From: Legionellaceae bacterium
GTDB lineage: Bacteria > Pseudomonadota > Gammaproteobacteria > UBA12402
DNA length: 64,000 nucleotides
Direction of reading: 5' to 3'
Assembly: GCA_002707695.1 (NCBI GenBank)
Contig: PANR01000018.1
Coordinates: forward strand, 1,865-65,864
The position numbers and the translations under genes are program-made. Within the stretch, counting starts at the first letter, position 1; each line of letters opens with the position of its first letter. Below the pieces are notes generated by a model. The model was given only the letters and a program-made list of their open reading frames with translations. It did no database searches and had not been told where the DNA came from. Below, piece by piece: positions 1 through 64,000 of the stretch.

Positions 1-94
1 GCGCATGAATGCAATGGCAACAGACGCCTTGCTCATTAAAAGTAATCGCTGGATCTGTCATGTCCATCACGCACTTAGCACAAACCTTGGCCAT
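1..94 (-). CDS. N-acetyl sugar amidotransferase (WbuX/WbpG-like), N-terminal fragment; the gene continues beyond the window edge
   Basis: The reverse strand translates to MAKVCAKCVMDMTDPAITFNEQGVCCHCIHA. This matches the Cys-rich N-terminus (CxxC...DPxITFxxxGxCxxC) of WbpG/WbuX amidotransferases, which partner with HisH/HisF-like WbuY/WbuZ. The ATG is the complement of 92-94. It is absent from the ORF track because it is truncated. Confidence 0.5.
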   Translation of the reverse strand, partial: MAKVCAKCVMDMTDPAITFNEQGVCCHCIHA

Positions 95-142
95 TTTATT
101 GTCAACCCTCTCTTATATTGCTATCCAAATAGGTCCAAGAGA

Positions 143-916
143 CTATTCTGTTTCACTAAACAAATCAACATATCGACTTAATTCTGACTGGGATGGGTAA
201 TTAATTAACACCGACCTTTTTTTATCATGAAAAATGAAAACGCTGCCCGCACCCGCAGCGAATACACCACCTGAGGCGAAAATATCATGAAAATCTTGCA
301 AACTACCCGCGCCGCCGCAGGCTACAACGGGAATCGACAAGCGGTTGGTAATTGTTTTAACAAGCTCAATATCATAACCCTCCATGGTGCCATCGCGATC
401 AACTGCATTAATGATCAACTCTCCCGCGCCCTTTGCTTGAACACTCAACGCGTATTCCTCTGCCAAGCAAGCGGTTAATTTTCCTCGCGAATAAACCCTA
501 TAACGCCCCCTCCAATCTTTTTTTACATCCATCGTGACAACAATGGTTGAGCTGCCAAATGCTTTTGCAGCTTCCTCAACCAGCTGGTCATTTACAATGG
601 CCGCTGTATTAAGCGACACCTTTTCAACACCCAACTTTAGAATATGTTCAATATCGGATAATGTACGCACACCACCCCCATAGCAAAGAGGCATAAAACA
701 CTCTGATGCAAACTCTGAAATCAATTGAAAATTAATTTCAGAGCCTGGTTTACTCGCCGAAATATCAAAAACAACGAGCTCGTCAACCTCTTTATCATTA
801 AAAATTTTAGCAGTATTAATCGGTTCACCTATATAAACTGGCCGTTTAAATTTGACTGTTTTAACAAGCTTATTATCTTGCACCAATAACACAGGAATAA
901 CTCTATTTTCTATCAC
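143..916 (-). CDS. imidazole glycerol phosphate synthase cyclase subunit paralog (HisF-like, WbuZ-type) dedicated to glycan biosynthesis
   Basis: The 257-aa protein has the HisF (beta/alpha)8 fold signature (VIPVLLV...GGGVRTL...). It sits in an operon with a hisH paralog and the wbuX-like gene, not with his genes. Confidence 0.85.
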   Translation of the reverse strand: MIENRVIPVLLVQDNKLVKTVKFKRPVYIGEPINTAKIFNDKEVDELVVFDISASKPGSEINFQLISEFASECFMPLCYGGGVRTLSDIEHILKLGVEKVSLNTAAIVNDQLVEEAAKAFGSSTIVVTMDVKKDWRGRYRVYSRGKLTACLAEEYALSVQAKGAGELIINAVDRDGTMEGYDIELVKTITNRLSIPVVACGGAGSLQDFHDIFASGGVFAAGAGSVFIFHDKKRSVLINYPSQSELSRYVDLFSETE

Positions 917-1579
917 TTAACTCATCTCACAAAAATTTTTTAAAAGTTGCATGCCATGTCGATGACTTTTTTCAGGATGGAATTGAACACCGTATATATT
1001 ATCGTGCGCAACAGACGCCACATAATCGATACCATACTGACTTGTTGCCGCAATATCAGCATCATGTGCACAATGCATATGGTAAGAGTGAACAAAATAA
1101 AATTTTTTCAAATCAGACATTCCTTTAAATAACACTTCACCATCGGGTCGAGACTCAACACGTCGCCACCCCATGTTAGGAACCTTTAAATGAGGGTAGT
1201 CTTGTGGATTAAATTTTTTTATCTCTGCGTCGATCCAACCTAGGCCAGCACAACCACCCTCCTCACTATGTTTGGCAAACAACTGCATGCCTAAGCAAAT
1301 ACCCAGAATAGGCTTCTTTTCACGCAAAACAGTTTCTTCCAGTGGTGACAATAGCCCCATTTCGTTGATATTTTTTATGCCTGTCGCAAAAGAACCCACG
1401 CCAGGGAGTATCAATTTCTCTGCAGAAAATAAATCATCAGGTCTATTAGAGATAATGGCATGTATGCCAATTTTCTTTAGCATATTCAAAACTGACTGAA
1501 GATTTCCCAAACCATAATCAACAATAACAATCAAACAATATCTCCTAAAGATTACAGCAAACCAATAACACGTTAACAA
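917..1579 (-). CDS. glutamine amidotransferase subunit paralog (HisH-like, WbuY-type)
   Basis: The protein carries the class I GATase motifs (IVDYGLGNLQSV, GICLGMQLF, HSY) and lies immediately upstream of the hisF paralog. The true start is probably internal or non-ATG, near IVIVDYG. Confidence 0.85.
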   Translation of the reverse strand: MLTCYWFAVIFRRYCLIVIVDYGLGNLQSVLNMLKKIGIHAIISNRPDDLFSAEKLILPGVGSFATGIKNINEMGLLSPLEETVLREKKPILGICLGMQLFAKHSEEGGCAGLGWIDAEIKKFNPQDYPHLKVPNMGWRRVESRPDGEVLFKGMSDLKKFYFVHSYHMHCAHDADIAATSQYGIDYVASVAHDNIYGVQFHPEKSHRHGMQLLKNFCEMS

Positions 1580-2877
1580 TTCGTTTCATTTTTATAACGG
1601 GCATGCGTCATTATCGCATAAATGTTCAACAATATAAGGCAAAAATAAGCAATGATTATACTCAAAGCCAGCAGCATTAATGTTGCCCTGGGTGACACAC
1701 TTAAAAAGTGCGAAGGTAAAAATGCCAAGAGCACCAAAACACAAAACACAATGTTCCAGAAAAAATATATATGCTGCTTTTCAAGTAACGACAAGTTTTG
1801 GGATGGTGCAACAACCAAAAACTCAACCAAAAACATTGGAGCTAGCACCTGCGCATATACACCGGCTTCATACCAGTGAACGCCAAAAACTAAAGAAAAC
1901 AGCTTGGGACCAAACAGCAGTAAAACTAGCACAGGCATAATACCAATAATTAACAGCCTAAACATAGTTGACAAATATAACCTGAGCATAGCACGCAGAT
2001 CAACGTGTGCTAACTTTGCTGCTTCGCCCAAATATACTTTTCCTACAGAAGCCTCAATCAACGCTAGCGGCATTCTCACTGCTTGAGAAGCAAGACCATA
2101 AAATCCAGCAACCGTAATACCATGCTGAACAGTGAGCAGCAACGCGGGAATATAGAATGCAACAGAGTTTAACACCGCACCTGGCGCGCTAAAACAAACA
2201 AATCCAAGGTAGCGCTTAAGCGCCCCGAATAGTCGAACGATTTGGACATGAGAAAAAATACTTTGGTCATATTTGTAAGCATCTCGGCTTAACCCTCCAG
2301 CACCTGCTACGTGCCCAATTATCTGACCTACCAGGAGACCCAGAGCAGCAAACGGCAAAAAAGCGAACACCAGTTGAGCCGCGACCTGCCCCACTCCTTG
2401 TGCAATCTTAGTCTTGGCTAACGACTTAAAGCGACGCTGCCTAATTGCCCAATAACTTGTGACAGCATAGATTGCAGCCCCACAAACGCCCAGCGGAAGT
2501 AACCATAGATAAGGGTAAAAGCGGGGAAACTTCAACCAATCTACAAAAAAATGGCCCACCAGGGGAATAAGCAAGAACAAAACGGCTGAAAAAAAGATAC
2601 CAACGATTAATGCAACCACACAAACATTTGCAGCAAGCTTATCATCACTTGGCAATGGGATTGCCCTCTCGTACCGCAAACATGCAAAAGCCGAAAAGAA
2701 GCCTAAGAGTGAACCATAAACGGAATAAACACCAAAATCTTGTGTAGAATATAACCTGGTAATAAGGGGCATCGCCAACATAACAACGCCCTGGCCAATA
2801 ACACTTGCCACGACCAACTTACCTGCATTTGCAGCGAATGCATCTAGTCTTATAAACTGTTTAACTTGTCTAAGCAT
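1573..2877 (-). CDS. wzx: polysaccharide/O-antigen flippase Wzx (MOP/MATE-like polytopic membrane protein)
   Basis: The 434-aa protein is highly hydrophobic with about 12 predicted TM helices and sits in the glycan operon. The call rests on family resemblance only. Confidence 0.65.
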   Translation of the reverse strand: MLRQVKQFIRLDAFAANAGKLVVASVIGQGVVMLAMPLITRLYSTQDFGVYSVYGSLLGFFSAFACLRYERAIPLPSDDKLAANVCVVALIVGIFFSAVLFLLIPLVGHFFVDWLKFPRFYPYLWLLPLGVCGAAIYAVTSYWAIRQRRFKSLAKTKIAQGVGQVAAQLVFAFLPFAALGLLVGQIIGHVAGAGGLSRDAYKYDQSIFSHVQIVRLFGALKRYLGFVCFSAPGAVLNSVAFYIPALLLTVQHGITVAGFYGLASQAVRMPLALIEASVGKVYLGEAAKLAHVDLRAMLRLYLSTMFRLLIIGIMPVLVLLLFGPKLFSLVFGVHWYEAGVYAQVLAPMFLVEFLVVAPSQNLSLLEKQHIYFFWNIVFCVLVLLAFLPSHFLSVSPRATLMLLALSIIIAYFCLILLNIYAIMTHARYKNETNC

Positions 2878-2919
2878 AAGTTCTCAAACTATGTTTTTAC
2901 GAGATACACTATCAAAACT

Positions 2920-4350
2920 TTATTGGACATTCGTTACACCTTCTATTAAATGAGCGTAAAACAGTCTTTCTCGCCTCGTCAACAACTCAGAATTGTGCCA
3001 AAGGATTGTCATGTCACCTCCGTAATGCTTACATGCCTCGGCCAGCATAACAACCTTATTAAAGGCTTGCTCGAAAGATAACCCCATATAGTCAAACAAG
3101 CTACAGTCCATAACGACTAGTGGCCGCTCAACTAACGGTAATATTTTACGCTTGGGCAAACTATATACGGGGAACTCAAAACAAACACCACAACGAAAGC
3201 CTACCGATCCTGGATAGGATAAACTACTGTCATAATCTATGCCAACTTCCGCCCATTGATCCCATGTCTTTCCAGCCTGCCAACGAAGATAGTGCTGCCT
3301 TCCTCCCCAACGCGATTGAACAATATTTTCCTCATCCGCAACTTGCTGCAATTTAGCAAATTCCAGAGCCAACTGCTCTGGATTATCCAAGCTGTAATAG
3401 CTAGGATGTAAACCAATTTCATGTCCACGACTATATATCTCGCACATAAGCATCCTAATAAAAGGCATATCAAGCTCATAAACCGAATCAAACTGACTCC
3501 CTTTTACTTTCCCAGCAATAAAATAAAACGCACTTTGCAAATTATGTTTTTCACTAACATTCATTATAAAATTAAACGTGTTGTTGACATCTTTGCTGCA
3601 ATCACCCTTTGATACAGCGCGGTATCGAAAGAAGCGGTTCATAGCCAAGCGTGGGTCTTTCCTATGACGGATATCACCCAATACATTTCGCAATATTTGC
3701 GAAAATGACTTTCCAAACATACCAAAAGGTCTATCCACATCATGACTCAATTTAATTGAAAAATTACGAGGCTTGCGCGAAAGACTAGGACATAAGTGCT
3801 TTAAACACGCCCACAATAATTCAATATATTCATTGATAATTGGCCTATCTAAAAAATTCTCTTGATACGCTAATGAATCCTCAACAGGAAATCGACCATG
3901 TGAATCAACTGTTTTTTTCACGACTTCCTCATAGCGCGTCATCATAAAAAATGCTGAGCCAAATATATCCACACCCAATTGAACATCATTTGAAGACATA
4001 TTAATCCAACCACCATCATCCAAATATTTTCCGTAGATAATCGGTAATTGCTTAGCGCGATTATCGTGTGAACCATAAATGTAGTCAGGGAAAATAAAAC
4101 TGGGAAGCGGCTGCTTAGGCAAACTAGATGGCAAACACCACTGTGACTCATCAATATCAAAAAAATGGTCAGCAAGAGTTAGTGTTTTATTGTTAGGAAG
4201 AGAAATCTTATAAACGTTTTTATCATGATATTGAAAAGCAAAGTCGATGCCAAGAAATTCCTTAAACAACACCGTGAGAATATATATTTTTTCTGACTCA
4301 AATCCTGCAGGAAGGTGTATCTTTATCATAAATGTATCCCAAACATGCAA
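2920..4350 (-). CDS. hypothetical protein in the glycan operon; possibly polysaccharide deacetylase / carbohydrate-esterase-like
   Basis: The 476-aa soluble protein has an HDVDRP motif reminiscent of NodB/ArnD-type deacetylases. The assignment is weak. Confidence 0.3.
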   Translation of the reverse strand: MHVWDTFMIKIHLPAGFESEKIYILTVLFKEFLGIDFAFQYHDKNVYKISLPNNKTLTLADHFFDIDESQWCLPSSLPKQPLPSFIFPDYIYGSHDNRAKQLPIIYGKYLDDGGWINMSSNDVQLGVDIFGSAFFMMTRYEEVVKKTVDSHGRFPVEDSLAYQENFLDRPIINEYIELLWACLKHLCPSLSRKPRNFSIKLSHDVDRPFGMFGKSFSQILRNVLGDIRHRKDPRLAMNRFFRYRAVSKGDCSKDVNNTFNFIMNVSEKHNLQSAFYFIAGKVKGSQFDSVYELDMPFIRMLMCEIYSRGHEIGLHPSYYSLDNPEQLALEFAKLQQVADEENIVQSRWGGRQHYLRWQAGKTWDQWAEVGIDYDSSLSYPGSVGFRCGVCFEFPVYSLPKRKILPLVERPLVVMDCSLFDYMGLSFEQAFNKVVMLAEACKHYGGDMTILWHNSELLTRRERLFYAHLIEGVTNVQ

Positions 4351-4364
4351 TATTAATCAAACAA

Positions 4365-5519
4365 TCACCAAGAAATACCTTCAGAGAAAAGTTCATTGTA
4401 ATACCAATTTTCACCATTAAAAAATTCATCGAGATTTATTTTGGGGTTAAAAATTGTTGCTAGAAGTGTCGGTTGGCTGATGGTTTTTTTATAAAATAGT
4501 TTATGATAAAAACCCAACAACTGATTAACCGGAAGGAATCCAAGATTCTTTAACAGCCCACTCATGTTAAAACCAGAACCGAGAGTTGTGGCTGAAAAAA
4601 CCGATACATCCTCCGCACGCAGTACTCTCAAACCCTTATGCATAAGACTGGATAACATCTGTTGACAATCATTTTTAGCGAACAAATCAATCAAAACTCC
4701 TTTTTTAACCTGCATTTTTTCCTGAACTGAAAATATGGCATAACCAAGCACTTCGCCTTTATCCTCAAAAGTAAAAACGCGGTGTGATAAATATGGATTT
4801 TGAAAAATTCGCCAATTAAAATATTCCACGGATCGATCAATGGTAATTTCATGCTTTGAATGATTTCTCTTCCAACACTCAGCAAGGCTAGCCAACAAGT
4901 CGGGGGAGATAGCCTTTGAGCCAAATACTTTGAGTTCTAAACCATGGGAACTTGACAACCTTTTCGCTTGGAGAGAAAAGATTTTTATTGGAATATAAAG
5001 GGGAGAAATTAAATAAGCTAGAAACTCTGGCAGCTTAAATTTTTTAAAAAATATTTTAGACAAAAACAAAAAACCACGAAATGATGCGAGCCTTAAATAA
5101 CACTCATCTTTCCCAACAACCTGATACCCCAATCTTTCACGAATTTTTCTTGGCACGCCATAGCTTGAGGTTGTATACAGCAGGTCAAATGTTTTTTTAG
5201 CCTCCTCGAAAAATCGTTTTTCAAATAAAAAATAAATGCCACTCTTGTAGTCTGGATGAAGTATGGTATTTTCAGTTTTGCCAGCTAAATATGTTTTCCC
5301 AAAAATAGACAGCTTGATTGGCAGCAGCCCATGATGGCCAACGATTTTGTTCGTCACCTTATCAACAATCACCCACATGCTATTACAATAATTTGGGTTT
5401 TCAAGCCACTCCCACTGATGCTGCTCAACTGTTCGATCCCGCCCTGTAATGAGATTATACAACGCCACTATTTCACCTTCGTCACCAGGCTGAAAAGGTC
5501 TGCTAATTAATCTAGGCAT
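4365..5519 (-). CDS. GNAT/FemAB-like acyltransferase, putatively ACP-dependent sugar N-acyltransferase
   Basis: The 384-aa protein has a GNAT-like N-terminal region and is translationally coupled to the downstream-of-ACP position in the operon. Confidence 0.35.
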   Translation of the reverse strand: MPRLISRPFQPGDEGEIVALYNLITGRDRTVEQHQWEWLENPNYCNSMWVIVDKVTNKIVGHHGLLPIKLSIFGKTYLAGKTENTILHPDYKSGIYFLFEKRFFEEAKKTFDLLYTTSSYGVPRKIRERLGYQVVGKDECYLRLASFRGFLFLSKIFFKKFKLPEFLAYLISPLYIPIKIFSLQAKRLSSSHGLELKVFGSKAISPDLLASLAECWKRNHSKHEITIDRSVEYFNWRIFQNPYLSHRVFTFEDKGEVLGYAIFSVQEKMQVKKGVLIDLFAKNDCQQMLSSLMHKGLRVLRAEDVSVFSATTLGSGFNMSGLLKNLGFLPVNQLLGFYHKLFYKKTISQPTLLATIFNPKINLDEFFNGENWYYNELFSEGISW

Positions 5520-5778
5520 TTTTTGATTCTGAATGAGAAATTATATTGTTAATTTGAAGCACGATTTTATCAATACTGCTCCACTCATTGTCTGCAATAG
5601 AGTCTTCACTGATTTCGAAGCCAAATTTTTCTTGCAGTGTAAAAAGAATATCAATCAGGTCGAGCGAGTCATAGCCCTGCTTAATCAAATCGTTATGATA
5701 ATCTAGCTTGTTCACATCAACTTCACCAATACCTTTGATCGCCTGCACAACCTCTTCGGGACTAACAGCTTGAGACAT
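5512..5778 (-). CDS. acyl carrier protein
   Basis: The 88-aa protein has a DSLD phosphopantetheine-attachment motif (GYDSLDLIDILFTL). Confidence 0.8.
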   Translation of the reverse strand: MSQAVSPEEVVQAIKGIGEVDVNKLDYHNDLIKQGYDSLDLIDILFTLQEKFGFEISEDSIADNEWSSIDKIVLQINNIISHSESKNA

Positions 5779-5795
5779 TTTACTTCACTACCCCT

Positions 5796-6716
5796 CTACG
5801 TTTTCTCTACGACAGTTGCCGCCATCGACAACCCTACACCAAAACCACACAGTAAAAACCTATGGTATTTATTTTGCCTTATATAATCAGCCAGCAAGAT
5901 AGGAATAGTCGATGAAACCGTATTGCCATATTGTGCGGCTACAAATGGCATTTTTTTCTTATCCACCCCCATACGCTGGCAAACTTTGCTTAGCATATAA
6001 CGACTTGCTTGATGCATCAAATATAGATCAATATCGTTATCAGCACAATGATTTTTAGCCAAACATTTGGCAGCCAGCAGGGGTACTTCTCGCAGAGCAA
6101 AATTAAAAATTTCACGCCCATTCATATAAAGCGACTTACCAACTTCTTTAATCAACATCTTGTGGCCAGCACCTGCTGTCGCAAACACACCCTTTTTGAT
6201 TGATAGCAACGGATCGGATGTTAATACAGTGACTGACGCTCCATCTCCAAAGATCAACGCGGTATTTTTGTCATTTTCATCTAGTATGCTAGAATATGGA
6301 TCTGCAGTAAATAACAACCCACACTTCAAATCATTGGCTTCCATAAAATTTTTAGCGAGATGCAGTGAATACACATACCCTGAACAACCTAAATTAATAT
6401 CGAACGAAGCACAATCTTCGGAAATCCCCAGCTTATCCTGCACAATTGCTGCAGTATGTGGCAATCCATAATCTCCGTTCTGGGTACAGACACAAATAAA
6501 ATCGACTTTTGGTATAAGTTTTTCAGCATTCTCTAAGTGATTAAAAGCCCAAACACATAAGTCTGAAGTGCTGGAGTCAGCAGATTTCCTTGCTACTGCT
6601 GTGAAGCCTGTTTTATTGACGATAAACTCTTCGCTTACCTGATACTTTTCCTTAAGCTCTACATTGTTAACTTTCTCATTCGGAATATAGTAAGCAACAT
6701 CACAAATTCCTATCAT
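5796..6716 (-). CDS. 3-oxoacyl-ACP synthase III (FabH-like) paralog
   Basis: The 306-aa protein has the KAS-III catalytic Cys context (LGCSGYVYSL) and the C-terminal NTVSSTIP motif region. It is adjacent to the ACP. Confidence 0.8.
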   Translation of the reverse strand: MIGICDVAYYIPNEKVNNVELKEKYQVSEEFIVNKTGFTAVARKSADSSTSDLCVWAFNHLENAEKLIPKVDFICVCTQNGDYGLPHTAAIVQDKLGISEDCASFDINLGCSGYVYSLHLAKNFMEANDLKCGLLFTADPYSSILDENDKNTALIFGDGASVTVLTSDPLLSIKKGVFATAGAGHKMLIKEVGKSLYMNGREIFNFALREVPLLAAKCLAKNHCADNDIDLYLMHQASRYMLSKVCQRMGVDKKKMPFVAAQYGNTVSSTIPILLADYIRQNKYHRFLLCGFGVGLSMAATVVEKT

Positions 6717-7333
6717 GGCTTTCTCCTTGAGAAATATACCCAGCCCACGTTTATTTCATCGAGCATCACATTGGACTTTGAATCGTGGTCACCAAGCATT
6801 TTAGATAATTGCAAAACTAACTCCGCAACACCCAGCCGACCCTCAACCACGCTCCAATCCAATTTAATTCTCCTGCAGTACCATTTGCCATTTTTGCCCG
6901 GGCATGCGTTTGATAACAATGCCTTATTGAGTGATATGACTATATTGGCGAACTGTTTGATGCCAGAGACCGGCAATCTTATTGATCGACTGGCTGGATC
7001 ATAGTTAGCCTTGGCCACCAACCCATTCTCATCGTACTCCTTTCGAATCAACTCGCCTTGATCAGTAGAAATCAAAACAATTTTGTACTCCTCTTTGTCT
7101 GTAGTAACATTAAAAGAGGCAACAACATCATGCTTACTTTCATCGCCAGACTCATTCAACAGCAAATACTTTCCCTGTGAATACAAAGGCCGATGAATTT
7201 TTAGCTCATATGATCTGATCGAGCCCAAGCGCCAAAAGACACTGGCCTTAAATAACTGCTCAATCATGCTCGTTGCATGCACATAGTCTCTCTTGTCCAA
7301 TAACACAAACTCTGCATTAAAAATTTTTTGCAT
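6713..7333 (-). CDS. hypothetical protein (first gene of the glycan operon)
   Basis: The 206-aa ORF has no motif I recognise. Its stop overlaps the fabH-like start. Confidence 0.35.
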   Translation of the reverse strand: MQKIFNAEFVLLDKRDYVHATSMIEQLFKASVFWRLGSIRSYELKIHRPLYSQGKYLLLNESGDESKHDVVASFNVTTDKEEYKIVLISTDQGELIRKEYDENGLVAKANYDPASRSIRLPVSGIKQFANIVISLNKALLSNACPGKNGKWYCRRIKLDWSVVEGRLGVAELVLQLSKMLGDHDSKSNVMLDEINVGWVYFSRRKP

Positions 7334-7424
7334 ATCAACTTTTCATGTAAAAAAAATAGCCAAACAAAAAGGCGGTTGAACAGGGGTTAAAAGTACCATA
7401 GAATCACCGTACTTCTCAAAGGCC

Positions 7425-9491
7425 ATGGAGCATAATTTGGTGCGTAATTTTTCGTTGGTTACCAAACAAGCAAAGCCAAACTTACCAAAAATAACCAACC
7501 AGGCCAGACCTGATTTTGAACAAAAAACACGCTTCTGGCTTGCACTTTTTATTTTCTTTGCTGCTTTCTTCCTACGATTTGCCTACCTCCATCGCCAAGG
7601 CTTTTGGGATAGTGATGAATATTATTCATACCGCTTCATCGTTGCCTATTTGCTGCACCACAACCTTGATCCAGCTTCAGGGGGAGATATGTGGGGTAGA
7701 CCGTTTGGTTTTTTAACCTCATATTTCTTCATGAAACTTTTTGGCTTTACCCCTTTTTCTACCCACATCAAGAGCGCACTTTTTGGATTTCTCAGTATTG
7801 TTATTGGCTACATTGTCGGGGAGAGGCATCTGGGCAAAAATGCGGGATTATTTGCAGCCGCTCTAATGACAAGTTTGTATAGCCTGGTTTACTACTCACG
7901 CACAATGAAAATGACTGCACCCTCTATGTTATTTTGTGCTTTAGCAATCTGGATTTTATTTGAAATTATGAATACACCCGGCATACAAAAGCACGCTTTA
8001 TGCGGCCTCATGCTTGGTTTTATGATCACCACTCATCCTGCCACTATACCGATGGCTTTTTCTATTTTAATGCTATTAGGTATCGTCACGCTTATTAAAG
8101 AAAAAAACTTTAAAACCACCTATATTTACGGCCTACTCACCTTGCTTGGCCTTGCCATCCCGATAATAGGCTGCGAGTTATTTTATCTCCGAACAAAGCT
8201 TTTACCATGGTGGCACATGACGCGGCACGCTGATTACTTAAGCAATGTATTCTTTACCAGTGTTAATGGCGCCCAGCCCCAGTGGGAACACGCCAAACCC
8301 CATCTTTCATTTTTCCTGGGTGAAATTCGAAACAATGGAAAACCGCTTTTGTATGCCATTATTGCCGGACAACTATTTTCTGCGCTGAACTTAACAACTA
8401 AAAAAATGAAACCATTTTTACTCACTATCATGTTTTGGTTACCTGTATTAATTTACACGTATATTCTGCACACGACAGAGGCTGAACGAGACATCTTTAC
8501 CTCCCTATTCCCTGGATGCTTAGTTGTGGGCTATATGTTAGCGCGCATAATCAACCAACTCAAATCAACAGGCATACTTAAAGCAACGGCGCTAACAGCC
8601 ATAACAATCATTTTGTTAGCTTACGGCTTACCCAGAAGCTTTCCAATCATTAAAAACGCATCGGCTGCACAAAACATATATGACGTGATTGGTAATGAGC
8701 AAGCCTCTATGACTCGCCCCTCAACCAATACCGCTCAGTGGCAGCACTACTACTTCACCAATAACGCTCTCTTTGTGGATGGCTGGAACGATGTGTTAAC
8801 TAACTTTTTACTCAATCGGGCGAGCTATTTCATACAACTTACACCAGGCTGGACAAAAAAAACGAATTTCAGCAACACTGAAAAATTCGCGACGTCATAC
8901 AAAACAGCAAACAGCAACGGACGCTTTTCTACCACCTACCTGTACACGCCAAAACAACTTGAAACTATCTTTAAAAACAAATTTTCTCTGACAAAAATTA
9001 AAACCATTGACTTAAATACATTTTCCTCAGTTAAAGATATCCGAGGAAACAGCCCTCTAAATGAATTAATTTCAAAGAAAGGCAAGCAAGCCACCATTAC
9101 CATTCCGCTCAATGCCAACCTTTTAGTCGTTAGCGGAAAAATTGCTTTAAACCCTAGCATAGGAGAAAAGATTAACATCGCCATTGGTAATCACAACAAC
9201 CCAACTGCCTATGCTGTAAAATCGTTTTCTCCACGACAACGCAGCCTAATTTTACCAAACGAGAAAGCAACAAGTATATTTTGCGTGTGGAAATTATCCG
9301 GCAAACAACCCACTCAGCTAACACTCTCCGCTCTATTAAGCAAACATCTATCGTTATTAACCTTGCTGACAAATACGCAAGCAACATTTGATTATTTTTC
9401 AACGATAAGCAAAAAACAGATAAAAGCCTTTTCAGTTACCTTTTATCACATTCCAGAACAGTATCTACCGCAAAACATGCCGACCCTTTAA
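7425..9491 (+). CDS. GT-C fold glycosyltransferase (ArnT / PMT-like, GT39/GT83-type) with a C-terminal periplasmic domain; paralog 1
   Basis: The 688-aa polytopic N-terminal part carries the first-loop motif FWDSDEYYSY (compare ArnT WQPDETRYAE). It is a close paralog of 18889..20940. Confidence 0.6.
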   Translation: MEHNLVRNFSLVTKQAKPNLPKITNQARPDFEQKTRFWLALFIFFAAFFLRFAYLHRQGFWDSDEYYSYRFIVAYLLHHNLDPASGGDMWGRPFGFLTSYFFMKLFGFTPFSTHIKSALFGFLSIVIGYIVGERHLGKNAGLFAAALMTSLYSLVYYSRTMKMTAPSMLFCALAIWILFEIMNTPGIQKHALCGLMLGFMITTHPATIPMAFSILMLLGIVTLIKEKNFKTTYIYGLLTLLGLAIPIIGCELFYLRTKLLPWWHMTRHADYLSNVFFTSVNGAQPQWEHAKPHLSFFLGEIRNNGKPLLYAIIAGQLFSALNLTTKKMKPFLLTIMFWLPVLIYTYILHTTEAERDIFTSLFPGCLVVGYMLARIINQLKSTGILKATALTAITIILLAYGLPRSFPIIKNASAAQNIYDVIGNEQASMTRPSTNTAQWQHYYFTNNALFVDGWNDVLTNFLLNRASYFIQLTPGWTKKTNFSNTEKFATSYKTANSNGRFSTTYLYTPKQLETIFKNKFSLTKIKTIDLNTFSSVKDIRGNSPLNELISKKGKQATITIPLNANLLVVSGKIALNPSIGEKINIAIGNHNNPTAYAVKSFSPRQRSLILPNEKATSIFCVWKLSGKQPTQLTLSALLSKHLSLLTLLTNTQATFDYFSTISKKQIKAFSVTFYHIPEQYLPQNMPTL

Positions 9492-9493
9492 AA

Positions 9494-10291
9494 TTATCGG
9501 GAAAAATACGTTGCCCTCATACGTTCACTCATTGCGATAAAATTTGGATTTAACAATGATTCGGTTGTGTTATACTGTATTTCTGTTAGGTTATTTTCTC
9601 GCAACAACACCCCTCCCGCTTCACTTAAAACACAATGTGCAGCAGCGGTATCCCACTCTGATGTTGGTCCTAAACGAGGATAAATATCTGCCTTACCCTC
9701 TGCCACCAAACAAATTTTTAACGAGCTGCCCACATTAATTAACTCATATTGCTCAAATCTACTCAGCATTTTTTTCAATTGGTCGCTATTGCCATGCCGT
9801 CGACTCGCCACCACACGTACGCGTGTTGGCACTTCATGATTGGCTCGGATTTGAGTCACTTTTCCTTGCTCAACTTTATACGCCCCCCGCCCTTGCTCAG
9901 CGTAATACATCACATCAAGCGCTGGCGCATAAACGACACCCATAACTGGTCGATGATCTTCAATCAACGCGATATTAACGGTGAATTCGTCAGAACGATG
10001 GATGAATTCTTTTGTGCCATCGAGCGGATCAACAAGCCAATAACGATCCCATGCTTTTCTTTGATCCCAGGGCACTACGCTGGACTCTTCGGACAACACA
10101 GGCAATGCCGGCATTAAACGTTTGAGCCCTTCCACAATAATTTGATGTGCTGTCAAATCTGCTTGCGTTAATGGCGAGCCATCTTGTTTGGCAATCACTT
10201 CGAACGCTTCAGGGCTGCGATAAATATCTAACACTGCCTTGCCAGCATCCCGTGCAACCCGCACAACAGCATTCATCCACTCAGACCGCAT
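9494..10291 (-). CDS. cysQ: 3'(2'),5'-bisphosphate nucleotidase CysQ
   Basis: The protein has inositol monophosphatase family motifs (WLVDPLDGTKEF, DTAA). Confidence 0.8.
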   Translation of the reverse strand: MRSEWMNAVVRVARDAGKAVLDIYRSPEAFEVIAKQDGSPLTQADLTAHQIIVEGLKRLMPALPVLSEESSVVPWDQRKAWDRYWLVDPLDGTKEFIHRSDEFTVNIALIEDHRPVMGVVYAPALDVMYYAEQGRGAYKVEQGKVTQIRANHEVPTRVRVVASRRHGNSDQLKKMLSRFEQYELINVGSSLKICLVAEGKADIYPRLGPTSEWDTAAAHCVLSEAGGVLLRENNLTEIQYNTTESLLNPNFIAMSERMRATYFSR

Positions 10292-10436
10292 TTAACAACC
10301 CTCTTCATATTTTTTGACATATAAATGCTCAATTTCATGCGCATCAGCCAGCATCCTAGATGAATTATCCCTTGATTTCATCCTATAATTTTATCATAGT
10401 ACCTCAACTTCTAACTGCATTGATGGTACATAGGCA

Positions 10437-11438
10437 ATGGAAAATTTCTGGAAAAACAAGCGCGTCCTTATCACTGGCATCTGTGGCACCATTGGCCAAG
10501 AGCTATTGCGCCAACTACATGAAGCAGCGGTGTCTGAAATAGTAGGTATTGATAATAATGAAACAGGGCTTTTTTTCCTCAAACAAAAATATCAAACAAG
10601 CTCTCACATCACACTCGAGCTAGGCGATCTCAGAGACCGCGATAGGTTGATAAGCATAATGCGCGGCATTGATGTGGTATTACATGCAGCCGCCTTAAAG
10701 CACGTCGGCCTATGCGAGCAATCTCCTTCGGACGCTATTCAAACGAATATTTTAGGCACTCAAAACATTATTCAGGCCGCTATTCACAACAAAGTGGCTA
10801 GAGTGCTATACACCTCATCTGATAAAGCCGTCAACCCAACTAATGTAATGGGCACCTCAAAGCTAATGGGAGAGCGCCTCATTACAGCGGCCAACAATTT
10901 TGGCGATGGCAATACGGTATTTCTTTCAACACGATTTGGAAATGTGTTGGGGTCAAGAGGGTCGGTTATTCCACTTTTCAAAAAACAAATTGCCCAGGGA
11001 GGGCCTGTTACACTGACGCATCCTGACATGACACGCTTTATCATGACACTCTCTGAAGCCACAAAATTAGTGATTGACAGTGCCTTTCTTGGCAATGCCG
11101 GTGAAGTTATGGTGACTAAAATGCCAGCCATCAACATAAAAGATTTGGCTGAAATTATGGTTCGAGAGCTTGATCCGTCGGTGCAAATTAAGTTGATCGG
11201 TTCAAAGATTGGCGAAAAAATGTATGAAGAACTGGTTAACGAAGAAGAAGTTCGCCGAACGAGGGAAACCAATAATTATTTTATTATTGAACCTGCTTTT
11301 GCCGCTCAGCGAAGCAATGCGCCATCCATCCACTCTGCATACAATTCACAAAAAAGTAAAAAAATGTCCAGAGAAGATCTGCGAACCTATTTGAAAAAGA
11401 ATCAGCTTCTTCACGAACAAGAGGAAGTGATAGCATGA
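10437..11438 (+). CDS. short soluble CapD/PseB/WbpM-C-terminal-like UDP-sugar 4,6-dehydratase
   Basis: The 333-aa protein has a GxxGxxG start (ITGICGTIGQ) and the motif TSSDKAVNPTNVMGTSK with FGNVLGSRGSVIPLF. These are near-identical to the catalytic domain of the WbpM-like protein at 27889..29754. Confidence 0.75.
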   Translation: MENFWKNKRVLITGICGTIGQELLRQLHEAAVSEIVGIDNNETGLFFLKQKYQTSSHITLELGDLRDRDRLISIMRGIDVVLHAAALKHVGLCEQSPSDAIQTNILGTQNIIQAAIHNKVARVLYTSSDKAVNPTNVMGTSKLMGERLITAANNFGDGNTVFLSTRFGNVLGSRGSVIPLFKKQIAQGGPVTLTHPDMTRFIMTLSEATKLVIDSAFLGNAGEVMVTKMPAINIKDLAEIMVRELDPSVQIKLIGSKIGEKMYEELVNEEEVRRTRETNNYFIIEPAFAAQRSNAPSIHSAYNSQKSKKMSREDLRTYLKKNQLLHEQEEVIA

Positions 11439-12580
11439 ACGTTTTAATTCTTGGTGCCGACGGTTATCTTGGCTGGCCGACAGCAATGTTTTTTGCACAA
11501 CAGGGCCACAAAGTTTGCGCGGTTGATAACTATTTGCGGCGCAAGCTGGCCGCAGCGCATCAAGCCGAAGCACTTATCCCCACGCCAGATTTACAGAAGC
11601 GTGCTGAGATTTTTAAACGTCAAACTGGCAACGCAATTGAAACACACATTGTTGATTGCGCCGACTATGAACAACTATCCAGTCTTTTTCAATCGTTTAA
11701 GCCCGATGCAGTTATCCACTATGCCGAACAACCTTCTGCGCCTTTTTCTATGCTTGGGTTTAAAAACGCCTCCTTGACCCTAAATAATAATCTTAATACG
11801 ACATTCAATGTGATTTGGGCTGTCATGGAACATGCGCCTGACTGTCACATTATCAAACTTGGCACAATGGGCGAGTATGGCACGCCAAATATTGATATCG
11901 AAGAAGGCTGGCTGAACATCACGCACAATGGCCGCTCAGATAAATTTTTATATCCCAGACAAGCGGGCAGCCTCTACCACACAACAAAAGTGTTAGATAC
12001 GGATTTACTCTGGTTCTATGTTCGCAACAATAAATTGCGCGTTACTGACCTCATGCAAGGGCCTGTATATGGACTATCAACGCCTGAAACCGAGCTAGAT
12101 GATGAGCTCTTACCTAATTTTCACTACGATGATATATTTGGCACTGTCGTTAACCGATTTCTTGTGCAAGCAGTTGCCGGCATGCCATTGACCGTTTATG
12201 GAAGTGGCGGTCAGACGCGTGGTTACCTCAATTTAAATGATACGCTACAATGCGTTAAGTTGGCGGCTGATACGCCAGCAAAACCAGGTGAGTTACGAGT
12301 ATTTAACCAGCTTACCGAATTATTTAGCGTTAACCAACTGGCCGAGAAAATCAAAAATGTTGGAGATGGCCTGAACCTAAATGTACAAATAAAATCAATC
12401 ACCAACCCACGGAAAGAAAATGAAGACCACTATTATAATGTTAAGCATCACGGCCTTGCCGAGCTAGGCTTAAAACCACACCTCATGACAGATGAAGTTA
12501 TCAAAGGCATGTTAAACAAAGTGCTTAACTTCAAAGACAACATCGATGAGTCAAAAATTCTTCCCAAAATAAAATGGTAG
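11435..12580 (+). CDS. sqdB: UDP-sulfoquinovose synthase (SQD1 / SqdB / Agl3 family)
   Basis: The N-terminal motif LGADGYLGW matches the SQD1 GGDGYCGW, with DNYLRRK following. The stretch KLGTMGEYGTPNIDIEEGW..ITHNGRSD..YHTTKV matches the SQD1 active-site region as I recall it. The protein is 381 aa. Confidence 0.8.
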   Translation: MNVLILGADGYLGWPTAMFFAQQGHKVCAVDNYLRRKLAAAHQAEALIPTPDLQKRAEIFKRQTGNAIETHIVDCADYEQLSSLFQSFKPDAVIHYAEQPSAPFSMLGFKNASLTLNNNLNTTFNVIWAVMEHAPDCHIIKLGTMGEYGTPNIDIEEGWLNITHNGRSDKFLYPRQAGSLYHTTKVLDTDLLWFYVRNNKLRVTDLMQGPVYGLSTPETELDDELLPNFHYDDIFGTVVNRFLVQAVAGMPLTVYGSGGQTRGYLNLNDTLQCVKLAADTPAKPGELRVFNQLTELFSVNQLAEKIKNVGDGLNLNVQIKSITNPRKENEDHYYNVKHHGLAELGLKPHLMTDEVIKGMLNKVLNFKDNIDESKILPKIKW

Positions 12581-12593
12581 CTGTGTCAAACCT

Positions 12594-13574
12594 ATGATAA
12601 CTGCTAAACAGATTGTTAAAAAAAACTTAGCAAAATTATTTATTTCTCTATTGATCACCCTATTTTTAGGTGGCTTCATCGTACAGTATACCAACTTTGA
12701 AAAGTTTTTAGCAACTTTCCAAAATATTCACTGGTTTTATTTTTTGTTATCTATTGGCCTCTTCATTCTTTATCAATATATTAGACGGCTTAGGTTTCAA
12801 CTGTTAATTAACGCCAGCTGCAATCAATTACATCTTTTGAATACACAATGCATTCATTCTGCCGCAAGAAATATTTTACCCATTGGCTTAGGCGAAGCTG
12901 CATTTGTTTACTTAATGAAACGTTTTTATCGATGCAGTTATCACGAAACCACAGCTGCTATTATTATTGCAAAAATGTTAGACCTATTAATTTTGCTCTT
13001 TCTATCAACCGCATTCGTTGTGTTTCTTTCCGCAACTTTCCAAAAAAACATAATTATTGCCTTATTTGGGCTGTTGTTATTATTACTAATCTCATCAGCT
13101 GGTATTTTTTTGTTGTTACGCATCGAAAGAAACAGGCGGCTGAAGAAAAAAGATTTCAAAAACTCTTTTTTGAGCAGAAACTTAACGTTACTTGCGTCTT
13201 CCATCAGAACCGTTATAAAAAAGGGCATGAGCTACAAACTTGGCGTTTATTCAATAGCCATGATCACGGTAATGTATTTCTTTTATGTCTCTTTGTTCCA
13301 TACGCTAGGGCTCAACCTTAAATGGCATGTAACGGCAATTGCCTACTTAGTTGCTGGCGGCATTGGCTTACTACCCATAAAAGGACTTGCAAATATTGGT
13401 ACATTTGAGGCCCCCTGGTTTATCGTGTTAACCAGCTTTAATCTATCGACAGAAAAGGCCGCTATTGCTAGTTTTGGTGTACACATTTTGTTATTTGTTA
13501 GTGTATTTATTTCGCTGATAATTTCAACAAGCTTACTCATTATTTCAAAGAACCTACATAAACCACTTCAGTGA
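12594..13574 (+). CDS. flippase-like polytopic membrane protein (UPF0104 / LPG-synthase-TM-type)
   Basis: The 326-aa protein has about 8 TM segments. It is arranged directly upstream of a GtrB-like GT2, as in lipid-linked glycosylation modules. Confidence 0.5.
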   Translation: MITAKQIVKKNLAKLFISLLITLFLGGFIVQYTNFEKFLATFQNIHWFYFLLSIGLFILYQYIRRLRFQLLINASCNQLHLLNTQCIHSAARNILPIGLGEAAFVYLMKRFYRCSYHETTAAIIIAKMLDLLILLFLSTAFVVFLSATFQKNIIIALFGLLLLLLISSAGIFLLLRIERNRRLKKKDFKNSFLSRNLTLLASSIRTVIKKGMSYKLGVYSIAMITVMYFFYVSLFHTLGLNLKWHVTAIAYLVAGGIGLLPIKGLANIGTFEAPWFIVLTSFNLSTEKAAIASFGVHILLFVSVFISLIISTSLLIISKNLHKPLQ

Positions 13575-13667
13575 GTGCAGCAGAACTCTGCACAACAACA
13601 TCCCAGTCAAAGCATACATAAAGACTCCTAGATCAGGTAGCCTAACAGCGAGCTTTTATGCTACAGT

Positions 13668-14729
13668 ATGCCTACTATGAGCTCATTCTCACTGCTACGA
13701 ACATCTGGGTTAATTCTAGGCCTCGTTTTTCTAGTCGCCTTATTCAAAACGCTGCGCAGCACCCCTGGCCGGCGCATGTATGTTAATACTTTTTTCTTGT
13801 TGGGCTCCGGACTCATTCTTGTCTCCCTGTTTCCAAATATTATAAATTCTCCCGCTGCCTTTTTCTCACTATCGAACGTTAAAGGCGGGCGCATTATTAC
13901 TTTACTCATCGTCGCTAACATCGCCTTATTACTATTTGCACTATATATAAATAAAAGAACTTACCAGATAAAATCTCAAATCAACCAATTTATCGAAAAA
14001 GTTGTGAGCAGTGAGACATCAAAAAATGCTTCAAACGAGAATTTATCTGAATTCATTGTAGTATTAATCCCCGCATATAACGAAGCAGAAAATTTAAAAA
14101 TGTTGCTGCCTAAAATACCCAGCTCTATTCATGGAAAAATTGTAAAGGCTCTAATTGTTGATGATGGTAGCTCTGACAGTACTGGCATAGTTGCCGAAGC
14201 AAATAACGCCATTCTTATTAAGCACCCATTCAACCGCGGAGGCGGCGCAGCACTAAGAACCGGTTACCAATTTGCAAAACAAAATCATGCGACCATCATC
14301 GTTACAATGGATGCTGATGGTCAACACGACCCGCGAGAGCTTGTGAACCTGACCACTCCTCTTCTTGAAAAGAAGGCGGACTTTGTTATCGGATCAAGAA
14401 CGCTTGGCTCATTTGACAGCTACTCACGAACCAGGATTCTTGGCTTATACTTTTTTAACTTCCTTCTCACCGTGCTGATGGGAATCAAAGTCACCGACTG
14501 TTCTAGTGGCTACAGGGCATTAAACTTATCTGCGCTTAGTCAAATTAGACTGCGCCAAGATCAATACCACACTGCCGAATTAATTATTGATGCGGCAAAA
14601 AATGGGGTCAAGATACTCGACGTCCCTATTCATGTCTCGCCACGCTACAGCGGTGAAAGCAAAAAAGGACACAATCTCTTTTATGCTTTCCGATTTTTAC
14701 GAACCATATTAACTTCTTGGTGGGCGTAA
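13668..14729 (+). CDS. GT2 polyprenyl-phosphate sugar synthase (DPM1/ArnC/GtrB-like) with an N-terminal TM region
   Basis: The protein has the motifs VLIPAYNE, DDGSSD and TMDADGQHDP (DxD) after two N-terminal TM helices. Confidence 0.7.
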   Translation: MPTMSSFSLLRTSGLILGLVFLVALFKTLRSTPGRRMYVNTFFLLGSGLILVSLFPNIINSPAAFFSLSNVKGGRIITLLIVANIALLLFALYINKRTYQIKSQINQFIEKVVSSETSKNASNENLSEFIVVLIPAYNEAENLKMLLPKIPSSIHGKIVKALIVDDGSSDSTGIVAEANNAILIKHPFNRGGGAALRTGYQFAKQNHATIIVTMDADGQHDPRELVNLTTPLLEKKADFVIGSRTLGSFDSYSRTRILGLYFFNFLLTVLMGIKVTDCSSGYRALNLSALSQIRLRQDQYHTAELIIDAAKNGVKILDVPIHVSPRYSGESKKGHNLFYAFRFLRTILTSWWA

Positions 14730-14759
14730 TCGTTGCTCGCACGATCGCATGAGCAATTC

Positions 14760-15911
14760 TTAAAGGTAACCAATATGCTCAAGCTTTAGCAGTATTTTTT
14801 GCACAGCCTCATCCGGCAAACAATTCGCCGCGTCAATAGCAAGCTCCGGGCTTGTTGGCACTTCATAAGGATCATCAATCCCAGTGAAATTTTTTATCTC
14901 ACCTTCACGGGCTTTTTTATACAGGCCTTTCCGGTCGCGCTGTTCACACACCTCCAAGCTGGTTGACACGTATATCTCAACATAACCTGCGCCATGCTGA
15001 TCAACCAACTTCCTGACGTCTGCTCTCGCTTCTTCGTAGGGGGCAATAGGCGCACAAATAGCAACGCCACCGTGTTTGGCAATCTCACTTGCAACAAAAC
15101 CAATACGTCTAACATTGATGTTACGGTCCTCCTTAGAAAAACCTAAACCCTTTGATAACGCTTGTTTACGTATCAAGTCGCCATCAAGCAGCGTCACAGC
15201 ACGACCGCCTATTTCTAATAATTTAATCATCAATGCATTAGCGATGGTTGATTTCCCAGCACCTGACAAACCAGTAAAAAACACTACAAAACCTTGCTTA
15301 GATTTAGGAGGATGTGTTTTACGCAACTCATCGATAATTTCTGGATAAGAAAACCATGCAGGCACTTCTATACCATCACGCAAACGACGCCTAAATTCGG
15401 TGCCTGATATTGTTAGAACGGTTTCACCACCGCTTAATTTATCTTTTGGCAAGTACTGCCCTTTTTCTTCAACGTAAACTACCTCTTGAAAAGGAATCAT
15501 TTCAATACCAATCTCACCTTCATACCGCCTTATTAAATCTTGCGCATCATAAGGACCATAAAAATCTTGCCCTTGAGAATTTTTTCCAGGACCCGCGTGA
15601 TCACGCCCAACGATGAAATGAGTGCAACCATAATTTTTGCGAATGATTGCATGCCACAATGCCTCGCGCGGCCCAGCCATGCGCATCGCGAGCGGCAACA
15701 AGCTCAACATAGTTGTTTGCTCAGGATATCGCTGAAGCATTTTTTCATAGCAACGAACACGGGTGTAATGATCTATGTCGCCGGGCTTGGTCATACCAAC
15801 CACAGGATGAATCAATAAATTAGCCTCATTATCTTTAGCAGCTCTCAACGTAAGCTCTTGATGCGCACGGTGCATTGGGTTGCGCGTTTGAAACGCAACA
15901 ATTTTTTCCAA
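14760..15911 (-). CDS. sat/cysC: ATP sulfurylase catalytic domain fused to APS kinase (Sat-CysC); the C-terminal portion of a frameshifted gene
   Basis: The ATP sulfurylase motifs are VAFQTRNPMHRAH and GRDHAGPG. The APS kinase P-loop is FFTGLSGAGKST. The gene continues from 15845..16468 in another frame. Confidence 0.75.
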   Translation of the reverse strand: MEKIVAFQTRNPMHRAHQELTLRAAKDNEANLLIHPVVGMTKPGDIDHYTRVRCYEKMLQRYPEQTTMLSLLPLAMRMAGPREALWHAIIRKNYGCTHFIVGRDHAGPGKNSQGQDFYGPYDAQDLIRRYEGEIGIEMIPFQEVVYVEEKGQYLPKDKLSGGETVLTISGTEFRRRLRDGIEVPAWFSYPEIIDELRKTHPPKSKQGFVVFFTGLSGAGKSTIANALMIKLLEIGGRAVTLLDGDLIRKQALSKGLGFSKEDRNINVRRIGFVASEIAKHGGVAICAPIAPYEEARADVRKLVDQHGAGYVEIYVSTSLEVCEQRDRKGLYKKAREGEIKNFTGIDDPYEVPTSPELAIDAANCLPDEAVQKILLKLEHIGYL

Positions 15912-16468
15912 CCTAACTTTTGGAACTGCGCCTTAAGCTCTGCGGGGGTGTGACGCAAATGCCGAAAATCGTAGTGCGTAGGTACAGCCGCTTTTTTAAG
16001 CTTACCACCCACATAATATTCACCCGCATGCTTGTGCAAATAACAAACAGCCGGATGTGCCATGTCATCCGCGCCAAAAACCGCCTTGGCCTCTAACGAT
16101 TTATCAGGCCGCCAGATATCGGTCACAGTTAAAATGGCAACCAACATTCCTTCTGGATCCCTTAGCGCAATTTCTGCCCCGCACTTGACTGATTGAGCAA
16201 ATAACCTCGACACATCGAGCGTAATCGGCATGGGCCAAAGTGTGCCATTTTGTAGACGCATACTGGCAAGAACGCTTTGATAATCTGCTTGAGACATGAA
16301 CCCATTCAACGGCGCAAAGCCTCCATTAATAAGTAATTCAAGATCACAAAGTTGTCGGGGTGCAAGAGACCATTCAAGCATAGCCGCTTCTTTTTGGTCA
16401 TTAGTTTGCTTTAGACCCAACATTAAATCAGATATTTTTTCATCAAATGGTGTAATTTCTTCACCCAT
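15845..16468 (-). CDS. sat: ATP sulfurylase N-terminal (PUA-like) domain; the N-terminal portion of the frameshifted sat-cysC
   Basis: The fragment ends ..FQKLGWKK exactly where sulfurylases continue ..VVAFQTRNP. The frames switch at an A6 run (T6 at 15902-15907 on the + strand). Confidence 0.7.
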   Translation of the reverse strand: MGEEITPFDEKISDLMLGLKQTNDQKEAAMLEWSLAPRQLCDLELLINGGFAPLNGFMSQADYQSVLASMRLQNGTLWPMPITLDVSRLFAQSVKCGAEIALRDPEGMLVAILTVTDIWRPDKSLEAKAVFGADDMAHPAVCYLHKHAGEYYVGGKLKKAAVPTHYDFRHLRHTPAELKAQFQKLGWKKLLRFKRATQCTVRIKSLR

Positions 16469-16730
16469 CTCTCACCTCACACATGAAACCATAGCAAACA
16501 TAAGTTGCTTCCAACTAACGTTTACTTTGTCTCGCATAGTAAACTAATCAGGACTTGACTTCATCATCGGCCAGTCAATTTAATAAAAAGTAAAATATGA
16601 TTTAACCACCCATTTTCTTATTCCCCAACCATTTCAGAAATTTCACCAGCACTTTTATTGCTCTAAGCTTGCAAATCAATTACTATTTGCTCAAATCCCC
16701 TGTCAACTAGAGCAAGAAGGATAGCAAAAC

Positions 16731-16979
16731 TTGATAAAACCAACAGATGCAAGGCGACGAAGCTTTCTCAAAGCCTTGAGCTGGCGATGCTTGGCTACAC
16801 TCACAACTTTTCTTATCAGTTATGTCGTAACGGGCAACTTTGCTTTTGCTGCCTCTATCGGTGGCCTTGAAGTCATTGCAAAAATTATTCTGTATTACTT
16901 TCATGAAAGAGCGTGGAATCAAGCCAGATTTTGGCAACATGTAAAACAACCAGATGAGCCTGCAGCGGATGCAAAATAG
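16731..16979 (+). CDS. DUF2061-like small membrane protein
   Basis: The 82-aa protein has two TM helices and a WRCLATLTTFLISYVVTG...YYFHERAW pattern. It is typically found beside APS/PAPS reductase genes. Confidence 0.55.
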   Translation: MIKPTDARRRSFLKALSWRCLATLTTFLISYVVTGNFAFAASIGGLEVIAKIILYYFHERAWNQARFWQHVKQPDEPAADAK

Positions 16980-17712
16980 CCCTCGATTTGCTAGCCCTGA
17001 TAGCCTAGAAATTCAGACAAAAAAATTAGAGACTTTTACGCCGCAAGAAATTCTGGCTTGGGCCTGGAATGAATACGCACCTCGAGTAAAAGTTGCCACC
17101 GGCTTTGGCGCCGAGGGCATGGTTTTAATTCACATGCTTGCCGAAATCGCGCCTCAAATATCTGTGTTTAATTTAGACACTGGTTATCAATTTCCTGAAA
17201 GCCTGTCACTCAAAGAAGCCGTTAAAAAACGCTATGGTATTGATATCAAACTTGTGCAGCCAGAAACTTCCGTAACAGACTATGAAAAAATTCATGGTGG
17301 CCCTGTTTATTTAACCGACGCAAATCAATGCTGTCATGATAGAAAAGTAACTGTCTTAAAAAAAGCACTGCAAGGAACCTCTGCCTGGCTAACTGCGATT
17401 AGGCGAGACCAGAGCCCAACCCGATCTAATGTGCCCATTTTGGGCTGGGATAAACAATTTAACCTTGTCAAAATCAACCCACTCGCCAACTGGAACAAGC
17501 ATGACGTATGGGCATTTATAAAAAAATACAACATTCCCTACAACCCCTTATATGATCAAGGCTATACCAGCATTGGGTGCTGGCCTTGCACAAAAAAACC
17601 CAATAATAGTGACGAACGATCCGGACGGTGGTCAGGGAGCGAGAAAACTGAATGTGGCATTCACCACCCAAACTTGAAAATCAATTCAACTCACTCACTA
17701 AAGTCTCAATAA
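16954..17712 (+). CDS. cysH: phosphoadenosine phosphosulfate (PAPS) reductase CysH
   Basis: The protein has the PP-loop region and the C-terminal KTECGIH active-site Cys motif. Confidence 0.85.
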   Translation: MSLQRMQNSPRFASPDSLEIQTKKLETFTPQEILAWAWNEYAPRVKVATGFGAEGMVLIHMLAEIAPQISVFNLDTGYQFPESLSLKEAVKKRYGIDIKLVQPETSVTDYEKIHGGPVYLTDANQCCHDRKVTVLKKALQGTSAWLTAIRRDQSPTRSNVPILGWDKQFNLVKINPLANWNKHDVWAFIKKYNIPYNPLYDQGYTSIGCWPCTKKPNNSDERSGRWSGSEKTECGIHHPNLKINSTHSLKSQ

Positions 17713-18772
17713 TTAGATCCTGCTGACTCGCATTAATATATGGATGCATCGGCAAACTTAGCACTTGACCTGACAATTCTTCAGAGGTGAAAAGCTTGTC
17801 AGAACAAATGATTTGTTCTTTGTAAGCAGGCTGTTTATGTAGAGGCTCAGGATAATGCACAATACTCGGAATTCCCTGTTTTTTTAAAGCGAGCATCGCG
17901 CTATCTCTATCCTCAAGTCTGATGACGTACTGCGCATACACACTTCTGCCAAATGCTTCCACGAAAGGTAATTGAATGTTTGTACCCAATCCTGTATTAT
18001 AACGATCAGCCACTTGTTGTCGCAACTCAATTTCTTCCGGAAAAATTTTTAATTTTTCTAATAAAATTGCGGCCTGAATGGTATCTAATCGAGAATTCAT
18101 TCCCACCCTAACATGCTGATACTTTTGCGCTTGGCCATGCACATGAATCTGCTTCATTCTTTCAGCTAACTCATCATCATCGGTAAAGCAGGCACCACCA
18201 TCACCATAACATCCAAGCGGTTTTGCAGGGAAAAAACTTGTTGTCGCAATCGTCGACAAATGGCAAGATCGCCGCCCCTTATATGTTGCCCCCATGCTTT
18301 GTGCAGCATCTTCGATAACCGGCAAATTGTGCTTCTTCGCGATTTGATTAATCGCATCAAAATCGCAGCACTGACCAAACAAATTCACAGGGACAATTGC
18401 TTTTGTTTTGGATGTGATAGCCGATTCCAGTTTAGACACATCTAGATTGAATGTTCTCTCATCGACATCAACCAACACGGGTGTGGCTCCCAAGAAAACA
18501 ATCATTTCAAGAGCAGCAATGTAGGAAAAAGCGGGGGCAATCACTTCATCGCCAGGGCCAATATCAAGCGCCATCATGGCAATCAGCAAAGCATCAGTAC
18601 CGTTGGCTACTGCGATACAATGCCGACTGTCAACAAATTGAGACAACGCTTCTTCAAGCTGCATCACCTCAGGACCCATGATATATTTCCCATGATCCAA
18701 TACTCTTTTAATGGCAGATTCTATTGGTTGTCTAATTTTTTTTTGTTGTGCTTCAATATCAATAAACTTCAC
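17681..18772 (-). CDS. DegT/DnrJ/EryC1-family PLP sugar aminotransferase (ArnB/WecE-like)
   Basis: The 363-aa protein has the family N-terminal pattern (GKYIMGPEV..LE..) and a conserved Lys region. Confidence 0.8.
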   Translation of the reverse strand: MKFIDIEAQQKKIRQPIESAIKRVLDHGKYIMGPEVMQLEEALSQFVDSRHCIAVANGTDALLIAMMALDIGPGDEVIAPAFSYIAALEMIVFLGATPVLVDVDERTFNLDVSKLESAITSKTKAIVPVNLFGQCCDFDAINQIAKKHNLPVIEDAAQSMGATYKGRRSCHLSTIATTSFFPAKPLGCYGDGGACFTDDDELAERMKQIHVHGQAQKYQHVRVGMNSRLDTIQAAILLEKLKIFPEEIELRQQVADRYNTGLGTNIQLPFVEAFGRSVYAQYVIRLEDRDSAMLALKKQGIPSIVHYPEPLHKQPAYKEQIICSDKLFTSEELSGQVLSLPMHPYINASQQDLIIETLVSELN

Positions 18773-18888
18773 ACCCTTCCCCTCCGCCTATAACCCACTG
18801 ACCCATACACCAGGTTGCAACAGGAATTGAATACGCTCTAAAAGTATCATAGAATCAGCTCCTCGACAAAGGGCGGGGGCATAAATTA

Positions 18889-20940
18889 ATGCAAATTTTA
18901 AGAGCAACTGGTGATAAAATAAAAACTGCGCTTTTGAAAACATTCCATGCCTATACTCAGCTTAATTCTGAACAAAAAACGCGTCTAACCCTTGCGCTCT
19001 TGATTTTTTTTACTGGATTTTTCCTCAGATTTGCCTACCTGAAGTATCAAGGCTTTTGGGACAGTGATGAATATGCGTCATATGCAGCCATGATGGGACA
19101 AATTCTTCAAGGAGACTTGTCTCATTTTTTGGGTGGCAATATGTGGGGGAGACCTTTTGGGTTCTTAACCTCGTATTTTTTCATGAAAATCTTCGGCTTC
19201 ACCCCTTACGCAATTCACATTAAAAGCGCACTACTTGGATTTTGTACCATTGTAATAGGCTACATCATTGGGGAGAAACACTTGTGTAAAAATGCTGGGT
19301 TATTTGCAGCAGCATTAATAGCGAGTTCGTATGAGCTTGTTTACTACTCACGCACAATGAAAATGACAGCCCCGTCTATGTTTTTCTGCGCACTGGCAAT
19401 ATGGATTTTATTTGAAATCATAGACAACCCCGGCACCCAGCGGCATGCTTTGTGCGGACTGATGTTAGGTTTTATGCTCACCACACACCCTGCGACCATC
19501 CCCATGACAGCAACTATCTTACTTATGCTTGCCATTGTAACAATCGCAAAGGAAAAAAAAATTGGGCAATCGCTAAACTATGGTCTTCTCACCTTGCTAG
19601 GCCTCCTCACCCCCATCATTGGCTGTGAATTGTTTTACCTTAGCGCAAAAATTTTGCCATGGTGGCATACCGCACCCAACATAGATTACATGAAATTTTT
19701 ATTCTTCTACAACCAACATGGGCCAGCTAACCTACAACATGTAAAACCTCATATTTCTTCTTTTCTCGGTGAAATAACAAATAACGGTAAAGCTCTCTTG
19801 TATCTTATAGGGGCTGGGCAGGCAATTTCCCTGATTGCTTTGCTTAAAGGAAAAATTAAACCCTTTTTACTCAGCATGATATTTTGGCTGCCGATTTTAA
19901 TCTACACCTATATCCTGCACCCTGTAGTGGCTGAACGCAATATTTTTACATCTCTATTTCCGGGCTGCTTGATTGGGGGGTATTTTTTTGCATACCTCAT
20001 TAATCAGACCAAACTAACATCGTTCCTTAAATCTTTCGCCATAGCAATCACATCATTCGCGCTCCTGACCTATGGAATTCCCAAAAGCCTTCCTATCATC
20101 AAAAATGCATCGGCCGCACAGAACATATATGATTATATTGGCAGCCAACAGGCCTCTATGACCCGCCCCTCCAAAAGCGTATATCAGTGGGAACATTACT
20201 ACTTCACAAACAGTTCGCTTTCCGTTGACAATTGGAGTGATGTGTTAAAAAATTTTCTACTGAACCGAGCTAATTATCTCATCCAACTCACCCCCTCCTG
20301 GACAAACGCTACTGGCTTTGAAGACACACAAAAATATGCAACTCAATTTAGGACGGCAGAGAGTCATGGTGGATTTTCTGTTTACTATCTCTACAATCCA
20401 AAACAGCTCGAAAAAATTTTGAAAGATAAATTTTCTCTGACAAAAATCAAATCAATTAATCTAAAAAGATTTTCTTCACTGACTGGCATACAAAAAAGTC
20501 AAAGCAACAAATATATGTTTGAAAAAAAAGCAAAGCAAATTATTATTAACATCCCAACTGACGCCAACCTCCTAGCAATTAGTGGGAGAATTCCCCTTAA
20601 TCCCGATATCGGAGAAAGTATTAATATTGCAATTGGAAACAAAAGCAAACCCACTCTGTACACCTTAAAATCTTTTTCTCCTCATGAAAACGGGGCGTTA
20701 TTACCCAACGAGAAAGAAACTAACATTTTTTATGTCTGGGAACTAGCTGGTAAAAAACTCACTCAACTGACTCTGTCCCCCTTGCTGACCAAGCGTTTAT
20801 CGCTGCGCGCTTTGCTGAGAAACTTTCCAGAAGCATTTGCCTATTTTTTTGCAACTGACAAAAAACAAATAAAAGGCTTTTCTGTCACCTTCTATCACAT
20901 CCCTAACAAATATCTACCAAAAAATATGCCGTCGATTTAA
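18889..20940 (+). CDS. GT-C fold glycosyltransferase (ArnT/PMT-like); paralog 2
   Basis: The 683-aa protein has the motif FWDSDEYASY. It is collinear and highly similar to 7425..9491 (for example GGNMWGRPFGFLTSYFFMK and SAAQNIYD). Confidence 0.6.
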   Translation: MQILRATGDKIKTALLKTFHAYTQLNSEQKTRLTLALLIFFTGFFLRFAYLKYQGFWDSDEYASYAAMMGQILQGDLSHFLGGNMWGRPFGFLTSYFFMKIFGFTPYAIHIKSALLGFCTIVIGYIIGEKHLCKNAGLFAAALIASSYELVYYSRTMKMTAPSMFFCALAIWILFEIIDNPGTQRHALCGLMLGFMLTTHPATIPMTATILLMLAIVTIAKEKKIGQSLNYGLLTLLGLLTPIIGCELFYLSAKILPWWHTAPNIDYMKFLFFYNQHGPANLQHVKPHISSFLGEITNNGKALLYLIGAGQAISLIALLKGKIKPFLLSMIFWLPILIYTYILHPVVAERNIFTSLFPGCLIGGYFFAYLINQTKLTSFLKSFAIAITSFALLTYGIPKSLPIIKNASAAQNIYDYIGSQQASMTRPSKSVYQWEHYYFTNSSLSVDNWSDVLKNFLLNRANYLIQLTPSWTNATGFEDTQKYATQFRTAESHGGFSVYYLYNPKQLEKILKDKFSLTKIKSINLKRFSSLTGIQKSQSNKYMFEKKAKQIIINIPTDANLLAISGRIPLNPDIGESINIAIGNKSKPTLYTLKSFSPHENGALLPNEKETNIFYVWELAGKKLTQLTLSPLLTKRLSLRALLRNFPEAFAYFFATDKKQIKGFSVTFYHIPNKYLPKNMPSI

Positions 20941-21000
20941 TGGTGGATCTTTTTTGCAGTTGCTTAACATGGATACCATGCTGTCTCAACTTAAACAACA

Positions 21001-21987
21001 TCATTCTTCCCAGCTCGACTCACACCTAGTGTCTCGAGATGAGTCCATGTCAAACCACATAGCAAAAAATAAAGACTGGAAGCCTGAAATAACTAAAAAA
21101 GCTGCAAACAATGCTGAGGTTGCTGCAACAGAATGGCCAAGCAGTCTTGTCACAACGAGAACCAAACCAAACACTGAGCCCAGTGGCAACACAACAATAG
21201 ATAATAAATAAAACAATACTAGCGGATGAAAATCACGAATGATATATTTTTCCTTCATCCGCCAAAAAAAACATTTGAACAATATGATTGATAGTGACCA
21301 TGTTGCGGAAAAAAGCCCAATACTAGAAACCTCACCGACACCATAAACCGGCTTTGTATGAATATCGCATACACGAAACTGATGTATATTAAGCGCTACT
21401 AACACTATATTTGGCAACCCGTAGCGACGATACAGTTTTTCCAATTTAACTGCTTTAAGTGCACGTAACGATATCGCAGTATAACCATTTTGGGGATCAC
21501 CCACATGCCAATACCCAGATGCAATTTTGGTCAAAAAAGATAAAATGGCGCTGCCCAAATATCGACCCTTGGGAAAATCATCTCGCGCACCTTCAATAAG
21601 CAGCCTATTTCCTTTTGTATAATCCGCTTTGTTAGCAACAATTGGCTCAATATAACGGTGTAGCTGCTCAGGGTCCATCTGCGCATCACCTGCCATTACA
21701 GCTGTCACCTCCATATTGTTATCTCTTGCCCATCGATATCCTGTTGCTACCGCCCCACCAGGCCCTGCATTCTTTTTATGTTCGATTAAAACAAGACGAT
21801 CCGCATATGATTTTTTAATTTTCTTGACGACTGCAACAGTATCATCTTTACTCTTATCATCAACCACAACCATTCGGTCAACATAATCGGGCATCGTTGT
21901 TATCACTTTTTCAATTTGGCGAGCTTCATTGTAGGCCGGAATGACAACACAGATTGACTTGCCTTTAAACATGTTTATGATCTCCAA
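21001..21987 (-). CDS. GT2 polyprenyl-phosphate glycosyltransferase (GtrB/ArnC-like) with two C-terminal TM helices
   Basis: The protein has the motifs VVIPAYNE, DDKSKDDT and MAGDAQMDP, plus a C-terminal hydrophobic hairpin. Confidence 0.75.
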   Translation of the reverse strand: MEIINMFKGKSICVVIPAYNEARQIEKVITTMPDYVDRMVVVDDKSKDDTVAVVKKIKKSYADRLVLIEHKKNAGPGGAVATGYRWARDNNMEVTAVMAGDAQMDPEQLHRYIEPIVANKADYTKGNRLLIEGARDDFPKGRYLGSAILSFLTKIASGYWHVGDPQNGYTAISLRALKAVKLEKLYRRYGLPNIVLVALNIHQFRVCDIHTKPVYGVGEVSSIGLFSATWSLSIILFKCFFWRMKEKYIIRDFHPLVLFYLLSIVVLPLGSVFGLVLVVTRLLGHSVAATSALFAAFLVISGFQSLFFAMWFDMDSSRDTRCESSWEE

Positions 21988-22127
21988 CGATTCAATGATA
22001 CCATCCTAACGGTTTCCACAAAATATTCAACGTTATTAACAATATTGAACATATTATCGTTTGCTGGCATTGACAACTTCGGCTATCATGACCCCGTTTA
22101 ACCACCCAGGCAAGCGATGAGCGAAAA

Positions 22128-22721
22128 ATGAGCTTTAAAACGGGCAACAACTGTCAAATACAAGAGCATGCTCTAGTTGGATTTATGTATAAGCAGGGTT
22201 GCCAGGAAACCCGCCTGGGCAATAATTGTATTGTAAGAGCGTTTACTATCATTTATGAAGATGTAGTCATTGGCGACAACTTTAAAACTGGCCATCACGC
22301 ACTCATCAGAGAGCACACCAACATTGGTAGCAACATTGTTGTGGGCTCAAACAGTATCATTGATGGTCATTCGAGCATTGGCAATAAAGTGAAGATAGAA
22401 AGCCAAGTATATATTCCCACACACACAACCATTGGCGATAACGTCTTTATCGGGCCTGGAGCAACTCTAACAAATGACCGCTATCCTCAACGATGCAGAA
22501 ATGAATATAGACCTGAAGGACCCACTCTTGAAAATGGTGTGACCATCGGAGCCAATGCAATTATATTACCTGGAAAACGAATTGGGGAAGGAGCATTTGT
22601 AGCGGCCGGCACGGTTGTAACAAAAGATATCCCTCCTTGGACATTGGCAAAAGGATCCTCTTGCACACTTTCACCACTCCCAGAACACCTGCGAGAGCTG
22701 AACGAGGCAATCCATTGGTAA
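22128..22721 (+). CDS. left-handed beta-helix (hexapeptide repeat) sugar N-acetyltransferase
   Basis: The protein has repeating [LIV]G-x-x-x-x hexapeptides (IGDNVFIGPGATL, IGANAIILPG). Confidence 0.7.
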   Translation: MSFKTGNNCQIQEHALVGFMYKQGCQETRLGNNCIVRAFTIIYEDVVIGDNFKTGHHALIREHTNIGSNIVVGSNSIIDGHSSIGNKVKIESQVYIPTHTTIGDNVFIGPGATLTNDRYPQRCRNEYRPEGPTLENGVTIGANAIILPGKRIGEGAFVAAGTVVTKDIPPWTLAKGSSCTLSPLPEHLRELNEAIHW

Positions 22722-22731
22722 GAGGTATATA

Positions 22732-23730
22732 ATGAGAATCGGTGTCGTTGGCGCAGGTAAAATCGCACAAAAGCATATTGCTAGCTATCAAGGATTAAAC
22801 ATAGAAGACATCTATGTTTTTGACAGTAACCCGGCTGCTGCCAAAAAAATTGCAAAAGAACATAATGCTAAATGTACCAATAGTCTCGAAGAAATAATCA
22901 ATTCTGTTGATGTTATTGATGTTTGCACGCCTGTAAAAACGCACAGAAACATCATTCTTCAGTCGCTCAGTCAAAAAAAGCATATTTTCTGTGAAAAACC
23001 CCTCTGTGAGACAGTTGATGAAGCCAATGAGATAAAAAGAGCTGTCGAAAAATCGAAAACACATCTAATGACTGGTTATTTGTATCGGTTTCACCCCAAA
23101 TTTCAGCAAGTTAAAAAATGGTTAGATCGAGGGATTATTGGAGACATTCATTTTGGCATTTTTCGCGTCGGTGGACGCGGCAACCACAAAAAATGGAAGC
23201 ACCTTAAAGAAACTGGTGGTGGATGCATCAATGAAATGCTTGTTCACAAGCTTGATCTCATTAATTTTTTATTTAGCAGAATTTCTGATGTAAAGCTTTT
23301 AACGTGTGACATCATACTAAAGGAACGCATTATTGATGGAGAGAAATTTAAAGCAACAGCCGAAGATAATCTATCACTCAGCCTTAAAGCGGGCAACTGC
23401 AAACTCATCTGTCAAGCAGACTTCACAACACCATGCTATATGGAATATATAGAACTACATGGCTCGAAGGGGTCTATTTTTACGAGCATATTAGACAGCT
23501 TACCAACAGCATTATACTTAAATGAGCCTATCGATGGATATAAAATGGGAAACAATTTTATTCCCCCTGAAATGACTCCCAACTTATTTGAGCTTGAGCT
23601 AAAGCATTTTATTGACTCAATTAAAAATCAAACAGAAAACACAAGCAACATAAACGATTCGATCAAACTACTAAAAATAACAGAGTCTATCGAAAAGCAA
23701 GCGGAGAAATTCAATGCTGAATATTGCTGA
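22732..23730 (+). CDS. Gfo/Idh/MocA-family NAD-dependent sugar oxidoreductase (WbpB/GnnA-like)
   Basis: The N-terminus has a Rossmann fold (MRIGVVGAGKIAQKH) and the EKP motif (FCEKPL). Confidence 0.75.
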   Translation: MRIGVVGAGKIAQKHIASYQGLNIEDIYVFDSNPAAAKKIAKEHNAKCTNSLEEIINSVDVIDVCTPVKTHRNIILQSLSQKKHIFCEKPLCETVDEANEIKRAVEKSKTHLMTGYLYRFHPKFQQVKKWLDRGIIGDIHFGIFRVGGRGNHKKWKHLKETGGGCINEMLVHKLDLINFLFSRISDVKLLTCDIILKERIIDGEKFKATAEDNLSLSLKAGNCKLICQADFTTPCYMEYIELHGSKGSIFTSILDSLPTALYLNEPIDGYKMGNNFIPPEMTPNLFELELKHFIDSIKNQTENTSNINDSIKLLKITESIEKQAEKFNAEYC

Positions 23731-24799
23731 AATTGAAATGGGCGAAGAAGAAATTAATGCTGCTGTAGATGTGCTGCGCTCAGGAAAGCTTTGTGAGGGA
23801 GAAAAATGTGCTGAATTCGAGAAAGAATTTGCAAAGTTAGTGGGAGCAAAATACGCAACAACTTGCTCTAGCGGAACGACAGCACTTCATACAGCTTTTC
23901 TCAATTTAATTGAGCCTGGCGATGAAGTACTCATCCCGGCGATCACCTTTTTTGCTACTGCAGCCATGGTCATCTATGCTGGCGGTGTTCCTGTTTTTTG
24001 CGACATTGACCCCAAAACATATTGCATTGACATCTCAGACGCGAGAAATAAGCTCACAAAAAAAACGCGTGCAATTGCTCCAGTCCATTTGTTCGGCAAT
24101 GCTTGTGATATTGATGAAGTTAATAAGCTTGCTAAAGAGCATGACTTGAAAATAATTTTTGATGCGGCGCAGGCGCACCTAACAAAATATAAAGACGCAG
24201 ACGTAGGCTCATTCGGTGACGCAGTATGCTACTCTTTTTATGCAACTAAAAACATGACGACGGGCGGTGAAGGTGGCATGATAGTTTCAAACAGCGATGA
24301 GTTCATTAAACAGTGCATTTTACTTAAACGTCAAGGCCAGCAAAAAAAATATTATCATACAATTACTGGCACCAACTACCGAATGACTGATATGCAAGCA
24401 GCAGTGGGTCTTGCACAGCTAAAAAAACTACCGGAATTTACTCGAAAGCGACAAACGAATGCTGATCAGCTTGATACCGAATTAAAGGCGTTGCCCCAGA
24501 TTATCACTCCTTATGTTGCTCCTGAAACAACACATTCGTATCACCAGTATACTATTCAACTTCCACCGGAAGTTAATCGGGATAAATTCGTTCAGGCGTT
24601 AAAAGATAGACAAATCGGCTCTGGCATCAATTATCCAACGCCCTTGCATCAACAGCCTGCACTCAAACAGTATTCACCCGGCAATATCATCGAAGCCGAA
24701 CAATTTTCTACCCGATGCGTTTCGCTCCCTGTCCACCCCAAGGTCGGACCAGATGATGTAAAAAAAATTGCATCCGCAACAAGAGAGTTATTGGCATAG
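23714..24799 (+). CDS. DegT-family PLP aminotransferase (WbpE/GnnB-like)
   Basis: The 361-aa protein has family motifs (GEEEINAAVDVLRSG.., YATKNM). Confidence 0.8.
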   Translation: MLNIAEIEMGEEEINAAVDVLRSGKLCEGEKCAEFEKEFAKLVGAKYATTCSSGTTALHTAFLNLIEPGDEVLIPAITFFATAAMVIYAGGVPVFCDIDPKTYCIDISDARNKLTKKTRAIAPVHLFGNACDIDEVNKLAKEHDLKIIFDAAQAHLTKYKDADVGSFGDAVCYSFYATKNMTTGGEGGMIVSNSDEFIKQCILLKRQGQQKKYYHTITGTNYRMTDMQAAVGLAQLKKLPEFTRKRQTNADQLDTELKALPQIITPYVAPETTHSYHQYTIQLPPEVNRDKFVQALKDRQIGSGINYPTPLHQQPALKQYSPGNIIEAEQFSTRCVSLPVHPKVGPDDVKKIASATRELLA

Positions 24800-24822
24800 C
24801 GGGTAAAGAATAGTGGAAATAA

Positions 24823-25413
24823 CTAGCCTTTAGCAAAACAAACCCCATCCTTCAATAGATACGTTTTCATTTCTTGAGAACACATCACCTCACTATCACC
24901 CACCAAAGGCAATGCCAAACGCTCTCCATATTCACTCATCCAACCCACTTGTTTAGCAGGCACGCCAACCATTAAGGCATAATCAGGCACATCTTTTGTG
25001 ACAACCGCGCCAGCGCCGATAAATGCGTAACGGCCAACGGTAACGCCACACAAAATTGTGCAATTCGCGCCAAGAGTTGCACCTCGTTTGACGAGCGTTG
25101 GTTTATACTCATGCTTACGTTCTATAGCGGACCGAGGATTAATCACATTAGTAAACACCATGCTCGGCCCACAAAAAACCTCGTCCTCTAATGTCACGCA
25201 ATCATAAACCGATACATTATTTTGAATTTTAACGCGGTCACCAATCTTAACCTTATTGCCAACATAAACATTTTGCCCTAATGAACAATAACTGCCAATT
25301 TCTGCTGTTGAACAAACATGCACCCAATGCCAAATACGTGAACCCTCGCCTATTTGCGCACCCTGATCAATGATTGCAGTCTCATGTTTTGTATAACTCA
25401 TAACGCCATTCAC
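24823..25413 (-). CDS. hexapeptide-repeat N-acetyltransferase (WbpD-like)
   Basis: The 196-aa LbH protein ([13 protein letters not shown].., [13 protein letters not shown]) is immediately downstream of WbpB-like and WbpA-like genes. Confidence 0.75.
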
Positions 25414-25414
25414 T

Positions 25415-26449
25415 TTATGTTAACGGTAACAACACCAAACTACCTGTTTGGGCTGACTTATATGCTGCGCTAATACACTCAAGCGATTTTAAACCCTCAG
25501 CACCATCAATCACCTTGGTTTTTTTATCATTTTGCATCGAATCAATCACGGCTTGATAATACAGCCGCATGCAATATGCTGCAACTGAACCGTCAATTTT
25601 ACATATGTTTTGTATGTCCGCATCAGAAGGCTGTTCGTCAGCAAACTGCCAATGCACCACTTCATCAAGCGCTACACCACCAATGTTGATGGTACCGCGT
25701 TCACCTAAAATAGTGATTGAAGTTTCGATGTTCTTAGGATAAGTCAACATGGTTACAGCAAAACTGCCGAACGCACCCGACTGAAACTCAAGGTTTAAAA
25801 CACTCGTGTCTTCCATTTCAATGTTTCTTGCCAGTGTTGCTGATCGCGCCTGCACAGATTGAAGATCACCCATAAACCAACAAAGCAAATCGACATAATG
25901 ACTGGCTTGGTTCATCAACGCGCCGCCATCAAATTTTTTTGTGCCCCGCCAAGATGCTTCATCGTAGTAATGTTGCGGTCTGGTCCAAAAGATATTCGAT
26001 GTTGCCAGATAGATTTTTCCAAAGCGCCCTTGCTCAATGGCTCGTTTTATCGCTTGCATGATCGGCAAATAACGCATTTGTTTCACCGTAAAAAGCTGCA
26101 CGCCATTTTCTCGACATGCTTGAACCATTTTTTTTGCATCAGCATATTCAATAGCCAGTGGCTTTTCGCAAATAACATGTTTTTTTGCATTTGCGATTTT
26201 GATAACTTGTTCAGCGTGTAACCCGCTTGGCGTACACACCACAACAAGGTCTATATCACGTGAAAGCAGAAGCTCATCAAGCGAAGAAAACGTAACAACG
26301 CCACGAGATGAAAATTGGACTAAACGTTCTGCGTTAAGATCGCAAACTGCTTTTAATTCGATACTCTCTGCACAATGCTCAATGGCATCAAGATGTTTTT
26401 TTGCATTTTGTCCACACCCAAGTATCGCAACCTGAATTTTTTTAGCCAT
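25415..26449 (-). CDS. Gfo/Idh/MocA oxidoreductase (WbpB-like UDP-GlcNAcA 3-dehydrogenase)
   Basis: The protein has the motifs [13 protein letters not shown] and ICEKPL. Confidence 0.75.
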
Positions 26450-26460
26450 CCGCCCGACCT

Positions 26461-27786
26461 TTAAGCCCTAACAACATTATGAGTTAGCCTGGTATAAACA
26501 CCACGTGTATCAACAATTAGTTTTGCATGCTTTTTTACCAACGCATAATCAACGTCATCATGCCCTGTGGCAATAATGACAGCGTCAACACTCTCAACTT
26601 CTGTTGACGTGAGTTCAATACTCACTAAATTGAACTGGTGCTTACGCATTCTTGGAAACTCAGGGACAAAAGGGTCATGATACGATATTTTAGCTCCTTT
26701 CTTCTCTAATAACTCCATCAAAAAAACAGCAGGCGATTCACGCATATCATCCACATTTTTTTTATAGGCAATGCCGAGCAACAAGATCTTAGCACCCCTT
26801 AAGGCTTTACCCTGATCATTTAACTTATCCATTAATTTATTTAACACCCACTCAGGCATGCCATTATTAATCTCACCAGCAAGCTCAATGAAACGTGTAT
26901 GAATACCGTACTCTCTTGCTTTCCAAGTTAAATAAAAGGGATCAATTGGAATACAATGCCCACCAATTCCCGGACCGGGATAATAAGGCACAAAACCAAA
27001 TGGCTTGGTAGCCGCTGCATTTATCACCTCGAATATATCAATGCCCATCTTGTCCGCGACCATCTTCATTTCATTAACCAGCCCAATGTTAACGGCTCGA
27101 TGAATATTTTCGAGTAACTTAGTCATCTCAGCAACTCTCAACGAACTAACTGGCACAACTTGTTTGACAACTTGTGCGTATAACGCCATCCCAACTGCCA
27201 AACAGTCTTCCGTCAACCCGGCACAAAGCTTAGGAATTGTAGAAGTATTAAACTTGACATTCGCTGGGTCCTCTCGCTCTGGCGAATACACAAGGAAAAA
27301 GTCTTGTCCAACCGTAAAACCCCTGCTGTCGATATAGGGTTTAATGATTTCCTCAACGGTACCTGGGTAAGTTGTGCTTTCAAACGAAAGTACTTGTCCT
27401 TTTTTCAAAAATGGTTGTATTGACGCCATGGTGGCTTCGACAAAACTCAGATCAGGCTCACGATAATCATCGAGCGGCGTTGGCACACAAATGATGATGG
27501 CATCTACCTCACTGATACGTGACATATCCGCAGTAACAGCAAACCCAGCGCGCTTAGCTGTTATAATACGATCTGCTTTAATATGACGAATAGTGCAAGT
27601 GCCACTATTTAATTTGGTAACACATCGCTCATCAATGTCAAAACCTTGAACAGCGTAGCCAGCCTCGGAGAAGTGCAAGGCTAGTGGCAAGCCAACATAG
27701 CCAACCCCAACAACACCAATAGTTGCCTGCTTAGCACCCAGCAATTGTAAGAGGTTATTTTTTATGGATTCCTCAACTAATAACAC
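26461..27786 (-). CDS. UDP-N-acetyl-hexosamine 6-dehydrogenase (WbpA/TviB/WecC family nucleotide-sugar dehydrogenase)
   Basis: The 441-aa protein has the N-terminal [13 protein letters not shown] motif and a catalytic Cys region (GGHCIPIDP). Confidence 0.8.
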
Positions 27787-27888
27787 GAATTGTCTCCAAA
27801 TAAGTTTAGCGTAGTCTCTCTGGCAATATACGCGTGAGCGCTGTATATTAACACCTTATTGCGTGACACATAAAGCAACAAGACCAAT

Positions 27889-29754
27889 ATGAAAGTAAAA
27901 AATTTTCAGCTACCTCGACTTAAGCACACCATTGCGATGATATTGGTTGATGCTGTTTTAATCACCTTGGCTTGGGCTATCAGTTATTGGCTGCGGTTTA
28001 ACCTCTCTCTTCCACCTGCTCGTGATTTGTCCAATCTCATCACACTACTGCCAGTCGCCATTGGTGTGCAAAGTTTAAGTGCGTTTTTTTTTGGTGTATA
28101 CCGCGGCGTATGGCGTTACACGTCGGTCTCTGAGCTCGTTAAAATTATTAAATCAGCTGTGGCAACCAGTATTTTATTGACATTATTTGCTTTTTTCTCC
28201 ACAGAAAAACACATATTACCGCGGTCAATTCCATTGCTGTTTGCCATCATGAACACTATGTTTTTAGGTGGCGGTCGAATGGCATATCGCCTGCTGAGAG
28301 ACTATAAGGCCAAAAGCCCTATAAAGAAACGTGCTCTCATCATAGGCGCGGGTTCTGCAGCCGAAACCTTAATTAGAAATTTGCAACGTAATAATGCACG
28401 AGGTTACCAGCTGGTTGGGCTTATTGACGACGACCCCAAAAAACTTGGCAAAGAAATTCATGGGGTGCGTGTTATCGGAACTATTAAACAACTTCCTAAA
28501 ATTGCCCAACAAAAAAGAGCCTCTTTAATTTTAATTGCGATACCATCAGCCAACCCAAATGTGATGCAGAAAATTGTTGAGCACTGTGAAAAAACGAACT
28601 TACCGTATCGCACTCTACCCAATTTACACGATATTGCAACAGGCCGAGCCAGTGTAACAACCATTCGAGAAGTTGTGCTAGAAGACCTGTTAAGCCGTGA
28701 TCCTGTCGAGCTTGACCTACCTATGCTAACTAGCGCCATAAAGAATAAAGTTATTTTGGTAACCGGCGGTGGTGGATCAATCGGCTCAGAATTATGCCTG
28801 CAAATCGCCCAACTATTACCAAAGCAACTCATTGTTGTAGACAACAATGAATACAATCTATACAAAATTAATCAAGAGCTAAACAAAAAAATAGTTAGTA
28901 GAAGCGTTTATTACCACCTCATGAGCATCACAGATGAAGTTTTTGTCAAAAGGCTGATAACTCATCATAAACCGGACATCGTTTTTCATGCGGCTGCCTA
29001 TAAACATGTGCCACTTCTAGAAACACAGCCAAACATAGCCGTTCAGAATAATATGATTGGCACTGGAATTTTAGCTAGAGCTGCAATTGCAGCCAATGTT
29101 GGGAAATTTGTTCTTATTTCGACTGACAAAGCCGTTAACCCAACCAACGTCATGGGCGCAAGCAAACGGGGCGCCGAACTTATCTGTCAATATCTCAGCG
29201 CTCAGCAAACAACGGCTTTCATCACTGTAAGGTTTGGCAATGTGCTGGGCTCAGCAGGCAGCGTTATCCCCCTCTTTAAAAAGCAAATTGCTCAGGGTGG
29301 CCCCGTCACTGTCACACACCCAGAGATCACCCGTTATTTTATGACGATACCTGAAGCTTGCCAGCTTATTTTACAGGCCGCTAGCATGGGAGAAAACGGT
29401 GATTTATTTGTGCTAGACATGGGAGAACCCATCAAAATTCAATACTTGGCTGAACAACTGATAAAATTAGCAAATAATACCCCTAACAAAGATATTAATA
29501 TTGAACATATTGGCCTGCGCCCGGGAGAAAAGTTATATGAAGAACTTTTCTATGATGAGGAAAAATTAATCAACACAAAAAATAGGAAAATTTTCTATGC
29601 GAAAACAAGCGCCATCAACACAGAAATTTTTTCACAAAAACTCAACGATCTTTTCGCTAGCAGCATGTCCAGCAAAAATGAGCTAACAAGAGAGCTGCTT
29701 TTTAACTTAATTTCGTCAGCTACAGTTCACGATCAACCTTTGTGCGAAACTTAG
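27889..29754 (+). CDS. membrane-anchored UDP-GlcNAc 4,6-dehydratase (WbpM/PglF/CapD)
   Basis: The 621-aa protein has 4 N-terminal TM helices followed by two Rossmann domains (IGAGSAAE, VTGGGGSIGSEL) and the motif STDKAVNPTNVMGASK. Confidence 0.85.
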   Translation: MKVKNFQLPRLKHTIAMILVDAVLITLAWAISYWLRFNLSLPPARDLSNLITLLPVAIGVQSLSAFFFGVYRGVWRYTSVSELVKIIKSAVATSILLTLFAFFSTEKHILPRSIPLLFAIMNTMFLGGGRMAYRLLRDYKAKSPIKKRALIIGAGSAAETLIRNLQRNNARGYQLVGLIDDDPKKLGKEIHGVRVIGTIKQLPKIAQQKRASLILIAIPSANPNVMQKIVEHCEKTNLPYRTLPNLHDIATGRASVTTIREVVLEDLLSRDPVELDLPMLTSAIKNKVILVTGGGGSIGSELCLQIAQLLPKQLIVVDNNEYNLYKINQELNKKIVSRSVYYHLMSITDEVFVKRLITHHKPDIVFHAAAYKHVPLLETQPNIAVQNNMIGTGILARAAIAANVGKFVLISTDKAVNPTNVMGASKRGAELICQYLSAQQTTAFITVRFGNVLGSAGSVIPLFKKQIAQGGPVTVTHPEITRYFMTIPEACQLILQAASMGENGDLFVLDMGEPIKIQYLAEQLIKLANNTPNKDINIEHIGLRPGEKLYEELFYDEEKLINTKNRKIFYAKTSAINTEIFSQKLNDLFASSMSSKNELTRELLFNLISSATVHDQPLCET

Positions 29755-30583
29755 ACAGAAAGTCAACAAAGAACACAAGACCGCCTGAAACCACCACGCT
29801 AATAAAAAACAACAAAATTAAAAGACGAGCATGTGAGAATTGCTCCACCCTTGATACGCTGGGCTTTGACAAAGTGGCGGGCGTTAGAGAGTCGAGGCGT
29901 GATTGTAGAGGCAGTAGCTTAAGCTGAGCTTGTTGAGCAGTTTGCAGCAATGAAAGCTTTTCTTGTTGAAGTTCTGACACGACGCGTAATTTTTCTAACG
30001 GATCTTCAGCGCGAGCGTCCGATGACTGTAGGGGAGTAAGCTCTGCATCAAGCTGATTCAACCGCTGTTGACTATCAACAAGCAACTGTTTAACAAACCT
30101 CATCTCCTCAACTAAAAGGTGTCGCTGAGATGCCAGCTCATCTGATTGAAAAGTCGTGAGAGCACGCAAAAGAGAATGAGTTTGTTTTTCAAACCGCTCA
30201 CGTAATACAGCTAAATCATGGCCTTCGGCCTGAATGGTGAACCGGTGATTATCCTGCTCATTTATAATCTGGAGAGGCAAACTGTCCTCACTAGAGACCA
30301 ACTGACTAAGCATTGAATAAACTGCGCTATTTGGCTGAATAGGTTGAAAGACGCTATTAACCTGGTATCCAGCTGGTCGTAATACGGCTGTTAACCGATA
30401 CTCTGGTTTTCTCATAAACACATAAGCAAAACTCAACAGTATGAAAATCAAGAGCGCGCTAAAAAACAATTTTTTTCGACGCAGCAGGGCCCTCACAATA
30501 TCTTCAAGAGAGATATATTGATCTTCTGAAAATGGTTGTTTTGTCATGCGTGTAGGTTCCTTAGGACTGAGGTGTGCCCCCAT
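29720..30583 (-). CDS. polysaccharide co-polymerase / O-antigen chain-length determinant (Wzz-like)
   Basis: The 287-aa protein has an N-terminal TM helix, a long coiled-coil periplasmic region and a C-terminal TM helix. Confidence 0.55.
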   Translation of the reverse strand: MGAHLSPKEPTRMTKQPFSEDQYISLEDIVRALLRRKKLFFSALLIFILLSFAYVFMRKPEYRLTAVLRPAGYQVNSVFQPIQPNSAVYSMLSQLVSSEDSLPLQIINEQDNHRFTIQAEGHDLAVLRERFEKQTHSLLRALTTFQSDELASQRHLLVEEMRFVKQLLVDSQQRLNQLDAELTPLQSSDARAEDPLEKLRVVSELQQEKLSLLQTAQQAQLKLLPLQSRLDSLTPATLSKPSVSRVEQFSHARLLILLFFISVVVSGGLVFFVDFLSKFRTKVDREL

Positions 30584-30619
30584 TTGGAGAGCTCACCTCA
30601 GCGACAAGGATACTTATAT

Positions 30620-30931
30620 TTATCCTACCGTCAACCTCCCCTTCACTTTTGCAATCAACTTATCACCAAAGCCTTTCACGTGGCTCAAGTCGCTCACGGA
30701 TTTAAAAGCGCCGTGCTGTTGGCGATAAGCTACAATGGCGCTGGCACGTTTGGGGCCAATGCCCTTGACGGCTGCCAAGCTGGCAGCATCCGCACCATTG
30801 AGATTAACAGCCGATGGCTGAGCTTGAAAAACCGCTGAGCGGTGATGGTGACTGCTTTCAGCAATGGCTTGCTGAGCACCCATAATTGCCAAGCTACCCA
30901 ATAATAGAACAGTGATTGTTTTTAAACGCAT
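30620..30931 (-). CDS. comEA: ComEA-like helix-hairpin-helix DNA-binding periplasmic protein
   Basis: The protein has a signal peptide and a tandem HhH (VNLNGADAASLAAVKGIGPKRASAIVAYR). Confidence 0.75.
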   Translation of the reverse strand: MRLKTITVLLLGSLAIMGAQQAIAESSHHHRSAVFQAQPSAVNLNGADAASLAAVKGIGPKRASAIVAYRQQHGAFKSVSDLSHVKGFGDKLIAKVKGRLTVG

Positions 30932-31182
30932 CGTTTTCTCCTTAGATTAACGTTAATAATAAAAAACCTTTCTGCAGACGCAATGATCCCGCAAGCAAGA
31001 TAATAGGTTGCAAAAAGGAATGAGTTGCTCGAACGAGCCCACGCATCGTAGCAAATTCGTTGCGAATGTCTAGGATCTGAGAGCAATTTCTTCCAAACTA
31101 ACGGGCAGCCGTCTTGTTTTTGACCGCTTCCTGGCGTATAGTGCGGTCATTGAATTAACTGACAGACTAAGAGAGGAATCTC

Positions 31183-31812
31183 ATGAAAAAAATCATTCCC
31201 GCAGCACTTGCGTTAACTGCATTATCGACGACCGCTTTGGCAGCTCCTTCACTCGCGGGCAGCAACCACAACACATCGGCTTATTACTGGCCAGCAAAAA
31301 CCTGGTATGTAGAAGCAACCGGCGGTACCAACTTTGCTTATTTGGGCGTTTTATCATCAACCAGTACCAATACTGATACGGGCATGCAAGGCTGGGGTTG
31401 GAGTGGCGCAGTCGGCTACAACATACGTGATTTCTTTGCCTTAGAAGCAGGCTTTATGCAGAACTACGTCAATGTTGAAGCCGAGAACGACACCTCTTCT
31501 GGCGATAAGGCTTATATATCAGGTCACACCAATATTCCGTATTTCACCACTCGCTTTACCGTACCTGTTGCCAACCAATTTGCCTTTATCGGTAAACTCG
31601 GCGTTATGTATGCCAGCGCATCGGGCAGCGGTAAAGACAGCGAAGGCACTCAGCAAAACGCCAAATCGCCAAGCCTATTGTTGCCTTATGTCGGCATCGG
31701 CGCGGGCTATTCATTTACACCGAATGTGCAGCTTGTCGCTCAGTATCAGGGCGCGGTTTATGGTATTGTTGGCGCAGGTCTACTCAGCTTAGGTATAGAC
31801 TGGCGTTTTTAA
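31183..31812 (+). CDS. outer-membrane beta-barrel protein
   Basis: The protein has a signal peptide, alternating amphipathic strands and a C-terminal ..IDWRF aromatic terminus. Confidence 0.55.
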   Translation: MKKIIPAALALTALSTTALAAPSLAGSNHNTSAYYWPAKTWYVEATGGTNFAYLGVLSSTSTNTDTGMQGWGWSGAVGYNIRDFFALEAGFMQNYVNVEAENDTSSGDKAYISGHTNIPYFTTRFTVPVANQFAFIGKLGVMYASASGSGKDSEGTQQNAKSPSLLLPYVGIGAGYSFTPNVQLVAQYQGAVYGIVGAGLLSLGIDWRF

Positions 31813-31889
31813 TATTTTAGGTTTTTGAACATCCAAACTCGTGTTAGACTTATGCAATAAATTGTCTTAACGCGAAGAAGGATGTTCAG

Positions 31890-33071
31890 ATGCTTAAAAA
31901 ATTATCACTGTTACTCGTTGCTATATGCATTAGCACCATTACATTCGCTGCTCCTCAACCCCAACTCCTTCCACCAGCACCATCGCTCAATGCCACAGCG
32001 TATGTGCTTATGGATGCCAACAGTGGCAAAATTCTCGCGCAAAAAAACATGAATGCGCAGCATGAGCCTGCTAGCCTGACAAAATTAATGACCTTGTACC
32101 TTACCTTCCGTGCCATTAAAAATGGCACCATCAAACCCACCGATACCGTGTTAATCAGCAAAAAAGCTTGGCACATGGGTGGATCAAAAATGTTTGTTAA
32201 AGTGGGTGATCGCGTACCTGTCGACTTGTTGATTCAAGGTGTAATTGTTGACTCAGGTAACGACGCAACCGTTGCACTCGCACAAGACATTGGCGGCACC
32301 GAACAAAGCTTTGTCAACATGATGAACCAACAAGCACAAGCATTAGGCATGACACAAACTCACTTTGTTGACAGCACCGGTTTACCTGATCCTAATCATG
32401 TCAGCACAGCTTATGATTTAGCACTACTCGCACGCGCGATTATTACCAATTTTCCAAACGACTATCACTACTTCAGCCAAAAATGGTTAACCTATAATAA
32501 AATCAAACAACCCAACCGCAACCGTTTACTCTGGCGGTTTACTGGTGCTGATGGCTTGAAAACAGGTCACACGAGCGAGGCAGGATACTGCTTAATTGCT
32601 TCGGCAAAAAATCCACAGGGCATGCGATTAATTTCGGTTGTCCTTGGTACACCAAGTGATGAGGCACGAGCGAGCGATAGCATGGCCTTGCTGCGATACG
32701 GATTTCACTTTTTCACCACAAAATCATTATACGCTGCCAACACCCCCGTTACACAAGCGCGCATTTGGGGCGGTGAGAAAAAAATGTTGAATGTTGGCGT
32801 GAAAGATCCGTTGTATTTTACAAGCACAACCGCGCAAGCCAACCAAGTCCGGACCACCATCGTGCTGAACAGTCCAATCAATGCGCCGGTGAAAAAAGGA
32901 CAGGCCATAGGCAAAGTCAATGTGATCGTCAACGGCCAAACTGTGCAAACCGTGCCACTCATCGCATTAGAGGCTGACACAAAAGGGGGGATCTTCCGTC
33001 GGTCAACCGATCATGTTGAAGGGTGGTTTCATCACAGTAAAAAACCAGTAGCAAAACCGGCAGCAAAATAG
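31890..33071 (+). CDS. dacA: D-alanyl-D-alanine carboxypeptidase (PBP5/6 class)
   Basis: The protein has a signal peptide and the SxxK (ASLTKLM), SGN and KTG motifs. Confidence 0.85.
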   Translation: MLKKLSLLLVAICISTITFAAPQPQLLPPAPSLNATAYVLMDANSGKILAQKNMNAQHEPASLTKLMTLYLTFRAIKNGTIKPTDTVLISKKAWHMGGSKMFVKVGDRVPVDLLIQGVIVDSGNDATVALAQDIGGTEQSFVNMMNQQAQALGMTQTHFVDSTGLPDPNHVSTAYDLALLARAIITNFPNDYHYFSQKWLTYNKIKQPNRNRLLWRFTGADGLKTGHTSEAGYCLIASAKNPQGMRLISVVLGTPSDEARASDSMALLRYGFHFFTTKSLYAANTPVTQARIWGGEKKMLNVGVKDPLYFTSTTAQANQVRTTIVLNSPINAPVKKGQAIGKVNVIVNGQTVQTVPLIALEADTKGGIFRRSTDHVEGWFHHSKKPVAKPAAK

Positions 33072-33079
33072 AGAGCAAC

Positions 33080-35149
33080 GTGCATAACTACTATCATCTT
33101 TTTACCCTTTGGCTACACAGCCATCCACAATGGGGATCGGTGGTCGCCTTTCTCGTTGCTTTTGCTGAATGTATTCCGCTTTTAGGCACCATCATTCCAG
33201 GATCAGTAACCATGACGGCCATAGGCGTACTCATTGGGTCTGGTGTCATGCCGCTATCTGCAACGCTTGCTTGCGCAACCATCGGCGCAGTCGCGGGTGA
33301 TAGCATTGGTTTGTTAATCGGTTATTACTACAAAGATCAATTAAAACGCATGTGGCCTTTTCGCAAATACCCTAAAATGCTCGAACGTGGCCAACAGTTT
33401 ATTGCACAGCATGGTGGTAAAAGTATCTTTATCGGTCGTTTTGTTGGTGCAATTCGCGCGTTTGTGCCCTTGGTTGCCGGCATGTTAGAAATTCCCCCAT
33501 TACGTTTTTATCTTGTCGACATTGTCTCTGCACTTTGTTGGGCCATTGCTTATATGCTGCCAGGATTTTTAATTGGTATTGCGTCACTCGAAATTCCTGC
33601 CGAAATGGCTGCAAAAGTTATTTTGCTCATCTTATCTTTATTAGTGGTATTATGGGTTGTCACCTGTATTTTAAAAGCAAGTTCGAAATGGATTTATCAA
33701 CACCTCAACGCCATTTCCGATGCAGTCTGGCAAAAACTTAAAAAACGCCCTAAAGCACATGTCATCTGCAACTTACTGCGTTTTCCACAAGAAAGAACGG
33801 AATCAGGCCAGCTCGCGCTAGCGGTTTTTGCGCTGATTCTCACAAGCTTGTTTGTTATTCTTTGGCTAAATGTCATCACGCACAGCATGCTCACCGATTG
33901 GAACGAACCGTTCTATCACCTCTTTCGTGGCATGTACACGCCAGGCATGACAAAAATCATGTTGCTCATTAGCACATTAGGCCAAAAAGCTGTGCTGCTC
34001 CCACTTGGCGCAACGGTTTTTATTTATCTGCTTGCCACTCGCCATGGACGCACAGCATTGCACTGGCTAGCCCTAGTCATTTTAATCACAGTGATTGCTT
34101 ATGCTTGCAAACATTTGTATTACAATCCCAGACCACCTGGTTTGCTCAACGGCCCCATCAATAGCTCATACCCCAGCGGGCATGTGTCGTTATCCGTTGC
34201 ATTTTATGGATTTATTGGTTTTTTACTTGGGCGTCGCATGCCTGAATGGCGGCAAGCTATTTATTGGACCGTCGCGGTCATTTGCTCGCTTGTGGCTTTG
34301 TCCCGATTGTATTTAGGCGCACACTGGTTAACGGATGTTGTGGGCGGTGCATTACTTGCAGGCGCAGTACTTTCAGGGGTGATCATTGCTTATCGTCGCT
34401 CAACGATGCCAGAGATTAATTGGATCGGCATACTAACAACTGCACTCATCACTTTGTTTATCTTTGGCGGCTGGTATCTTCACAAACACCTTCACATGCT
34501 GCAAGAAGACTATCAACCTGTTTGGCCCGAGCATCAAATTGATGAAGACAGCTGGTGGAATCAACAAAGCAATAAAATACCATTATACCGCGCAGGACGC
34601 TTGGGCGAAGCACAACAGATTTTGAATGTGCAGTGGAGCAGCTCACTTGAAGATATCATTTCAACTTTAGCAGCAAATGGCTGGCGAAATGTGCCCGTCA
34701 ATAACTTTTTCACCCTATTCGAGCGCGTCACGCAAGAAGATAAAGTAAAACACATCACCATCATCGAAGAATTAAAGAACGATCACCCCCCCGCCTATAT
34801 CGGCATTCGCACCACGGGTACAGGGCAACCTGCTGTGATTTTCTTATGGGATGCACACGTTACGCTTCAACCAGGCAATAAGCCACTTTGGGTAGGCACA
34901 ATCTATTATCAGACGGTTCATCATTATTCATTGACGCACCAAAACCAGAATATTGAAACACTTTCTGCAATCGAAGAACTCATGCCGTCATTGAAAAATT
35001 ATGTTTACAAGGAAGAAGCGATTGACGCAAAACAATTGCCGCTTCGTTTTAGCTTGAAACAACATTCGCCCTACATGTTAATACTTATTCGCCCACGTAA
35101 TACAAATATCTTAACCATACTTAATCAAAACGCTACACGGCCACTTTAA
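33080..35149 (+). CDS. bifunctional DedA-family / PAP2 phosphatase membrane protein with an extra C-terminal domain
   Basis: The N-terminal region is DedA-like (AFAECIPLLGTIIPGS..GRFVGAIRAF). The central region has the PAP2 motifs KxxxxxxRP, PSGH and SRxxxxxHxxxD (KHLYYNPRP, YPSGH, SRLYLGAHWLTD). About 230 C-terminal residues are unassigned. Confidence 0.75.
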   Translation: MHNYYHLFTLWLHSHPQWGSVVAFLVAFAECIPLLGTIIPGSVTMTAIGVLIGSGVMPLSATLACATIGAVAGDSIGLLIGYYYKDQLKRMWPFRKYPKMLERGQQFIAQHGGKSIFIGRFVGAIRAFVPLVAGMLEIPPLRFYLVDIVSALCWAIAYMLPGFLIGIASLEIPAEMAAKVILLILSLLVVLWVVTCILKASSKWIYQHLNAISDAVWQKLKKRPKAHVICNLLRFPQERTESGQLALAVFALILTSLFVILWLNVITHSMLTDWNEPFYHLFRGMYTPGMTKIMLLISTLGQKAVLLPLGATVFIYLLATRHGRTALHWLALVILITVIAYACKHLYYNPRPPGLLNGPINSSYPSGHVSLSVAFYGFIGFLLGRRMPEWRQAIYWTVAVICSLVALSRLYLGAHWLTDVVGGALLAGAVLSGVIIAYRRSTMPEINWIGILTTALITLFIFGGWYLHKHLHMLQEDYQPVWPEHQIDEDSWWNQQSNKIPLYRAGRLGEAQQILNVQWSSSLEDIISTLAANGWRNVPVNNFFTLFERVTQEDKVKHITIIEELKNDHPPAYIGIRTTGTGQPAVIFLWDAHVTLQPGNKPLWVGTIYYQTVHHYSLTHQNQNIETLSAIEELMPSLKNYVYKEEAIDAKQLPLRFSLKQHSPYMLILIRPRNTNILTILNQNATRPL

Positions 35150-35834
35150 TACTGTTGACAAAACGTTTGAACGGCAAAAAGTTGTTTTTAACTACTTCAA
35201 AACGCGTAACACCATCAATGGGGTTAATCTGACTGGTGCTGGTGCCAGTTAGCCAACACTCAATGCCATAACGTTGTTGCTGCCAAACATACACAACCTG
35301 AGTGAAAACTTTTCCGCTGGTTTTATCCGTCTGTTGATACACAGCAAATAACGCGGGATGGCCTTTAATAGCATGTGTAGCCTGATAAAGTTTGATTGGT
35401 GTGACTTGATAAACGGCTTTCATTCGCTTAACAGTTTCTTGAAGCACCTGTGTCGCATAAAGCTTAAACGGCATCGTCGCCGGTGGTATAGAGACTTTAA
35501 GACGATAAACGGTTTGATCGTGCCAGCCTGGTCCAAAATTCACAGCCGTATAACTTGGCCCTTGTTGATCACTAACTTGGGTATATTCATACTCCGACGC
35601 ATCTGCCGCCTGTGGCACCATGACTGAAAAACTAGCGGGCACTGACATTTGCCCTGGCACGGCTTTGCCAATTCGCGAAACATAATACCCTTGTTGAATT
35701 TTGCCAGACACGTTTTTAACTGTGGGTTGTGGAGCAACGGGTTTCGCTGTTTCATGGGATTGCATCACTACGGCGCAACCCGATAAGCATGTAACAGTAC
35801 TCAGCGCCACTATCATCATTATTTTTTTCATCAT
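35133..35834 (-). CDS. lipoprotein of unknown function
   Basis: The protein has a signal peptide with a lipobox (TCLSGC). Confidence 0.5.
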   Translation of the reverse strand: MMKKIMMIVALSTVTCLSGCAVVMQSHETAKPVAPQPTVKNVSGKIQQGYYVSRIGKAVPGQMSVPASFSVMVPQAADASEYEYTQVSDQQGPSYTAVNFGPGWHDQTVYRLKVSIPPATMPFKLYATQVLQETVKRMKAVYQVTPIKLYQATHAIKGHPALFAVYQQTDKTSGKVFTQVVYVWQQQRYGIECWLTGTSTSQINPIDGVTRFEVVKNNFLPFKRFVNSIKVAV

Positions 35835-35860
35835 CTAAACTCCAACACGTATTACACCAC

Positions 35861-35995
35861 ATCCGTTGCCACATGCACCGCGCCACTACCCACATCAGCA
35901 GCCGCATCAATGGGTGCTTTGAGCAAACAGCCCGAGAGCGCGCCGATCAGCAGCAATAAGGTAAATACTTTAATCAATGCTTTCATACACATTCT
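35861..35995 (-). CDS. entericidin-like small lipoprotein (44 aa); not in the ORF track
   Basis: The reverse-strand ORF reads MKALIKVFTLLLLIGALSGCLLKAPIDAAADVGSGAVHVATDVV. It has a lipobox LSGC, and its size and composition resemble EcnA/EcnB. Confidence 0.45.
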
Positions 35996-36031
35996 CTCAG
36001 CTTAACACTTCACATACTACCAAACTTCACG

Positions 36032-36325
36032 TCAACCTCTCAATAAGCGCTCAATTGTTTTTGGATCCTTCTGGATTAATTTTAACAGGACTTTAGCTGG
36101 ACCTTGAGGCTGACGTGTCCCCTGCTCCCAATGCTGCAGCGTTCTCAAATTAAATGAGTACAGAGCTGCAAATTGCTCTTGCGTCAATCCAATTTTTTGA
36201 CGAATCTTTCTAACATCAACCTCGCCTCGCAACACAATATGCTCAATTCCCTTCGACTTATCACCTTTCATAAACTCAATGGCATCTTCTAAGCCCTTTT
36301 TCAATCGCTGCCCCATGTCACTCAT
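36032..36325 (-). CDS. higA: HTH antitoxin (HigA2/NadS-like)
   Basis: The 97-aa protein has an HTH (LTQEQFAALYSFNLRTLQHWEQG) and is downstream of, and overlapping, the RelE/ParE-family toxin. Confidence 0.7.
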   Translation of the reverse strand: MSDMGQRLKKGLEDAIEFMKGDKSKGIEHIVLRGEVDVRKIRQKIGLTQEQFAALYSFNLRTLQHWEQGTRQPQGPAKVLLKLIQKDPKTIERLLRG

Positions 36326-36672
36326 TTTACACCTCGCCTGTAACTTAATTTCAATTCATTGGCCAATTTAGACAACATCTTTAGCTCTGATTTATCAAGA
36401 TCTTCTTTGTCATGCTTTGAATAAAGATCCAGCAACACAAGTGGGGCCGTATTATTATAGAAATAATAAATCACTCTCACTCCACCTCTTTTGCCTTGGC
36501 CCGATTGCCTCCATCTTAATTTTCTCAAACCACCACTGCCAGGAATCACATTTCCCGACTCTGGAAACTGTGCCAAAAAAGAAATCATTAGAGACCTCTC
36601 ATCATCTGTCAAATACTTCTTGGCCCCACCCAAAAAACAAGGCATCTCAACAACACTGCAATATTCTAGCAT
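36322..36672 (-). CDS. higB: RelE/ParE-superfamily toxin (HigB2-like)
   Basis: The region GGLRKLRW..GKRGGVRVIYYF...LLDLYSKHDKEDL matches HigB2-type toxins. The true start is possibly the internal Met at MPCFLGG. Confidence 0.65.
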   Translation of the reverse strand: MLEYCSVVEMPCFLGGAKKYLTDDERSLMISFLAQFPESGNVIPGSGGLRKLRWRQSGQGKRGGVRVIYYFYNNTAPLVLLDLYSKHDKEDLDKSELKMLSKLANELKLSYRRGVK

Positions 36673-36833
36673 AAGCTACTCCATTGGTCGACTTAATTTG
36701 CGCAAAAATTGGGAAAACATTTGGAAGAAAAACAAAGGTTCCGCCATCATAGCAACAAATGTCTATGGCAAACAAACCCTTTTTGACTGCCTAGCGGTCT
36801 TGCTGAAAGAACTGCGTGAAGGGTTGGTCGAAC

Positions 36834-36894
36834 AAACCCTGATTGGACAGGATGTCCAATCCGGAGCGAGGCAGAGATGTACGTGAGCGTGTTT
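36834..36894. repeat. 61-bp core copy of a small dispersed repeat (palindromic TTGGACAGGATGTCCAA core); related to the element at 62236..62388
   Basis: It matches 62305..62364 almost exactly, except for a 6-7-nt central variable patch. Confidence 0.7.
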
Positions 36895-37006
36895 GCAAGC
36901 AACATGAGTAAAGAATTAATCAAACAGCCTCTCATCTCTTTTATTTTCAAATATCACAAGATAAACTAGCCCCACGCAGATAACCCAACACAGCAAGGAA
37001 AACATC

Positions 37007-37990
37007 ATGCATCATCCCTGGCTTGGCCTTGGCCTTTTTGCCATCGAGACATTGATCATCGTCATCGCAATTGTAGCGATCTTCATCGCGTTTTTCACAC
37101 TCCTTGCTCGCGGCAAACTGGATAGTAAAAAAAATCGATTAAAAATCGAGAATCTTAATAAAAAATATCAAGATATGCAGTCGACACTGCAAGAAGAAAT
37201 ACTCGACAAAAAAGCATTTAAACAATTTAAAAAAAATATAAAAACGAAAAATAAAAACAATCCTCGCTTATTTGTGCTGCAGTTTAAAGGTGATATGACA
37301 GCAAAAGGTGTTGGTCAGCTGCGTGATGAAATTACCATGATACTCACCAGCGCAACGGAAAAAGACGAAGTGTTACTGCAGCTAGAAAGCCCAGGCGGTG
37401 AAGTGACCAACTATGGATTAGCTGCATCGCAATTGCAGCGCATCCGCACAGCGAACATTCCACTCACTGTCGCCGTCGACCGAGTGGCGGCAAGCGGCGG
37501 ATACATGATGGCCTGTGTCGCCAATCGAATTCTCGCAGCGCCCTTTGCTGTGCTAGGCTCAATTGGCGTGGTATTACAAGCGCCCAACGTTCATCAGTTT
37601 TTAAAATCGCGCGGTATTGATGTTGAATTACTCACTGCGGGTGAAAACAAACGCAACTTAACCCTGCTTGGCAAAAACACTGATGAAGATCGTCAAAAAG
37701 CACAAACCATCATTGATGACATTCATCAGCAGTTTATAGAACATGTTAAAACGCATCGACCCCAAGTGGAGATTGAAAAAATTGCAAAAGGTGACTTTTG
37801 GTTTGGCGCACGCGCACTTGAACTAAAGTTGATTGACGAGATCAACACAAGTGACGACTATCTTTTACAAGCTACAAAAAAACAATCGATTTATCAAATT
37901 AGCACACAACGAAAAAAACGTTTTATTGAAAAAATAATTGGCACAGCAAAAGCTGAGTTTCAATCAATACTCAACAACAAGGTTATTTAA
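37007..37990 (+). CDS. sohB: inner-membrane S49 peptidase SohB
   Basis: The protein aligns along its full length to E. coli SohB as I recall it (FVLQFKGDM.., LESPGG, TVAVDRVAASGGYMMACVA). Confidence 0.85.
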   Translation: MHHPWLGLGLFAIETLIIVIAIVAIFIAFFTLLARGKLDSKKNRLKIENLNKKYQDMQSTLQEEILDKKAFKQFKKNIKTKNKNNPRLFVLQFKGDMTAKGVGQLRDEITMILTSATEKDEVLLQLESPGGEVTNYGLAASQLQRIRTANIPLTVAVDRVAASGGYMMACVANRILAAPFAVLGSIGVVLQAPNVHQFLKSRGIDVELLTAGENKRNLTLLGKNTDEDRQKAQTIIDDIHQQFIEHVKTHRPQVEIEKIAKGDFWFGARALELKLIDEINTSDDYLLQATKKQSIYQISTQRKKRFIEKIIGTAKAEFQSILNNKVI

Positions 37991-37991
37991 C

Positions 37992-38921
37992 ATGGGACAT
38001 CATCACCACGGTCATAGTCATAGCCATGGTCACGGACATGGGCACCATCACCACGGCGCAAACTCGTCACTTAAAGTGATTATCATCGCGACGATCATTA
38101 TTTTTGGCTTTGCTATTATCGAAGTCATTGGGGGCGCCATTGCTAATTCACTGGCACTCTGGAGTGATGCGGCGCATATGCTCACCGATGCTGCTTCCTT
38201 AATGCTTGCCGGCTTTGCCGCATGGATCGCTAAGCGACCACCGTCAGATAAATTTACTTATGGGCTTGGCCGTGCCGAAGTGATTGGGGCAACTATTAGC
38301 AGCATGATTTTGTTAATTATGGTGATTGCTATTGTAGCCACAGGTGTCGACCGCCTACATCGCGAACATCATGTTGACGGCGGTACCGTGGCCATCATCG
38401 CCGCGATTGGTTTAATTGCCAATATTGTTGTGGCGTACGTATTAAGCCACGGCGAGAAAAATTTAAATATTCGCGCAGCGATTATTCACGTACTGGGCGA
38501 TGTGCTCGGCTCATTTGCTGCTATTATTGCAGGGGTTATTATTTATTTTACTGGCTGGATGCCCATTGATGCCATCTTATCTTTTGTCATCGCCGGATTA
38601 ATTTTTGTTGCTAGCTTTCGACTGCTACTGGAAACCTTATCCGTTCTTATGGAAGGCGTGCCAAAAGGCATGACACTTGCTGACGTTGGAAATCATATGG
38701 CGAGCGTCGACGGCATTCACTCGGTGCATGATTTACATATTTGGACATTAGCAACAGGTCAAATCATGCTAACTGCCCACGTCAACTTAACCAACATCGA
38801 GCACTGGCAAACCTACCTTAAACACTTAAAACACCTGCTGCATGACAAATATGAAATTGAGCATATTACCTTGCAACCCGAAGTGAATGAATTTACGTTA
38901 CATCACATTAAAGAGCCTTAA
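37992..38921 (+). CDS. cation diffusion facilitator (CzcD/ZitB-type) with a His-rich N-terminus
   Basis: The protein starts MGHHHHGHSHSHGHGHGHHHH, followed by 6 TM helices and a CDF signature. The ATG directly follows the sohB stop. Confidence 0.8.
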   Translation: MGHHHHGHSHSHGHGHGHHHHGANSSLKVIIIATIIIFGFAIIEVIGGAIANSLALWSDAAHMLTDAASLMLAGFAAWIAKRPPSDKFTYGLGRAEVIGATISSMILLIMVIAIVATGVDRLHREHHVDGGTVAIIAAIGLIANIVVAYVLSHGEKNLNIRAAIIHVLGDVLGSFAAIIAGVIIYFTGWMPIDAILSFVIAGLIFVASFRLLLETLSVLMEGVPKGMTLADVGNHMASVDGIHSVHDLHIWTLATGQIMLTAHVNLTNIEHWQTYLKHLKHLLHDKYEIEHITLQPEVNEFTLHHIKEP

Positions 38922-38932
38922 AGCCACGCTTG

Positions 38933-39610
38933 TTAGAACTCAATACGCTCTCCCTGCCAGTCGAATAAATCACCACTCATGGCAGGCGTTGTTTTTTGAA
39001 TCTGATCAAACAAATAACCCGCCGCTTGCTGTGGGGAAAATAACTTTTCAGGCTTGATATATTTTTGAAATGGTTTAGTTAAGCGGGTATCTACTGTGCC
39101 TGGATGATATCCACAGATGGCCACTTTCGGAAAACGACGAGACCACTCAATGCTGATATTTTTAATCAACATGTTTAAGGCACACTTACTGGCCCGATAG
39201 CTATACCACCCTCCTAAGCGATTGTCTGAAAGGCTAGACACCCTCGCGGACAACGTAATAAAAATTAATTCATCTTGTCTACTCAGCTTTTCTGAGAGAC
39301 ATTGTGCAATCCACATCACTGGTATGGCGTTCACACGCAAGCTCTCATAAAACCACTCAGCCTCAAATGTTGAAAGTGATTTCTCAGGCATGTGCTGATC
39401 GTCATAAAGCATGCCAACAGTATTGACGATAACAGATGGCAGTTGACCGGTTTGAAACAAGCGCCTAACATCTTCACGCTGGGTGATATCATATTCTGGA
39501 CGTGAAATTAGTACTGCTTCAACACCCAAGTCTTGATATTTTTTAGCCAAAGCCTTGCCGACCCCGCCCCCACCGATAATCCAAATACTTTGATCAAAAT
39601 GCATAGCCAC
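38933..39610 (-). CDS. short-chain dehydrogenase/reductase
   Basis: The protein has the N-terminal motif IGGGGVGKAL and YxxxK (YSYRASK). Confidence 0.7.
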   Translation of the reverse strand: MAMHFDQSIWIIGGGGVGKALAKKYQDLGVEAVLISRPEYDITQREDVRRLFQTGQLPSVIVNTVGMLYDDQHMPEKSLSTFEAEWFYESLRVNAIPVMWIAQCLSEKLSRQDELIFITLSARVSSLSDNRLGGWYSYRASKCALNMLIKNISIEWSRRFPKVAICGYHPGTVDTRLTKPFQKYIKPEKLFSPQQAAGYLFDQIQKTTPAMSGDLFDWQGERIEF

Positions 39611-39630
39611 AATCTCCCATAGGCTTTATA

Positions 39631-40113
39631 ATGATTCGCATGAAAAGAAACAAACAGATCATCCTGCCGTGTTTTATAGGCGTAGTTTTATGTTTATTAA
39701 TTGCTGGCATCGAGGGCTGGGTGACAGCATCAAATACCAACTCATGGTATCATACGCTCAACAAACCTGTATTCAACCCCCCCTCCTTTGTTTTTGGACC
39801 CATTTGGACAGTGCTCTACATCATGATAGGAATTGCTGGTGGATTGATTTGGAACAAACGAAAGCAGCATAAAGGGTTATGGATTTTATTTCTCATACAA
39901 TTGCTCTTTAATTTTTTGTGGTCTTTTTTATTTTTTCTCTGGGAATCAATAAGCTGGGCACTCATAGATATCAGCTTACTTTGGATAACTTTACTCATTA
40001 TTTTGATCTGTGCTTACAGAACTTATAGAGTCGTTGCTTACTGGCTAACGCCTTATTTTATCTGGGTAAGTTTTGCAGCCTTGCTTAATGTTAGCCTTTG
40101 GATATTAAACTAA
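39631..40113 (+). CDS. tspO: TspO/MBR tryptophan-rich sensory protein
   Basis: The 160-aa protein has 5 TM helices, a WYxxLxKP start and a Trp-rich sequence. Confidence 0.8.
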   Translation: MIRMKRNKQIILPCFIGVVLCLLIAGIEGWVTASNTNSWYHTLNKPVFNPPSFVFGPIWTVLYIMIGIAGGLIWNKRKQHKGLWILFLIQLLFNFLWSFLFFLWESISWALIDISLLWITLLIILICAYRTYRVVAYWLTPYFIWVSFAALLNVSLWILN

Positions 40114-40135
40114 TGAGCACATTACGCTTTATCAC

Positions 40136-41491
40136 TTAAAGAGTTTTAGGAACAGCTGCTCGCAGCCCACCCGCTGCAGCACCATCTGCACCGCTGTGCA
40201 ATGTGGCTGCTGCGCTGAGTGAACCTGTTGGTTTGCTTAAGTACTCAGCTAATTCAGAATAATAGCTAGTTGGTTTGCCAAGTTTTGTATATGCCTCAAC
40301 AGCTGAACTAAACAACGCTTTTGGATCCTCACCCTTTTCTACTAACAACCACCCTTCTGCTTCTTGTAAATTAGCCGTATAAAACGCTTGCTGATCGGCA
40401 CTAGTGTGCTTAATCGCGTCGCTAAAAGCAGCGCGCGCAAATTGATAGTGCTGCAATCTTAAATGACAACGGCCAATATTGAGCAGTAGTGTCGCTTTTT
40501 GTTGGGGTGTGTAACGATCACTGTTTTTTTGTCGCTCTTGATAAAGCTCAAGCGCACTTTGATAACGCCCGGCTTGATAAAGTTTAGCGGGATTTAACCG
40601 CACATCAAAAACAAATTGAAAAGTAAAAGGCGTAAGTGCTTCACCCAATCGAAGCATCTTAACCGTAGGATAAGGTGCTTGTCTTGCGAGTCTGACAGCC
40701 GCCATAGACAAACGCTGGTTATCTAAAAATCGAAGTGTAACCTCCTCACTAGCCAGATAGCGGCTTGGATCGGGTGAAGCTTTGGCTTCGTCTATAAAAG
40801 GTTTCATCTGCGGGTAGGGGCAGCTACGCCTAAATTTTTCGTCTGCCATAGGCACTGTAACGAGACGAGCCACTTCGATTCGGTGATGAAACGTCGCCAA
40901 TAGATCTGCTTCCTTTCCTGCCAGCGCTGGAATGGTATCTTTAAAAATTTCTACAAATGGATCATTGGCTTCACCGCTCATATTGGGCTGAAAATAACAT
41001 ACCACGTGAAACCCACTTTCAGGGAATACCTTTGCGCTTCGCATTGCATCAACACACCCTTTCGGATCGGCTGCATCAGTTTTGACAAACGTTATATGGT
41101 CAAAACGCTTATCAGCATACACATTGGTAAAAAATGCAGAATAGTTGAACCCAGTGCTAACTAAATCAATATCTGTCAACACAAGTTGATAGCGAATTTT
41201 TTCTTTCTGACAAATCATATCGATAAGCGGAACGAGAAACGCATAGCCGCAAGCAACATCACAAATCTTGAGTACTTCGCCTGGCGCCAATCGCTTAGCA
41301 TGCTTTTGAATCAAATGATACATGGTATCGTAAGCATAGATCCCACACACCAACATCAGTGCACGAGTCTCTATACCGGCGACGGTTCCTGCAAGAAAAC
41401 ACATGATGTGCGCTTTCAATTCCGCATAGAGCGCTTGCTTCGCTTTAGGCAAGTTTTCATAAAATTCATTCAGCTTGGGATTCGATGGCAT
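40136..41491 (-). CDS. orphan protein: class-I methyltransferase-like N-terminal region plus TPR-like C-terminal region; candidate secreted effector
   Basis: LKICDVACGYAF followed by LTDIDL resembles SAM-MTase motifs I and post-I. The C-terminus has TPR-like helices and a GC-rich Ala/Gly tail. Confidence 0.35.
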   Translation of the reverse strand: MPSNPKLNEFYENLPKAKQALYAELKAHIMCFLAGTVAGIETRALMLVCGIYAYDTMYHLIQKHAKRLAPGEVLKICDVACGYAFLVPLIDMICQKEKIRYQLVLTDIDLVSTGFNYSAFFTNVYADKRFDHITFVKTDAADPKGCVDAMRSAKVFPESGFHVVCYFQPNMSGEANDPFVEIFKDTIPALAGKEADLLATFHHRIEVARLVTVPMADEKFRRSCPYPQMKPFIDEAKASPDPSRYLASEEVTLRFLDNQRLSMAAVRLARQAPYPTVKMLRLGEALTPFTFQFVFDVRLNPAKLYQAGRYQSALELYQERQKNSDRYTPQQKATLLLNIGRCHLRLQHYQFARAAFSDAIKHTSADQQAFYTANLQEAEGWLLVEKGEDPKALFSSAVEAYTKLGKPTSYYSELAEYLSKPTGSLSAAATLHSGADGAAAGGLRAAVPKTL

Positions 41492-41747
41492 CTTTTCTCA
41501 CTCATCAAGCCTATTGACTTGATCATTTTTTGCTATACTTGGTGAAATAAGGCCCAGATGCTAGCACAACGGCTTGCTGATAGCAAAAGCATGCTAACGC
41601 ATTGATTAAAATGGCATCCCCGATGGAAAATAACTTGCCGCATAATCAAGTCAAATGATATATTCGTTTGCACTCATCAACGAATATCAATTAAAAATAT
41701 TTGCACAATAACGCATAAAGCAACTACGTAGAAAGAGGGGAATTTGC

Positions 41748-43352
41748 ATGAAGTTTGTTGACTTTATCTCTACCGAGACTCATCCCATTGATTCAGAAAA
41801 CCAACTGAAAAAAGCAATGATGGCCTTTTTTCACACCGCGTTAATTAAGCCCTATCTAGAAGCAATATTTCGGACGGGCGAAAGCAAAGTAAAAGAAATT
41901 AAGGCAGTGTTTAACCCACTGATCAATGAGTACCATGAGGCTATCGAGAGCTCCCCATTTATGGAAAATTTCGATTGGGCATTCAGCTCGCTACTCGAAG
42001 CATCCCCGGCTGATGAAGAAACAAAGCAACGTTTTGCAGCAACACTCGCAGAAATAAGGCCAATGCTTTTGCCGCAAGCGGCACGCCACCCAACCGTCGT
42101 TGCTGTTGAAGAACGGTTGACTCGACGTATAAGGGATGAAGGAAAGAAGCTCTTAATGGCCGAAAATAATTTAGCTTTTGAAAAAGCGAAAGCAATATTT
42201 TACGAAGAAGGACGTTTTGTCGATTTTTATGAATTTGTCACGCTTGCCTGGGGTGCATCTTCGCCCGAGGCAGCTCACGCACAAACCTTCACTCGCCTTC
42301 AATATATTGCCTACCTTCAATTTGCTTCGAATTTGGTGGCCCCGCTATCTGAGCAAACACTTTATTCAGTAAACAAAGTTAAAGCCTGTGAGCTGCGTGG
42401 AGAGCGTATGAGAGTTGTCAATTTAATGCGCGATAGCCAAAAAAAATATGAAGACATTTTAGCAAAAGTTACTGATCTAGAATCCAAATATGCGCAATTA
42501 GACAAGGCCTACCAACAGCTTCCTCCATGCGAACCCGGCTGTGGCCACACCGGCGGCATTGGCTGCCTTGCTACCACAGGGCCTGAGCACATTGATTTAC
42601 TTCAACAACTAGGCCTAAACCACGGTGAACTTCACAAAGCTGATGCTGAGCTCAGCGAATATTCTCATTTTTTATCATCGGCTGATGGCGAAATGTGTGA
42701 GCCACCGGATGGGCTGAAAAAAATGCAGGCCTTACTAAAATATTGGCAAAAAAACGCGCCAAGATTGCGTCAACGCGCGCAAGATATAGCAGCCTTGTGT
42801 CAATTCAAGCCGGCCAGCACTACTGAATATGACATTATCTATCGGCTAGTCAGTGAGGAAGAGCGAACATCTCTTTGTGCAGGCAAATGCTTTGCTCAGC
42901 ATGCTGGCTCTTTAGAAAGAGAAAAATGGTTTTATTACAAGGAAGGTAAGCCAGGTGTTGACCATCGATACTGTTGCGGCATTTATCTTTATAAAGGTGC
43001 TTTGGATCTGCTGCTTTCCTTACAGCAATCTGATGGAAAGTTTGCAACAGTCGTTGAAAAAGGAGATGCAGAACCTGACTGTTTTGGTATTCATGAAGAT
43101 GCCCTGCCTTGTGTAAACAGCATGATTCATCATGTAACCATTGTAGACTGTAAAGCACTGAGCAAAAAAACAACCGTCACTTTTCGCAAAAACCCACCCA
43201 CTATGCCTGATATACTGCTTCCCAAAATAGTTGATGATGCAGAAGAAACACCCTTGCCGCCTAGCGCTACTGGCACTACTCAACATTTTTTTTCACCAAC
43301 AGAGGAAACTTCAGCTGCAGCAGCTGCACCGCCAGCAAGGGCGACAAAATAA
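41748..43352 (+). CDS. orphan Cys-rich protein of unknown function (within the tRNA-associated islet)
   Basis: The 534-aa ORF has no recognisable family. Cys clusters (CEPGCGHTGGIGC, YCCGIY) are present, along with an Ala/Pro-rich tail. Confidence 0.35.
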   Translation: MKFVDFISTETHPIDSENQLKKAMMAFFHTALIKPYLEAIFRTGESKVKEIKAVFNPLINEYHEAIESSPFMENFDWAFSSLLEASPADEETKQRFAATLAEIRPMLLPQAARHPTVVAVEERLTRRIRDEGKKLLMAENNLAFEKAKAIFYEEGRFVDFYEFVTLAWGASSPEAAHAQTFTRLQYIAYLQFASNLVAPLSEQTLYSVNKVKACELRGERMRVVNLMRDSQKKYEDILAKVTDLESKYAQLDKAYQQLPPCEPGCGHTGGIGCLATTGPEHIDLLQQLGLNHGELHKADAELSEYSHFLSSADGEMCEPPDGLKKMQALLKYWQKNAPRLRQRAQDIAALCQFKPASTTEYDIIYRLVSEEERTSLCAGKCFAQHAGSLEREKWFYYKEGKPGVDHRYCCGIYLYKGALDLLLSLQQSDGKFATVVEKGDAEPDCFGIHEDALPCVNSMIHHVTIVDCKALSKKTTVTFRKNPPTMPDILLPKIVDDAEETPLPPSATGTTQHFFSPTEETSAAAAAPPARATK

Positions 43353-43413
43353 GGCCATCAGCCATAGACAAAGTCAAACAAAAAACAACAACGTCCATGA
43401 TATGACTGAAACA

Positions 43414-44241
43414 CTACAAACAAAAACAATCAGTATTATCAATCGATTTTGAGTAGAGATAACAATTTGGAAACCCAATCAAGCCGGCTAACACGGGGAT
43501 TTTTATGCCATGCACTTTAAATGCCTGGTGTGACAATTTTATTTCGTTCATATCTTCAACCCCAACACAGTCCTCAAGTTTGCAATCAAAATATTCAGGT
43601 TTCTCGTAAGGCATCATAAACGACTTGATAGGATCGCCATTTGCTGCATGAAAAGGTGAAATAAACTCAGGAGCTACCAATCCTTTTTTCACAAAAGCGT
43701 CTTTGACCTGCAGCTTGAGAGCATGAGCAAATTTTTCAACTGCTTCGTGTATGGTTAGCAATGAACGTTGCAATAAAATTTCAATCTGTTCAAGATAGTA
43801 ATGATACTCTAAAAGAGGAAAATGATAGAGAATACGCTTGGGTTTTAATAATTCAATTTTTTCAACCTGCCATGCAATCAAATACTGATGATATTTACCC
43901 AACGTCTGTGGCACATACATTTTAGTCACCCTATCGCCGGAATGGATTTTTTCAACGGCTTTTTTTCTTTCAAGCGGTGAAGTCAACGCCCGACGAGATG
44001 GTGGATTTCCTCTACCTTTTTTTTCAAACTCAAGCTGCCATCTTGCGTCCAGTAGACAAATCCCAGTAATGACTGTAGATCGATAATCATCAGGCGGCAG
44101 CGGCCACCAGCCTTCATAGGTAGTTTGATTGGCACTTAATGATAATGCTATCTTCGTGGGATTTTGATCGTCAGAAAAATGTCGAGTTGCTAGCTTAGCG
44201 CCGGTATCGACAGCCCACCCAGCATAATTGATAGTAGCCAT
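43414..44241 (-). CDS. orphan protein of unknown function (within the tRNA-associated islet)
   Basis: The 275-aa ORF has no recognisable motifs. Confidence 0.35.
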   Translation of the reverse strand: MATINYAGWAVDTGAKLATRHFSDDQNPTKIALSLSANQTTYEGWWPLPPDDYRSTVITGICLLDARWQLEFEKKGRGNPPSRRALTSPLERKKAVEKIHSGDRVTKMYVPQTLGKYHQYLIAWQVEKIELLKPKRILYHFPLLEYHYYLEQIEILLQRSLLTIHEAVEKFAHALKLQVKDAFVKKGLVAPEFISPFHAANGDPIKSFMMPYEKPEYFDCKLEDCVGVEDMNEIKLSHQAFKVHGIKIPVLAGLIGFPNCYLYSKSIDNTDCFCL

Positions 44242-44318
44242 TTACAGCCCAAATTATAAACTAAACCTACATGGGAGCCTGAGGGCCAGGCAAGTATAAT
44301 AATTAACATTGATTAAAA

Positions 44319-44394
44319 TGGCATCCCCGACGGGAGTCGAACCCGTGTTTTCACCGTGAAAGGGTGGTGTCCTAGGCCTCTAGACGACGGGGAC
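44319..44394 (-). tRNA. tRNA-Glu (anticodon UUC)
   Basis: The reverse complement is GTCCCCGTCGTCTAGAGGCCTAGGACACCACCCTTTCACGGTGAAAACACGGGTTCGACTCCCGTCGGGGATGCCA. It folds as a cloverleaf with anticodon loop CUUUCAC and an encoded CCA. Confidence 0.9.
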
Positions 44395-44579
44395 CCAATA
44401 TAATCTTCGTCTTTTCACTTTATGCATCGCTGCGTTCGGCCTCAAACTTCAGTCACTTACACAAGTAAGCTCCTTCATTTTCATCCTCAGCATCTCGCCT
44501 AAAGCAAAAATACTTGACTCTATTTCTTTTTGCCTGACTTTGCTCTAGCCGGCTTGCCATGCGCAGCCTTAGCGATGCA

Positions 44580-44655
<76 letters not shown>

Positions 44656-44726
44656 GCAAAGACCGAGATTCTATGCAGCTCAACCAACCTTGTCAATGAT
44701 AAACTAGCGATATTCTTAAGGATCGG

Positions 44727-45113
44727 CTATTGCAAACCGTAGACTTTAACCTCATCAAAATACTTGAAGTCTTTATCAAGCGTCAGAATAGATAAATCGT
44801 GCTTTTTGCATACCGTCGCAATCAGTGAATCTGTGCTCGACACAGTCACCCCACGACCTCTCAAAGCAGCCATCCACTGGCCAGCCAATACAAAATCATT
44901 TCGTTCAATATCAACATAAGGCAGCGCCGATAATAAGGGTAATACCTTAGTTTTTTCTTTGTTATGCAGCCCTCGGATAAGCTCCATTTCGACGATGCCA
45001 CATAATACAACCTCATCAGCATCCAACGCTTTTTCCATCAACTCAGACACTAGTCCAGGACCGTCGCGGAAATAGTCTATCCAGGCAGACGTATCCACCA
45101 ACACCTTGCGCAC
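44727..45113 (-). CDS. vapC: PIN-domain toxin VapC
   Basis: The 128-aa protein has the N-terminal VLVDTSAWIDYF motif (first PIN Asp) and further acidic residues. Confidence 0.8.
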   Translation of the reverse strand: MRKVLVDTSAWIDYFRDGPGLVSELMEKALDADEVVLCGIVEMELIRGLHNKEKTKVLPLLSALPYVDIERNDFVLAGQWMAALRGRGVTVSSTDSLIATVCKKHDLSILTLDKDFKYFDEVKVYGLQ

Positions 45114-45371
45114 TTATTCTTCATCCTTATCAAGGTCACGCAATTGGCGCCAGTCATTGGCAATGCCAACTTTCCCGCGTAACTTTTTGATTTCTTGTAT
45201 TTTTCGATAACGGATCCACTCTTCTATAGCCATGTTAACTGCCTCGGTTCGCTTGCGTGCATGCGTATAAGCCATTAAATCTGCGAGCAAGCTGTCTGGA
45301 ATAGTCACTGTTGTTCTCATAGCCACCTCATCACTAAAATCACTATATTTTGATGTTAGCATAAACATCAA
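45114..45371 (-). CDS. vapB: VapB-type antitoxin
   Basis: The small ORF abuts vapC. It has an RHH-like region (MRTTVTIPDSLLADL) and an acidic C-terminus. The real start is probably the internal Met. Confidence 0.6.
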   Translation of the reverse strand: MMFMLTSKYSDFSDEVAMRTTVTIPDSLLADLMAYTHARKRTEAVNMAIEEWIRYRKIQEIKKLRGKVGIANDWRQLRDLDKDEE

Positions 45372-45397
45372 AATATACCATCAAATTATTCGGATAT

Positions 45398-46795
45398 TTA
45401 TGCTTTTTTGCAGCATAACAACGCCTGCTCAAGGCGCTGGAGGGTTTTTTCACGCCCAAGAAGCGCCAAGGTGGCATCGATGGAGGGCGAAATGGTGCTG
45501 CCAGTAACGGCCACGCGGATGGGCTGGGCGACCTTGCCCATACCGAGATTAAGCTCAGTGGACGTGCCTTTGATAACCTCATGCAAGGCCTCACGCTCCC
45601 AATGCTCAAGCGCACTGAATTTAGCAAGAAGCGCCTCAAACACGGCAGCCGTTTCCGTGGTCAAAAATTTCTTTGCGGCCTTTTCATCATAGTGTTTAAC
45701 ATCCTGATAAAAATAGCGGCTCATGTCGGCCATTTCTTCGAGCGTTTTAGCGCGATCTGCCAATAAGGCCACCAAATCAATCAACTCGGGCCCTTGGCTC
45801 ACATCCAAATCACGTTTGAGCAAGTGAGGTTTTAACACGGCCGCAACATCATGACGATTAAGTGATTTAATATAATGTTGGTTTAACCATAATAATTTTT
45901 CATGATTAAATACCGCGGGTGAACGACTAATGTTTTTAACATCAAACAAAGCAATCATGTCTTGTTTCGAAAAAATTTCCTGATCGCCACACGACCATCC
46001 CAAGCGCACTAAATAGTTTAATAAAGCTTCTGGCAAATAACCATCTTCACGATACTCCAACACACTCACCGCACCATGACGCTTAGAAAGTTTTTTGCCA
46101 TCATCGCCATGAATCATCGGCAAATGGCCATAAACAGGAGGGTTAACACCCAGTGCGTTAAAAAGATTAATTTGTTTAGGCGTGTTACTTAAATGATCAT
46201 CACCACGCAACACATGCGTGATGTCCATATCTGCATCATCTACTACAACGGTAAAATTATAAGTGGGTGTACCATCGGTTCGCGCTAAAATTAAATCATC
46301 CAATTCACTGTTATTCACGGTAATACGGCCACGAATCATGTCATCGAATTCAACCGCGCCAGACTCAGGATTTTTAAACCGCACAACAAAAGGTGCATCT
46401 TTTTTTTCTGTCAATTCACGACAGCAACCATCATAACGTGGATTTTCTTTATTACTCATTTGTGTTGCACGCAATTTTTCGAGCCGTTCTTTAGAACAAT
46501 AACAACGATAGGCATTCCCTGACTCAAGCAATTGATCAATCACCGCTTTATAACGATCAAAACGTTTGGTTTGATAAGTGATTTCTCCATCATGCTCCAG
46601 GCCCAACCAGGCCATGCCTTCCAAAATAATTTGTGTAGCCTCGTCAGTCGAACGCTCACGATCGGTATCTTCAATACGCAAAATAAACTCACCCTCTTGG
46701 GAGCGGGCAAACAAATAAGCAAATAATGCTGTCCGTGCACTGCCAACATGAAAAAACCCGGTGGGACTTGGTGCAAAACGTGTTTTAATCTTCAT
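45398..46795 (-). CDS. gltX: glutamyl-tRNA synthetase
   Basis: The protein has the HVGSARTALF (HIGH) and KLSKR (KMSKS) motifs and is 465 aa long. Confidence 0.9.
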   Translation of the reverse strand: MKIKTRFAPSPTGFFHVGSARTALFAYLFARSQEGEFILRIEDTDRERSTDEATQIILEGMAWLGLEHDGEITYQTKRFDRYKAVIDQLLESGNAYRCYCSKERLEKLRATQMSNKENPRYDGCCRELTEKKDAPFVVRFKNPESGAVEFDDMIRGRITVNNSELDDLILARTDGTPTYNFTVVVDDADMDITHVLRGDDHLSNTPKQINLFNALGVNPPVYGHLPMIHGDDGKKLSKRHGAVSVLEYREDGYLPEALLNYLVRLGWSCGDQEIFSKQDMIALFDVKNISRSPAVFNHEKLLWLNQHYIKSLNRHDVAAVLKPHLLKRDLDVSQGPELIDLVALLADRAKTLEEMADMSRYFYQDVKHYDEKAAKKFLTTETAAVFEALLAKFSALEHWEREALHEVIKGTSTELNLGMGKVAQPIRVAVTGSTISPSIDATLALLGREKTLQRLEQALLCCKKA

Positions 46796-46863
46796 TTTAT
46801 TCTCTAGCTCGTTACATTGCCTGAAATTATGCTATATTTATAGGAGAATGAGAAGGAGCAATC

Positions 46864-48147
46864 ATGTTTAAGTGGATAATCTGGCTATGGAACTTACTCA
46901 AACGCCTGTTTGGCATGGGCCGAAAACTTGACCTGCCCTCAACGGCCAAATTGATGCAAGAGGATAGCGTTTTATCAGATAGCATTCAACCTGCCGGCGA
47001 TATCACACCACCAAATCGAGCTGAGAATATTTTGTTAATTGGCGCAACGGGTATTGTTGGGCCTCATCTACTTCGCTACTTGCTCGACAACACAAAAGCT
47101 AATATTTATTGTTTAGTCCATCACCGTCATGGTGAGCTTGCCAAAAACTATCTTCTCACACAACTTGAACGCGATGGTTTAGACAAGCACATTGATCACT
47201 CACGTATTCATGTGGTACACGGCAATATTGCTGAAAAAAAATTTGGACTCAACGTTGAAACCTATCAATTTCTCGCACAAACCATCGATATAATTTTTCA
47301 TAATGCCGCTTGGACAAATCACGTCAGGCCTTATTCTGAAGGCGAGAACAAACAAGCAGACATTCGTCAAACCAACGCATTAAGCTTGCATCGCACACTC
47401 GCACTGGCAGCAAAATATAAAACTAAACTTGTTAACTTCACATCAACTATCGGCGCGATTAATCGTATTGATTTAGATGGCTGCTTAGTAGAGGAGTTGC
47501 CAGAGCCAGATAATCAAGGGGACAGACTGCATATAGGCTATTTACAAAGTAAATTTGTCGCTGAAAAACTCATTTTTCAGGCCATTGAACGAGGCCTGCC
47601 CTGCCGTGTTTTTCGATTAGGACAAATCACAGGCGACAGCAAAACAGGTGTGCAACATGCTGAAAAAGATCACATGATGCTCGAGCTAAAAGCCTGTGCA
47701 CAAATGGGCATCGCGCCCGATTGGCCTGATGCTCGAAGTTTTGTGCCTAGTGATATTGCTGCAAGTATTATTGGCAGCATCGGCCTGCAAACTCATGCAA
47801 AAAGTGGCGCGTACAATATCAACAACCCTCACCTTGTGAGCTGGTTAGAAATCATTGATGCACTCAATCGCTTTGATCACAAGGTCGAGGTCATTCCTGA
47901 AAAAGAATGGGTTGAAGCGTTTTCAGCTATTGATGAAAGCAATGCTCTCTACCCCTTACGCGCTGCTTATGAAGCGCCTGGCACTTTTGCCAAACTTATG
48001 CCAGCCGTTCGCCTAATGTTTAACCATCACATACATTGCGAACGCACAATGCAGGCGATCGAACAGACTGATATCAAATTCCCCAACAGCAGCATGCTGT
48101 TAGAGAAATACTTAAATTACTTTAACGAAACTGGTTTCTTTAGTTAG
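46864..48147 (+). CDS. SDR-type thioester-reductase-domain (NAD_binding_4-like) protein
   Basis: The protein has GATGIVGPHLLRYLL and a later YxxxK (YLQSKFVAEK). The function is unassigned. Confidence 0.5.
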   Translation: MFKWIIWLWNLLKRLFGMGRKLDLPSTAKLMQEDSVLSDSIQPAGDITPPNRAENILLIGATGIVGPHLLRYLLDNTKANIYCLVHHRHGELAKNYLLTQLERDGLDKHIDHSRIHVVHGNIAEKKFGLNVETYQFLAQTIDIIFHNAAWTNHVRPYSEGENKQADIRQTNALSLHRTLALAAKYKTKLVNFTSTIGAINRIDLDGCLVEELPEPDNQGDRLHIGYLQSKFVAEKLIFQAIERGLPCRVFRLGQITGDSKTGVQHAEKDHMMLELKACAQMGIAPDWPDARSFVPSDIAASIIGSIGLQTHAKSGAYNINNPHLVSWLEIIDALNRFDHKVEVIPEKEWVEAFSAIDESNALYPLRAAYEAPGTFAKLMPAVRLMFNHHIHCERTMQAIEQTDIKFPNSSMLLEKYLNYFNETGFFS

Positions 48148-48189
48148 ACGCCAGTTCACTCTTTGAACGATATTTGCTAAGCTCTGAAC

Positions 48190-49920
48190 ATGAGAAAAAT
48201 TAGTGTTCTACTCACACTCTGTGTTGCTTTGTGCTGCACGACACAGGCGCTCGCGGCGCTCTCGCTTAAGAACGTGATCACCGGTATTAAAAACAAAAAA
48301 GTGCTTAACAACGCCCTGGCTCGATTAAAAATTAACCAGGAACATAACAACGAAACACTGACTAAAAGTGAGATTGGCGAATTTTTTAGTGAAGGCCCCA
48401 AAAACATTGAAGCTGCTGTGGCGCCCTACGGTTACTTTAACCCGACGATCAAATCGAACTTAAGCAATCGCGGTGATGCCTGGACAGCTACCTACGATGT
48501 AGAACTTGGCCCCAAGCTCACCGTCACCGTCGCCAATATTCGGATTATGGGCCCTGGCAATATCAATAAACATATTACCATGGCGTTTGACAAAGTCCCT
48601 TTAAAAACGGGAGCGGTGTTTACCACAGAACACTACGATAAAACCAAAGATTTACTTATCGACACCGCCCATGCTGCTGGATTCATTGATGCAAAATACA
48701 CGATTGATAAAATCACCATCAACCCTAGCGCTTACACTTGTGTTCTTGATTTAACATTGCAAACAGGGCCGCGATATTACTTTGGTGATGTAAGCTTTTC
48801 ACCAAGCCCGATTTCCGATAGTTTGTTAAAACGCTATATTCCATTTAAAACTGGCGATCCTTACTCAACTACTACGCTAACTGACTTTCAACAACTACTT
48901 TCACAAAGTGGTTACTTTAAAAGCGTCATTGCCAACCCAGAAAAAGATAAAGCCGTCAATCAACAAATTCCCATTGATATGCAGCTCACACGCAACAAAC
49001 AAAAATTTTATCGTGTAGGTATTGGTTACGGTACAGGCACCGGTCCACGACTTTTGGGCAGTATTAACTGGCGATGGGTTAATAAATACGGGCATAAGTT
49101 CAGCTTAAATACCATGCTTTCTAAAATAAATAATGCACTAACCGCGCAATATTTAATTCCAGGAAGCAAACCATCGACCGATCAATACACTATCACCGGC
49201 ACGCACTTTACGTTAGCCCCTTATCGCACACAAAAAAGTTTTGGTAATCGTTTATCGCTGGCCGATACCTTTAAGCTATGGGGCTGGCAGCAAACCTATC
49301 AAGTTGATTTTTTATCTGAGCGCTATCGCTTTTCAAGCAACGCCGGCTATAACGATGCGCGCGCGGTAATTCCCGGCTTTACATGGCGACGCGTATCAAC
49401 AGGCAATATTTTAAAAATTACAAAAGGCAGCATGTTTAGCATGAACTGGCGCGGTGCAAGCCGGCATGCGGGCTCAACTGTCAACTTTATACAAACCAAT
49501 TGGCAATACAAATGGGTACACCCGCTTTTTACAAAAAACTTTCGCATTATTTTACGTGGTCAGCTAGGTTATACGTTTATTAACGAAAACAGCATCACCA
49601 AACTACCATTGAGCTTGCAGTTTTATGCAGGTGGCATATACAGCATGCGAGGATATAATTACAACTCACTCGGACCAGGCCGTTACTTAATGATTGGCAG
49701 CGGCGAAATTCAACGCCGGATTGTTGGCAACTTATGGGTGGGCACTTTTGTTGATGAAGGAAATGTGTTTAACAACTTCCCCATCGACCCACAACGCGGG
49801 ATGGGCCTCTCATTAATTTATCAAACACCTGTCGGACCGTTAGCAATTAGTCTTGCCCAAGCGTCAACGAAAAAAGGCAAACCGCTTAAATTCCAATTCA
49901 GCATAGGACCAGAGCTATGA
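48190..49920 (+). CDS. tamA: translocation and assembly module outer-membrane subunit TamA (Omp85 family)
   Basis: The protein has a signal peptide, POTRA-like repeats and a C-terminal 16-strand barrel ending in an aromatic-rich terminus. It is followed by tamB with a 4-nt overlap. Confidence 0.8.
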   Translation: MRKISVLLTLCVALCCTTQALAALSLKNVITGIKNKKVLNNALARLKINQEHNNETLTKSEIGEFFSEGPKNIEAAVAPYGYFNPTIKSNLSNRGDAWTATYDVELGPKLTVTVANIRIMGPGNINKHITMAFDKVPLKTGAVFTTEHYDKTKDLLIDTAHAAGFIDAKYTIDKITINPSAYTCVLDLTLQTGPRYYFGDVSFSPSPISDSLLKRYIPFKTGDPYSTTTLTDFQQLLSQSGYFKSVIANPEKDKAVNQQIPIDMQLTRNKQKFYRVGIGYGTGTGPRLLGSINWRWVNKYGHKFSLNTMLSKINNALTAQYLIPGSKPSTDQYTITGTHFTLAPYRTQKSFGNRLSLADTFKLWGWQQTYQVDFLSERYRFSSNAGYNDARAVIPGFTWRRVSTGNILKITKGSMFSMNWRGASRHAGSTVNFIQTNWQYKWVHPLFTKNFRIILRGQLGYTFINENSITKLPLSLQFYAGGIYSMRGYNYNSLGPGRYLMIGSGEIQRRIVGNLWVGTFVDEGNVFNNFPIDPQRGMGLSLIYQTPVGPLAISLAQASTKKGKPLKFQFSIGPEL

Positions 49921-52900
49921 GGTGGTTACGTTACATTGCTTATACCCTCATCACCCTCGTGATTGTTATCTTTATTCTATTTGTCTTGCTGGTAACAACC
50001 AATACAGGTTTGCGAATTGCTTTTGCTATAGCCAAACATGCTATTCCAGGCAAAACTGAGATCGGACAAATCAACGGTCGTTTAATCAGCTCGTTAACAC
50101 TAAAAGATGTGAGTTACCGCAACGATGACATGTCTGTTAACGTCAACCATGTTTACCTAAAAGGTTCGCTCCTCCCTTTGATTGTTGGCAACCTTAAATT
50201 AAAAACGTTCAATGTTCAGGGGGTTTACTATAAGACCTTAGAAAACAAAAAGCCCGCGAAGAAAACTAAAGAAAACATCAAGCAACCTGAAAAATCGTAC
50301 AAATGGGAAGGCTTACCCATACGAGTTAACATCTCTCGCGTTGATATCAAAGATGTCACCATTGACCAACAAGGTAATATGAAAAAAATTAATCATATTA
50401 CTGGCGGTATTCAAACCTCTGGCCAGCAAGTCACAGTTAAACAATTCAAATTACTCACCCCTGATTATCAGGCGATGGCACAAGGTAAAGTGCTAGCAAA
50501 AGCCCCATTCACCACACAGTTTCGTGCAGAATTAAAAGGAAGCCCGAATCGGGAGCAACTTGCTGATGTCAAAGCCAATATTGATGGTGATGTAAACAAA
50601 CTTACAATCGCTGCACAAACGACGCAGCCGTTCAAAAGCAACTTAAACATTGTTTTCACTCAGTTAGCTGACAACCCAGGCATCGATGCAAGCATTGATT
50701 GGCAACGCGCAGCGTGGGTGGTTAACGGCTTCTCATCGATATCGATGCAACAAGGTCGCGCTATCATTAAAGGGCCCTTGAACAATTATCAATTTTCAAT
50801 CGTGACTGATATCAGCGGATCAAAAATACCTTTTGGCAACTGGTCGATCAATGGTTCAGGTAACTATCATAGCCTTCAAATCAAACAACTAACCGGTGAA
50901 ACACTCGGTGGCAAGTTAACAGCAAATGCCGCGATAGATTGGCAAAAGGCTATCATGTGGCAAGCGAACATTAACGCCCAAAACATTAATCCTGGTCTAC
51001 AGTGGAGTCGTTGGGAAGGCAACCTCAATGTTGCCAGCACATTCAACGGTCAATACAACAGCAAACAACAACAGCTTAGCAATCACCTCATTGTTTCCAA
51101 ACTCAGTGGTAACTTGCATAAATACAATTTAACCGGGCAAGCCGACATAAACTTGGCAAACAAGCAGCTACTCATTAAACAACTCAGCGTCAAGCTCGGA
51201 CAAAACCGCCTTAATGCTTCAGGGCAACTAGCGCAACAATGGGATCTCAACTGGCAAGCAAAACTGCCTAACCTCACTGCCATTTGGAAACACGGTGGCG
51301 GGCAATTTAACAGCGAAGGTCGCATCAAAGGCAGCTTGAAACAGCCCATCGTTAAAGCCACGGCAGTGGGCAAAAATATCAAACTACCCTGGCTATCGCT
51401 TGATGCGTTATCAGCGAACATTGATTTAGGTGCCGATGCAAGTGCGCCTGCCAACGTACAAGTTGAGCTTGATAATTTGCGCGCCCAAGCTCATTACATT
51501 AAATCCATTAAGTTACTCAGCCAAGGCACCATCGCTAACCAAAAAATTAATGGATCATTGGTCATGCCTAAAGTTACGTTGAACACACAACTTGCTGGCG
51601 GCATCACACAACAACAATGGCAAGGTGAGCTACAAAAACTTAACATCAACACAACTGATTTTGGAAATTGGCAACTTAAACAGCGCGCGAAACTCATGCT
51701 TAAACCCAACAACGTTTCGCTTGCGAATACCTGTTTAGTCAAACAATCTGAATCTGTGTGTGGCGGATTAACTTGGCAAGCGCAACACATGCTGCAAGCA
51801 TCACTTAAATCAAGCGGTTTAAATGCTGGCATGCTGAGCGCCTTCTTTCCGAACAATTTAAAAATTGATGCGCCAATTGATATTGACATGAATATTGACA
51901 GTAATGTTGATGGAAAACAAAGTGGATACGCAAAAGTTGTTATCCCTCAAGGAAAAGTCGCTTACACTTATAAAGGCCATACTCAACTGTTTGCTATCAA
52001 AAATAGCAGTATTGTCAGCCAACTCTCCTCTGCTGGCATTAACACACAAATCAATGCAGCAACTGACCCCAACCAAACACTGACTGGCACTATCAACCTC
52101 CCTCAATTCATGTTAATCAAAGGCTGGAATCCAAAACAATCGCTACAAGGCTCGATTAATTTGAATGCACCTGACTTGAGCTGGCTTGCTGCCATTGTAG
52201 GACCATTGGAAAACACCAAAGGTAGCATTGTTGGCAAGCTCAACATCGCTGGCGATCTACAACAACCGAAGCTCAACGGGTTTGTTGCATTAAAAAATGC
52301 GAGTGCCTTTATTGCACCGCTTGACATCACCCCAACCAATATCAATCTCGATGCAAACTTCAAACCTAACCAAGGTGTGATTTACAAAGGCAGCCTACTC
52401 TCTGAGAAAGGAAAACTAACACTCAATGGACAAACTCAACTGAATTCGTTTTTCAAAACAGCGCTCTTTATCAAAGGTAACAATGTGCTCGGCATTGACA
52501 CGCCTGAATATAAAGCTTACTTGTCGCCTGACTTGAAGTTGACCTATGATAAACCTAAGTTAACCTTAAGCGGCAAACTGAATGTTACGAATGCCACACT
52601 CAAACCAAAAACGTTTAGCAGTACAACCACGCTGCCAGACAATATTGTTTACATCCGCCCAGAAGGTGAAAAAGATCCATTGCAATTTTATCTTGACCTT
52701 AACTTAGGCTTAAAAAATGTAAGCTTTGCTTACCAAGGCTTAAAAGCAGAAGTCGAAGGACAACTCAAATTACACCTTGAGCCTGACAGCATCATGACGG
52801 CGACTGGCGAACTAAGAACAACGAGCGGTTCGTATAAAGCTTATAATCAAGATTTAACGATTGAAAAAGGAAACTTTGTTTATAATGGCGGACCGCTAAG

Positions 52901-53441
52901 CAATCCAAGCCTTGATATTTCTGCAACTCGAAAAATACAAACCGTTTTTGATGCCAGCGGCGTACAGCAAACGTTAACCGTTGGGGTCAATATCACCGGC
53001 ACCATTAGACGCCCACAACTCAACCTTTTCTCATCACCTGTGTCGCTAAGCCAGTCAGATATTTTGTCCTACATAATTTTAGGTCATGGCACGAACACCG
53101 CCAGCGGTGGTCAAGGACAACTTTTATTAGCAGCGGCCTCATCAATGGGCTTAACTGATAATAAACTCACCCAGAATATACAAAAAACATTTGGTCTGTC
53201 AGAGCTTGGGCTACAAAGTGATGAAATCATGAATCAACAAGGCTCACTGCAATCAAACACGTCGCTGGTCGTTGGCAAACAAATCACGCCAAAATTCAGC
53301 ATCCGTTACAGTGCGGGGTTATTAGTGCCCGTGGATGTCTTTAGAATGGTCTATCAAATGTCAAGGCGCTGGTCAGTCCAAACCGATAGCAGCACCTATG
53401 ATAATGGCGCGGACATTATCTACACCATTGAAACAGGCTGA
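49917..53441 (+). CDS. tamB: translocation and assembly module subunit TamB (DUF490)
   Basis: The 1174-aa protein has an N-terminal TM anchor, a long beta-rich body and a C-terminal DUF490-like region. It is coupled to tamA. Confidence 0.8.
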   Translation: MRWLRYIAYTLITLVIVIFILFVLLVTTNTGLRIAFAIAKHAIPGKTEIGQINGRLISSLTLKDVSYRNDDMSVNVNHVYLKGSLLPLIVGNLKLKTFNVQGVYYKTLENKKPAKKTKENIKQPEKSYKWEGLPIRVNISRVDIKDVTIDQQGNMKKINHITGGIQTSGQQVTVKQFKLLTPDYQAMAQGKVLAKAPFTTQFRAELKGSPNREQLADVKANIDGDVNKLTIAAQTTQPFKSNLNIVFTQLADNPGIDASIDWQRAAWVVNGFSSISMQQGRAIIKGPLNNYQFSIVTDISGSKIPFGNWSINGSGNYHSLQIKQLTGETLGGKLTANAAIDWQKAIMWQANINAQNINPGLQWSRWEGNLNVASTFNGQYNSKQQQLSNHLIVSKLSGNLHKYNLTGQADINLANKQLLIKQLSVKLGQNRLNASGQLAQQWDLNWQAKLPNLTAIWKHGGGQFNSEGRIKGSLKQPIVKATAVGKNIKLPWLSLDALSANIDLGADASAPANVQVELDNLRAQAHYIKSIKLLSQGTIANQKINGSLVMPKVTLNTQLAGGITQQQWQGELQKLNINTTDFGNWQLKQRAKLMLKPNNVSLANTCLVKQSESVCGGLTWQAQHMLQASLKSSGLNAGMLSAFFPNNLKIDAPIDIDMNIDSNVDGKQSGYAKVVIPQGKVAYTYKGHTQLFAIKNSSIVSQLSSAGINTQINAATDPNQTLTGTINLPQFMLIKGWNPKQSLQGSINLNAPDLSWLAAIVGPLENTKGSIVGKLNIAGDLQQPKLNGFVALKNASAFIAPLDITPTNINLDANFKPNQGVIYKGSLLSEKGKLTLNGQTQLNSFFKTALFIKGNNVLGIDTPEYKAYLSPDLKLTYDKPKLTLSGKLNVTNATLKPKTFSSTTTLPDNIVYIRPEGEKDPLQFYLDLNLGLKNVSFAYQGLKAEVEGQLKLHLEPDSIMTATGELRTTSGSYKAYNQDLTIEKGNFVYNGGPLSNPSLDISATRKIQTVFDASGVQQTLTVGVNITGTIRRPQLNLFSSPVSLSQSDILSYIILGHGTNTASGGQGQLLLAAASSMGLTDNKLTQNIQKTFGLSELGLQSDEIMNQQGSLQSNTSLVVGKQITPKFSIRYSAGLLVPVDVFRMVYQMSRRWSVQTDSSTYDNGADIIYTIETG

Positions 53442-53506
53442 TTGACAAATAAATGCATTCTTGCCATAGTCAATAAGCATTATCGATTTTAAACAAGGAG
53501 TTTGTG

Positions 53507-53716
53507 ATGAAGAAATTACTCTCTATCGCCATTCTCGGCTTATCAGTTACCGGCTTGGCGCTTGCTGCCCCAAATGGTGCTACAAATAAGACCCCAACTT
53601 TTCAACGTGTGAGCTATGATGGCTACCCTTCTGGGCACAATTTTGCGCAGGATTTTGGGCAGAATTTGGGGCATGCTTTTCACTTCAGAACTCGGCCCGT
53701 CGTTATCGGACCCTAA
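53507..53716 (+). CDS. small secreted protein (69 aa) of unknown function
   Basis: The strong SD AAGGAG lies 6 nt upstream of the ATG. A signal peptide MKKLLSIAILGLSVTGLALAAP is present. Confidence 0.4.
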   Translation: MKKLLSIAILGLSVTGLALAAPNGATNKTPTFQRVSYDGYPSGHNFAQDFGQNLGHAFHFRTRPVVIGP

Positions 53717-53727
53717 TACCCAACGGC

Positions 53728-53760
53728 TCGGGTTGTGCTCAGCGCAACCCGACTATTTGA
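53728..53760. terminator. candidate hairpin terminator (8-bp stem TCGGGTTG/CAACCCGA followed by a semi-T-rich tract) between the small ORF and the convergent yhdP
   Basis: The inverted repeat is visible in the sequence. The T tract is weak (CTATTTGAT). Confidence 0.3.
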
Positions 53761-53910
53761 TAAAGCAATATACAATGGTCAACATGAGTCGTGTGCAAAA
53801 ACAAGCCATAATCAAAAGGTTAGACAAAAAAATGGTCTTTATCGTTCAGGCAATATTCACATAACGAGAGCTATTAATTTTCTCAAACAGCTTTATCTAT
53901 AAAAAAATAA

Positions 53911-56900
53911 TCAACCCCGCAACGGATCATTTTGATCGGCTGGGTCGATAATCGGTCTTGATGCTGGTGGTTTACCCAATGGCACGATGGTGGGCTTTGC
54001 AAACCCACCTTTAATCAAATAACGACGCGAAACAACGCTGTTCACCGCGGGCGAGACAACCTTGTCAGCCACGTACGTTGCCACACCAACTAAAGGATTA
54101 AGCGTGGCAATGCCTGCGATCACAGGTAGACTTGATGTCACATGTGGTGTGACAGTTAAATGTAAATTTAATATTTTCTCTACCAGATGTATTTCACCAG
54201 AAAAATCGAGTCGCGCAACAGGCCCTTGAAAATACGTATTTTTAAGACTCACCTCACCGTGATGAAAGCCTGCTTCTGCATGCATCACATCAAAGCCATA
54301 TCCTTTTTTAGATAACCCTTTAAACCCTGTGAAAATATTATCAACACTGAGCAAAGAAATAATGCGACCTAAGTTTAATCTCGCCACCGTTGTCGCGTTA
54401 TTCAGCAACACTGTGCCTCCACCTAAATTCAATACTGCATTACCATCAAGTGTTTCAAGGCTAAAATCATAGGGCGAAGCAGGCCAACTTAACAAAAAGC
54501 GCATATTTCCAGGGCCGGCTCGCAAATTTGAAGTGACACCCCAGGCTTTATTAAGTGCCGTTAAATGGTCTGTACCAAGATAGCCAGACAATGAAGTTTG
54601 ATAACGCCCGTGAATCAACGACCAAGCGCCGGTAACCTTTCCAGTTAATAAATGCCCGACAAAATTAATATGTTTAATCAGCATTGCATTTTTTTCTGGC
54701 TGACTTTCAAAATACACACCACCCATCGGTTTGTCACCAAGTTGAAAATCAGCAATGCCAATTTGCATTGCTGGCAGCGCTGCAGGATCGACTTGATCAT
54801 CAAATGCTGATTTTTCACCCGCTGATTGTGACGTGTTAAGATGAAGCCTAACAAAATTAGCAGTGAGTCTGCCTTTAGGATAATTTGTCGGAATACTAAT
54901 AGTTCCATTAATGGCTTGGCTATTAATGCTGACACTATAATGATTTAACAAGGATTCAAATTTAATATCAATAGGCGAAAACTTTTGCCCCATCAGCGAA
55001 AATTTACCAATTGTTAAATCAACCAATCTTGGAATCATCGACACACGATGTTCCTGCGGGTGTGTTTGTTGTTCTTGATATTGCTGTTTTTTTACTTGAT
55101 AAAACGTATACCACGCCTTCCAATCTAATGATGACAAATAACCACGAACCACTAAACCAGGCGCTTGCTGCACAACAACTGGCTTGTTGCCAAACATGAA
55201 CTCACCGCTATATAACTTTAAGGTTTTATGAACATCTGGACGAAAAGATAAAACACCTTTTATACGATCAGAAACAAGCTGATGATTGAAATACACATTC
55301 ATTGGTCCGTGCTGTGTAAAATTCAGATGCACAGATAATGGCGCAGCAGCTGTGGCTGTTTTGCCAAGCGGTGCTGGTAAATCAATCTTAATCCCTTTTA
55401 ACGCCGACTCAATAGTGAGTGTACTTGGCGTACGATCCTTTTTGCCAGCATGTAAATTCAGCTGGGCTTGATAAGCTGTCTGACCAGACAACTGAGGAAA
55501 AGCTGGCGTATTAAGGAATTTCACAAGCTGATTCACTGAGGTTTGGCCTGCAACATTCACTTGGATCACGGTATGATGTTGCGGAGTAGAAACAGTTTGC
55601 AATGACGCTGTGGTGGGGAACCCTAGAAAATAGGTTGATAAACGAGTAGACGATAATCCATTTTCAGTAAAATGCAAGGTCCCCTGCACTTGGTTGAATG
55701 CCAGCTTCCAACTAGGCACTTGGAAACTTGCTTGCTTTAAGGTGGTATCACCATCAACTTGTGTATGATCAGCATGATCAAGCGGAATCAGTAATTTTAA
55801 ATGTGTGGATGCTGGCCCCTGACCTGAAAATTGATTGACATTATTGCCCAAAATAGCTTTAAGCGGGCTCTCTTTTAAAAAACTAAAAATATCAGCAAAC
55901 GAACCAGCAGCATCTGCATTCACATGTAAAATAGGCCCGCCCTTTTGGCCTGTTAATCGTGGAATGCTCGCTGAAAGCTCGTGAATTTGTGTGTTATACA
56001 TCGTTGCATGCTGGCCTTGAGCAAACATACTATCATTTCTAAAAACTAATTCACCATCCACATCATTAAGTACCGGCCAGCCTTTCGCGTATTCAAATTG
56101 CAGATCAGAAATAAACGTATCAACCATAAAGATACCCTGATTATTAAGATAAGGGTAATCAGAAAGCTGGCCTCGTAACACAAACGTACCACTTCCTGGC
56201 TTGCCTGCAAGAAACGCTTGGTTTAGCCACTCAGAGAGTGAATGATGAAAAAATCGCTCAGGTAAGTACTGTTTAATTTTAGCCGGATCTATTTCATGAT
56301 AACCAAACATCATACTAACCATGGGAGAGCTTTTATCATGCGGTATTTTCATTGCAAGACTACCCGACAGAGCGGCATCTTCATTAACTGCACTCACATG
56401 CTTAGCCTGGATGATCCAATCATGATGACTGTTAAGTCGCCAGCTTATCGCTGCAGTGCTCATACCTGCAGTTAAACTGTGTGAAAATAAACGAGGAAAA
56501 TCCAACACCAAGTTTGAACTCAATAAATTAAATTGGCCTGAGTTGGGCTGTAGCGCTAGCACACCACTCACGCCACTTGCAGCCGGCATATGTTCATAAG
56601 GCAAGATGGCAACCTGGTTTAATGTTGCTTGAAATGAAAAAGGTTTGCTGGTTGTCTGTGTGTGAAGTTGGCGTGAAAACGTTAAATCAGTTAGCGAACC
56701 TGTCGGCTGCATCGCTTTTAATCGCTGCGTCCATTGAGCGGGCAATTTAACAAAAGCATTTGCCAAGCGTTCTGCATCATGTAAATCAACATAGCCGAGC
56801 TGAAAACGTTGACTATCAGGCTGTTTGTTAACAAGAAAGTTGGTCAGAGGCCAAGGGTGTTGATCAATCACCAAAGACACATGATCACCTATCACCTGCC

Positions 56901-57897
56901 AGCCCTTTTTATTTGGCTGCCATGCAACATGGCCGCTAAACTGCTCAAGTGGAATAAGTTTTTGTCGTTGCAACGCATAAACCTGCAACCCTGAAAGCGC
57001 CAATCTAGACTGGGATGCCTGCAAATGCTGGTTGTCCCAATTTAACCATATTGGCCCATTAACCATGGCTTGCTTAACTTGATAACCTTCAATGGGCTGC
57101 GTCCACCAATCTTGTAATGCGACATCATGAAAATTCGCATAGAACATAATCGCCATATCATGCAGTTTAGTTAAATCACCATGAGCCCACACGCCTAGAT
57201 CAATACTAGAGGATGCATTAGACTGCTGAGAAACCGTGACAAATAATTGATGCAATTGCCCATTATTTTCTAAACGAAGATGTTTGATATAATAATGTTT
57301 CGCGCCTTTATTTTTTGTTTTAAAAAAAAGATTGGAATTTTCGATCACCAACAGTTGCTGTGATTGAAGCCACTCTAGCATTCGACCCAAATGAACATTT
57401 TTCACACCCGTTAATTGCGAACTGGCTAACAAGTTATTAACAGACAAATCACCATGGCCTGTCGAGGCGATGTGTAAATTTAACCCCTGAGCAAAAATAC
57501 CTGTTGGCTGAAGACTTAAAGCAAACAATGCTTTTGTTAAATTTAATTCTATATGCAGATTATCTAAGGTTATTTGGCCAACACTACCTACAGATTGCTC
57601 AACATTAGGTGTCAAAGTCACACCATACAAATCAATTTCAGGACGAATGCCATCCCAATGCGCCTCAATTTTATCAATTTTCACTGGCATATTCAGTGTT
57701 TTGCTAACCCACTGCTGTATGTAAGGTTTGTGGCGATTCAGGTTGGGCGTTACAACATGTAACACTGAAACCACAATTGCGATAAAAAGAATAAACGCTG
57801 CGAGCAGATACCAAAGTGCATACAATATCCCTCTGAGCGTTTTAGCTTTCACTGCACCTGACTCCCCATCAGCGTAGCGCTCATTGCAGCCCAGCAA
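53911..57897 (-). CDS. yhdP: AsmA-like large envelope protein YhdP (DUF3971/AsmA family)
   Basis: The roughly 1310-1328-aa protein has an N-terminal TM helix and lies directly downstream of mreD. A likely GTG start at 57852 overlaps the mreD stop (GTGA). Confidence 0.75.
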   Translation of the reverse strand: MLGCNERYADGESGAVKAKTLRGILYALWYLLAAFILFIAIVVSVLHVVTPNLNRHKPYIQQWVSKTLNMPVKIDKIEAHWDGIRPEIDLYGVTLTPNVEQSVGSVGQITLDNLHIELNLTKALFALSLQPTGIFAQGLNLHIASTGHGDLSVNNLLASSQLTGVKNVHLGRMLEWLQSQQLLVIENSNLFFKTKNKGAKHYYIKHLRLENNGQLHQLFVTVSQQSNASSSIDLGVWAHGDLTKLHDMAIMFYANFHDVALQDWWTQPIEGYQVKQAMVNGPIWLNWDNQHLQASQSRLALSGLQVYALQRQKLIPLEQFSGHVAWQPNKKGWQVIGDHVSLVIDQHPWPLTNFLVNKQPDSQRFQLGYVDLHDAERLANAFVKLPAQWTQRLKAMQPTGSLTDLTFSRQLHTQTTSKPFSFQATLNQVAILPYEHMPAASGVSGVLALQPNSGQFNLLSSNLVLDFPRLFSHSLTAGMSTAAISWRLNSHHDWIIQAKHVSAVNEDAALSGSLAMKIPHDKSSPMVSMMFGYHEIDPAKIKQYLPERFFHHSLSEWLNQAFLAGKPGSGTFVLRGQLSDYPYLNNQGIFMVDTFISDLQFEYAKGWPVLNDVDGELVFRNDSMFAQGQHATMYNTQIHELSASIPRLTGQKGGPILHVNADAAGSFADIFSFLKESPLKAILGNNVNQFSGQGPASTHLKLLIPLDHADHTQVDGDTTLKQASFQVPSWKLAFNQVQGTLHFTENGLSSTRLSTYFLGFPTTASLQTVSTPQHHTVIQVNVAGQTSVNQLVKFLNTPAFPQLSGQTAYQAQLNLHAGKKDRTPSTLTIESALKGIKIDLPAPLGKTATAAAPLSVHLNFTQHGPMNVYFNHQLVSDRIKGVLSFRPDVHKTLKLYSGEFMFGNKPVVVQQAPGLVVRGYLSSLDWKAWYTFYQVKKQQYQEQQTHPQEHRVSMIPRLVDLTIGKFSLMGQKFSPIDIKFESLLNHYSVSINSQAINGTISIPTNYPKGRLTANFVRLHLNTSQSAGEKSAFDDQVDPAALPAMQIGIADFQLGDKPMGGVYFESQPEKNAMLIKHINFVGHLLTGKVTGAWSLIHGRYQTSLSGYLGTDHLTALNKAWGVTSNLRAGPGNMRFLLSWPASPYDFSLETLDGNAVLNLGGGTVLLNNATTVARLNLGRIISLLSVDNIFTGFKGLSKKGYGFDVMHAEAGFHHGEVSLKNTYFQGPVARLDFSGEIHLVEKILNLHLTVTPHVTSSLPVIAGIATLNPLVGVATYVADKVVSPAVNSVVSRRYLIKGGFAKPTIVPLGKPPASRPIIDPADQNDPLRG

Positions 57898-58331
57898 ATG
57901 GCAGATGTGAAGGCAGACATCAAGAACAACATCGTATTAGGCGTTTGGCCATGAATAGACATGATGATGTACGTGAGCAGTTTTCCCAGAACTAACAACA
58001 AAAAAATACAAACACTTTGCAATGGCCATGAAAGTACTCGCAACCACTGAGCAAATTTGGCTACGAGGTAAGCCAACACAACAAAAACAAACGCTGATTG
58101 TCCCAAGACGGATCCGTTAAATAAATCAACTAACAATCCAACGGCAAATCCGATACCCACACTAATGTGATAAGGCGCCATCATCACCCAATACAGCAAT
58201 ACAAGCAATGCAAATTCAGGTCGCCACCAAAGCAACGCTTGCGGTAAAGGCACGATATCAAGCATCAATGCGATCACAAGACTTAAAATGATTATTCGAT
58301 TTCTTGGCATAAAATCAGTGCGCATGCGCAT
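57849..58331 (-). CDS. mreD: rod shape-determining protein MreD
   Basis: The 160-aa polytopic protein is downstream of mreC. Confidence 0.8.
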   Translation of the reverse strand: MRMRTDFMPRNRIIILSLVIALMLDIVPLPQALLWWRPEFALLVLLYWVMMAPYHISVGIGFAVGLLVDLFNGSVLGQSAFVFVVLAYLVAKFAQWLRVLSWPLQSVCIFLLLVLGKLLTYIIMSIHGQTPNTMLFLMSAFTSAICWAAMSATLMGSQVQ

Positions 58332-59151
58332 CCTCCTCCGGCCAAGAAAGTAAAACCAATCGACTGCTATCTAAATGTGCTGCGGGCTGCAGAATAACGG
58401 TTGAAAACTGCGCCCCGGCTGGCTGCTCAACTTTAACAACTTTTCCTACGGGATAGCCAAAGGGAAAACGGCCACCCAAACCTGATGTAATCATCATGTC
58501 ACCAACTTTCACATCAGTCGTTTGTGTCACACCACGCAAGCTTAATGTATTCACAGGACCATCACCTACTGCAATGCTACGAAGATGTGTGCGCTGGTTT
58601 TCAACAGGAATATTGCTTTTGCGATTCGTTAACAGCATGACGTGACTAGTAAAAGGCTGAACATCCAAGACCTGCCCGATAACACCATATGCATCTAACA
58701 CGGCTTGCCCTGGAAAAATCTGGCTGTGCTCGCCTTTATCAAGCACCAATTGCTGTTCACTCGGATCGAGCGACACCAATAACACCTGAGCCTCAAGTGT
58801 TTTGCTGCCTAGCTTTTTAGATGAATTTAACAACTCGCGAAGCTGCGCATTTTCTTCTTGCAATGCCATGAGCTTTTGCAGATGACTTTCCAACACAATC
58901 TGCTGAGCGCGCAAACGGGTATTTTCTGCCTGCAAATGTTCACGCGTTTGCAAATCGACCGCTGCATCTTTGATAAGTTTAGCCGGTTCGCTAACCAAGT
59001 ATTCTACAGGGGTAACGATAAACGCACCTTGGTTTCTCGCGCGATGCAAAAAAGGACTATGATGATCGAGCCACATTAATAAAATGGCACCAAGAGCAAA
59101 TCCACACGCGCGTGCACCCAGCCACACATCCTTTTTAAAAATTAACCGCAT
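58315..59151 (-). CDS. mreC: rod shape-determining protein MreC
   Basis: The protein has an N-terminal TM helix, a coiled coil and a beta-domain. It lies between mreB and mreD. Confidence 0.85.
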   Translation of the reverse strand: MRLIFKKDVWLGARACGFALGAILLMWLDHHSPFLHRARNQGAFIVTPVEYLVSEPAKLIKDAAVDLQTREHLQAENTRLRAQQIVLESHLQKLMALQEENAQLRELLNSSKKLGSKTLEAQVLLVSLDPSEQQLVLDKGEHSQIFPGQAVLDAYGVIGQVLDVQPFTSHVMLLTNRKSNIPVENQRTHLRSIAVGDGPVNTLSLRGVTQTTDVKVGDMMITSGLGGRFPFGYPVGKVVKVEQPAGAQFSTVILQPAAHLDSSRLVLLSWPEEDAHAH

Positions 59152-59161
59152 GGGTTTCCAT

Positions 59162-60259
<1,098 letters not shown>

Positions 60260-60309
60260 TTACATATTAATCAGGATGAATAGAGAGTTGTGAGAGTAAA
60301 TCGCTTGCT

Positions 60310-60399
60310 GTCATTCCCGACCTGCACCCACAGGGCACTTATCGGGAATCCAGTTTTTTATCAAAGATTCCTGGATCCCGCATCGAGTGCGGGATGACA
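60310..60399. repeat. nested palindromic element in the mreB/gatC divergent intergenic region
   Basis: It contains the inverted repeats ATTCCCGA/TCGGGAAT (60313-60320 and 60342-60349) and ATCCCGCA/TGCGGGAT (60375-60382 and 60388-60395), plus an outer pair GTCATTCCCG...CGGGATGAC. Confidence 0.5.
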
Positions 60400-60479
60400 A
60401 CCTTCCAAATCGGGGTAACTTGAGCGCGTTTAGAAGAAAGGGTATGATCTCCCACTCGATCAGCTAGGCAACTTGACAT

Positions 60480-60770
60480 ATGAACAAAGAAACCGTAGAA
60501 AAAATAGCCCACTTAGCCCGTATCCACATCGACGACAAGGATATGCCGGCTATCACTGACAAGCTGCAAAAAGTCATGAAACTCATTGATGAGATGAATG
60601 CCATTGATACCAGCGACATAGAACCCATGGCTCATCCGCTCGATCTTGCTCAGCGTTTGCGCGAAGACGAGGTCACTGAAACCAACCAACGTGATGAATT
60701 TATTAAACTCGCCCCTGCTGCTGAAGCAGGTTTATATTTAGTTCCCAAAGTTATCGACATTGTTGAGTAA
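60480..60770 (+). CDS. gatC: Glu-tRNA(Gln)/Asp-tRNA(Asn) amidotransferase subunit C
   Basis: The 96-aa protein begins [12 protein letters not shown]... It is upstream of gatA with an overlap. Confidence 0.9.
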
Positions 60771-62229
60771 ATACGTTATGCACGAAAAAACCATTAGACA
60801 ACTGCGCACCATGCTAGATAACAAAGAAATATCGAGTGTTGAACTGACGCAACATTTCTTAGCACGCATTAAATCTGACGAAACAAATAGCTTTATTACC
60901 ATCACCGAAGAACACGCACTGGCTGCCGCTAGCGCTGCCGACAAACAAATCGCGGCGGGAAAAACCAGTGCATTAACTGGCATACCTATTGCACAAAAAG
61001 ATATTTTTTGCACGCAAGGTATTCGCTCAAGCGCTGGCTCAAAAATTCTTGATCCTTTTATTTCACCTTACGATGCTACGAGCGTGAGCAAACTCAAACA
61101 AGCTGGCACGGTGATGTTGGGCAAAACCAACATGGATGATTGCGCGATGGGCTCATCCAACGAAAATAGTTATTACGGGCCTTGCAAAAATCCGTGGAAC
61201 ACTGCTCATGTCCCCGGTGGGTCTTCAGGCGGCTCTGCTGCCGCTATTGCTGCAGGGTTAACGCCAGCGGCGACTGGCACTGACACCGGCGGCTCAATTC
61301 GCCAACCTGCTGCACTGTGTGGCATTACTGGATTAAAACCTACTTATGGACGTGTTTCCCGCTACGGCATGATTGCGTTTGCCTCAAGCCTCGATCAAGG
61401 CGGGCCGATGGCTCGCACTGCTGAAGACTGCGCAATACTGCTACAAGCGATGGCGGGCTTTGATGAAAAAGATTCAACTTCGGTGAACAAGCCCGTTCCT
61501 GATTATACAGCACACCTCAATGACTCAATCGAAGGTCTTCGCATTGGCTTACCCAAAGAATATTTTAGTGAACAACTCAATCCAGCGATTGCGAACCATA
61601 TTCACGAAGCAGCAAAAACCTTAGAAAAGCAAGGCGCAAAACTGGTAGAAATTAGTTTGCCCAATAATCATTTATCCATTCCCGCTTATTATGTTATTGC
61701 ACCGGCGGAAGCGTCTTCCAATTTATCACGCTACGATGGCGTGCGTTATGGGCACCGTTGTGAAAACCCGAAAGATCTCATTGATTTGTACAAGCGCTCA
61801 CGTGCGGAAGGCTTCGGCGCTGAAGTTCAACGACGCATTTTAACCGGCACTTATGTATTATCAACCGGTTATTACGACGCTTATTATTTAAAAGCACAAA
61901 AAATTCGTCGCTTAATCGCCAATGACTATCAAGCAGCATTTAACGATGTGGATGTCATCTTAGGCCCCACCTCACCCTGCACAGCATTTAAATTGGGTGA
62001 AAAAAGCGATGACCCAGTGGCCATGTACTTATCAGATATTTATACCATTGCGGTAAATTTAGCAGGTTTGCCCGGAATTTCGGTGCCCGCTGGGTTTGTC
62101 GATGGATTACCGGTTGGTTTACAACTGATTAGCAATCATTTTACTGAGGAAAAATTATTAAACGTCGCCCATCAGTATCAACAAGTCACTGATTGGCACA
62201 ACAGGCGCCCTGGCGGAAAAACATCTTGA
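60760..62229 (+). CDS. gatA: amidotransferase subunit A (amidase signature family)
   Basis: The amidase signature [10 protein letters not shown] and the catalytic Ser/Lys context are present. Confidence 0.9.
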
Positions 62230-62235
62230 TAGAAA

Positions 62236-62388
62236 CAAAAAATTGTCGTGTGTTTTTCCGAAACACACAACAATAGAAACAAAAAATTGTCGTGTGTTTT
62301 GACGAAACCCTGATTGGACAGGACGTCCAATCCGGAGCGATACAGGATGTACTTGAGCGTGTTTCGGAAAAACACACGACAATTTTTA
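62236..62388. mobile_element. MITE-like element with roughly 20-bp terminal inverted repeats (AAAAATTGTCGTGTGTTTT ... AAAACACACGACAATTTTT), carrying the palindromic core shared with 36834..36894
   Basis: The TIRs are visible directly in the sequence. The left end is tandemly duplicated (40-bp period, 62226-62293). The element sits in a 176-bp gap between gatA and gatB, which normally abut. Confidence 0.65.
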
Positions 62389-62405
62389 ATAAATAGAGAA
62401 ACACC

Positions 62406-63839
62406 ATGCAATGGGAAACCATCATCGGACTTGAAGTCCACGCACAATTAGCTACGAAAAGTAAAATCTTTTCAGGCGCCTCAACAACCTACGGCGCAGA
62501 GCCGAATGTACAAGCTTGTGCAATAGATCTTGCCATGCCTGGCGTTTTACCTGTGCTCAACCATGAAGCTGTCAATATGGCCATTAAATTTGGTTGCGCC
62601 ATTGACGCGCAGATCAACAAAAAATCAGTCTTTGCTCGCAAAAACTATTTCTACCCTGACTTACCCAAAGGCTATCAAATTAGCCAGTTTGAATTGCCCA
62701 TAGTCGGCAAGGGACATCTCGACATCAACTTGCCTGATGGCAACAGCAAACGCATTGGCGTGACGCGCGCGCATTTAGAAGAAGATGCAGGCAAATCATT
62801 ACATGAAGATTTTCACGGCATGACAGGCGTTGATTTAAATCGCGCGGGTGTACCGTTACTTGAAATTGTCTCAGAACCTGACATGCGCTCACCTGAAGAA
62901 GCCATTAGTTATTTGAAAACACTTCACGCGTTGGTGCGCTATTTAGAAATTTGTGATGGCAATATGCAAGAAGGCTCATTTCGTTGCGATGTCAATGTTT
63001 CTGTTCGCCCTGTTGGGCAAGAACAATTCGGCACGCGTGCTGAAATTAAAAACGTTAACTCATTTCGTTCAGTGGAGCGCGCGATTAAATACGAAGTTGA
63101 AAGACAAATTGACCTGATTAGCAATGGCAAAGACGTTGTACAAGAAACACGCCTGTTCGATGCGAATAAAAATATCACGCGCAGCATGCGATCAAAAGAA
63201 GATGCGCAAGACTATCGTTATTTTCCAGATCCCGACTTGTTGCCACTCATACTCGCTGATGAAAACATCGAAAAAATCAGAAAAAATTTGCCTGAATTGC
63301 CGCATGAAAAATGCGAGCGCTTTCAGCAAGCTTACGAGTTAAGCGCTTATGATGCCAACGTTTTAATTAGCGATCTTGATTTGGCGCATTATTTTGAAGC
63401 TGTTGTCAGCAATACCGACGCTAAACCTAAACTAGCCGCCAACTGGATTAGCAGTGAATTGCTCGGCCTGTTAAACAAGGAGAGTTTGTCTATCACTCAA
63501 AGCCCTATTAGCGCTGACCAACTTGCTGGGCTGCTAACACGAATCCACGACAACACCATTTCAGGCAAAATTGCAAAAGACGTTTTTCTTGCTATGTTTG
63601 AAGGTGAAGGAAGCGCTGATGATATTATTGAGAAAAAAGGCTTGAAACAAATTACCGATACAGCGGCCATTGAAAAAATTATTGATGACGTTATCGCTAA
63701 TAGCCCAACACAACTTGAGCAATACCGCAGCGGTAAAGACAAACTATTTGGCTACTTCGTCGGACAAACGATGAAAGCCACCCAAGGCAAGGCAAACCCT
63801 GCTCAAGTCAATGCAATGTTAAAGAAAAAATTGCAGTAA
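62406..63839 (+). CDS. gatB: amidotransferase subunit B
   Basis: The N-terminus has the pattern W(E)[11 protein letters not shown]. The protein is 477 aa with a C-terminal YqeY-like domain. Confidence 0.9.
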
Positions 63840-64000
63840 TTTACTCGTAGGCTGCCCCAGCAGGACTTGTGCTAGCATTGCTCGCAAAAGCCACCTCAAC
63901 GGGCGGCGTTGCTGGCTTGAAGCACGAAAAAAGTGATGCAAAACAATCAATGATTGACTCACAACCCGACTCCTTAACCTCTTCTGACTCTACTCGCATA

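Follow-up and report, generated by a model that had tools for sequence, protein, structure and literature searches.

The biochemistry of GacI, GacJ and GacL of Streptococcus pyogenes has described a scheme in which a polyprenyl-phosphate sugar is made by a GT2 glycosyltransferase, with a small DUF2304 membrane protein as its helper or fusion partner; the loaded carrier then crosses the membrane by way of a flippase, and a GT-C glycosyltransferase attaches the sugar, outside the cytoplasm, as a side chain of a surface polysaccharide (bioRxiv 10.1101/180810). The same GT2/DUF2304/flippase/GT-C scheme is found in GacI/GacJ/GacK/GacL of S. pyogenes and in PpgS/Rv3632 of M. tuberculosis. Other related systems are ArnT, which acts with ArnB, ArnC, ArnE and ArnF in the transfer of L-Ara4N to lipid A, and GtrA/GtrB/GtrC of Salmonella and Shigella, which are strain-variable, accessory three-component modules for the glucosylation of O-antigen in the periplasm, usually phage-borne as single gtrABC operons and subject to Dam/OxyR phase variation. 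A single genome may carry several GtrC-type transferases that are paralogues of one another. Sulfosugars are represented by Agl3, the UDP-sulfoquinovose synthase of Sulfolobus N-glycosylation, and by SqdB of sulfolipid synthesis.

The window analysed here is a 64-kb stretch of DNA from a marine Legionellaceae bacterium. In a cell-surface polysaccharide locus it has a rare gene for a membrane sugar transferase in two old copies, designated GTC1 and GTC2, a finding that is fairly ordinary in kind. An earlier note on this DNA had placed a sulfosugar cassette in the 9.4 kb between the copies, and this interval indeed contained cysQ, genes for a dehydratase and for SqdB-like, flippase-like and GT2 proteins, sat/cysC, cysH and a DegT gene. 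The features are as follows.

7376..7404, plus strand: promoter-like site of GTC1 from a consensus scan, with -35 TTGAAC (7376-7381), 17-nt spacer and -10 TAGAAT (7399-7404)
7388..7406, plus strand: conserved 19-nt element, copy 1, TAAAAGTACCATAGAATCA, spanning the -10 box together with the proximal part of the spacer and 2 additional nt
7440..9491, plus strand: GTC1, 683-aa GT-C (PMT_2) glycosyltransferase (PF13231, 59.6 bits, cut-off 26.1)
9494..10291, minus strand: cysQ, 3'(2'),5'-bisphosphate nucleotidase (TIGR01331, 313.9 bits, cut-off 228.8), convergent with GTC1, whose stop codon is 2 nt away
10437..14729, plus strand: four-gene operon, consisting of the next four genes
10437-11438, plus strand: PseB/FnlA-like 4,6-dehydratase
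11435-12580, plus strand: SqdB-like enzyme (NF041015, 448 bits, below the curated cut-off of 575)
12594-13574, plus strand: flippase-like LPG_synthase_TM protein
13668-14729, plus strand: GT2A, polyprenyl-phosphate-sugar-synthase-like GT2 with an N-terminal membrane extension
14760..16468, minus strand: sat/cysC, with PUA_2, ATP sulfurylase and APS kinase domains
16954..17712, plus strand: cysH, PAPS/APS reductase (NF002537, 261.5 bits, cut-off 154)
17681..18772, minus strand: DegT1 aminotransferase (Pfam PF01041), divergent from GTC2
18827..18855, plus strand: promoter-like site of GTC2 from a consensus scan, with -35 TTGAAT, 17-nt spacer and -10 TAGAAT (18850-18855)
18839..18857, plus strand: conserved 19-nt element, copy 2, TAAAAGTATCATAGAATCA
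18889..20940, plus strand: GTC2, 683-aa GT-C (PMT_2) glycosyltransferase (NCBI MAZ77379.1, Legionellaceae bacterium MAG)
18934..23887, no strand: block of ~4.95 kb missing in the close relative L011, from comparison with its contig
21001..21987, minus strand: GT2B, GT2 of GtrB/ArnC-like layout (hydrophobic segments at the C-terminus), convergent with GTC2
22128-22721, plus strand: hexapeptide acetyltransferase (Pfam)
22732-23730, plus strand: GFO/MocA oxidoreductase (Pfam)
23714-24799, plus strand: DegT2 aminotransferase (Pfam)

The locus resembles the Gac and PpgS systems in several respects. Remoter members of this GT-C family in other organisms lie 1-4 kb from DUF2304 and GacI/GacJ-like GT2 genes, within O-antigen-type clusters, and one of them is also near an LPG_synthase_TM gene. 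GT2A itself, with its membrane extension, had a weak DUF2304 match (19.7 bits, below the cut-off of 25.5) and PpgS and AglJ as its top-scoring models. Unlike the Gac and PpgS systems, this one belongs to a Gram-negative Legionellaceae host; its GT-C proteins, which have a beta-rich C-terminal domain of 280 aa, are members of a subfamily that is very small and uncurated, two paralogous GT-C genes carry a common predicted promoter, and SqdB-like and sulfate-activation supply genes stand in place of a simple UDP-GlcNAc donor.

The proteins share with ArnT the GT-C fold and an acidic motif in periplasmic loop 1; Foldseek matched the ArnT structures 5ezm and 5f15 (TM-score 0.52, normalised to the target), and genes for a polyprenyl-phosphate-sugar GT2 and DegT-type aminotransferases are nearby. 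However, their C-terminal domain is much larger, they matched no NCBIfam ArnT model, the family profile gave no sequence match to solved ArnT, and no ArnA- or ArnD-type genes were present among the ORFs scanned. The adjoining DegT1 had been described as ArnB-like, but the named proteins nearest to it, at 58-60% identity, are UDP-2-acetamido-2-deoxy-3-oxo-glucuronate aminotransferases of the WbpE type, which classes it by homology as WbpE-like rather than ArnB-like.

As in the Gtr systems, module content varies between strains, since a close relative has lost one of the modules by deletion, but the GT-C genes are separate single-gene units, are not phage-associated, and have no GATC in their upstream element. 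The likeness to Agl3 and SqdB lies in the SqdB/Agl3-like enzyme and in sulfate-activation and sulfite-forming genes located beside glycan-assembly genes; the sub-threshold score of that enzyme and the frameshifted sat/cysC are points of difference, and no SqdX/SqdD-type lipid glycosyltransferase was seen at the locus. A sulfosugar may be routed here via a polyprenyl-phosphate carrier and a GT-C enzyme.

Pairwise alignment agreed with the earlier description of the two genes as collinear paralogs with long identical stretches. One alignment of GTC1 with GTC2 covered 657 aa, had a single gap and gave 64% identity and 76% similarity; a second, with 682 aligned positions, gave 62% identity. Long identical peptides, such as WGRPFGFLTSYFFMK and VYYSRTMKMTAPSM, were common to both, and both copies retained every family-invariant residue, among them R154/K157, E246, R350 and, in periplasmic loop 1, D59/E60. 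GTC1 had been read as a 688-aa protein starting from the ATG at 7425, but the likely start is the GTG at 7440, which lines up with the GTC2 ATG, is preceded at 9 nt by an SD-like GGAG (7427-7430; the GTC2 counterpart, GGGGG, is also at 9 nt), agrees with the public gene call P0001 (683 aa), and makes both proteins exactly 683 aa. An AlphaFold2 model of GTC1 (pLDDT 84.8) showed a GT-C fold, with Foldseek matches to AglB, STT3, PglB, ArnT, Pmt4 and ALG12. The C-terminal domains, previously thought to have diverged, were 62% identical, a value equal to that of the whole protein; an asymmetry in the periplasmic parts does hold, with 39 unique changes in GTC1 versus 17 in GTC2, and in the membrane parts unique changes were balanced (28 and 31, respectively).

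The synonymous sites of the two genes are saturated (pS 0.75, 39% identity at four-fold degenerate sites, dN 0.28), and the homology spans only ~2.1 kb, covering the promoter, leader and ORF and ending at the stop codon. Comparison of the flanks revealed no similarity 3' of the genes or 5' of the promoter; the 19-nt element was the sole similarity detected in the 5' flank comparison, and the two copies further correspond in their -35 box, in the SD region and in the 9 nt between SD and start codon. Because the synonymous sites are saturated and the homology is this short, the duplication is old and is not a recent segmental one. Of the segmental duplication proposed in the earlier note, the copying of the gene with its promoter stands, and the recent, segmental character does not.

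A recent segmental or tandem duplication, followed by insertion of the sulfur and sugar cassette between the copies, would explain why the copies have the same orientation and bracket a 9.4-kb block, and why their upstream elements are nearly identical. Such a history is hardly credible in view of the saturated synonymous sites, of homology bounded by the -35 box and the stop codon, and of a DegT1-promoter-GTC2 junction that is older than the split from L011. Furthermore, the gene order beside the outgroup homologue P0002, read from a contig of only 6.3 kb, is GT-C, then cysQ, then sat-cysC. The GT-C was therefore already linked to sulfur genes before the duplication took place, which speaks against the insertion of a cassette into a duplicated gene region; duplication followed by specialisation, the other possibility raised earlier, fits the data.

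In a collection of about 15 billion proteins, P0002 was the only close homologue besides the two copies themselves, and GTC1 and GTC2 are sisters, being 62% identical to each other versus 51% (GTC1) and 55% (GTC2) to P0002, in 200 of 200 resamplings. Family sampling is very sparse; an exhaustive search of 1.84 billion cluster representatives yielded only 16 clusters at E<1e-30. Closer relatives of either copy may thus be unsampled, LPS and O-antigen loci are mosaic, and L011 differs from the window by two several-kb indels in this region, all of which would suit separate horizontal acquisition of xenologues from related donors, with the likeness of the promoters reflecting common ancestry of the donors. 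This alternative is nevertheless improbable, considering that the two genes are mutually nearest in so large a protein collection, that their length, start geometry and promoter layout are identical, and that their GC and GC3 are indistinguishable from those of housekeeping genes.

The explanation that we regard as quite probable is one old duplication of a promoter and GT-C unit, with selection on the promoter core, the same control for both copies, and their use in two modules. A single ancient event within this Legionellaceae lineage would have copied a ~2.1-kb unit made up of the promoter, a ~30-nt leader with the ribosome-binding site, and the GT-C gene. GTC1 would occupy the ancestral position beside cysQ, and GTC2 would be the relocated copy, 9.4 kb off, between DegT1 and GT2B, both kept intact by purifying selection. 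Since GTC1 has the ancestral position, yet GTC2 is nearer to the outgroup, the direction of copying is uncertain.

The 18-nt form of the upstream element, previously noted before both genes, was confirmed as AAAAGTACCATAGAATCA at 7389-7406 and AAAAGTATCATAGAATCA at 18840-18857. These were the only matches in the window at ≤3 mismatches, with a chance expectation of 0.11 and two matches in none of 100 shuffles. When the preceding T is included, the elements agree at 18 of 19 positions, and their offset (11451) is in register with that of the coding sequences (11449-11452). The anatomy at both sites, TTGAAY-N17-TAGAAT, is that of a plausible sigma-70 promoter, in line with the earlier suggestion of a shared promoter, here copied with the gene; a promoter scan as such found 44 promoter-like sites versus 37 in shuffled sequence, i.e. 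about equal numbers. The neighbours of GTC1 and GTC2 on either side are all on the opposite strand, so that each gene is a single-gene unit and needs its own promoter. Outside the -10 hexamer, 11 of 12 positions of the element were identical, compared with a neutral identity of ~39% (calculated p ~2.5e-4). Near-identity of the element while synonymous sites are saturated indicates that selection has kept the promoter core, namely the -35 TTGAAY, the proximal spacer AAAAGTAYCA and the -10 TAGAAT, and through this core the two genes would be subject to common control.

About five unrelated 17/18 pairs occur in the whole window, and gene conversion is possible between paralogues in one locus, so the identity of 18-19 nt might be an unselected chance match or a short conversion tract. 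We consider this very improbable. The match lies in register with the coding alignment, inside two intergenic regions of ~110 nt in which a 17/18 pair has an estimated chance of roughly 1e-5, and it overlaps the -10 box, with a -35 box 17 nt upstream in both copies. No longer tract of high identity adjoins the element, and where the coding sequences are nearly identical over the longest stretches (26-35 nt), the peptides that they encode are the most conserved ones. In addition, L011 retains the GTC2 promoter region although the gene is deleted, with 37 nt identical, including the spacer and the -10 box, and the element unchanged, versus 80% identity of the distal intergenic region.

It is also possible, if only tentatively so, that the element serves chiefly as the operator of a regulator of its own (a repressor or response regulator), overlapping the -10 box, which would switch both surface-modifying enzymes jointly; this is compatible with the single old duplication. 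The conservation exceeds the needs of sigma-70, extending over 10 spacer positions and 2-3 nt past the -10 box, and inspection showed an imperfect direct repeat with 11-nt spacing, TAAAAGTA and TAGAATCA (5/8 identical). The arnT gene of Salmonella, which is under PmrA control, offers an analogy. Against an operator, there are only two or three sites, lacking dyad symmetry; the third may be due to chance, as the window has 9 occurrences of TAYCATAG; the locus yielded no regulator gene; and no further copy of the element was found in 21 kb of adjacent contig. The instances of the motif are the two in the window plus the L011 orthologue.

With the single old duplication as the framework, the locus is best read as two co-expressed periplasmic glycan-modification modules using polyprenyl-phosphate sugar donors. 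Each GT-C would cross the inner membrane several times and carry a beta-rich C-terminal domain in the periplasm. GT2A or GT2B, which are only 32% identical, would load a polyprenyl-phosphate carrier with sugar in the cytoplasm, the loaded carrier would be flipped across the membrane, and on the periplasmic side the GT-C would hand the sugar over to LPS or O-antigen as acceptor, a three-component logic like that of ArnC/ArnT, GtrB/GtrA/GtrC and GacI/J/K/L.

Adjacency and one co-deletion suggest that GTC1 and GTC2 probably serve different modules. The GTC1 module would comprise GT2A, the flippase-like protein, the SqdB-like enzyme and the sulfur genes; the GTC2 module would comprise GT2B together with the nearby genes at 22128..24799 for the acetyltransferase, the oxidoreductase and DegT2, which are likely its donor-sugar genes. 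The co-deletion was found in the L011 contig (89-94% nucleotide identity), which lacks GTC2, GT2B, the acetyltransferase and oxidoreductase genes and the 5' end of DegT2. The breakpoints of this single deletion lie in a ACNGCNCT (Thr-Ala-Leu) microhomology between GTC2 codons 13-15 and DegT2 codons 56-58. DegT1 was not among the genes lost with GTC2, a further point against the ArnB-like reading. L011 also lacks the whole segment 14730-17680, which includes sat/cysC.

In the window, a 1-nt indel located in or beside the A6 run at 15902-15907 breaks sat/cysC into two frames that overlap, and the sat-cysC beside P0002 is an intact single ORF of 561 aa; the frameshift suggests that the sulfur branch may be decaying. 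A terminator-like hairpin is located at the 3' end of GTC2 (20929-20946).

The window belongs to the 103-kb Tara Oceans scaffold TARA_SAMEA2621176_METAG-scaffold_58. From position 1 to approximately 30.6 kb it constitutes an O-antigen/LPS-type cluster, with genes encoding a Wzx-like flippase, a Wzz protein, HisH/HisF-like amidotransferases, several nucleotide-sugar enzymes and glycosyltransferases. Other genes in the window, such as those encoding YhdP, TamA/TamB, MreBCD, GatCAB, GltX and an LssY_C-domain protein, are compatible with the Legionellaceae assignment. Two genes encoding GT-C proteins, GTC1 and GTC2, lie within the cluster, and no third copy is present in the window. Each is a lone plus-strand gene with minus-strand neighbours on both sides, which explains why a copy moved elsewhere needed to carry a promoter with it. 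The GTC2 protein is NCBI MAZ77379.1, annotated as "hypothetical protein" from a Legionellaceae bacterium MAG. The features concerned are the following.

7389-7406, 18-nt promoter-proximal element, first copy
7440-9491, plus strand, GTC1
17681-18772, minus strand, DegT1, the last gene of the 9.4 kb between the two GT-C copies
18840-18857, 18-nt promoter-proximal element, second copy
18889-20940, plus strand, GTC2
21001-21987, minus strand, GT2B
22128-24799, plus strand, acetyltransferase, GFO/MocA oxidoreductase and DegT2

The paralogy of the two GT-C genes, claimed in the earlier note, was borne out by pairwise alignment, in which the proteins share 64% of their residues across 657 aa with one gap. 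The coordinates of the second copy also stood, but the start of the first copy had to be moved from the ATG at 7425 to the GTG at 7440. In the upstream alignment this GTG lies opposite the ATG of GTC2, both proteins are then 683 aa long, and a purine-rich Shine-Dalgarno (SD) sequence is located exactly 9 nt before the start in both copies (GGAG at 7427-7430 and GGGGG at 18875-18879). The public gene call likewise starts GTC1 at GTG 7440.

Codon alignment of GTC1 and GTC2 gave a pS of 0.75, 39% identity at four-fold sites and a dN of 0.28, and coding nucleotide identity was 60-76%. The saturation of synonymous sites indicates that the GT-C duplication is old, and dN/dS, well below 1 in each 100-codon window with estimable dS, indicates purifying selection on both copies. 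In BLASTN comparisons the 3' flanks of the two copies had no similarity and the similarity of the 5' flanks was confined to a 19-mer, to which alignment by eye added the -35 box (TTGAAC/TTGAAT), a CAAAGG(G)C block and the SD-to-start region. Therefore, the duplicated unit was a putative promoter, a leader of approximately 30 nt and the ORF, about 2.1 kb in all, and not a multi-gene segment. The segmental duplication proposed earlier, in its usual sense of a recent event, is contradicted by the coding identity, the pS value and flanks that are unrelated save for the promoter core. Other look-alike pairs in the cluster (GT2A/GT2B, DegT1/DegT2, two hexapeptide acetyltransferases and two GFO oxidoreductases) were also considered as part of the GT-C duplication and were ruled out, because at 25-35% identity they are family-level relatives only.

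The two 18-mers were found where the earlier note had placed them, at 7389-7406 and 18840-18857, and are the only matches in the window at three or fewer mismatches (0.11 expected). Counting the T before each 18-mer, the copies share 19 nt that differ at one position, and the offset of this run between the copies (11451) is in register with that of the coding sequences (11449-11452). A sigma-70-type consensus scan identified TTGAAC or TTGAAT, 17 nt and TAGAAT at 7376-7404 and 18827-18855, with 9 of the 12 consensus positions matched in both copies and the predicted -10 box ending 35 nt (GTC1) and 33 nt (GTC2) before the start codon. The agreement of both hexamers and of the 17-nt spacing at the two sites upheld the proposal that a shared putative promoter was copied along with the GT-C gene.

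The conserved 18-19-mer consists of the ten spacer positions nearest the -10 hexamer, the hexamer itself and the two or three bases after it. Outside the -10 hexamer, 11 of 12 positions are identical, which is improbable (p ~2.5e-4) when calculated against a neutral identity of ~39%, and the constraint therefore extends beyond the hexamers; it could reflect promoter context or a putative regulator site overlapping the -10 box. Since this core was kept despite the saturation of the genes, about 19 nt are functionally constrained; this is a clear case in which a predicted promoter core has persisted while synonymous sites in the genes under it became fully saturated, and it predicts co-regulation of two surface-modifying enzymes. 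The element region matched no Rfam family, and the predicted 5' leaders had no significant fold (z-scores of 0.55 and -0.11).

The motif was absent upstream of the distant family members in the loci L002-L007 and from 21 kb of adjoining contig. The exact 18-mer had 43 and 83 matches in two large public contig collections, one of genomes and one of metagenomes, but none of these 126 matches extended beyond ~20-30 nt or lay near a GTC1 relative, and they were rejected as chance occurrences. As judged from these searches, the motif is confined to this lineage. Within the window, TATCATAGTA at 10392-10401, which is intergenic, directly after a perfect TATAAT box and upstream of the pseB-like/sqdB-like/flippase/GT2A operon, resembles the element core TAYCATAGAA. 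The pattern TAYCATAGNA has only three sites in the window, all in promoter regions of the GT-C locus; TAYCATAG occurs nine times in the window, and the TATCATAGTA site could be due to chance.

Both proteins matched Pfam PMT_2 (PF13231; 59.6 bits for GTC1 and 56.8 bits for GTC2, cut-off 26.1). An AlphaFold2 model, built with a 17-sequence family alignment (pLDDT 84.8, pTM 0.84), has approximately 12 long helices to residue 405 followed by a beta-rich domain, which had only weak matches to carbohydrate-binding modules. This layout agrees with a polytopic N-terminal GT-C membrane domain and a soluble periplasmic domain after it. Foldseek matched the model at a probability of 1.00 to AglB, STT3, PglB, ArnT, Pmt4, ALG9/12 and EmbB. 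Both copies contain WDSDEY (D57, D59, E60), placed by the model in the first extracytoplasmic loop; an 8-member family alignment shows no variation at D59 and E60, and the family-invariant positions, all kept in both copies, include D59/E60, R154/K157, E246, R350 and a WxxYYF block. None of the curated NCBIfam families matched, the sole NCBIfam match being TIGR03663 (Agl23) at 30 bits, below its cut-off, and the family profile matched no solved structure among PDB sequences, ArnT included. GTC1 and GTC2 thus have the GT-C fold and are outside the AglB/STT3/PglB, ArnT, Pmt4, ALG9/12 and Emb families. They differ from ArnT in lacking curated-model or sequence similarity to it, and from the GT39 PMT enzymes (PF02366, MIR, PMT_4TMC) in matching PMT_2 only. 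The locus also differs from the arn operon, with no ArnA formyltransferase/decarboxylase and no ArnD-type deformylase among the window ORFs at 1573-27786. Neighbouring GT2 genes of the polyprenyl-phosphate-sugar-synthase type, here and in relatives' loci, point to a polyprenyl-phosphate-linked sugar as the putative donor.

The family is small. A word-indexed search of 5.8 billion clusters returned three close clusters, namely GTC1, GTC2 and P0002, a JGI protein, beyond which a profile search found only generic PMT_2 proteins. At E<1e-30, exhaustive HMMER searching across 1.84 billion representatives gave 16 family clusters, and a 4-sequence protein alignment found no relatives in the genome and metagenome contig collections. 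The distant members P0008-P0014 carry at the C-terminus an additional domain of ~100-150 aa in which an FWxPWW motif is conserved (columns ~710-905 of the family alignment), which the clade of GTC1, GTC2 and P0002 is without.

GTC1 and GTC2 are sisters (62% identity) with P0002 as outgroup (51% and 55%) in 200 of 200 resamplings. On the 6.3-kb contig of P0002, a convergent Inositol_P (cysQ-type) gene comes after the GT-C gene, and a gene for a 561-aa PUA_2/ATP-sulfurylase/APS-kinase fusion comes next. The adjacency of the GT-C gene to sulfur genes therefore predates the duplication, which puts GTC1 at the ancestral position and argues against insertion of the sulfur cassette between two pre-existing copies, one of the two origins proposed earlier. 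An alternative idea is that a larger tandem duplication of DegT-GTC-cysQ-sat-cysH may have been followed by losses; a protein search with DegT1 did not identify the gene upstream of P0002. The other proposed origin, duplication followed by specialisation, agrees with these data. Tajima's relative-rate test indicated that GTC1 evolved faster (79 versus 52 unique changes, p = 0.018), with its excess confined to periplasmic parts, namely the first loop and the C-terminal domain (39 versus 17), and balanced membrane segments (28 versus 31). This excess is what points to specialisation of the periplasmic parts; the divergence that had been claimed for the C-terminal domains does not exceed that of the rest of the proteins, the C-terminal identity being 62%.

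The sat/cysC gene in the window, whose homologue beside P0002 is a single 561-aa ORF, is split on the minus strand (15845-15911) into two overlapping frames, one of 207 aa with PUA_2 and one of 383 aa with the ATP-sulfurylase and APS-kinase domains. The split results from a 1-nt indel at or next to an A6 run (15902-15907), just before the conserved VAFQTRNPMHRAH motif; the gene could be a genuine pseudogene, the site could be slippery or phase-variable, or the indel could be an assembly error. Given this split, and the absence of the whole segment from a close relative (contig L011, below), the SqdB-like branch may no longer be functional. The pseB/fnlA-like dehydratase and sqdB-like genes overlap by 4 nt (ATGA, 11435-11438), which suggests translational coupling and perhaps a shared pathway of the dehydratase and the SqdB-like enzyme, for example to a 6-sulfo N-acetylhexosamine derivative and not plain sulfoquinovose.

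The best non-self match of a search with DegT1 was P0167 (83% aa identity), which led to the 7-kb contig L011 of a close relative (Logan SRR33375159). This contig is 89-94% identical to the window at the nucleotide level over four separate pieces (L011 1-7004 versus window 13634-26431). In L011, GT2A and DegT1 are directly convergent and window 14730-17680 (sat/cysC, DUF2061 and cysH) is absent. A further ~4.95 kb (window ~18934-23887) is also absent, which removes all but the first 15 codons of GTC2, the whole of GT2B, the acetyltransferase and oxidoreductase genes, and codons 1-58 of DegT2. At this second junction, which falls within a ACNGCNCT (Thr-Ala-Leu) microhomology, what remains of GTC2 is fused to DegT2 from residue 59 onward, and the fusion is frameshifted further downstream. 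This second absence represents a deletion and is not ancestral.

The predicted GTC2 promoter is preserved in L011 as 37 consecutive identical bases, motif included, whereas the distal intergenic region is 80% and the relic codons are 69% identical to the window. The presence of this promoter and of the relic codons indicates that the DegT1-promoter-GTC2 junction predates the split from L011, and the deletion indicates that the GTC2 module is dispensable and strain-variable, so that gain and loss of a whole modification module occurs at the strain level in uncultured marine Legionellaceae. GT2B and the three downstream sugar genes (acetyltransferase, oxidoreductase and DegT2), lost together with GTC2, are the likeliest candidates for its functional partners. 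The pairing of GTC2 with an ArnB-like gene, suggested in the earlier note, was not sustained, because the closest named homologues of the adjoining DegT1 are WbpE-type aminotransferases and the co-loss names other partners. L011 also contains an asparagine-synthase-like gene between DegT2 and the hexapeptide transferase, which the window is without, and in it 16 nt of the GTC2 SD region are duplicated in tandem.

GT2B is located 60 nt from GTC2, and GT2A 4.2 kb from GTC1. The best models for both GT2 proteins were PpgS, AglJ and ArnC-type, all below their cut-offs. GT2A has an N-terminal membrane extension with a weak DUF2304 match (19.7 versus a cut-off of 25.5) and follows the flippase-like gene, whose product matched LPG_synthase_TM (86 bits, cut-off 33.4) and, below cut-off, the TIGR00374 'flippase-like domain' (30.7 versus 43.2). 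GT2B has a GtrB/ArnC-like C-terminal membrane layout, and no separate flippase was seen near GTC2.

In other organisms, family GT-C genes were found in O-antigen-type clusters in four distinct loci. Three of the four have the GT-C gene within 1-4 kb of GT2 and DUF2304 genes, one of them also with LPG_synthase_TM, and in the fourth it directly follows a GT2 gene with C-terminal membrane segments. DUF2304 corresponds to the family of GacJ, an activator of the GlcNAc-P-undecaprenol synthase GacI, and GacL, a GT-C enzyme, moves the sugar onto the rhamnan backbone (bioRxiv 10.1101/180810). As in the Gtr/Arn/Gac three-component systems, a GT2 of the polyprenyl-phosphate-sugar-synthase type (with scores below cut-offs) stands beside a GT-C here. 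These results define a very small, uncharacterised GT-C subfamily that travels with GacI/GacJ-type carrier-loading genes in O-antigen-like loci. In two of the relatives' loci (L003 12329-15681 and L005 8569-10407), other large membrane proteins follow the GT-C, a 528-aa protein with a weak PMT_2 match and a 589-aa protein without Pfam match in one and a 612-aa DUF6798 protein in the other. Both loci have a conserved trio of methyltransferase, NAD_binding_8 and radical-SAM genes adjoining the GT2 and DUF2304 genes, which suggests an unusual modified sugar donor in these organisms.

Taken together, the fold, the GT2 and flippase-like neighbours and the contexts of the relatives make the best-supported mechanism one in which two three-component periplasmic glycan-modification modules would have paralogous GT-C proteins as terminal transferases under the same predicted promoter. 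Paralogous GT-C transferases in accessory LPS-modification modules are a well-known class and alone are not surprising; the promoter core kept across saturated divergence and the very rare GT-C subfamily are mildly notable.

A more specific and rather unlikely reading is that the two co-regulated paralogues would act last in two parallel carrier-lipid pathways, which would add sugars of different charge to the same LPS. The SqdB-like enzyme, with locally produced sulfite, would make the first of these sugars, a 6-sulfo sugar akin to sulfoquinovose; the GacI/J-like GT2A would load it on polyprenyl phosphate, and one GT-C would transfer it. The second would be an N-acetylated amino sugar, produced by the acetyltransferase, the oxidoreductase and DegT2, loaded by GT2B and transferred by GTC2, and the shared promoter/operator would set surface charge as a single decision. 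If true, it would be without precedent in bacteria as a polyprenyl-phosphate sulfosugar pathway that supplies a GT-C enzyme. The strain-level gain and loss of the GTC2 module provides useful context for studies of Legionellales surface variation or of the neighbouring sulfosugar genes.

Several other features were observed outside the GT-C locus. A 28-nt direct repeat with two mismatches (41599-41626 and 44306-44333), the second copy of which overlaps the 3' end of a tRNA-Glu gene (44319-44394, minus strand), brackets ~2.7 kb with two ORFs without Pfam match (41748-43352 and 43414-44241), and a PIN-domain gene is located nearby (44727-45113). The repeat pair resembles the att-type scar that a small element would leave on integration at the tRNA gene. 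A repeat of ~60 nt with few mismatches (36833-36894 and 62304-62364, the second copy between gatA and gatB) contains the perfect hairpin TTGGACAGGATGTCCAA and may represent an intergenic repeat of the REP or MITE type. Just past the right edge of the window, beside gatB, three tandem genes for eukaryotic-type Ser/Thr protein kinases (597, 563 and 488 aa; positions 11436-16513 of the adjoining contig sequence L008) are reminiscent of Legionellales effector arrays.

Follow-up and report, generated by a model that had tools for sequence, protein, structure and literature searches.

A predicted lipid-carrier glycosylation cassette for a sulfonated sugar in an O-antigen-type locus of an uncultured marine Legionella relative

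The gene cassette analysed here is compared with two described systems: the sulfosugar enzymes SQD1 and Agl3, in the latter of which Arg101 is essential (PMC4388408), and the Arn pathway, with the enzymes ArnA, ArnB, ArnC and ArnD. No report of a lipid-carrier system for a sulfosugar was found in the literature. The stretch of DNA studied (the window, 64 kb) comes from a Tara Oceans scaffold assigned to the bin ‘Legionellaceae bacterium’, an uncultured marine relative of Legionella. ORF calling, together with Pfam and NCBIfam searches, placed all the genes named in a previous sequence-only reading at the coordinates given in Table 1. With moderate confidence, the block is best read as a lipid-carrier glycosylation system of three components. 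Its cargo would be a C6-sulfonated sugar made with a local supply of sulfite, and its target would be LPS or another envelope glycan.

Table 1. Predicted features of the cassette and its immediate neighbours in the window.
Feature	Coordinates	Strand	Evidence
GT-C paralog 1, PMT_2 family, 688 aa	7425..9491	+	PMT_2 59.6 bits (cutoff 26.1)
CysQ, 3′(2′),5′-bisphosphate nucleotidase (removes PAP)	9494..10291	-	TIGR01331 313.9 bits (cutoff 228.8)
Pen/CapE/PseB-like UDP-HexNAc C4-oxidising dehydratase-type SDR, 333 aa	10437..11438	+	Polysacc_synt_2 319 bits
Predicted SQD1/SqdB-family sulfosugar synthase, 381 aa	11435..12580	+	PDB 1qrr, E = 6e-127
LPG_synthase_TM (‘flippase-like domain’) protein, 326 aa, ~7 TM	12594..13574	+	PF03706 86 bits (cutoff 33.4)
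Polyprenyl-phosphate sugar synthase-type GT2, 353 aa	13668..14729	+	GT2 80 bits (Pfam)
Sat-CysC, bifunctional ATP sulfurylase/APS kinase	14760..16468	-	Interrupted; PRK05537 split 8-197/191-570
Small DUF2061 membrane protein	16731..16979	+	ORF; 3′ end overlaps cysH start
CysH-family sulfonucleotide reductase (sulfite-producing)	16954..17712	+	PAPS_reduct 173 bits; NF002537 261 bits (cutoff 154)
DegT/PseC-like sugar aminotransferase	17681..18772	-	DegT 385 bits; PseC 246 and ArnB 219 bits, both below cutoff
GT-C paralog 2, PMT_2 family, 683 aa	18889..20940	+	PMT_2 56.8 bits, above gathering score
Second GT2, 328 aa, N-terminal GT2 domain and hydrophobic segments	21001..21987	-	GT2 81 bits

Profile searches identified Wzx-like, Wzz, WbpM-like, WbpA/B/D/E-like and AglZ/HisF2-WbuY acetamidino genes around the cassette, which, judged by these matches, is embedded in an O-antigen-type locus, in line with the LPS setting first proposed. 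The dehydratase, the SqdB homolog, the LPG_synthase_TM protein and the GT2 are encoded in a single same-strand run with gaps of 13 and 93 nts, and the stop codon of the dehydratase gene overlaps the start of sqdB (11438 versus 11435). In agreement with the earlier reading, no GT4 (sqdX/SQD2-like) was found among the scanned ORFs of at least 150 aa in the window. Besides a single indel in Sat-CysC, no gene of the block is disrupted. The DegT/PseC-like aminotransferase may act either in sulfosugar synthesis or on a different sugar made by the locus; DegT adjoins the dehydratase-SqdB pair in five other loci (L001, L029, L035, L048 and L022).

The SqdB homolog (MAZ77373.1), whose sole annotation is ‘NAD-dependent dehydratase’, matches SQD1 (1qrr) over its full length (residues 2-381) with 49% identity. 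The motif GTMGEYGTPNIDIEEG is present as the sequence-only reading had stated, but the N-terminal motif is GADGYLGW instead of GGDGYCGW. All the SQD1 catalytic residues are kept (H95, T144-M145-G146-E147-Y148, S179, Y181-H182 and K185 are retained), except Arg101, which is replaced by a proline (Pro100 in the window protein); in addition, Asp267 is replaced by an asparagine (Asn266). The earlier assignment holds at the level of the family, but by its residues the protein is not a canonical SQD1/SqdB and, because the replaced arginine is essential in Agl3, its chemistry could differ. It is a member of a large non-Arg clade devoid of both SQD1 Arg101 and Asp267, which is cleanly split from the Arg-type clade (120/120 versus 120/120), and, within it, of a derived subclade in which the pocket is remodelled (YHTTK versus YHLSK). 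Members of this subclade almost always come directly coupled to a Pen/CapE/PseB-like UDP-GlcNAc dehydratase.

The partner dehydratase carries the motifs SDK...MGTSK and reaches 267 bits for PseB and 237 bits for FnlA, both under the equivalog cutoffs of NCBIfam. Its best PDB matches are 6bwc (254 bits), 4j2o (219 bits) and CapE (3vvb, 210 bits), followed by PseB (2gn4, 194 bits) and PglF/WlaL (5bjw, 192 bits), and [ST]DK and MxxxK are found in 45/45 partner orthologs. A dehydratase lies within 4 kb of the SqdB homolog, mostly directly upstream, in 48 of the 75 non-Arg loci. The YHTTK signature is present in 45 of these 48 paired SqdBs, along with about 12 more paired-specific substitutions; unpaired non-Arg SqdBs retain the SQD1 states at these positions. 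Furthermore, four operons (L033, L031, L045 and L043) contain no nucleotide-sugar enzyme besides the pair. On this comparative evidence, the dehydratase and SqdB are a conserved, co-evolving unit, which gives more weight to the alternative product initially suggested, an N-acetylated sulfo-6-deoxy-hexosamine.

The GT2 of the cassette combines an N-terminal membrane domain, a DXD motif (DAD) and a conserved C-terminal SKKG...WW tail, and matches the profiles of PpgS (E = 2.5e-25), AglJ (8.5e-25) and ArnC (3.6e-10). Its nearest solved relatives in a PDB search are DPMS (5mlz), ArnC (9hwj, 9bhc and 8vxh) and GtrB (5ekp), and it belongs to a conserved subfamily (alignment A3). Metagenome loci were picked by this GT2 subfamily alone, without reference to SqdB. 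Among the 27 long loci of this set (at least 12 kb), an SQD1-family (non-Arg SqdB) gene was found in 18, a PMT_2-like GT-C also in 18 and LPG_synthase_TM in 7, and the SqdBs recovered from GT2-anchored loci lack Arg101 and Asp267 in 32/32 cases. This linkage and the recurrence of the module support the central idea of the sequence-only reading, namely that a sulfosugar donor feeds a polyprenyl-phosphate GT2, followed by flipping and transfer by a GT-C enzyme.

The LPG_synthase_TM protein scores 30.7 bits for TIGR00374, under the cutoff. Its family is found in 13/80 GT2-anchored loci and directly beside the GT2 subfamily in both L043 and L045, and by family-level analogy the protein is a candidate flippase for the lipid-linked sugar. 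The two flanking GT-C transferases announced earlier both exceed the Pfam gathering score for PMT_2 and share 64% identity. Paralog 1 has a polytopic N-terminal half and a beta-rich C-terminal domain, and its first TM helix is followed by a WDSDEY motif that is invariant in alignment A2. A PDB sequence search gave no match for this protein, and P0253 (52%), its sole close relative, is likewise encoded beside CysQ and Sat-CysC. The predicted GT-C identity rests on the Pfam match, the AF2 model being poor. The second GT2 (AglJ, E = 8e-18; PpgS, 7e-14) is possibly a second polyprenyl-phosphate sugar synthase, with an uncertain tie to the cassette.

Of the sulfur genes, CysQ was correctly recognized from the start. 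The Sat-CysC gene is also present, but not as one intact gene: it consists of two overlapping ORFs (15845-16468 and 14760-15911, both on the minus strand), broken by a one-base, -1-type frameshift in an A6 run (15902-15907). The addition of one A to this run yields a single ORF of 569 aa with every Sat and APS-kinase motif (QTRNPMH, GRDHAG, GLSGAGKS and DGDLIR). A6 is found in all public assemblies of the scaffold spanning the site (L086 and L087, identical there), suggesting that the population may not produce sulfite from sulfate at this locus. CysH does belong to the sulfite-producing family, but its cysteines (CC...CxxC and ECGIH, as QCCH...GCWPCT...ECGIH) follow the pattern of Fe-S APS reductases. 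Hence PAPS is not necessarily its substrate, and the originally proposed chain from PAPS to sulfite and PAP, then to CysQ, is not required. PF09834 (DUF2061) was detected in the called gene of the identical scaffold L086, and a DUF2061 gene is also close to cysH in a relative's contig. Among 80 other genome loci, 8 (about 10%) have CysH and 4 have Sat-CysC no more than 10 kb from the SqdB homolog.

In the contigs of a close relative, GT-C, CysQ, an intact Sat-CysC, the dehydratase, SqdB and LPG_synthase_TM occur in this order, and CysH is also there. The nearest relative's contig does not have a GT2 of the cassette's subfamily at the corresponding position, and LPG_synthase_TM is followed there by the other GT2 type; a gene matching the second GT2 in size and position adjoins LPG_synthase_TM in the relative's contig. 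The module recurs across phyla, in unrelated lineages (L104, L108, L094, L045, L043, L029 and L066). L104 is a near-replica of the window (dehydratase-SqdB-GT2...LPG_synthase_TM-GT-C-GT-C), and further near-replicas are L108, L094, L045, L029 and L066, the last with a YfhO-type GT-C.

We infer the following catalytic steps. Sat would convert sulfate into APS, the Fe-S-type CysH would produce sulfite from APS (or PAPS), and the CysC domain and CysQ would handle PAPS and PAP. The translationally coupled Pen/CapE-like SDR and SQD1-family enzyme would then combine a UDP-hexose or UDP-HexNAc with sulfite into a UDP-sulfosugar. UDP-sulfoquinovose itself and a derivative such as UDP-6-sulfo-6-deoxy-HexNAc are about equally likely as the product; for the derivative, the dehydratase-type partner would provide or rework a 4-keto/5,6-ene intermediate. 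The membrane-anchored GT2 would transfer the sugar to undecaprenyl phosphate, the LPG_synthase_TM protein would flip the lipid-linked sugar, and the two PMT_2-type GT-C paralogs would complete the route in the periplasm by transferring it to two acceptor sites, for which the O-antigen or core from the surrounding locus is the most likely place.

The UDP-sulfosugar could instead be put into the O-unit by a cytoplasmic Leloir glycosyltransferase, the GT2, LPG_synthase_TM and GT-C proteins being mere neighbours that carry another sugar. Most SqdB-anchored loci (~60/80) have the dehydratase-SqdB pair in polysaccharide clusters devoid of the GT2 subfamily, LPG_synthase_TM or GT-C, suggesting that cytoplasmic transferases probably attach the sulfosugar in many organisms. 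In addition, SqdB is missing from the 10 kb around five GT2-LPG_synthase_TM-GT-C loci (L106, L107, L110, L111 and L147), and the window has a second GT2. However, the tight same-strand run in the window and the presence of SqdB in two thirds of the long loci selected without it make this explanation unlikely here. Quite unlikely, too, is that the cassette is a decaying remnant and the pathway off in the population. The one-base deletion is the same in both covering contigs, which are independent, and relatives have an unbroken Sat-CysC of 561-581 aa (L013 and the P0253 contig, the latter with 561 aa), but one of the contigs has only ~3x coverage, the motifs and the rest of the block are intact beyond the indel, low-level -1 slippage or phase variation is possible at the A-run, and sulfite or APS could come from another source.

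The SQD1-like enzyme might also add no sulfite, acting as a 5,6-dehydratase, an epimerase or with another nucleophile, while the sulfate genes would supply a sulfotransferase or the cell's sulfur metabolism in general. The loss of Arg101 and Asp267, the PAPS use implied by CysC and CysQ, and a PAPS-type sulfotransferase encoded between SqdB and LPG_synthase_TM in the relative's contig would fit such a scheme. It is nevertheless improbable, given the invariance of the remaining SQD1/Agl3 catalytic residues, the failure to find any sulfotransferase within the window and the proximity of CysH, whose product is sulfite and not PAPS, to non-Arg SqdBs at about a tenth of the loci. Finally, membership of the SQD1 family would agree with ordinary SQDG synthesis, with sqdX or sqdD elsewhere in the genome. 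This is very improbable, since it is the Arg-type SqdBs that are related to Chloroflexi-type proteins, with a GT4 neighbour beside one of them (L079), the clade of the window protein occurs in glycan loci, where its partners are a dehydratase, a GT2 and a GT-C, and no GT4 was found in the 64 kb.

The lipid-carrier glycosylation system is thus preferred. The analogy first drawn with Ara4N modification of lipid A found nothing in its support: unlike the Arn pathway, the window contains no ArnA, ArnB or ArnD, and its GT2 scores 39 bits for the ArnC profile against a cutoff of 529. Compared with SQD1 and Agl3, the window enzyme lacks Arg101, whereas their other catalytic residues are invariant. 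A lipid-carrier route of this kind would be previously undescribed for sulfosugars, and gene sets akin to the cassette occur across many bacterial phyla.

The cassette combines an SQD1-family enzyme with a three-component glycosylation system, both of which are known kinds of machinery, and as a whole it is probably a three-component sulfosugar decoration system. ORF calling and family profiles recovered the genes that a sequence-only reading had assembled into a sulfate-to-UDP-sulfoquinovose cassette, and their family assignments hold. Three corrections have to be made to that gene list: Sat-CysC is split, CysH is of the Fe-S type and SqdB is non-canonical.

Genes of the cassette and its bracketing GT-C pair in the window
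Feature	Positions	Strand	Basis or remark
CysQ	9494-10291	-	family match
Polysacc_synt_2 SDR	10437-11438	+	family match
SQD1-family SDR	11435-12580	+	family match
LPG_synthase_TM / 'flippase-like' membrane protein	12594-13574	+	family match
GT2	13668-14729	+	family match
Sat-CysC		-	two overlapping ORFs
CysH	16954-17712	+	family match
PMT_2-type GT-C pair	7425-9491 and 18889-20940	both +	64% identical to each other

As in three-component systems, the cassette components are clustered with a glycan locus, here of O-antigen type, which includes a Wzx-like flippase, Wzz, a WbpM-like dehydratase and WbpA/B/D/E-like genes. The locus also encodes a VimE-like deacetylase (DUF7033), AglZ/HisF2-WbuY acetamidino genes, including a HisH-like one, and a FabH-like ketosynthase paired with an ACP. 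This minus-strand set at 143-7333, which also encodes two proteins that matched no family (384 and 206 aa), suggests that the same glycan contains a diamino-uronic acid that is N-acylated or amidinated. Near this lipid-carrier-heavy locus, a 689-aa protein encoded at 33080-35149 (+) joins a DedA-family region (residues 15-190) to a PAP2 / undecaprenyl-diphosphatase-like region (residues 253-430) and may be a fusion protein that recycles or flips Und-P. Beyond the locus lie the housekeeping genes GltX, TamAB, YhdP, MreBC and GatAB. A 103-kb Tara Oceans scaffold, placed in the NCBI bin 'Legionellaceae bacterium', is 100% identical to the window, and the annotation of its SqdB goes no further than 'NAD-dependent dehydratase'. 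Promoter and terminator scans of 7000-22200 gave the same counts as shuffled sequences and were left out of the operon calls.

The SQD1-family product matches Arabidopsis SQD1 (1qrr) over its full length (residues 2-381, E = 6e-127, 49% identity). The N-terminal GxxGxxG NAD site is present as GADGYLG, and T144, M145, G146, E147, Y148, Y181, H182, K185 and H95 are retained. The signature of SQD1 and Agl3 is [ST]MG...Yx3K (Thr145/Tyr182/Lys186) (PMC8987622), and the retained residues match Agl3 positions at which mutation inactivates or impairs the enzyme (PMC4388408). The proposed SqdB is thus a full-length member of the family with most of the catalytic residues, as the sequence-only reading held, but it departs from the canonical enzyme by carrying Pro for Arg101 and Asn for Asp267. 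Arg101 is also present in SQD1, and in Agl3 the R101A exchange abolishes activity (PMC4388408). The EQRSAP of SQD1 reads EQPSAP in the window (Pro100). EQP is found in 120/120 of the best database homologs of the window SqdB, whereas EQR is found in 120/120 of the best homologs of a Chloroflexi-type SqdB that adjoins a GT4 (locus L079), hence the loss of Arg101 is a property of the clade. Among 193 sequences lacking this residue (non-Arg) and 124 retaining it (Arg-type), only two positions are strictly group-specific, Pro100 versus Arg101 and Asn266 versus Asp267, which suggests that an Arg-Asp pair was lost. The cutoff of the NCBIfam equivalog NF041015 (575 bits) was dropped as a membership test because Arabidopsis SQD1 itself falls below it with 483 bits; the window SqdB scores 448. 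In the search for a sulfoquinovosyltransferase partner, no Glycos_transf_1 or GT4 match was found among the scanned window ORFs, in agreement with the claimed absence of an sqdX/sqdD GT4. In a Candidatus Acidiferrales MAG (L065:129-3438), an Arg-type SqdB immediately follows a PMT/PMT_2 GT-C, and the GT-C link may not be limited to the non-Arg clade.

Retrieval with SqdB patterns yielded 80 genome loci, 75 non-Arg and 5 Arg-type, carried by Gamma-, Alpha- and Deltaproteobacteria, Planctomycetota, Chloroflexota, Bacteroidota, Verrucomicrobiota, Nitrospirota, Myxococcota, Spirochaetales and others. The window Polysacc_synt_2 SDR has a close homolog within 4 kb of SqdB in 48 of the 75 non-Arg loci and in none of the 5 Arg-type loci; this homolog mostly lies directly upstream of SqdB on the same strand, separated by a few bases. 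The paired SqdBs carry YHTTK in 45 of 48 cases, while SQD1 and the unpaired non-Arg enzymes, like most Arg-type ones, carry YHLSK. About 12 further positions are specific to the paired enzymes (e.g., DLNQGV to DLMQGP) and there the unpaired clade has the SQD1 state. Judged by these residues, the paired SqdBs form a derived subclade. The idea that every non-Arg SqdB needs a dehydratase partner was rejected, as a large unpaired non-Arg clade with an SQD1-like pocket still adjoins GT2/GT-C genes. Long fused ORFs in high-GC loci (e.g., L019) were likewise discarded as gene fusions, being antisense or alternate-frame shadows.

The nearest PDB entry to the partner SDR is 6bwc, which we take to be Pen, the UDP-GlcNAc 5,6-dehydratase of B. 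thuringiensis, followed by WbjB, CapE, PseB and PglF. Its orthologs combine [ST]DK with MxxxK in 45/45 sequences, Met standing in place of the Tyr of Yx3K, and it scores 267 against the PseB equivalog TIGR03589, for which the cutoff is 408. Four of the operons (L031, L033, L043 and L045) encode no further nucleotide-sugar enzyme. From these operons and the conserved two-gene unit, we infer that the partner SDR and SqdB act in one pathway, the product of which may be other than plain UDP-sulfoquinovose. A 4-keto-5,6-ene is made or used by both enzyme families, and the addition of sulfite to such an ene derived from UDP-HexNAc, giving UDP-6-sulfo-6-deoxy-HexNAc, would be a chemically sensible link between them.

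Two further gene associations concern the nature of the sugar. In five unrelated lineages, a non-Arg SqdB lies in a same-strand run with NeuB-, NeuC- and CMP-NulO-synthetase-like genes (L027:8955-13342, L058:2257-8750, L073:8055-12319, L060:3784-11179 and L053:7061-11143; the carriers are Ferrovibrio, two Saccharibacteria and two Alphaproteobacteria). This arrangement hints at a sulfonated nonulosonic acid and suggests that these SqdBs may use a UDP-HexNAc as substrate. In about 25 loci, the dehydratase-SqdB pair is followed by a GalE-like epimerase-type SDR of about 330 aa (e.g., L002:9551-10501, L011:10997-11968, L021, L046 and L049), which could provide the C4 epimer, a sulfofucose-type sugar.

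The lipid-carrier arm starts with a GT2 whose top PDB matches are dolichyl-phosphate mannose synthase (DPMS, 5mlz), ArnC and GtrB. Its top NCBIfam matches (PpgS, AglJ and a Dol-P-hexose transferase) are all under their equivalog cutoffs. It has a DAD motif, and the members of its subfamily (alignment A3) share a conserved membrane domain at the N terminus and an SKKG...WW tail at the C terminus. In a reciprocal test, 80 metagenome loci were retrieved by the GT2 subfamily alone, 27 of which were at least 12 kb long. Among these 27, an SQD1-family gene is found in 18, a PMT_2-like GT-C in 18 and an LPG_synthase_TM gene in 7, and across the GT2-chosen loci 32/32 SqdBs are without Arg101 and Asp267. 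The order of the genes varies, from dehydratase-SqdB-GT2...LPG_synthase_TM-GT-C-GT-C (L104) to GT2-LPG_synthase_TM-dehydratase-SqdB (L108) and GT2...GT-C-dehydratase-SqdB (L094), and a large group of loci, probably of actinobacterial type, combines SqdB, one or more GT-Cs and the GT2. The same theme is seen in genome loci with PMT_2 and TPR (L045), PMT_2 (L029), LPG_synthase_TM (L043) or a YfhO-type GT-C (L066). It is chiefly this recurrence of GT2, SqdB and GT-C that speaks for loading of the sulfosugar onto polyprenyl phosphate and its transfer outside the cytoplasm, as in the three-component systems of PMC11127046.

The LPG_synthase_TM / flippase-like domain protein recurs with the GT2 subfamily and is, by analogy, a candidate flippase for the Und-P-sugar; on a contig of the closest relative, another type of GT2 adjoins it. 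Both putative GT-C paralogs score above the PMT_2 gathering cutoff and have about 7 or more hydrophobic segments and an invariant WDSDEY motif. An AF2 model of the upstream paralog, built from a 4-sequence alignment, had a pLDDT of 47. PDB sequence searches with the GT-C and LPG_synthase_TM proteins gave no match, a word-indexed homolog search with the upstream GT-C returned only itself, one 52% relative and one fragment, and no relative turned up when metagenomes were scanned with GT-C patterns. The two GT-C genes bracket the cassette in direct orientation, with about 75% DNA identity between 7513-8054 and 18965-19506, an arrangement that could favor loss or duplication of the entire block.

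The window encodes ATP sulfurylase, APS kinase, sulfonucleotide reductase and PAP phosphatase functions, but the sulfate activation and reduction module is not intact. The Sat-CysC gene is present, as had been claimed, yet a frameshift in an A6 run at 15902-15907 splits it into two overlapping ORFs, which match PRK05537 residues 8-197 and 191-570, respectively. Insertion of one A restores a single ORF of 569 aa, which reads GWKKIVAFQTRNPMH and keeps the QTRNPMH, GRDHAG, P-loop and DGDxxR motifs. The intact Sat-CysC of another retrieved locus (L013) is collinear with the repaired ORF and that of the closest relative is unbroken (561 aa), while the A6 state is seen in both public scaffold contigs that span the site (L086 and L087), one of them at only about 3x coverage. 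Hence the frameshift is either a recent or phase-variable lesion, which may silence the pathway, or a shared low-coverage error.

The sequence-only reading had sulfite made from PAPS, with CysQ recycling the PAP. This logic is not needed for sulfite, because CysH has the cysteines QCCH...GCWPCT...ECGIH, which we take to be the Fe-S pattern of bacterial APS reductases; judging by this motif, sulfite can be obtained straight from APS. No sulfite reductase was found in the window. CysH lies within 10 kb of an SqdB homolog in 8/80 other loci and Sat-CysC in 4/80, far above expectation for single-copy genes. Legionella pneumophila is auxotrophic for cysteine and lacks sulfate assimilation, and a dedicated sulfite module would fit with such a background. 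In the closest relative, from one JGI sample, SqdB is 81% and a GT-C 52% identical to those of the window, and its contigs carry, in order, GT-C, CysQ, an intact Sat-CysC, dehydratase, SqdB, a sulfotransferase, LPG_synthase_TM and GT2, with DUF2061 and CysH further on. The sulfotransferase gene (Sulfotransfer_1, 1655-2560 of the contig of P0001, JGI 3300072015), absent from the window, lies between SqdB and LPG_synthase_TM; its product would consume the PAPS made by CysC, which hints at an extra O-sulfation in that strain. In the window, a DUF2061 small membrane-protein gene at 16731-16979 (+) overlaps the start of cysH; with DUF2061 near cysH in the relative too, the protein may belong to the sulfite module as a conserved partner.

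Several fates can be considered for the sugar. Most SqdB-anchored loci are without the GT2/GT-C arm, so incorporation in the cytoplasm is probably the commoner one. Conversely, five loci (L106, L107, L110, L111 and L147) contain triads of the GT2 subfamily, LPG_synthase_TM and GT-C with no SqdB within 10 kb; either the sugar genes are located elsewhere or the triad carries another sugar. In one of them (L110), three GT-C genes follow one another. For cassettes such as that of the window, decoration through the lipid carrier is the favored reading. A more specific proposal, in which both the sugar and the carrier system are new, is tentative and, taken as a whole, rather doubtful. Its first part holds that a non-Arg SQD1 and a dehydratase-like SDR would make an undescribed nucleotide sugar by a two-enzyme route, the candidate being UDP-2-acetamido-2,6-dideoxy-6-sulfo-hexose formed from sulfite and a UDP-HexNAc 4-keto/5,6-ene. 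Its second part holds that this sugar or, for the unpaired clade, sulfoquinovose would be the cargo of an Und-P/GT-C 'sulfono-glycosylation' system with an MprF-type flippase domain, widespread from Legionellaceae to loci probably of actinobacterial type (Actinomycetota). Within the same tentative proposal, sister cassettes may feed NeuC and NeuB to give sulfonated nonulosonic acids.

Sulfoquinovose-type C-sulfonated sugars are currently seen as phototroph sulfolipid and a few archaeal N-glycan products. Full-text literature searches for sulfoquinovose or another C-sulfonated sugar, whether in LPS or polysaccharides of bacteria or bound to an undecaprenyl carrier, yielded no such report. According to a 2025 preprint, no pathway for the biosynthesis of sulfofucose is known, and the occurrences it lists are confined to algae and archaea. 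A 2026 review handles sulfoquinovose as a phototroph product, and recent reviews (2025-2026) name neither a bacterial surface glycan as a source nor a route by which other sulfosugars are made. If the cassette works as proposed, heterotrophs of many phyla would bear permanently anionic, phosphate-free sulfonates on their envelope, of relevance to phosphate-poor oceans and to interactions with phage, complement and cationic peptides, and the marine sulfur cycle would have an unrecognised source of organosulfonates. A new class of cargo and a new candidate flippase family would be added to the three-component systems, and to the SQD1 family a testable specificity switch (Arg101/Asp267; YHLSK versus YHTTK). 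The sulfosugar question is directly testable since the dehydratase-SqdB pair has cultured carriers, e.g., Roseovarius nitratireducens and Histidinibacterium aquaticum.

Among known systems, the Arn pathway (ArnC, ArnE-F and ArnT, adding Ara4N to lipid A) similarly uses an Und-P-sugar synthase, a flippase and a GT-C, and the window GT2 has ArnC among its closest relatives of solved structure. However, the GT2 scores 39 against ArnC NF007986 (cutoff 529), the window DegT scores 219 against the ArnB-like NF008658 (cutoff 631), and ArnA, ArnB and ArnD were not found in the window. The GT-Cs match PMT_2 only, with no PDB sequence match to ArnT, and nothing indicates a lipid A acceptor. Hence, while the Und-P arm of the original interpretation gains support from the recurrence of GT2, SqdB and GT-C, its analogy to Ara4N and lipid A does not, and membership in the Arn pathway was rejected.

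The partner SDR resembles the Pen/Pal, PseB, CapE/FnlA/WbjB and PglF dehydratases in its Polysacc_synt_2 family, its [ST]DK...(M/Y)xxxK motifs and its best PDB match. Unlike them, it scores under all equivalog cutoffs, forms its own clade, fixed beside a putatively sulfite-adding SDR, and often occurs without an aminotransferase or reductase to finish a 6-deoxy-HexNAc pathway. SQD1 of Arabidopsis, SqdB of cyanobacteria and Rhodobacter and Agl3 of Sulfolobus belong to the same extended-SDR family as the window enzyme over the full length, with GxxGxxG, TMG...YHxxK, the E147/Y148 pair and His95 in common and a sulfite-producing CysH nearby. The window enzyme differs from them by its two substitutions, its remodelled pocket (YHTTK, DLMQGP), its obligate-looking Pen/CapE-like partner, the lack of SqdX, SQD2 or SqdD and its place in a glycan locus rather than in lipid synthesis.

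Three-component systems include GtrA/GtrB/GtrC of O-antigen glucosylation, CsbB/GtcA/YfhO, PpgS/Rv3779, ORF15/14/12 of C. youngae (PMC11127046) and the archaeal AglD/AglR/AglS. The 2024 PNAS paper on these systems describes no sulfonated cargo and has no sulf- word in its main text (PMC11127046), whereas the cargo of the window system would be a sulfonated sugar. In addition, the putative flippase of the window belongs to the LPG_synthase_TM (MprF flippase-like) proteins instead of GtrA, SMR, MATE or Wzx, and the membrane domain of its GT2 is N-terminal instead of C-terminal. Like them, the window system has a DPM1/GtrB-like GT2 clustered in a polysaccharide locus with a candidate flippase and with predicted GT-C enzymes, of which there are two paralogs.

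Follow-up and report, generated by a model that had tools for sequence, protein, structure and literature searches.

A one-base frameshift in an A6 run interrupts the bifunctional ATP sulfurylase/APS kinase gene of a putative sulfoquinovose cassette in a marine Legionellaceae bacterium

Introduction

Phase-variable LPS and glycan genes with homopolymeric tracts are known from Haemophilus, Neisseria, Campylobacter and Helicobacter, and the tracts of known contingency loci comprise roughly 8 or more G/C or 9 or more A/T, which makes the A6/A7 tract described here a shorter one. The enzyme encoded at this tract also has described counterparts: the SAT/APS kinase of Aquifex aeolicus (2GKS) and the gammaproteobacterial bifunctional sulfate adenylyltransferase/adenylylsulfate kinases share its three-domain order. 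Frameshifts in homopolymers can be bypassed during gene expression. Bacterial transcriptional slippage has been described for runs of about 9 A/T, poly(A) tracts of about 9 nt or more are rescued by polymerase slippage in Buchnera and Blochmannia, and low-level compensatory frameshifting on short runs is exemplified by the G7 "savior indel" of herpesvirus TK (PMC5009743). At the level of translation, E. coli ribosomes shift on Z_ZZN tetramers that lack a stimulator in about 0.15% of cases, compared to 0.11% as background; six tetramers respond to a pseudoknot, and A_AAA is the weakest among them (PMC4066793).

Here, we analysed an interrupted sat/cysC gene in a 64-kb stretch of DNA from a Legionellaceae bacterium; this whole stretch is referred to as the window. 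An earlier note on this DNA had proposed that a frameshift in an A6 run splits the gene and had offered three explanations, i.e. a recent pseudogene, a programmed or slippery recoding site and a sequencing error, together with the suggestion that the run acts as a phase-variation switch for a sulfosugar pathway.

The sat/cysC gene and its interruption

The gene, its two reading frames and its domains are arranged as follows:

14760-16468, minus strand: the whole sat/cysC gene, interrupted by one frameshift; 569 aa once one A is added
15845-16468, minus strand: N-terminal ORF of 207 aa, with 189 authentic residues ending in GWKK and 18 out-of-frame residues
15902-15907, minus strand: A6 run, AAA AAA on the coding strand (K188-K189) and T6 on the plus strand; presumed site of a one-base deletion
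14760-15911, minus strand: second ORF, in the -1 frame; 383 aa when read from TTG 15911, 371 aa with ATG 15875, the start chosen by gene callers
about 15318-15908, minus strand: ATP-sulfurylase catalytic domain (Pfam) in the downstream ORF
about 14832-15296, minus strand: APS kinase domain (Pfam) in the downstream ORF

Read directly, the minus strand around the break is ...CAAAAGTTAGGT TGG AAA AAA TTG TTG CGT TTC AAA CGC GCA ACC CAA TGC ACC GTG CGC ATC AAG AGC TTA CGT TGA. The first ORF thus contains the PUA-like domain I and the first helix of the catalytic domain and then runs into a nonsense tail, LLRFKRATQCTVRIKSLR (18 residues, 15848-15901), which is closed by the TGA stop codon at 15845-15847. 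The downstream frame stays open between TTG 15911 and 14760, with the translation (M/L)EKIVAFQTRNPMHRAH. Insertion of one A produces a 569-aa ORF with the canonical junction GWKKIVAFQTRNPMHRAH, a string that is identical in an intact homologue. This reading, together with both ORFs, confirms the frameshift, its place in the A6 run (T6 on the plus strand) and its repair by a single A as the earlier note had described them, and the coordinate 15845 given there is the true end of the stop codon. Other details had to be corrected. The N-terminal fragment does not end in ATQ, as CAA TGC encodes Gln-Cys and the tail continues; the full-length product comprises 569 aa and not about 590 aa; and the supposed "+1 site" has the wrong direction, since a ribosome would have to shift by -1 (or +2), whereas the DNA or mRNA would have to gain one nucleotide. 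A second A6 run (15992-15997) was considered as part of a compensated double frameshift and was ruled out by reading the alternative frames.

The identity of the gene is clear from its domains. Pfam places PUA_2 in the first ORF (residues 11-158, E 1.4e-47) and ATP-sulfurylase (E 1e-83) and APS_kinase (E 5e-61) in the second, and the order PUA_2, ATP-sulfurylase, APS_kinase is that of a bifunctional Sat/CysC. Since both ORFs carry domains of one enzyme, the split is not a chance pattern, and as the ATP-sulfurylase match begins only at profile position 20 of 212, the break lies inside the catalytic domain and not between genes. The repaired protein aligns without interruption across the junction with the ATP sulfurylase of Penicillium chrysogenum (1I2D, E 2e-200) and over its full length, likewise unbroken, with Aquifex 2GKS (E 2e-183), and its translation contains the motifs QTRNPMHRAH and GRDHAGPG and the kinase P-loop GLSGAGKST. 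Domains and structural alignments therefore bear out the assignment as bifunctional ATP sulfurylase/APS kinase that had been proposed. A member of this family would be expected to consist of one uninterrupted ORF; the reading frame changes at 15902-15907, so that this gene is a disrupted member of the Sat/CysC family, i.e. a pseudogene or a recoded gene.

The surrounding sulfoquinovose-type cassette

The neighbours of sat/cysC include cysQ, an SQD1-like synthase, cysH, polyprenyl-phosphate glycosyltransferases and ArnT-like transferases. The genes that bear on sulfate activation and on the sulfosugar are:

9494-10291, minus strand: cysQ, 3'(2'),5'-bisphosphate nucleotidase (PAP phosphatase); TIGR01331, 314 bits versus a cut-off of 229; intact
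11435-12580, plus strand: UDP-sulfoquinovose synthase (SQD1/SqdB)-like gene, 381 aa, intact; presumed consumer of sulfite
16731-16979, plus strand: DUF2061 gene, divergent from sat/cysC; intact and, like cysH, assigned to the later steps of the sulfite supply
16954-17712, plus strand: cysH, PAPS reductase, also divergent from sat/cysC; NF002537, 261 bits (cut-off 154) across profile positions 5-242 of 244; intact

An SQD1/SqdB-type synthase, sat/cysC and cysH, the combination expected of a UDP-sulfoquinovose cassette, are thus found together in one locus. The SqdB-like protein matches plant SQD1 (1QRR) over its full length (E 5.7e-127, residues 2-381 versus 3-382), and its homologues are labelled UDP-sulfoquinovose synthase by JGI. 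The proposed sulfoquinovose context holds to the extent of this full-length match and of cysH and cysQ passing their NCBIfam cut-offs. The product sugar itself is presumed to be sulfoquinovose, because the score of the SqdB-like protein against NF041015 (448 bits) lies below the NCBIfam equivalog cut-off of 575. As the gene sits among cysQ, the SQD1-like synthase, cysH and glycosyltransferases, it is reasonable to expect that the state of sat/cysC would gate the sulfite supply for a sulfoquinovose-type sugar, provided that the genome contains no second copy.

Intact relatives and the age of the lesion

Many gammaproteobacterial proteins share 65-81% identity with the repaired protein, and each of its 120 best homologues combines all three domains in a single chain of 561-640 aa. 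Their junction follows the pattern GW[KRNS][KR][IV]VAFQTRNP and is exactly GWKKIV in six of them. The possibility raised earlier that orthologues naturally encode two separate polypeptides is therefore not borne out among these best 120. The species itself is not represented among the GTDB genomes, where the best match reaches 66%. Comparison of the orthologous locus in relatives, which the earlier note had recommended, showed that the two nearest, P0001 (81%) and P0002 (76%), are both intact and lie in related gene clusters. In P0001, sat/cysC is followed by cysQ and a PMT_2 transferase; at the locus L006, a DUF2061 gene, cysH and a PseB-like gene adjoin sat/cysC. The samples of the two nearest relatives also yield the closest SqdB-like proteins (81% and 73%), whose glycan clusters likewise contain DUF2061, cysH or a cysQ fusion. 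Because the relatives are intact in loci that resemble the present one, the intact gene can be regarded as the ancestral state and as a member of the cassette. The A-run is absent from the junction in all relatives' DNA examined, a comparison that covered relatives other than the nearest (JGI 3300072015); L006, for example, reads GGTTGGCGAAAAGTGGTT.

A search with the N-terminal fragment for split relatives retrieved nothing above 64% identity except the query itself, and no close relative is split. The search did return many distant matches of about 200 aa with frameshift-like tails near the junction, which were probably retrieved because a 207-aa query favours proteins of that length. These were considered as signs of a hotspot or a conserved site and rejected, as the shifts affect different codons, go in both directions and occur without an A-run; in our reading they are probably scattered errors or pseudogenes. 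Short matches with PUA_2 only are either truncated by the end of a contig or carry unrelated frameshifts that differ in position and direction.

Apart from the frameshift, the gene is well preserved. Of the 171 columns without variation among the 120 homologues, the repaired protein retains 170. At columns with at least 95% conservation among 118 outgroup sequences it has 2 unique deviations, compared to 0 in intact P0001 and 3 in intact P0002, and the neighbouring cassette genes are full length. The repaired protein shows neither excess decay nor any sign of relaxed selection, and for this reason the frameshift is recent, or not inactivating, or not real. That sat/cysC has no further flaw and all other cassette genes are intact counts against a young pseudogene, since the same observation fits an artefact or a reversible or leaky state equally well.

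Contigs carrying the A6 allele

The question of whether the deletion is real was addressed by collecting further copies of the allele. The exact 207-aa fragment, including its nonsense tail, occurs on six contigs, five of which are among those listed: three ENA analyses, JGI 3300020367 (also in Logan) and NCBI GCA_001371155.1, Tara's own assembly. All five carry A6 and match the window with 100% identity over 2-10.6 kb, and one of them has only about 3.3x coverage according to its name. The neighbouring proteins are NCBI "MAG: Legionellaceae bacterium" entries (MAZ77373.1, MAZ77401.1 and others, with locus tags CMF39_*), and exact look-up also identifies them as Tara Oceans genes of TARA_B100000508/TARA_072_MES_0.22-3 (station 072, mesopelagic). 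In the Tara gene catalogue, the two halves of sat/cysC are entered as two "complete" genes. The contigs all appear to trace to this one Tara sample and, for this reason, their agreement is one between assemblers and not between independent read sets. Concordant assemblies that probably share one sample exclude an assembler quirk, not a property of the reads.

Other alleles were searched for in two ways. The repaired 569-aa (A7) protein has no exact match among 15 billion predicted proteins, and a scan of JGI metagenome contigs with both flanks and a free gap of 4-9 nt recovered only the known Tara contig, with A6. The comparison of run lengths across strains and isolates that the earlier note had called for thus yielded no variant among the available assemblies, only A6, and all of these sequences seem to come from one sample.

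An assembly or consensus artefact would mean that the organism really has A7 and that A6 arose from errors made systematically in the reads or the consensus, or from assemblers settling on a minority allele. Such an error would explain why a gene without any other defect stands among intact pathway genes, and the apparently single sample and the contig of about 3.3x coverage leave room for it. However, Tara metagenomes are Illumina data, in which homopolymers of 6-7 nt are rarely miscalled. Moreover, five contigs from different projects agree base for base, no A7 version exists among the 15 billion proteins, and 71 longer A/T runs of up to 9 nt lie in unbroken ORFs of the same 64 kb. We therefore consider a sequencing error, as had been suggested, unlikely on account of the concordant contigs, even though all assemblies may rest on one Tara sample.

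Homopolymers across the window

The window contains 150 A/T runs of 6 nt, 52 of 7, 19 of 8 and 3 of 9, which is 4-6 times the expectation based on composition. Among the runs of at least 7 nt, 71 of 74 are located inside uninterrupted long ORFs, at a coding density of 91%, so broken genes at homopolymers are not a general feature of the assembly. Two overlapping same-strand ORF pairs, 37007/37938 and 53911/57849, were considered as further frameshifts and turned out to be different genes.

These numbers also bear on reversible phase variation, in which slippage between A6 and A7 would turn the PAPS/sulfite supply of the population OFF and ON, and with it the attachment of sulfoquinovose to a surface glycan. 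The lesion does lie in a homopolymer, a single step restores the frame, the gene belongs to a surface-glycan cassette in a host-associated family, the Legionellaceae, and its undecayed sequence is what a transient OFF state would leave. Yet the tract is neither long nor exceptional: with 74 A/T runs of 7-9 nt in the window it is not special, and its ancestral A7 form is one among dozens of equal or longer tracts, unlike a dedicated contingency tract, which should be unusually long for its genome. No length variant was found in the assemblies, the contig scan or the protein collection, whose copies of the allele seem to come from one sample, and nothing indicates selection for mutability, because no relative has a tract at this site. 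The view of the run as a classic homopolymer switch is not supported by these observations, and we regard phase variation as improbable.

Recoding and internal initiation

A further possibility is that the A6 allele still yields full-length enzyme, either through -1 slippage of tRNA-Lys on A_AAA or through addition of an A by RNA polymerase, as a programmed event or as a compensatory trickle. In the 0 frame, the site reads UGG_AAA_AAA_UUG and thus presents an A_AAA tetramer. A -1 slip on the second AAA re-pairs perfectly with AAA, the next codon is ATT, and the product is exactly the canonical GWKKIVAF..., which together with a hairpin behind the run speaks for recoding:

15871-15899, minus strand: hairpin GUUGCGU-UUCAAAC-GCGCAAC, beginning 2 nt past the A-run, in codons for the conserved VAFQTRN

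On the other side, the heptamer G_AAA_AAA does not conform to X_XXZ_ZZN, and only the A-site tRNA can re-pair in the register G_AAA_AAA_U; tetramers of this kind, when unstimulated, are barely above the E. coli background cited above. A stimulator of -1 shifting would be a structure about 5-9 nt past the motif and/or an upstream SD-like element. The hairpin lies too close to the run to be a canonical stimulator, and the fold of the 96-nt region is no better than that of shuffled sequences (z = +0.55, with 135 of 200 shuffles equal or better). Upstream, the search for an SD-like element yielded nothing but an isolated AGG that ends 4 nt ahead of the run; a positioned stimulator is thus lacking. 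The run of 6 nt also falls short of the length of about 9 or more A/T known for transcriptional slippage. Finally, the shift is conserved in no relative, as the best 120 homologues have one frame and other frameshifted copies differ in position and direction. With a weak A_AAA as its only motif and neither a stimulator nor conservation behind it, the programmed or slippery site that had been proposed is highly improbable.

Independent initiation of the second ORF is unlikely as well, because the AGG abuts TTG 15911 with zero spacing and ATG 15875 is preceded by CAACCCA with no purine-rich stretch; on reading the upstream sequence, no Shine-Dalgarno element was found at a usable distance before either start codon. 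A promoter and terminator scan of 14400-17100 gave fewer promoter-like sites than in shuffles, none of them usable for an internal start, and an Rfam scan found two tRNAs only and no riboswitch or leader near sat/cysC. A functional split gene, whose PUA-like and catalytic/kinase fragments would be made separately and assemble into an active enzyme, could point to the cut near the boundary of domains I and II and to a product from TTG 15911 that keeps IVAFQTRNP and both catalytic domains, but we discount it almost entirely in view of the missing ribosome-binding site, the loss of QTRNP from a product starting at ATG 15875, the 18-residue nonsense tail, the catalytic domain cut at Pfam position 20 of 212 and the absence of any split orthologue (0 of the 120 best homologues), which also sets it apart from a natural two-gene ATP sulfurylase.

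Discussion

Taken together, the data are best explained by a recent slippage deletion from A7 to A6 through which sat/cysC became a young loss-of-function allele in this marine population of Legionellaceae, a reading to which we assign a probability of about 0.6. Among the explanations offered earlier, the recent pseudogene is the one best supported, by the lesion itself, by the intact relatives and by the lack of recoding signals. According to this model, an ancestral AAA AAA ATT (Lys-Lys-Ile, A7) would have lost one A, most probably via replication slippage. The mutant allele would yield a 207-aa fragment in which the PUA-like domain and one helix are followed by 18 nonsense residues. The remainder of the enzyme, which includes the APS kinase domain and the active-site motifs QTRNP/HRAH, would be untranslatable or poorly translated. 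The first step in supplying PAPS and sulfite would thus be lost with this allele, or at best knocked down by more than 99%, and the event would be young, given that neither sat/cysC nor its cassette shows any other decay.

If the deletion is real, the population cannot activate sulfate through sat/cysC, and the adjacent SQD1-like pathway would be left without its sulfite unless another source exists. This is relevant when the MAG is used to predict surface chemistry or sulfur metabolism in this uncultured lineage of Legionellaceae, and the entry of the halves of one gene as two separate "complete" genes calls for caution with gene catalogues. It is also conceivable, though doubtful, that the A6 allele is alive, either as the OFF state of an A6/A7 switch or as a "savior indel" with a trickle of Sat/CysC from rare -1 slippage. 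It would then tune or switch a sulfoquinovose-type surface decoration in a marine, protist-associated Legionellaceae lineage; to our knowledge, no sulfoquinovose glycan has been described in this lineage. The lesion itself is a commonplace one-base frameshift and points to no new mechanism. Of greater interest is the cassette around it, with sqdB, sat/cysC, cysH, cysQ, the polyprenyl-phosphate glycosyltransferases and the ArnT-like transferases.

In comparison with known systems, the gene differs from all compared Sat/CysC relatives, which are single ORFs, in that its frame breaks after K189, presumably by a one-base deletion. With the contingency genes of Haemophilus, Neisseria, Campylobacter and Helicobacter it shares a homopolymer frameshift in a surface-glycan cluster; unlike theirs, the tract is short, unconserved and unexceptional, and no length polymorphism was seen. 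The -1 sites of the IS1 and IS3 families (A_AAA_AAC, A_AAA_AAG) have the A6 run and the -1 direction in common with the present site, whereas the register here is G_AAA_AAA_U and there is neither a stimulator nor a mobile element nor conservation. As in the TK G7 "savior indel" and the rescue in Buchnera and Blochmannia, a one-base homopolymer indel is present and a single slip would regenerate the wild-type protein, but in those cases the function of the leak has been demonstrated, while the run here has 6 nt and a leak would be hypothetical. Although the window as a whole is undegraded, with 91% coding and no other broken gene seen, in contrast to young frameshift pseudogenes at short homopolymers in host-associated bacteria, the likeness to these cases extends to an AT-rich and homopolymer-rich genome and to a single indel in an A/T run of an undecayed gene.

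Sulfoquinovose-type glycan cassette and its relatives

Positions 7425-21987 of the window, from the Legionellaceae metagenome-assembled genome, hold a sulfoquinovose-type glycan cassette of the following layout.

Genes of the cassette, in order
1. 7425-9491, ArnT/PMT_2-like transferase
2. cysQ
3. PseB-like dehydratase
4. SQD1/SqdB-like synthase
5. flippase-like protein
6. polyprenyl-phosphate GT2
7. 14760-16468, minus strand, sat/cysC
8. DUF2061
9. cysH
10. DegT aminotransferase
11. 18889-20940, second PMT_2
12. second GT2

The PMT_2 genes form a paralogous pair with approximately 75% nucleotide identity over 550 nt. The same gene set, with an intact sat/cysC, is found in two related organisms, represented by JGI sample 3300072015 (contigs encoding the Sat/CysC relative P0001 and the SqdB-like protein P0254) and by SRR25654131 (loci L006 and L026). 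Identities to the window for sat/cysC and SqdB, respectively, are 81% and 81% in one relative and 76% and 73% in the other. In the JGI relative, sqdB and the flippase-like gene are separated by a sulfotransferase gene that the window lacks; the other relative encodes a CysQ-GT2 fusion of 1037 aa. A literature search returned no relevant link between Legionella and sulfoquinovose.

The small protein DUF2061 (16731-16979) is encoded directly upstream of cysH, which it overlaps. Distant taxa likewise carry its gene beside cysH or genes of the sat/cysC type, the loci compared being that of the window, L006 (3567-3818) and two further loci, L018 and L019.

Homopolymers and frameshifted sat homologues

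Taken over its full length, the window contains 4-6 times as many A/T homopolymers as expected from its base composition (150 runs of 6, 52 of 7, 19 of 8 and 3 of 9), and nearly all of them are located within genes. A second A6 run of sat/cysC lies in frame at 15992-15997 (minus strand) and codes for K158-K159. Here, K159 takes the place of a glycine that is invariant across the 120 best homologues. The possibility that this second run marks a compensated double frameshift was considered and rejected.

Other sat homologues in public assemblies, all from other metagenomes (P0230, P0145, P0136, P0227, P0242, P0174 and P0181), also terminate close to the PUA/catalytic boundary with a tail that is out of frame; one of them lies on a 388-kb contig. 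Since the positions and directions of their frameshifts are not alike, the pattern probably arises from the search itself, through selection for length, and not from a hotspot.

Other regions of the window

Four intergenic gaps of 470-660 nt contain no ORF of at least 120 aa and no Rfam match:
30584-31182
35835-36490
53442-53910
60224-60759

At 143-2877 (minus strand), a pair of HisF-like and HisH-like (glutamine amidotransferase) genes adjoins a Polysacc_synt flippase gene, a layout known from LPS clusters for amidino-modified sugars.

What the first reader, a model, noticed from the sequence alone, without database searches (positions are those of the whole stretch)
41600..44330. Perfect 24-bp direct repeat of the tRNA-Glu 3' end brackets a 2.7-kb islet of orphan genes (att-site scar)
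CATTGATTAAAATGGCATCCCCGA occurs at 41600-41623 and again at 44307-44330. The second copy comprises the last 12 nt of tRNA-Glu (44319-44330) plus 12 nt of its 3' flank. This is exactly the arrangement left by site-specific integration into a tRNA 3' end (attL/attR). The bracketed 2.68 kb contains only two ORFs with no detectable homology signatures: a Cys-rich 534-aa protein and a 275-aa protein. No integrase is present. The islet is therefore either a decayed integrative element or a cargo module mobilised in trans. The orphan proteins are candidates for horizontally acquired virulence or host-interaction factors. By eye, the islet also looks more GC-rich than its surroundings.
Basis: seen in the sequence. 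Interest (0 to 1): 0.7.

Follow-up and report, generated by a model that had tools for sequence, protein, structure and literature searches.

The report
Integrase-less islet at tRNA-Glu
A 2.7-kb two-gene insert in an uncultured marine Legionella-family bacterium is bracketed by an exact 24-bp repeat of the tRNA-Glu end. It looks like the ordinary leftover of a mobile element that has lost its integrase, not a new kind of system.

Summary
CATTGATTAAAATGGCATCCCCGA occurs exactly twice in the window, at 41600-41623 and 44307-44330, where chance predicts none. The second copy is the last 12 nt of tRNA-Glu(UUC) plus 12 nt of its 3' flank. Independent metagenome assemblies show the same structure.

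The att-scar reading is the best explanation but is unproven. The islet holds two convergent genes and no recombinase. A distant relative with the same gltX-tRNA-Ala-tRNA-Glu order has a degraded P4-type integrase directly after its tRNA-Glu. No empty site was found: every public copy comes from one Tara Oceans population, a 'Legionellaceae bacterium' MAG.

Three sub-claims fail or weaken:
- The islet is not GC-rich: 42.3% against 42.6% for the window, with ordinary tetranucleotide and codon usage.
- The 534-aa protein is only mildly Cys-enriched.
- The 534-aa protein is not an orphan. It belongs to an uncharacterised family of 62 clusters with a conserved C-terminal domain. Two members are fused to OTU deubiquitinase domains. 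Its closest relative sits inside a conjugative type IV secretion operon.

The 275-aa protein is a true singleton.

Closest known kind: a CIME-like or decayed tRNA-integrated islet. Interest is low to moderate.

The parts
41600..41623 (-). Distal direct-repeat copy (attR-like). It is a displaced fragment holding the last 12 nt of tRNA-Glu (41612-41623) plus 12 nt of the tRNA's 3' flank (41600-41611). It lies in the divergent intergenic region between the 451-aa gene and the 534-aa gene.
   Evidence: Exact match. It extends to 26/27. No tRNA is called here. The sequence past 41626 shows no similarity to the tRNA body.
41748..43352 (+). 534-aa cargo gene (GenBank MAZ77401.1, CMF39_01820). It belongs to an uncharacterised family with a conserved C-terminal domain of about 150 aa. 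The invariant residues are R366, E372, K393, E442 and H449.
   Evidence: ORF. One distant homologue was found by word index (aligned). An exhaustive profile search found 62 family clusters. Alignment A2. No Pfam or PDB match, with OTU fusions in 2 members. Name.
43414..44241 (-). 275-aa singleton gene (MAZ77402.1, CMF39_01825). It starts 65 nt from the tRNA-proximal repeat and is transcribed in the same direction as the tRNA, which is the usual position of an integrase. It has no recombinase signature. It ends in CFCL.
   Evidence: ORF. No homologue other than itself among 5.8 billion proteins. No match in Pfam, PHROGs, NCBIfam, PADLOC or PDB. The AlphaFold2 model is unusable, with pLDDT 34.
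44307..44330 (-). Proximal direct-repeat copy (attL-like). It comprises the 12-nt 3' flank (44307-44318) plus the 3' end of the intact tRNA-Glu (44319-44330).
44319..44394 (-). Intact tRNA-Glu(UUC), the presumed integration target.
   Evidence: ARAGORN. Rfam RF00005 at 54.3 bits.
44580..44655 (-). tRNA-Ala(GGC), upstream partner of tRNA-Glu. It is part of the conserved gltX-tRNA-Ala-tRNA-Glu arrangement and is context only.
   Evidence: The same order occurs in L094 and L097, and partly in L098.

Best explanation
The 2.7-kb segment is the remnant of a site-specific integration into the 3' end of tRNA-Glu(UUC) in an uncultured marine Legionellaceae bacterium.

Inferred mechanism:
1. An element carrying a tyrosine (P4-type) integrase recombined its attP with an attB made of tRNA positions 65-76 plus about 12 nt downstream.
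2. This rebuilt the tRNA end at 44307-44330 (attL). It pushed the original tRNA end and flank 2.7 kb away, to 41600-41623 (attR).
3. The integrase and any transfer genes were then lost. Two cargo genes and both att sites remain.

This is the structure called a CIME (cis-mobilizable element), or a decayed genomic islet. The cargo is one member of an uncharacterised protein family that also travels on a conjugative type IV secretion element, plus one singleton gene. Both are plausible but unproven host-interaction proteins.

Shown directly: the repeat and its relation to the tRNA, the absence of a recombinase, and the family membership of the 534-aa protein and the genomic context of its relative. 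Inferred: the integration event itself, the loss of the integrase, and the function of the cargo.
For: 1. The exact 24-bp repeat (26/27 when extended) occurs only at these two places. One copy ends the intact tRNA-Glu, and the other is in the same orientation with a sharp loss of similarity beyond it.
2. Independent assemblies agree, so the structure is real.
3. The islet is fully occupied by two ORFs with spacers of 124, 61 and 65 nt. Neither ORF matches any recombinase family.
4. In relative L094 (GltX 65% identical, same gltX-tRNA-Ala-tRNA-Glu order) a broken P4-type integrase follows tRNA-Glu directly and in the same direction. It consists of an Arm-DNA-bind_3 ORF (E = 2e-9) and a weak Int_N fragment. 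A 2452-aa gene and an ISL3 transposase come next.
5. The gene content after gltX and the tRNAs differs in every relative examined.
6. The closest relative of the 534-aa protein (P0002, E = 2e-22) lies between virB8 and virB9 of a T4SS operon. That operon carries CsrA, VirB2-B11, VirD4 and a MobA/TraI relaxase, so it belongs to a conjugative element. P0002 sits in a patch of lower GC there.
7. This architecture is established in the literature. CIMEs are elements that lost their integration and transfer genes but kept attL and attR (PMC5704250). Legionella ICE-beta-ox is flanked by an identical 43-bp repeat, one copy of which lies inside a tRNA gene (PMC4010831).
Against: - No integrase or integrase fragment is present in the islet, and none was found among the window ORFs that were scanned.
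- There is no pseudogene debris. The islet is unusually tidy for a decayed element.
- GC, tetranucleotide and codon usage cannot be told apart from the host's. The insert is therefore either old or came from a donor of similar composition.
- No empty site or alternative occupant was seen in a close relative. All public copies are from one population. The nearest relatives have only 82%, 76% and 65% GltX identity, and either lack retrievable DNA or end before the site.
- Half of the repeat lies outside the tRNA, which in my recollection is less common than identity blocks confined to the tRNA.
- Only one of three relatives with readable DNA downstream of tRNA-Glu shows an integrase remnant.
Confidence: 0.6

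Rival explanations
1. The islet is a still-functional minimal integrative cassette, that is, an active CIME. It has intact attL and attR and is excised and integrated in trans by an integrase encoded elsewhere in the genome or on a visiting ICE. On this view it is not a dead scar.
For: - Both repeat copies are perfect over 24 bp, although the distal copy is under no tRNA constraint.
- The islet is compact, with no pseudogene debris.
- CIME mobilisation in cis and in trans by related ICEs is documented (PMC5704250).
- A relative of the cargo gene travels on a conjugative element.
Against: - No integrase was found in the 64-kb window.
- No circular junction, empty site or second insertion context of either gene turned up in any public collection searched.
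- 24 identical bases are expected by default unless divergence exceeds a few percent, so the perfect identity says little.
Confidence: 0.15
2. The repeat has nothing to do with site-specific recombination. It came from a local duplication, or from illegitimate or homology-facilitated recombination that inserted or rearranged DNA next to the tRNA.
For: - No recombinase is present.
- Composition is identical to the host's.
- Half of the repeat lies outside the tRNA.
- No terminal inverted repeats or arm-like repeats were detected inside the ends. The best inverted match is 7 nt, with P = 0.14.
Against: - The repeat boundary falls at the tRNA 3' end region, which is the classical integrase target.
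- The orthologous tRNA-Glu in L094 carries an integrase remnant.
- The bracketed genes are lineage-specific, and one has a relative on a conjugative element.
- To my knowledge, a 24-bp duplication is too long for a transposase target-site duplication.
Confidence: 0.15
3. The 275-aa singleton at the integrase position is itself an unrecognised recombinase or recombination factor that moves the two-gene element.
For: Position and orientation only. It is the first gene after attL and is transcribed in the same direction as the tRNA. It has no homologue to contradict the idea.
Against: - It shows no similarity to any tyrosine, serine or DDE recombinase family, nor to anything else.
- It has no relatives at all, whereas a working mobile element would be expected to leave copies elsewhere.
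- The structure model is uninformative.
Confidence: 0.03

Closest known systems
CIME (cis-mobilizable element), as defined for Streptococcus ICESt1/ICESt3-type elements and in ICEberg. The definition is quoted in PMC5704250.
   Same: The islet is bounded by a direct-repeat pair, one copy of which is the 3' end of the target gene. It has no integration or transfer genes and holds a small cargo-only interior.
   Different: - CIMEs were defined where a cognate ICE is known and mobilisation was shown. Here no cognate ICE or integrase is known and nothing is shown experimentally.
- The host is a Legionellaceae MAG rather than a Firmicute.
- The only link to a conjugative element is a cargo homologue with 24% identity.
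Legionella tRNA-integrated ICEs and genomic islands (ICE-beta-ox, Trb-1, lvh/p45, LGI). ICE-beta-ox is described in PMC4010831.
   Same: The bacterial family is the same, by the NCBI label. These elements also integrate into a tRNA gene and have identical flanking repeats, 43 bp for ICE-beta-ox. The relative of the 534-aa protein sits in a T4SS operon preceded by a csrA-like gene, an arrangement typical of these ICEs.
   Different: - Those elements are 40-130 kb and carry an integrase, a T4SS and regulators. This islet is 2.7 kb with none of them.
- Their targets are other tRNAs, for example tRNA-Arg for ICE-beta-ox.
- The T4SS of the relative's contig is at most 37% identical in VirB4 to any PLSDB plasmid, and its host is unknown.
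P4-type integrase islands at tRNA 3' ends, the acceptor-stem/CCA sublocation described by Williams (2002, Nucleic Acids Res 30:866). This is cited from memory because the paper was not retrievable.
   Same: The repeat covers the 3' strand of the acceptor stem, the discriminator base and CCA. The orthologous site in L094 carries a P4-type arm-binding-domain fragment.
   Different: No integrase is present here. Half of the identity block lies downstream of the tRNA.

Membership tests
tRNA-integrated genomic island / integrative element | Direct repeats bound the element, and one copy forms the 3' end of an intact tRNA gene. | tested here: met
   The match is 24/24 exact and 26/27 when extended, and the tRNA is intact.
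tRNA-integrated genomic island / integrative element | A site-specific recombinase (integrase) gene lies inside the element. | tested here: not met
   Neither ORF matches a recombinase in Pfam, PHROGs or NCBIfam. The spacers of 124, 61 and 65 nt leave no room for a fragment.
tRNA-integrated genomic island / integrative element | Presence varies among related genomes (an empty site or a different occupant). | tested here: inconclusive
   Only one population is sampled, and every copy is filled. More distant relatives (82-62% GltX identity) have different genes after the tRNAs, and one has an integrase remnant. At that distance, however, loss of synteny is not specific evidence.
tRNA-integrated genomic island / integrative element | Composition is atypical relative to the host. 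| tested here: not met
   GC is 0.423 against 0.426. Tetranucleotide distance is at the 38th percentile. The codon index is within 1 sd.
CIME (cis-mobilizable element) | attL and attR are retained while integration and transfer genes are absent. | tested here: met
   This holds at the sequence level only. That the repeats act as att sites is inferred.
CIME (cis-mobilizable element) | The element derives from an ICE or IME, or can be mobilised by a cognate ICE or IME. | not testable with these tools
   The only indirect hint is the homologue of the 534-aa protein inside a conjugative T4SS operon. No cognate integrase or attP was found.
Tyrosine recombinase (for the 275-aa protein at the integrase position) | A Phage_integrase catalytic domain, or any recombinase domain, is present. 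| tested here: not met
   No family matches at E <= 0.1 in Pfam, PHROGs, NCBIfam or PADLOC, and there is no PDB match at E <= 1.
Legionella-type translocated effector (for both cargo proteins) | The protein has a eukaryote-directed domain or motif and is translocated by Dot/Icm. | tested here: inconclusive
   - Two family members of the 534-aa protein carry OTU domains, best E = 4e-13. The window protein itself has only a sub-threshold otubain hit, E = 0.018.
- Other family members occur in Pseudomonas.
- The 275-aa protein ends in CFCL, which is CaaX-like. However, 2 of 43 other ORFs also have Cys at position -4.
- Translocation cannot be tested here.

The most novel reading that the evidence does not exclude
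The islet is not a dead scar but a working minimal mobile cassette. On this reading its 275-aa singleton, at the position and orientation normally held by the integrase, encodes a previously unrecognised recombination function specific for the tRNA-Glu end.

A milder version concerns the 534-aa family. Its C-terminal domain, with invariant R, E, K, E and H residues, would be a new enzymatic effector or toxin domain spread by conjugative elements.
Probability: 0.04. Interest if true: 0.75.

Novelty: new member of a known kind. Interest (0 to 1): 0.25.

Why it matters
If the reading is right, this is one more example of how Legionella-family bacteria pick up lineage-specific genes at tRNA hot spots, here in an uncultured open-ocean member. 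That is useful for annotation but not surprising.

Two by-products may be more useful than the att scar itself:
- An uncharacterised protein family (62 clusters, conserved C-terminal domain, occasional OTU fusions, one member inside a conjugative T4SS operon) that has no Pfam or PDB counterpart.
- A true singleton gene at the integrase position.

Neither opens a long-standing question.

Tried and rejected
- **Empty sites.** Contigs encoding the exact 534-aa, 451-aa and GltX proteins are all the same filled locus. The 24-mer scan of JGI metagenomes gave one contig, also the same locus. The IMG/VR scan gave none.
- **GTDB species representatives.** There is no relative of the 534-aa protein, and the nearest GltX is 62% identical.
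- **Close relatives by GltX.** The 82% relative has no retrievable DNA. The 76% relative's contig ends 570 bp after gltX.
- **Structure.** AlphaFold2 gave pLDDT 34 for the 275-aa protein (single sequence) and 43 for the 534-aa protein (two-row alignment). Both models are unusable, so no fold search was run.
- **Searches with no hit for either cargo protein.** PHROGs, NCBIfam, PADLOC, PDB sequences, PLSDB plasmids by tblastn, and a family-pattern scan of IMG/VR.
- **Shared neighbour gene.** The 275-aa protein was compared with the 261-aa gene downstream of P0002. There is no similarity, E = 0.57.
- **Inverted repeat.** A 7-nt inverted repeat (ACTTGCC) just inside both repeats caught my eye, but it is compatible with chance, P = 0.14.
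- **Extra degenerate att copies.** These would indicate tandem accretion. Only three 3-mismatch matches to a 16-mer turned up, all inside polysaccharide genes, and I judged them chance.
- **Assembly artefact.** Rejected. The repeat is shorter than the assemblers' k (contig names carry k127 and k141), and independent contigs agree.
- **Small RNAs near the att sites.** Only the two tRNAs were found.
Full report
**1. The observation**

The 24-mer CATTGATTAAAATGGCATCCCCGA occurs exactly twice in the window, at 41600-41623 and 44307-44330, both on the + strand. No additional copies appear with up to three mismatches, and dinucleotide-preserving shuffles give none.

ARAGORN places tRNA-Glu(UUC) at 44319-44394 and tRNA-Ala(GGC) at 44580-44655, both on the minus strand. 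Rfam confirms both. Reading the sequence, the tRNA 3' end is ...CCCGTCGGGGATGCCA. So 44319-44330 is tRNA positions 65-76: the last T-stem base, the 3' strand of the acceptor stem, the discriminator and CCA. Positions 44307-44318 are the 12 nt downstream. The repeat extends to 26 of 27 positions, after which the two contexts are unrelated.

Two ORFs fill the interval: 534 aa at 41748-43352 (+) and 275 aa at 43414-44241 (-). The spacers are 124, 61 and 65 nt.

**2. Is it real, and where is it from?**

The window is part of a 103-kb Tara Oceans scaffold (TARA_SAMEA2621176_METAG-scaffold_58). GenBank lists the three genes at the site as hypothetical proteins MAZ77400-MAZ77402 of a 'Legionellaceae bacterium' MAG.

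Independent assemblies agree. A 6.7-kb contig (L002) contains both repeat copies and an identical islet. L087 covers the left junction, and L089 and L092 (CEQS01034970) cover the right junction. The repeat is shorter than the assemblers' k. An assembly artefact is excluded.

**3. Sub-claims that fail**

- The islet is not GC-rich. Its GC is 0.423 against 0.426 for the window. Its tetranucleotide distance from the window average is at the 38th percentile of all 2.7-kb windows. GC3 and a codon-adaptation index of both genes lie within about one standard deviation of 43 other ORFs.
- 'Cys-rich' means 13 Cys, or 2.4%, against 1.31 +/- 0.96%.
- 'No homology' holds only for the 275-aa protein (see section 4).

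**4. The cargo**

*The 275-aa protein.* It has no homologue other than itself among 5.8 billion clustered proteins. It has no match in Pfam, PHROGs, NCBIfam, PADLOC, PDB or PLSDB. Its single-sequence AlphaFold2 model is unusable, with pLDDT 34.

It sits where an integrase normally sits: first gene after the tRNA-proximal repeat, in the same direction as the tRNA. Nothing in the sequence supports a recombinase.

It ends in CFCL, which fits a CaaX box loosely. Host prenylation of CaaX-bearing Legionella effectors is documented (PMC2916131 and PMC13081727, listed). However, 2 of 43 other ORFs in the window also have Cys at position -4, so this is only a lead.

*The 534-aa protein.* It has one distant homologue by word-index search: P0002, 585 aa, 24% identity over 90% of the length, E = 2e-22. 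An exhaustive profile search of 1.84 billion representatives found 62 clusters, 51 of them at E <= 1e-10. Most align only to the C-terminal part of about 150 residues.

In a 61-sequence alignment, R366, E372, K393, E442 and H449 are invariant. R343, Q384, E390, W394, F395, K438, C445, G447, E450 and L453 are nearly invariant. The motifs are YR.VS..E, ERxKWF and NEP.CxGIHEDxL.

The family has no Pfam or PDB counterpart. Two members carry an OTU cysteine-protease domain at the C-terminus, best E = 4e-13. Other members are ordinary 'hypothetical proteins' of Pseudomonas, such as WP_134173971.1. The two-row AlphaFold2 model of the 534-aa protein was also poor, with pLDDT 43. The function of the domain is unknown.

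*Context of the closest relative.* P0002 lies between virB8 and virB9 in an operon that reads CsrA, VirB2, B3, B4, B5, B6, B8, [P0002], 49 aa, 261 aa, VirB9, B10, B11, VirD4. A methylase and BglII-like endonuclease pair and a MobA/TraI relaxase follow. This is a conjugative element. P0002 sits in a patch of 33-35% GC within DNA of 41-43% GC. The T4SS is remote from anything in PLSDB, with at most 37% VirB4 identity.

So the only known relative with genomic context is cargo on a conjugative element. The 261-aa neighbour of P0002 is unrelated to the 275-aa protein.

**5. Is the tRNA-Glu site an integration site?**

No close relative is available. GTDB representatives contain no relative of the 534-aa protein, and their nearest GltX is 62% identical. 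In the large protein collection the nearest GltX proteins are 82%, 76% and 65% identical.

| Relative | GltX identity | What follows gltX and the tRNAs |
|---|---|---|
| JGI 3300072015 contig | 82% | No DNA could be retrieved. The gene table keeps tamB-tamA-reductase-gltX. Different genes (92, 175, 381 and 146 aa) surround a 472-nt gap that could hold the tRNAs. |
| L093 | 76% | The contig ends 570 bp after gltX. |
| L094 | 65% | It keeps mreBCD-yhdP...gltX-tRNA-Ala-tRNA-Glu. A broken P4-type integrase follows tRNA-Glu directly and in the same direction: a 59-aa Arm-DNA-bind_3 ORF (E = 2e-9) and a 126-aa ORF with a weak Int_N match. A 2452-aa ResIII-like gene and an ISL3 transposase come next. 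|
| L097, L098 | 62%, 63% | The gltX-tRNA-Ala-tRNA-Glu order is kept (only partly visible in L098). No integrase is seen. |
| L095 | 64% | The tRNA pair is inverted. No integrase is seen. |

The orthologous tRNA-Glu has therefore been used by an integrase-bearing element at least once in this wider group, and the content after it differs in every relative examined. At these distances, however, that is supportive rather than decisive. No repeat of the tRNA end was found within 10 kb in L094.

**6. Explanation**

A site-specific, P4-type integration occurred into the acceptor-stem/CCA end of tRNA-Glu. It left attL at 44307-44330 and attR at 41600-41623. The recombination and transfer genes were then lost. 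[quoted passage not shown] Legionella ICEs show the same flanking geometry at full size. ICE-beta-ox has an identical 43-bp repeat with one copy in a tRNA gene (PMC4010831).

The following points count against it:
- No integrase is present.
- There is no compositional signal.
- No empty site was found.
- The interior is unusually tidy.
- Half of the repeat lies outside the tRNA.

I put this reading at 0.6. The rivals are:
- The same structure, still mobilisable in trans: 0.15.
- A non-site-specific duplication or insertion: 0.15.
- A novel recombinase role for the 275-aa singleton: 0.03.

Chance and assembly artefact are excluded. No integrase was seen among the window ORFs that were scanned or annotated. 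The rest of the window is core chromosome: a polysaccharide cluster, tamAB, yhdP, mreBC and gatAB.

**7. Comparison and novelty**

In kind, this is a small, integrase-less, tRNA-linked islet, which is a known class. It passes the repeat/tRNA test and the CIME 'no integration genes' test. It fails the 'integrase present' and 'atypical composition' tests for a classical genomic island. The variable-presence test is inconclusive.

I rate it a new member of a known kind, with interest 0.25. The more useful residue is the uncharacterised 534-aa family, with its conserved C-terminal domain, OTU fusions and a member on a conjugative element.

Noticed in passing
window 44727-45371 (-): A VapB/VapC (PIN) toxin-antitoxin pair lies between gltX and tRNA-Ala. 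In relatives L094 and L097, gltX is followed directly by the tRNAs, so this pair is probably a separate lineage-specific insertion.
   Followed up: partly
window 45344-45377: A perfect 14-nt palindrome with a 6-nt spacer (TATATTTTGATGTT / AACATCAAAATATA) overlaps the start of vapB (I19). It may be the operator of the VapBC operon.
   Followed up: no
window 40136-41491 (-): The 451-aa left-flank gene (MAZ77400.1) matches only TPR repeats, at residues about 300-370. Its N-terminal 300 residues match nothing. By eye it has a DVACGYAF stretch that resembles a SAM-methyltransferase motif I. It may itself be lineage-specific cargo, so the true island could extend further left.
   Followed up: no
L083 2202-3959 and L084 6332-8089: P0002, the closest relative of the 534-aa protein, is inserted between virB8 and virB9 of a conjugative T4SS operon headed by a csrA-like gene. 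It sits in a patch of 33-35% GC within 41-43% GC DNA. The host is unknown, and VirB4 is at most 37% identical to any PLSDB plasmid.
   Followed up: partly
alignment A2 (family of the 534-aa protein; window protein residues about 340-470): This is an uncharacterised conserved C-terminal domain with invariant R366, E372, K393, E442 and H449. It spans 62 clusters and has no Pfam or PDB match. Two members are fused to OTU domains, and members also occur in Pseudomonas.
   Followed up: partly
L094 11458-21395: In a relative with 65% GltX identity, tRNA-Glu is followed by a degraded P4-type integrase, a 2452-aa ResIII-like protein and an ISL3 transposase. No tRNA-end repeat was found within 10 kb.
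   Followed up: partly
window about 36032-36672 (L001 4285-4925): A second toxin-antitoxin pair (RelE-like and MqsA/HTH_3-like, both weak Pfam hits) lies next to a 233-aa and a 44-aa gene that have no family. This may be another small accessory patch about 5 kb left of the islet.
   Followed up: no
window 1-30600: The first 30 kb is a polysaccharide / O-antigen-type cluster. It includes two PMT_2 glycosyltransferases, DegT aminotransferases, GFO/IDH/MocA oxidoreductases, Wzz, and the sulfate-activation genes ATP-sulfurylase/APS kinase and PAPS reductase.
   Followed up: no
L094, L097, L098, L095 and window 44319-46795: The order gltX-tRNA-Ala(GGC)-tRNA-Glu(UUC) is conserved across gammaproteobacterial relatives that are only 62-65% identical in GltX. 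The tRNA pair is inverted in L095.
   Followed up: partly
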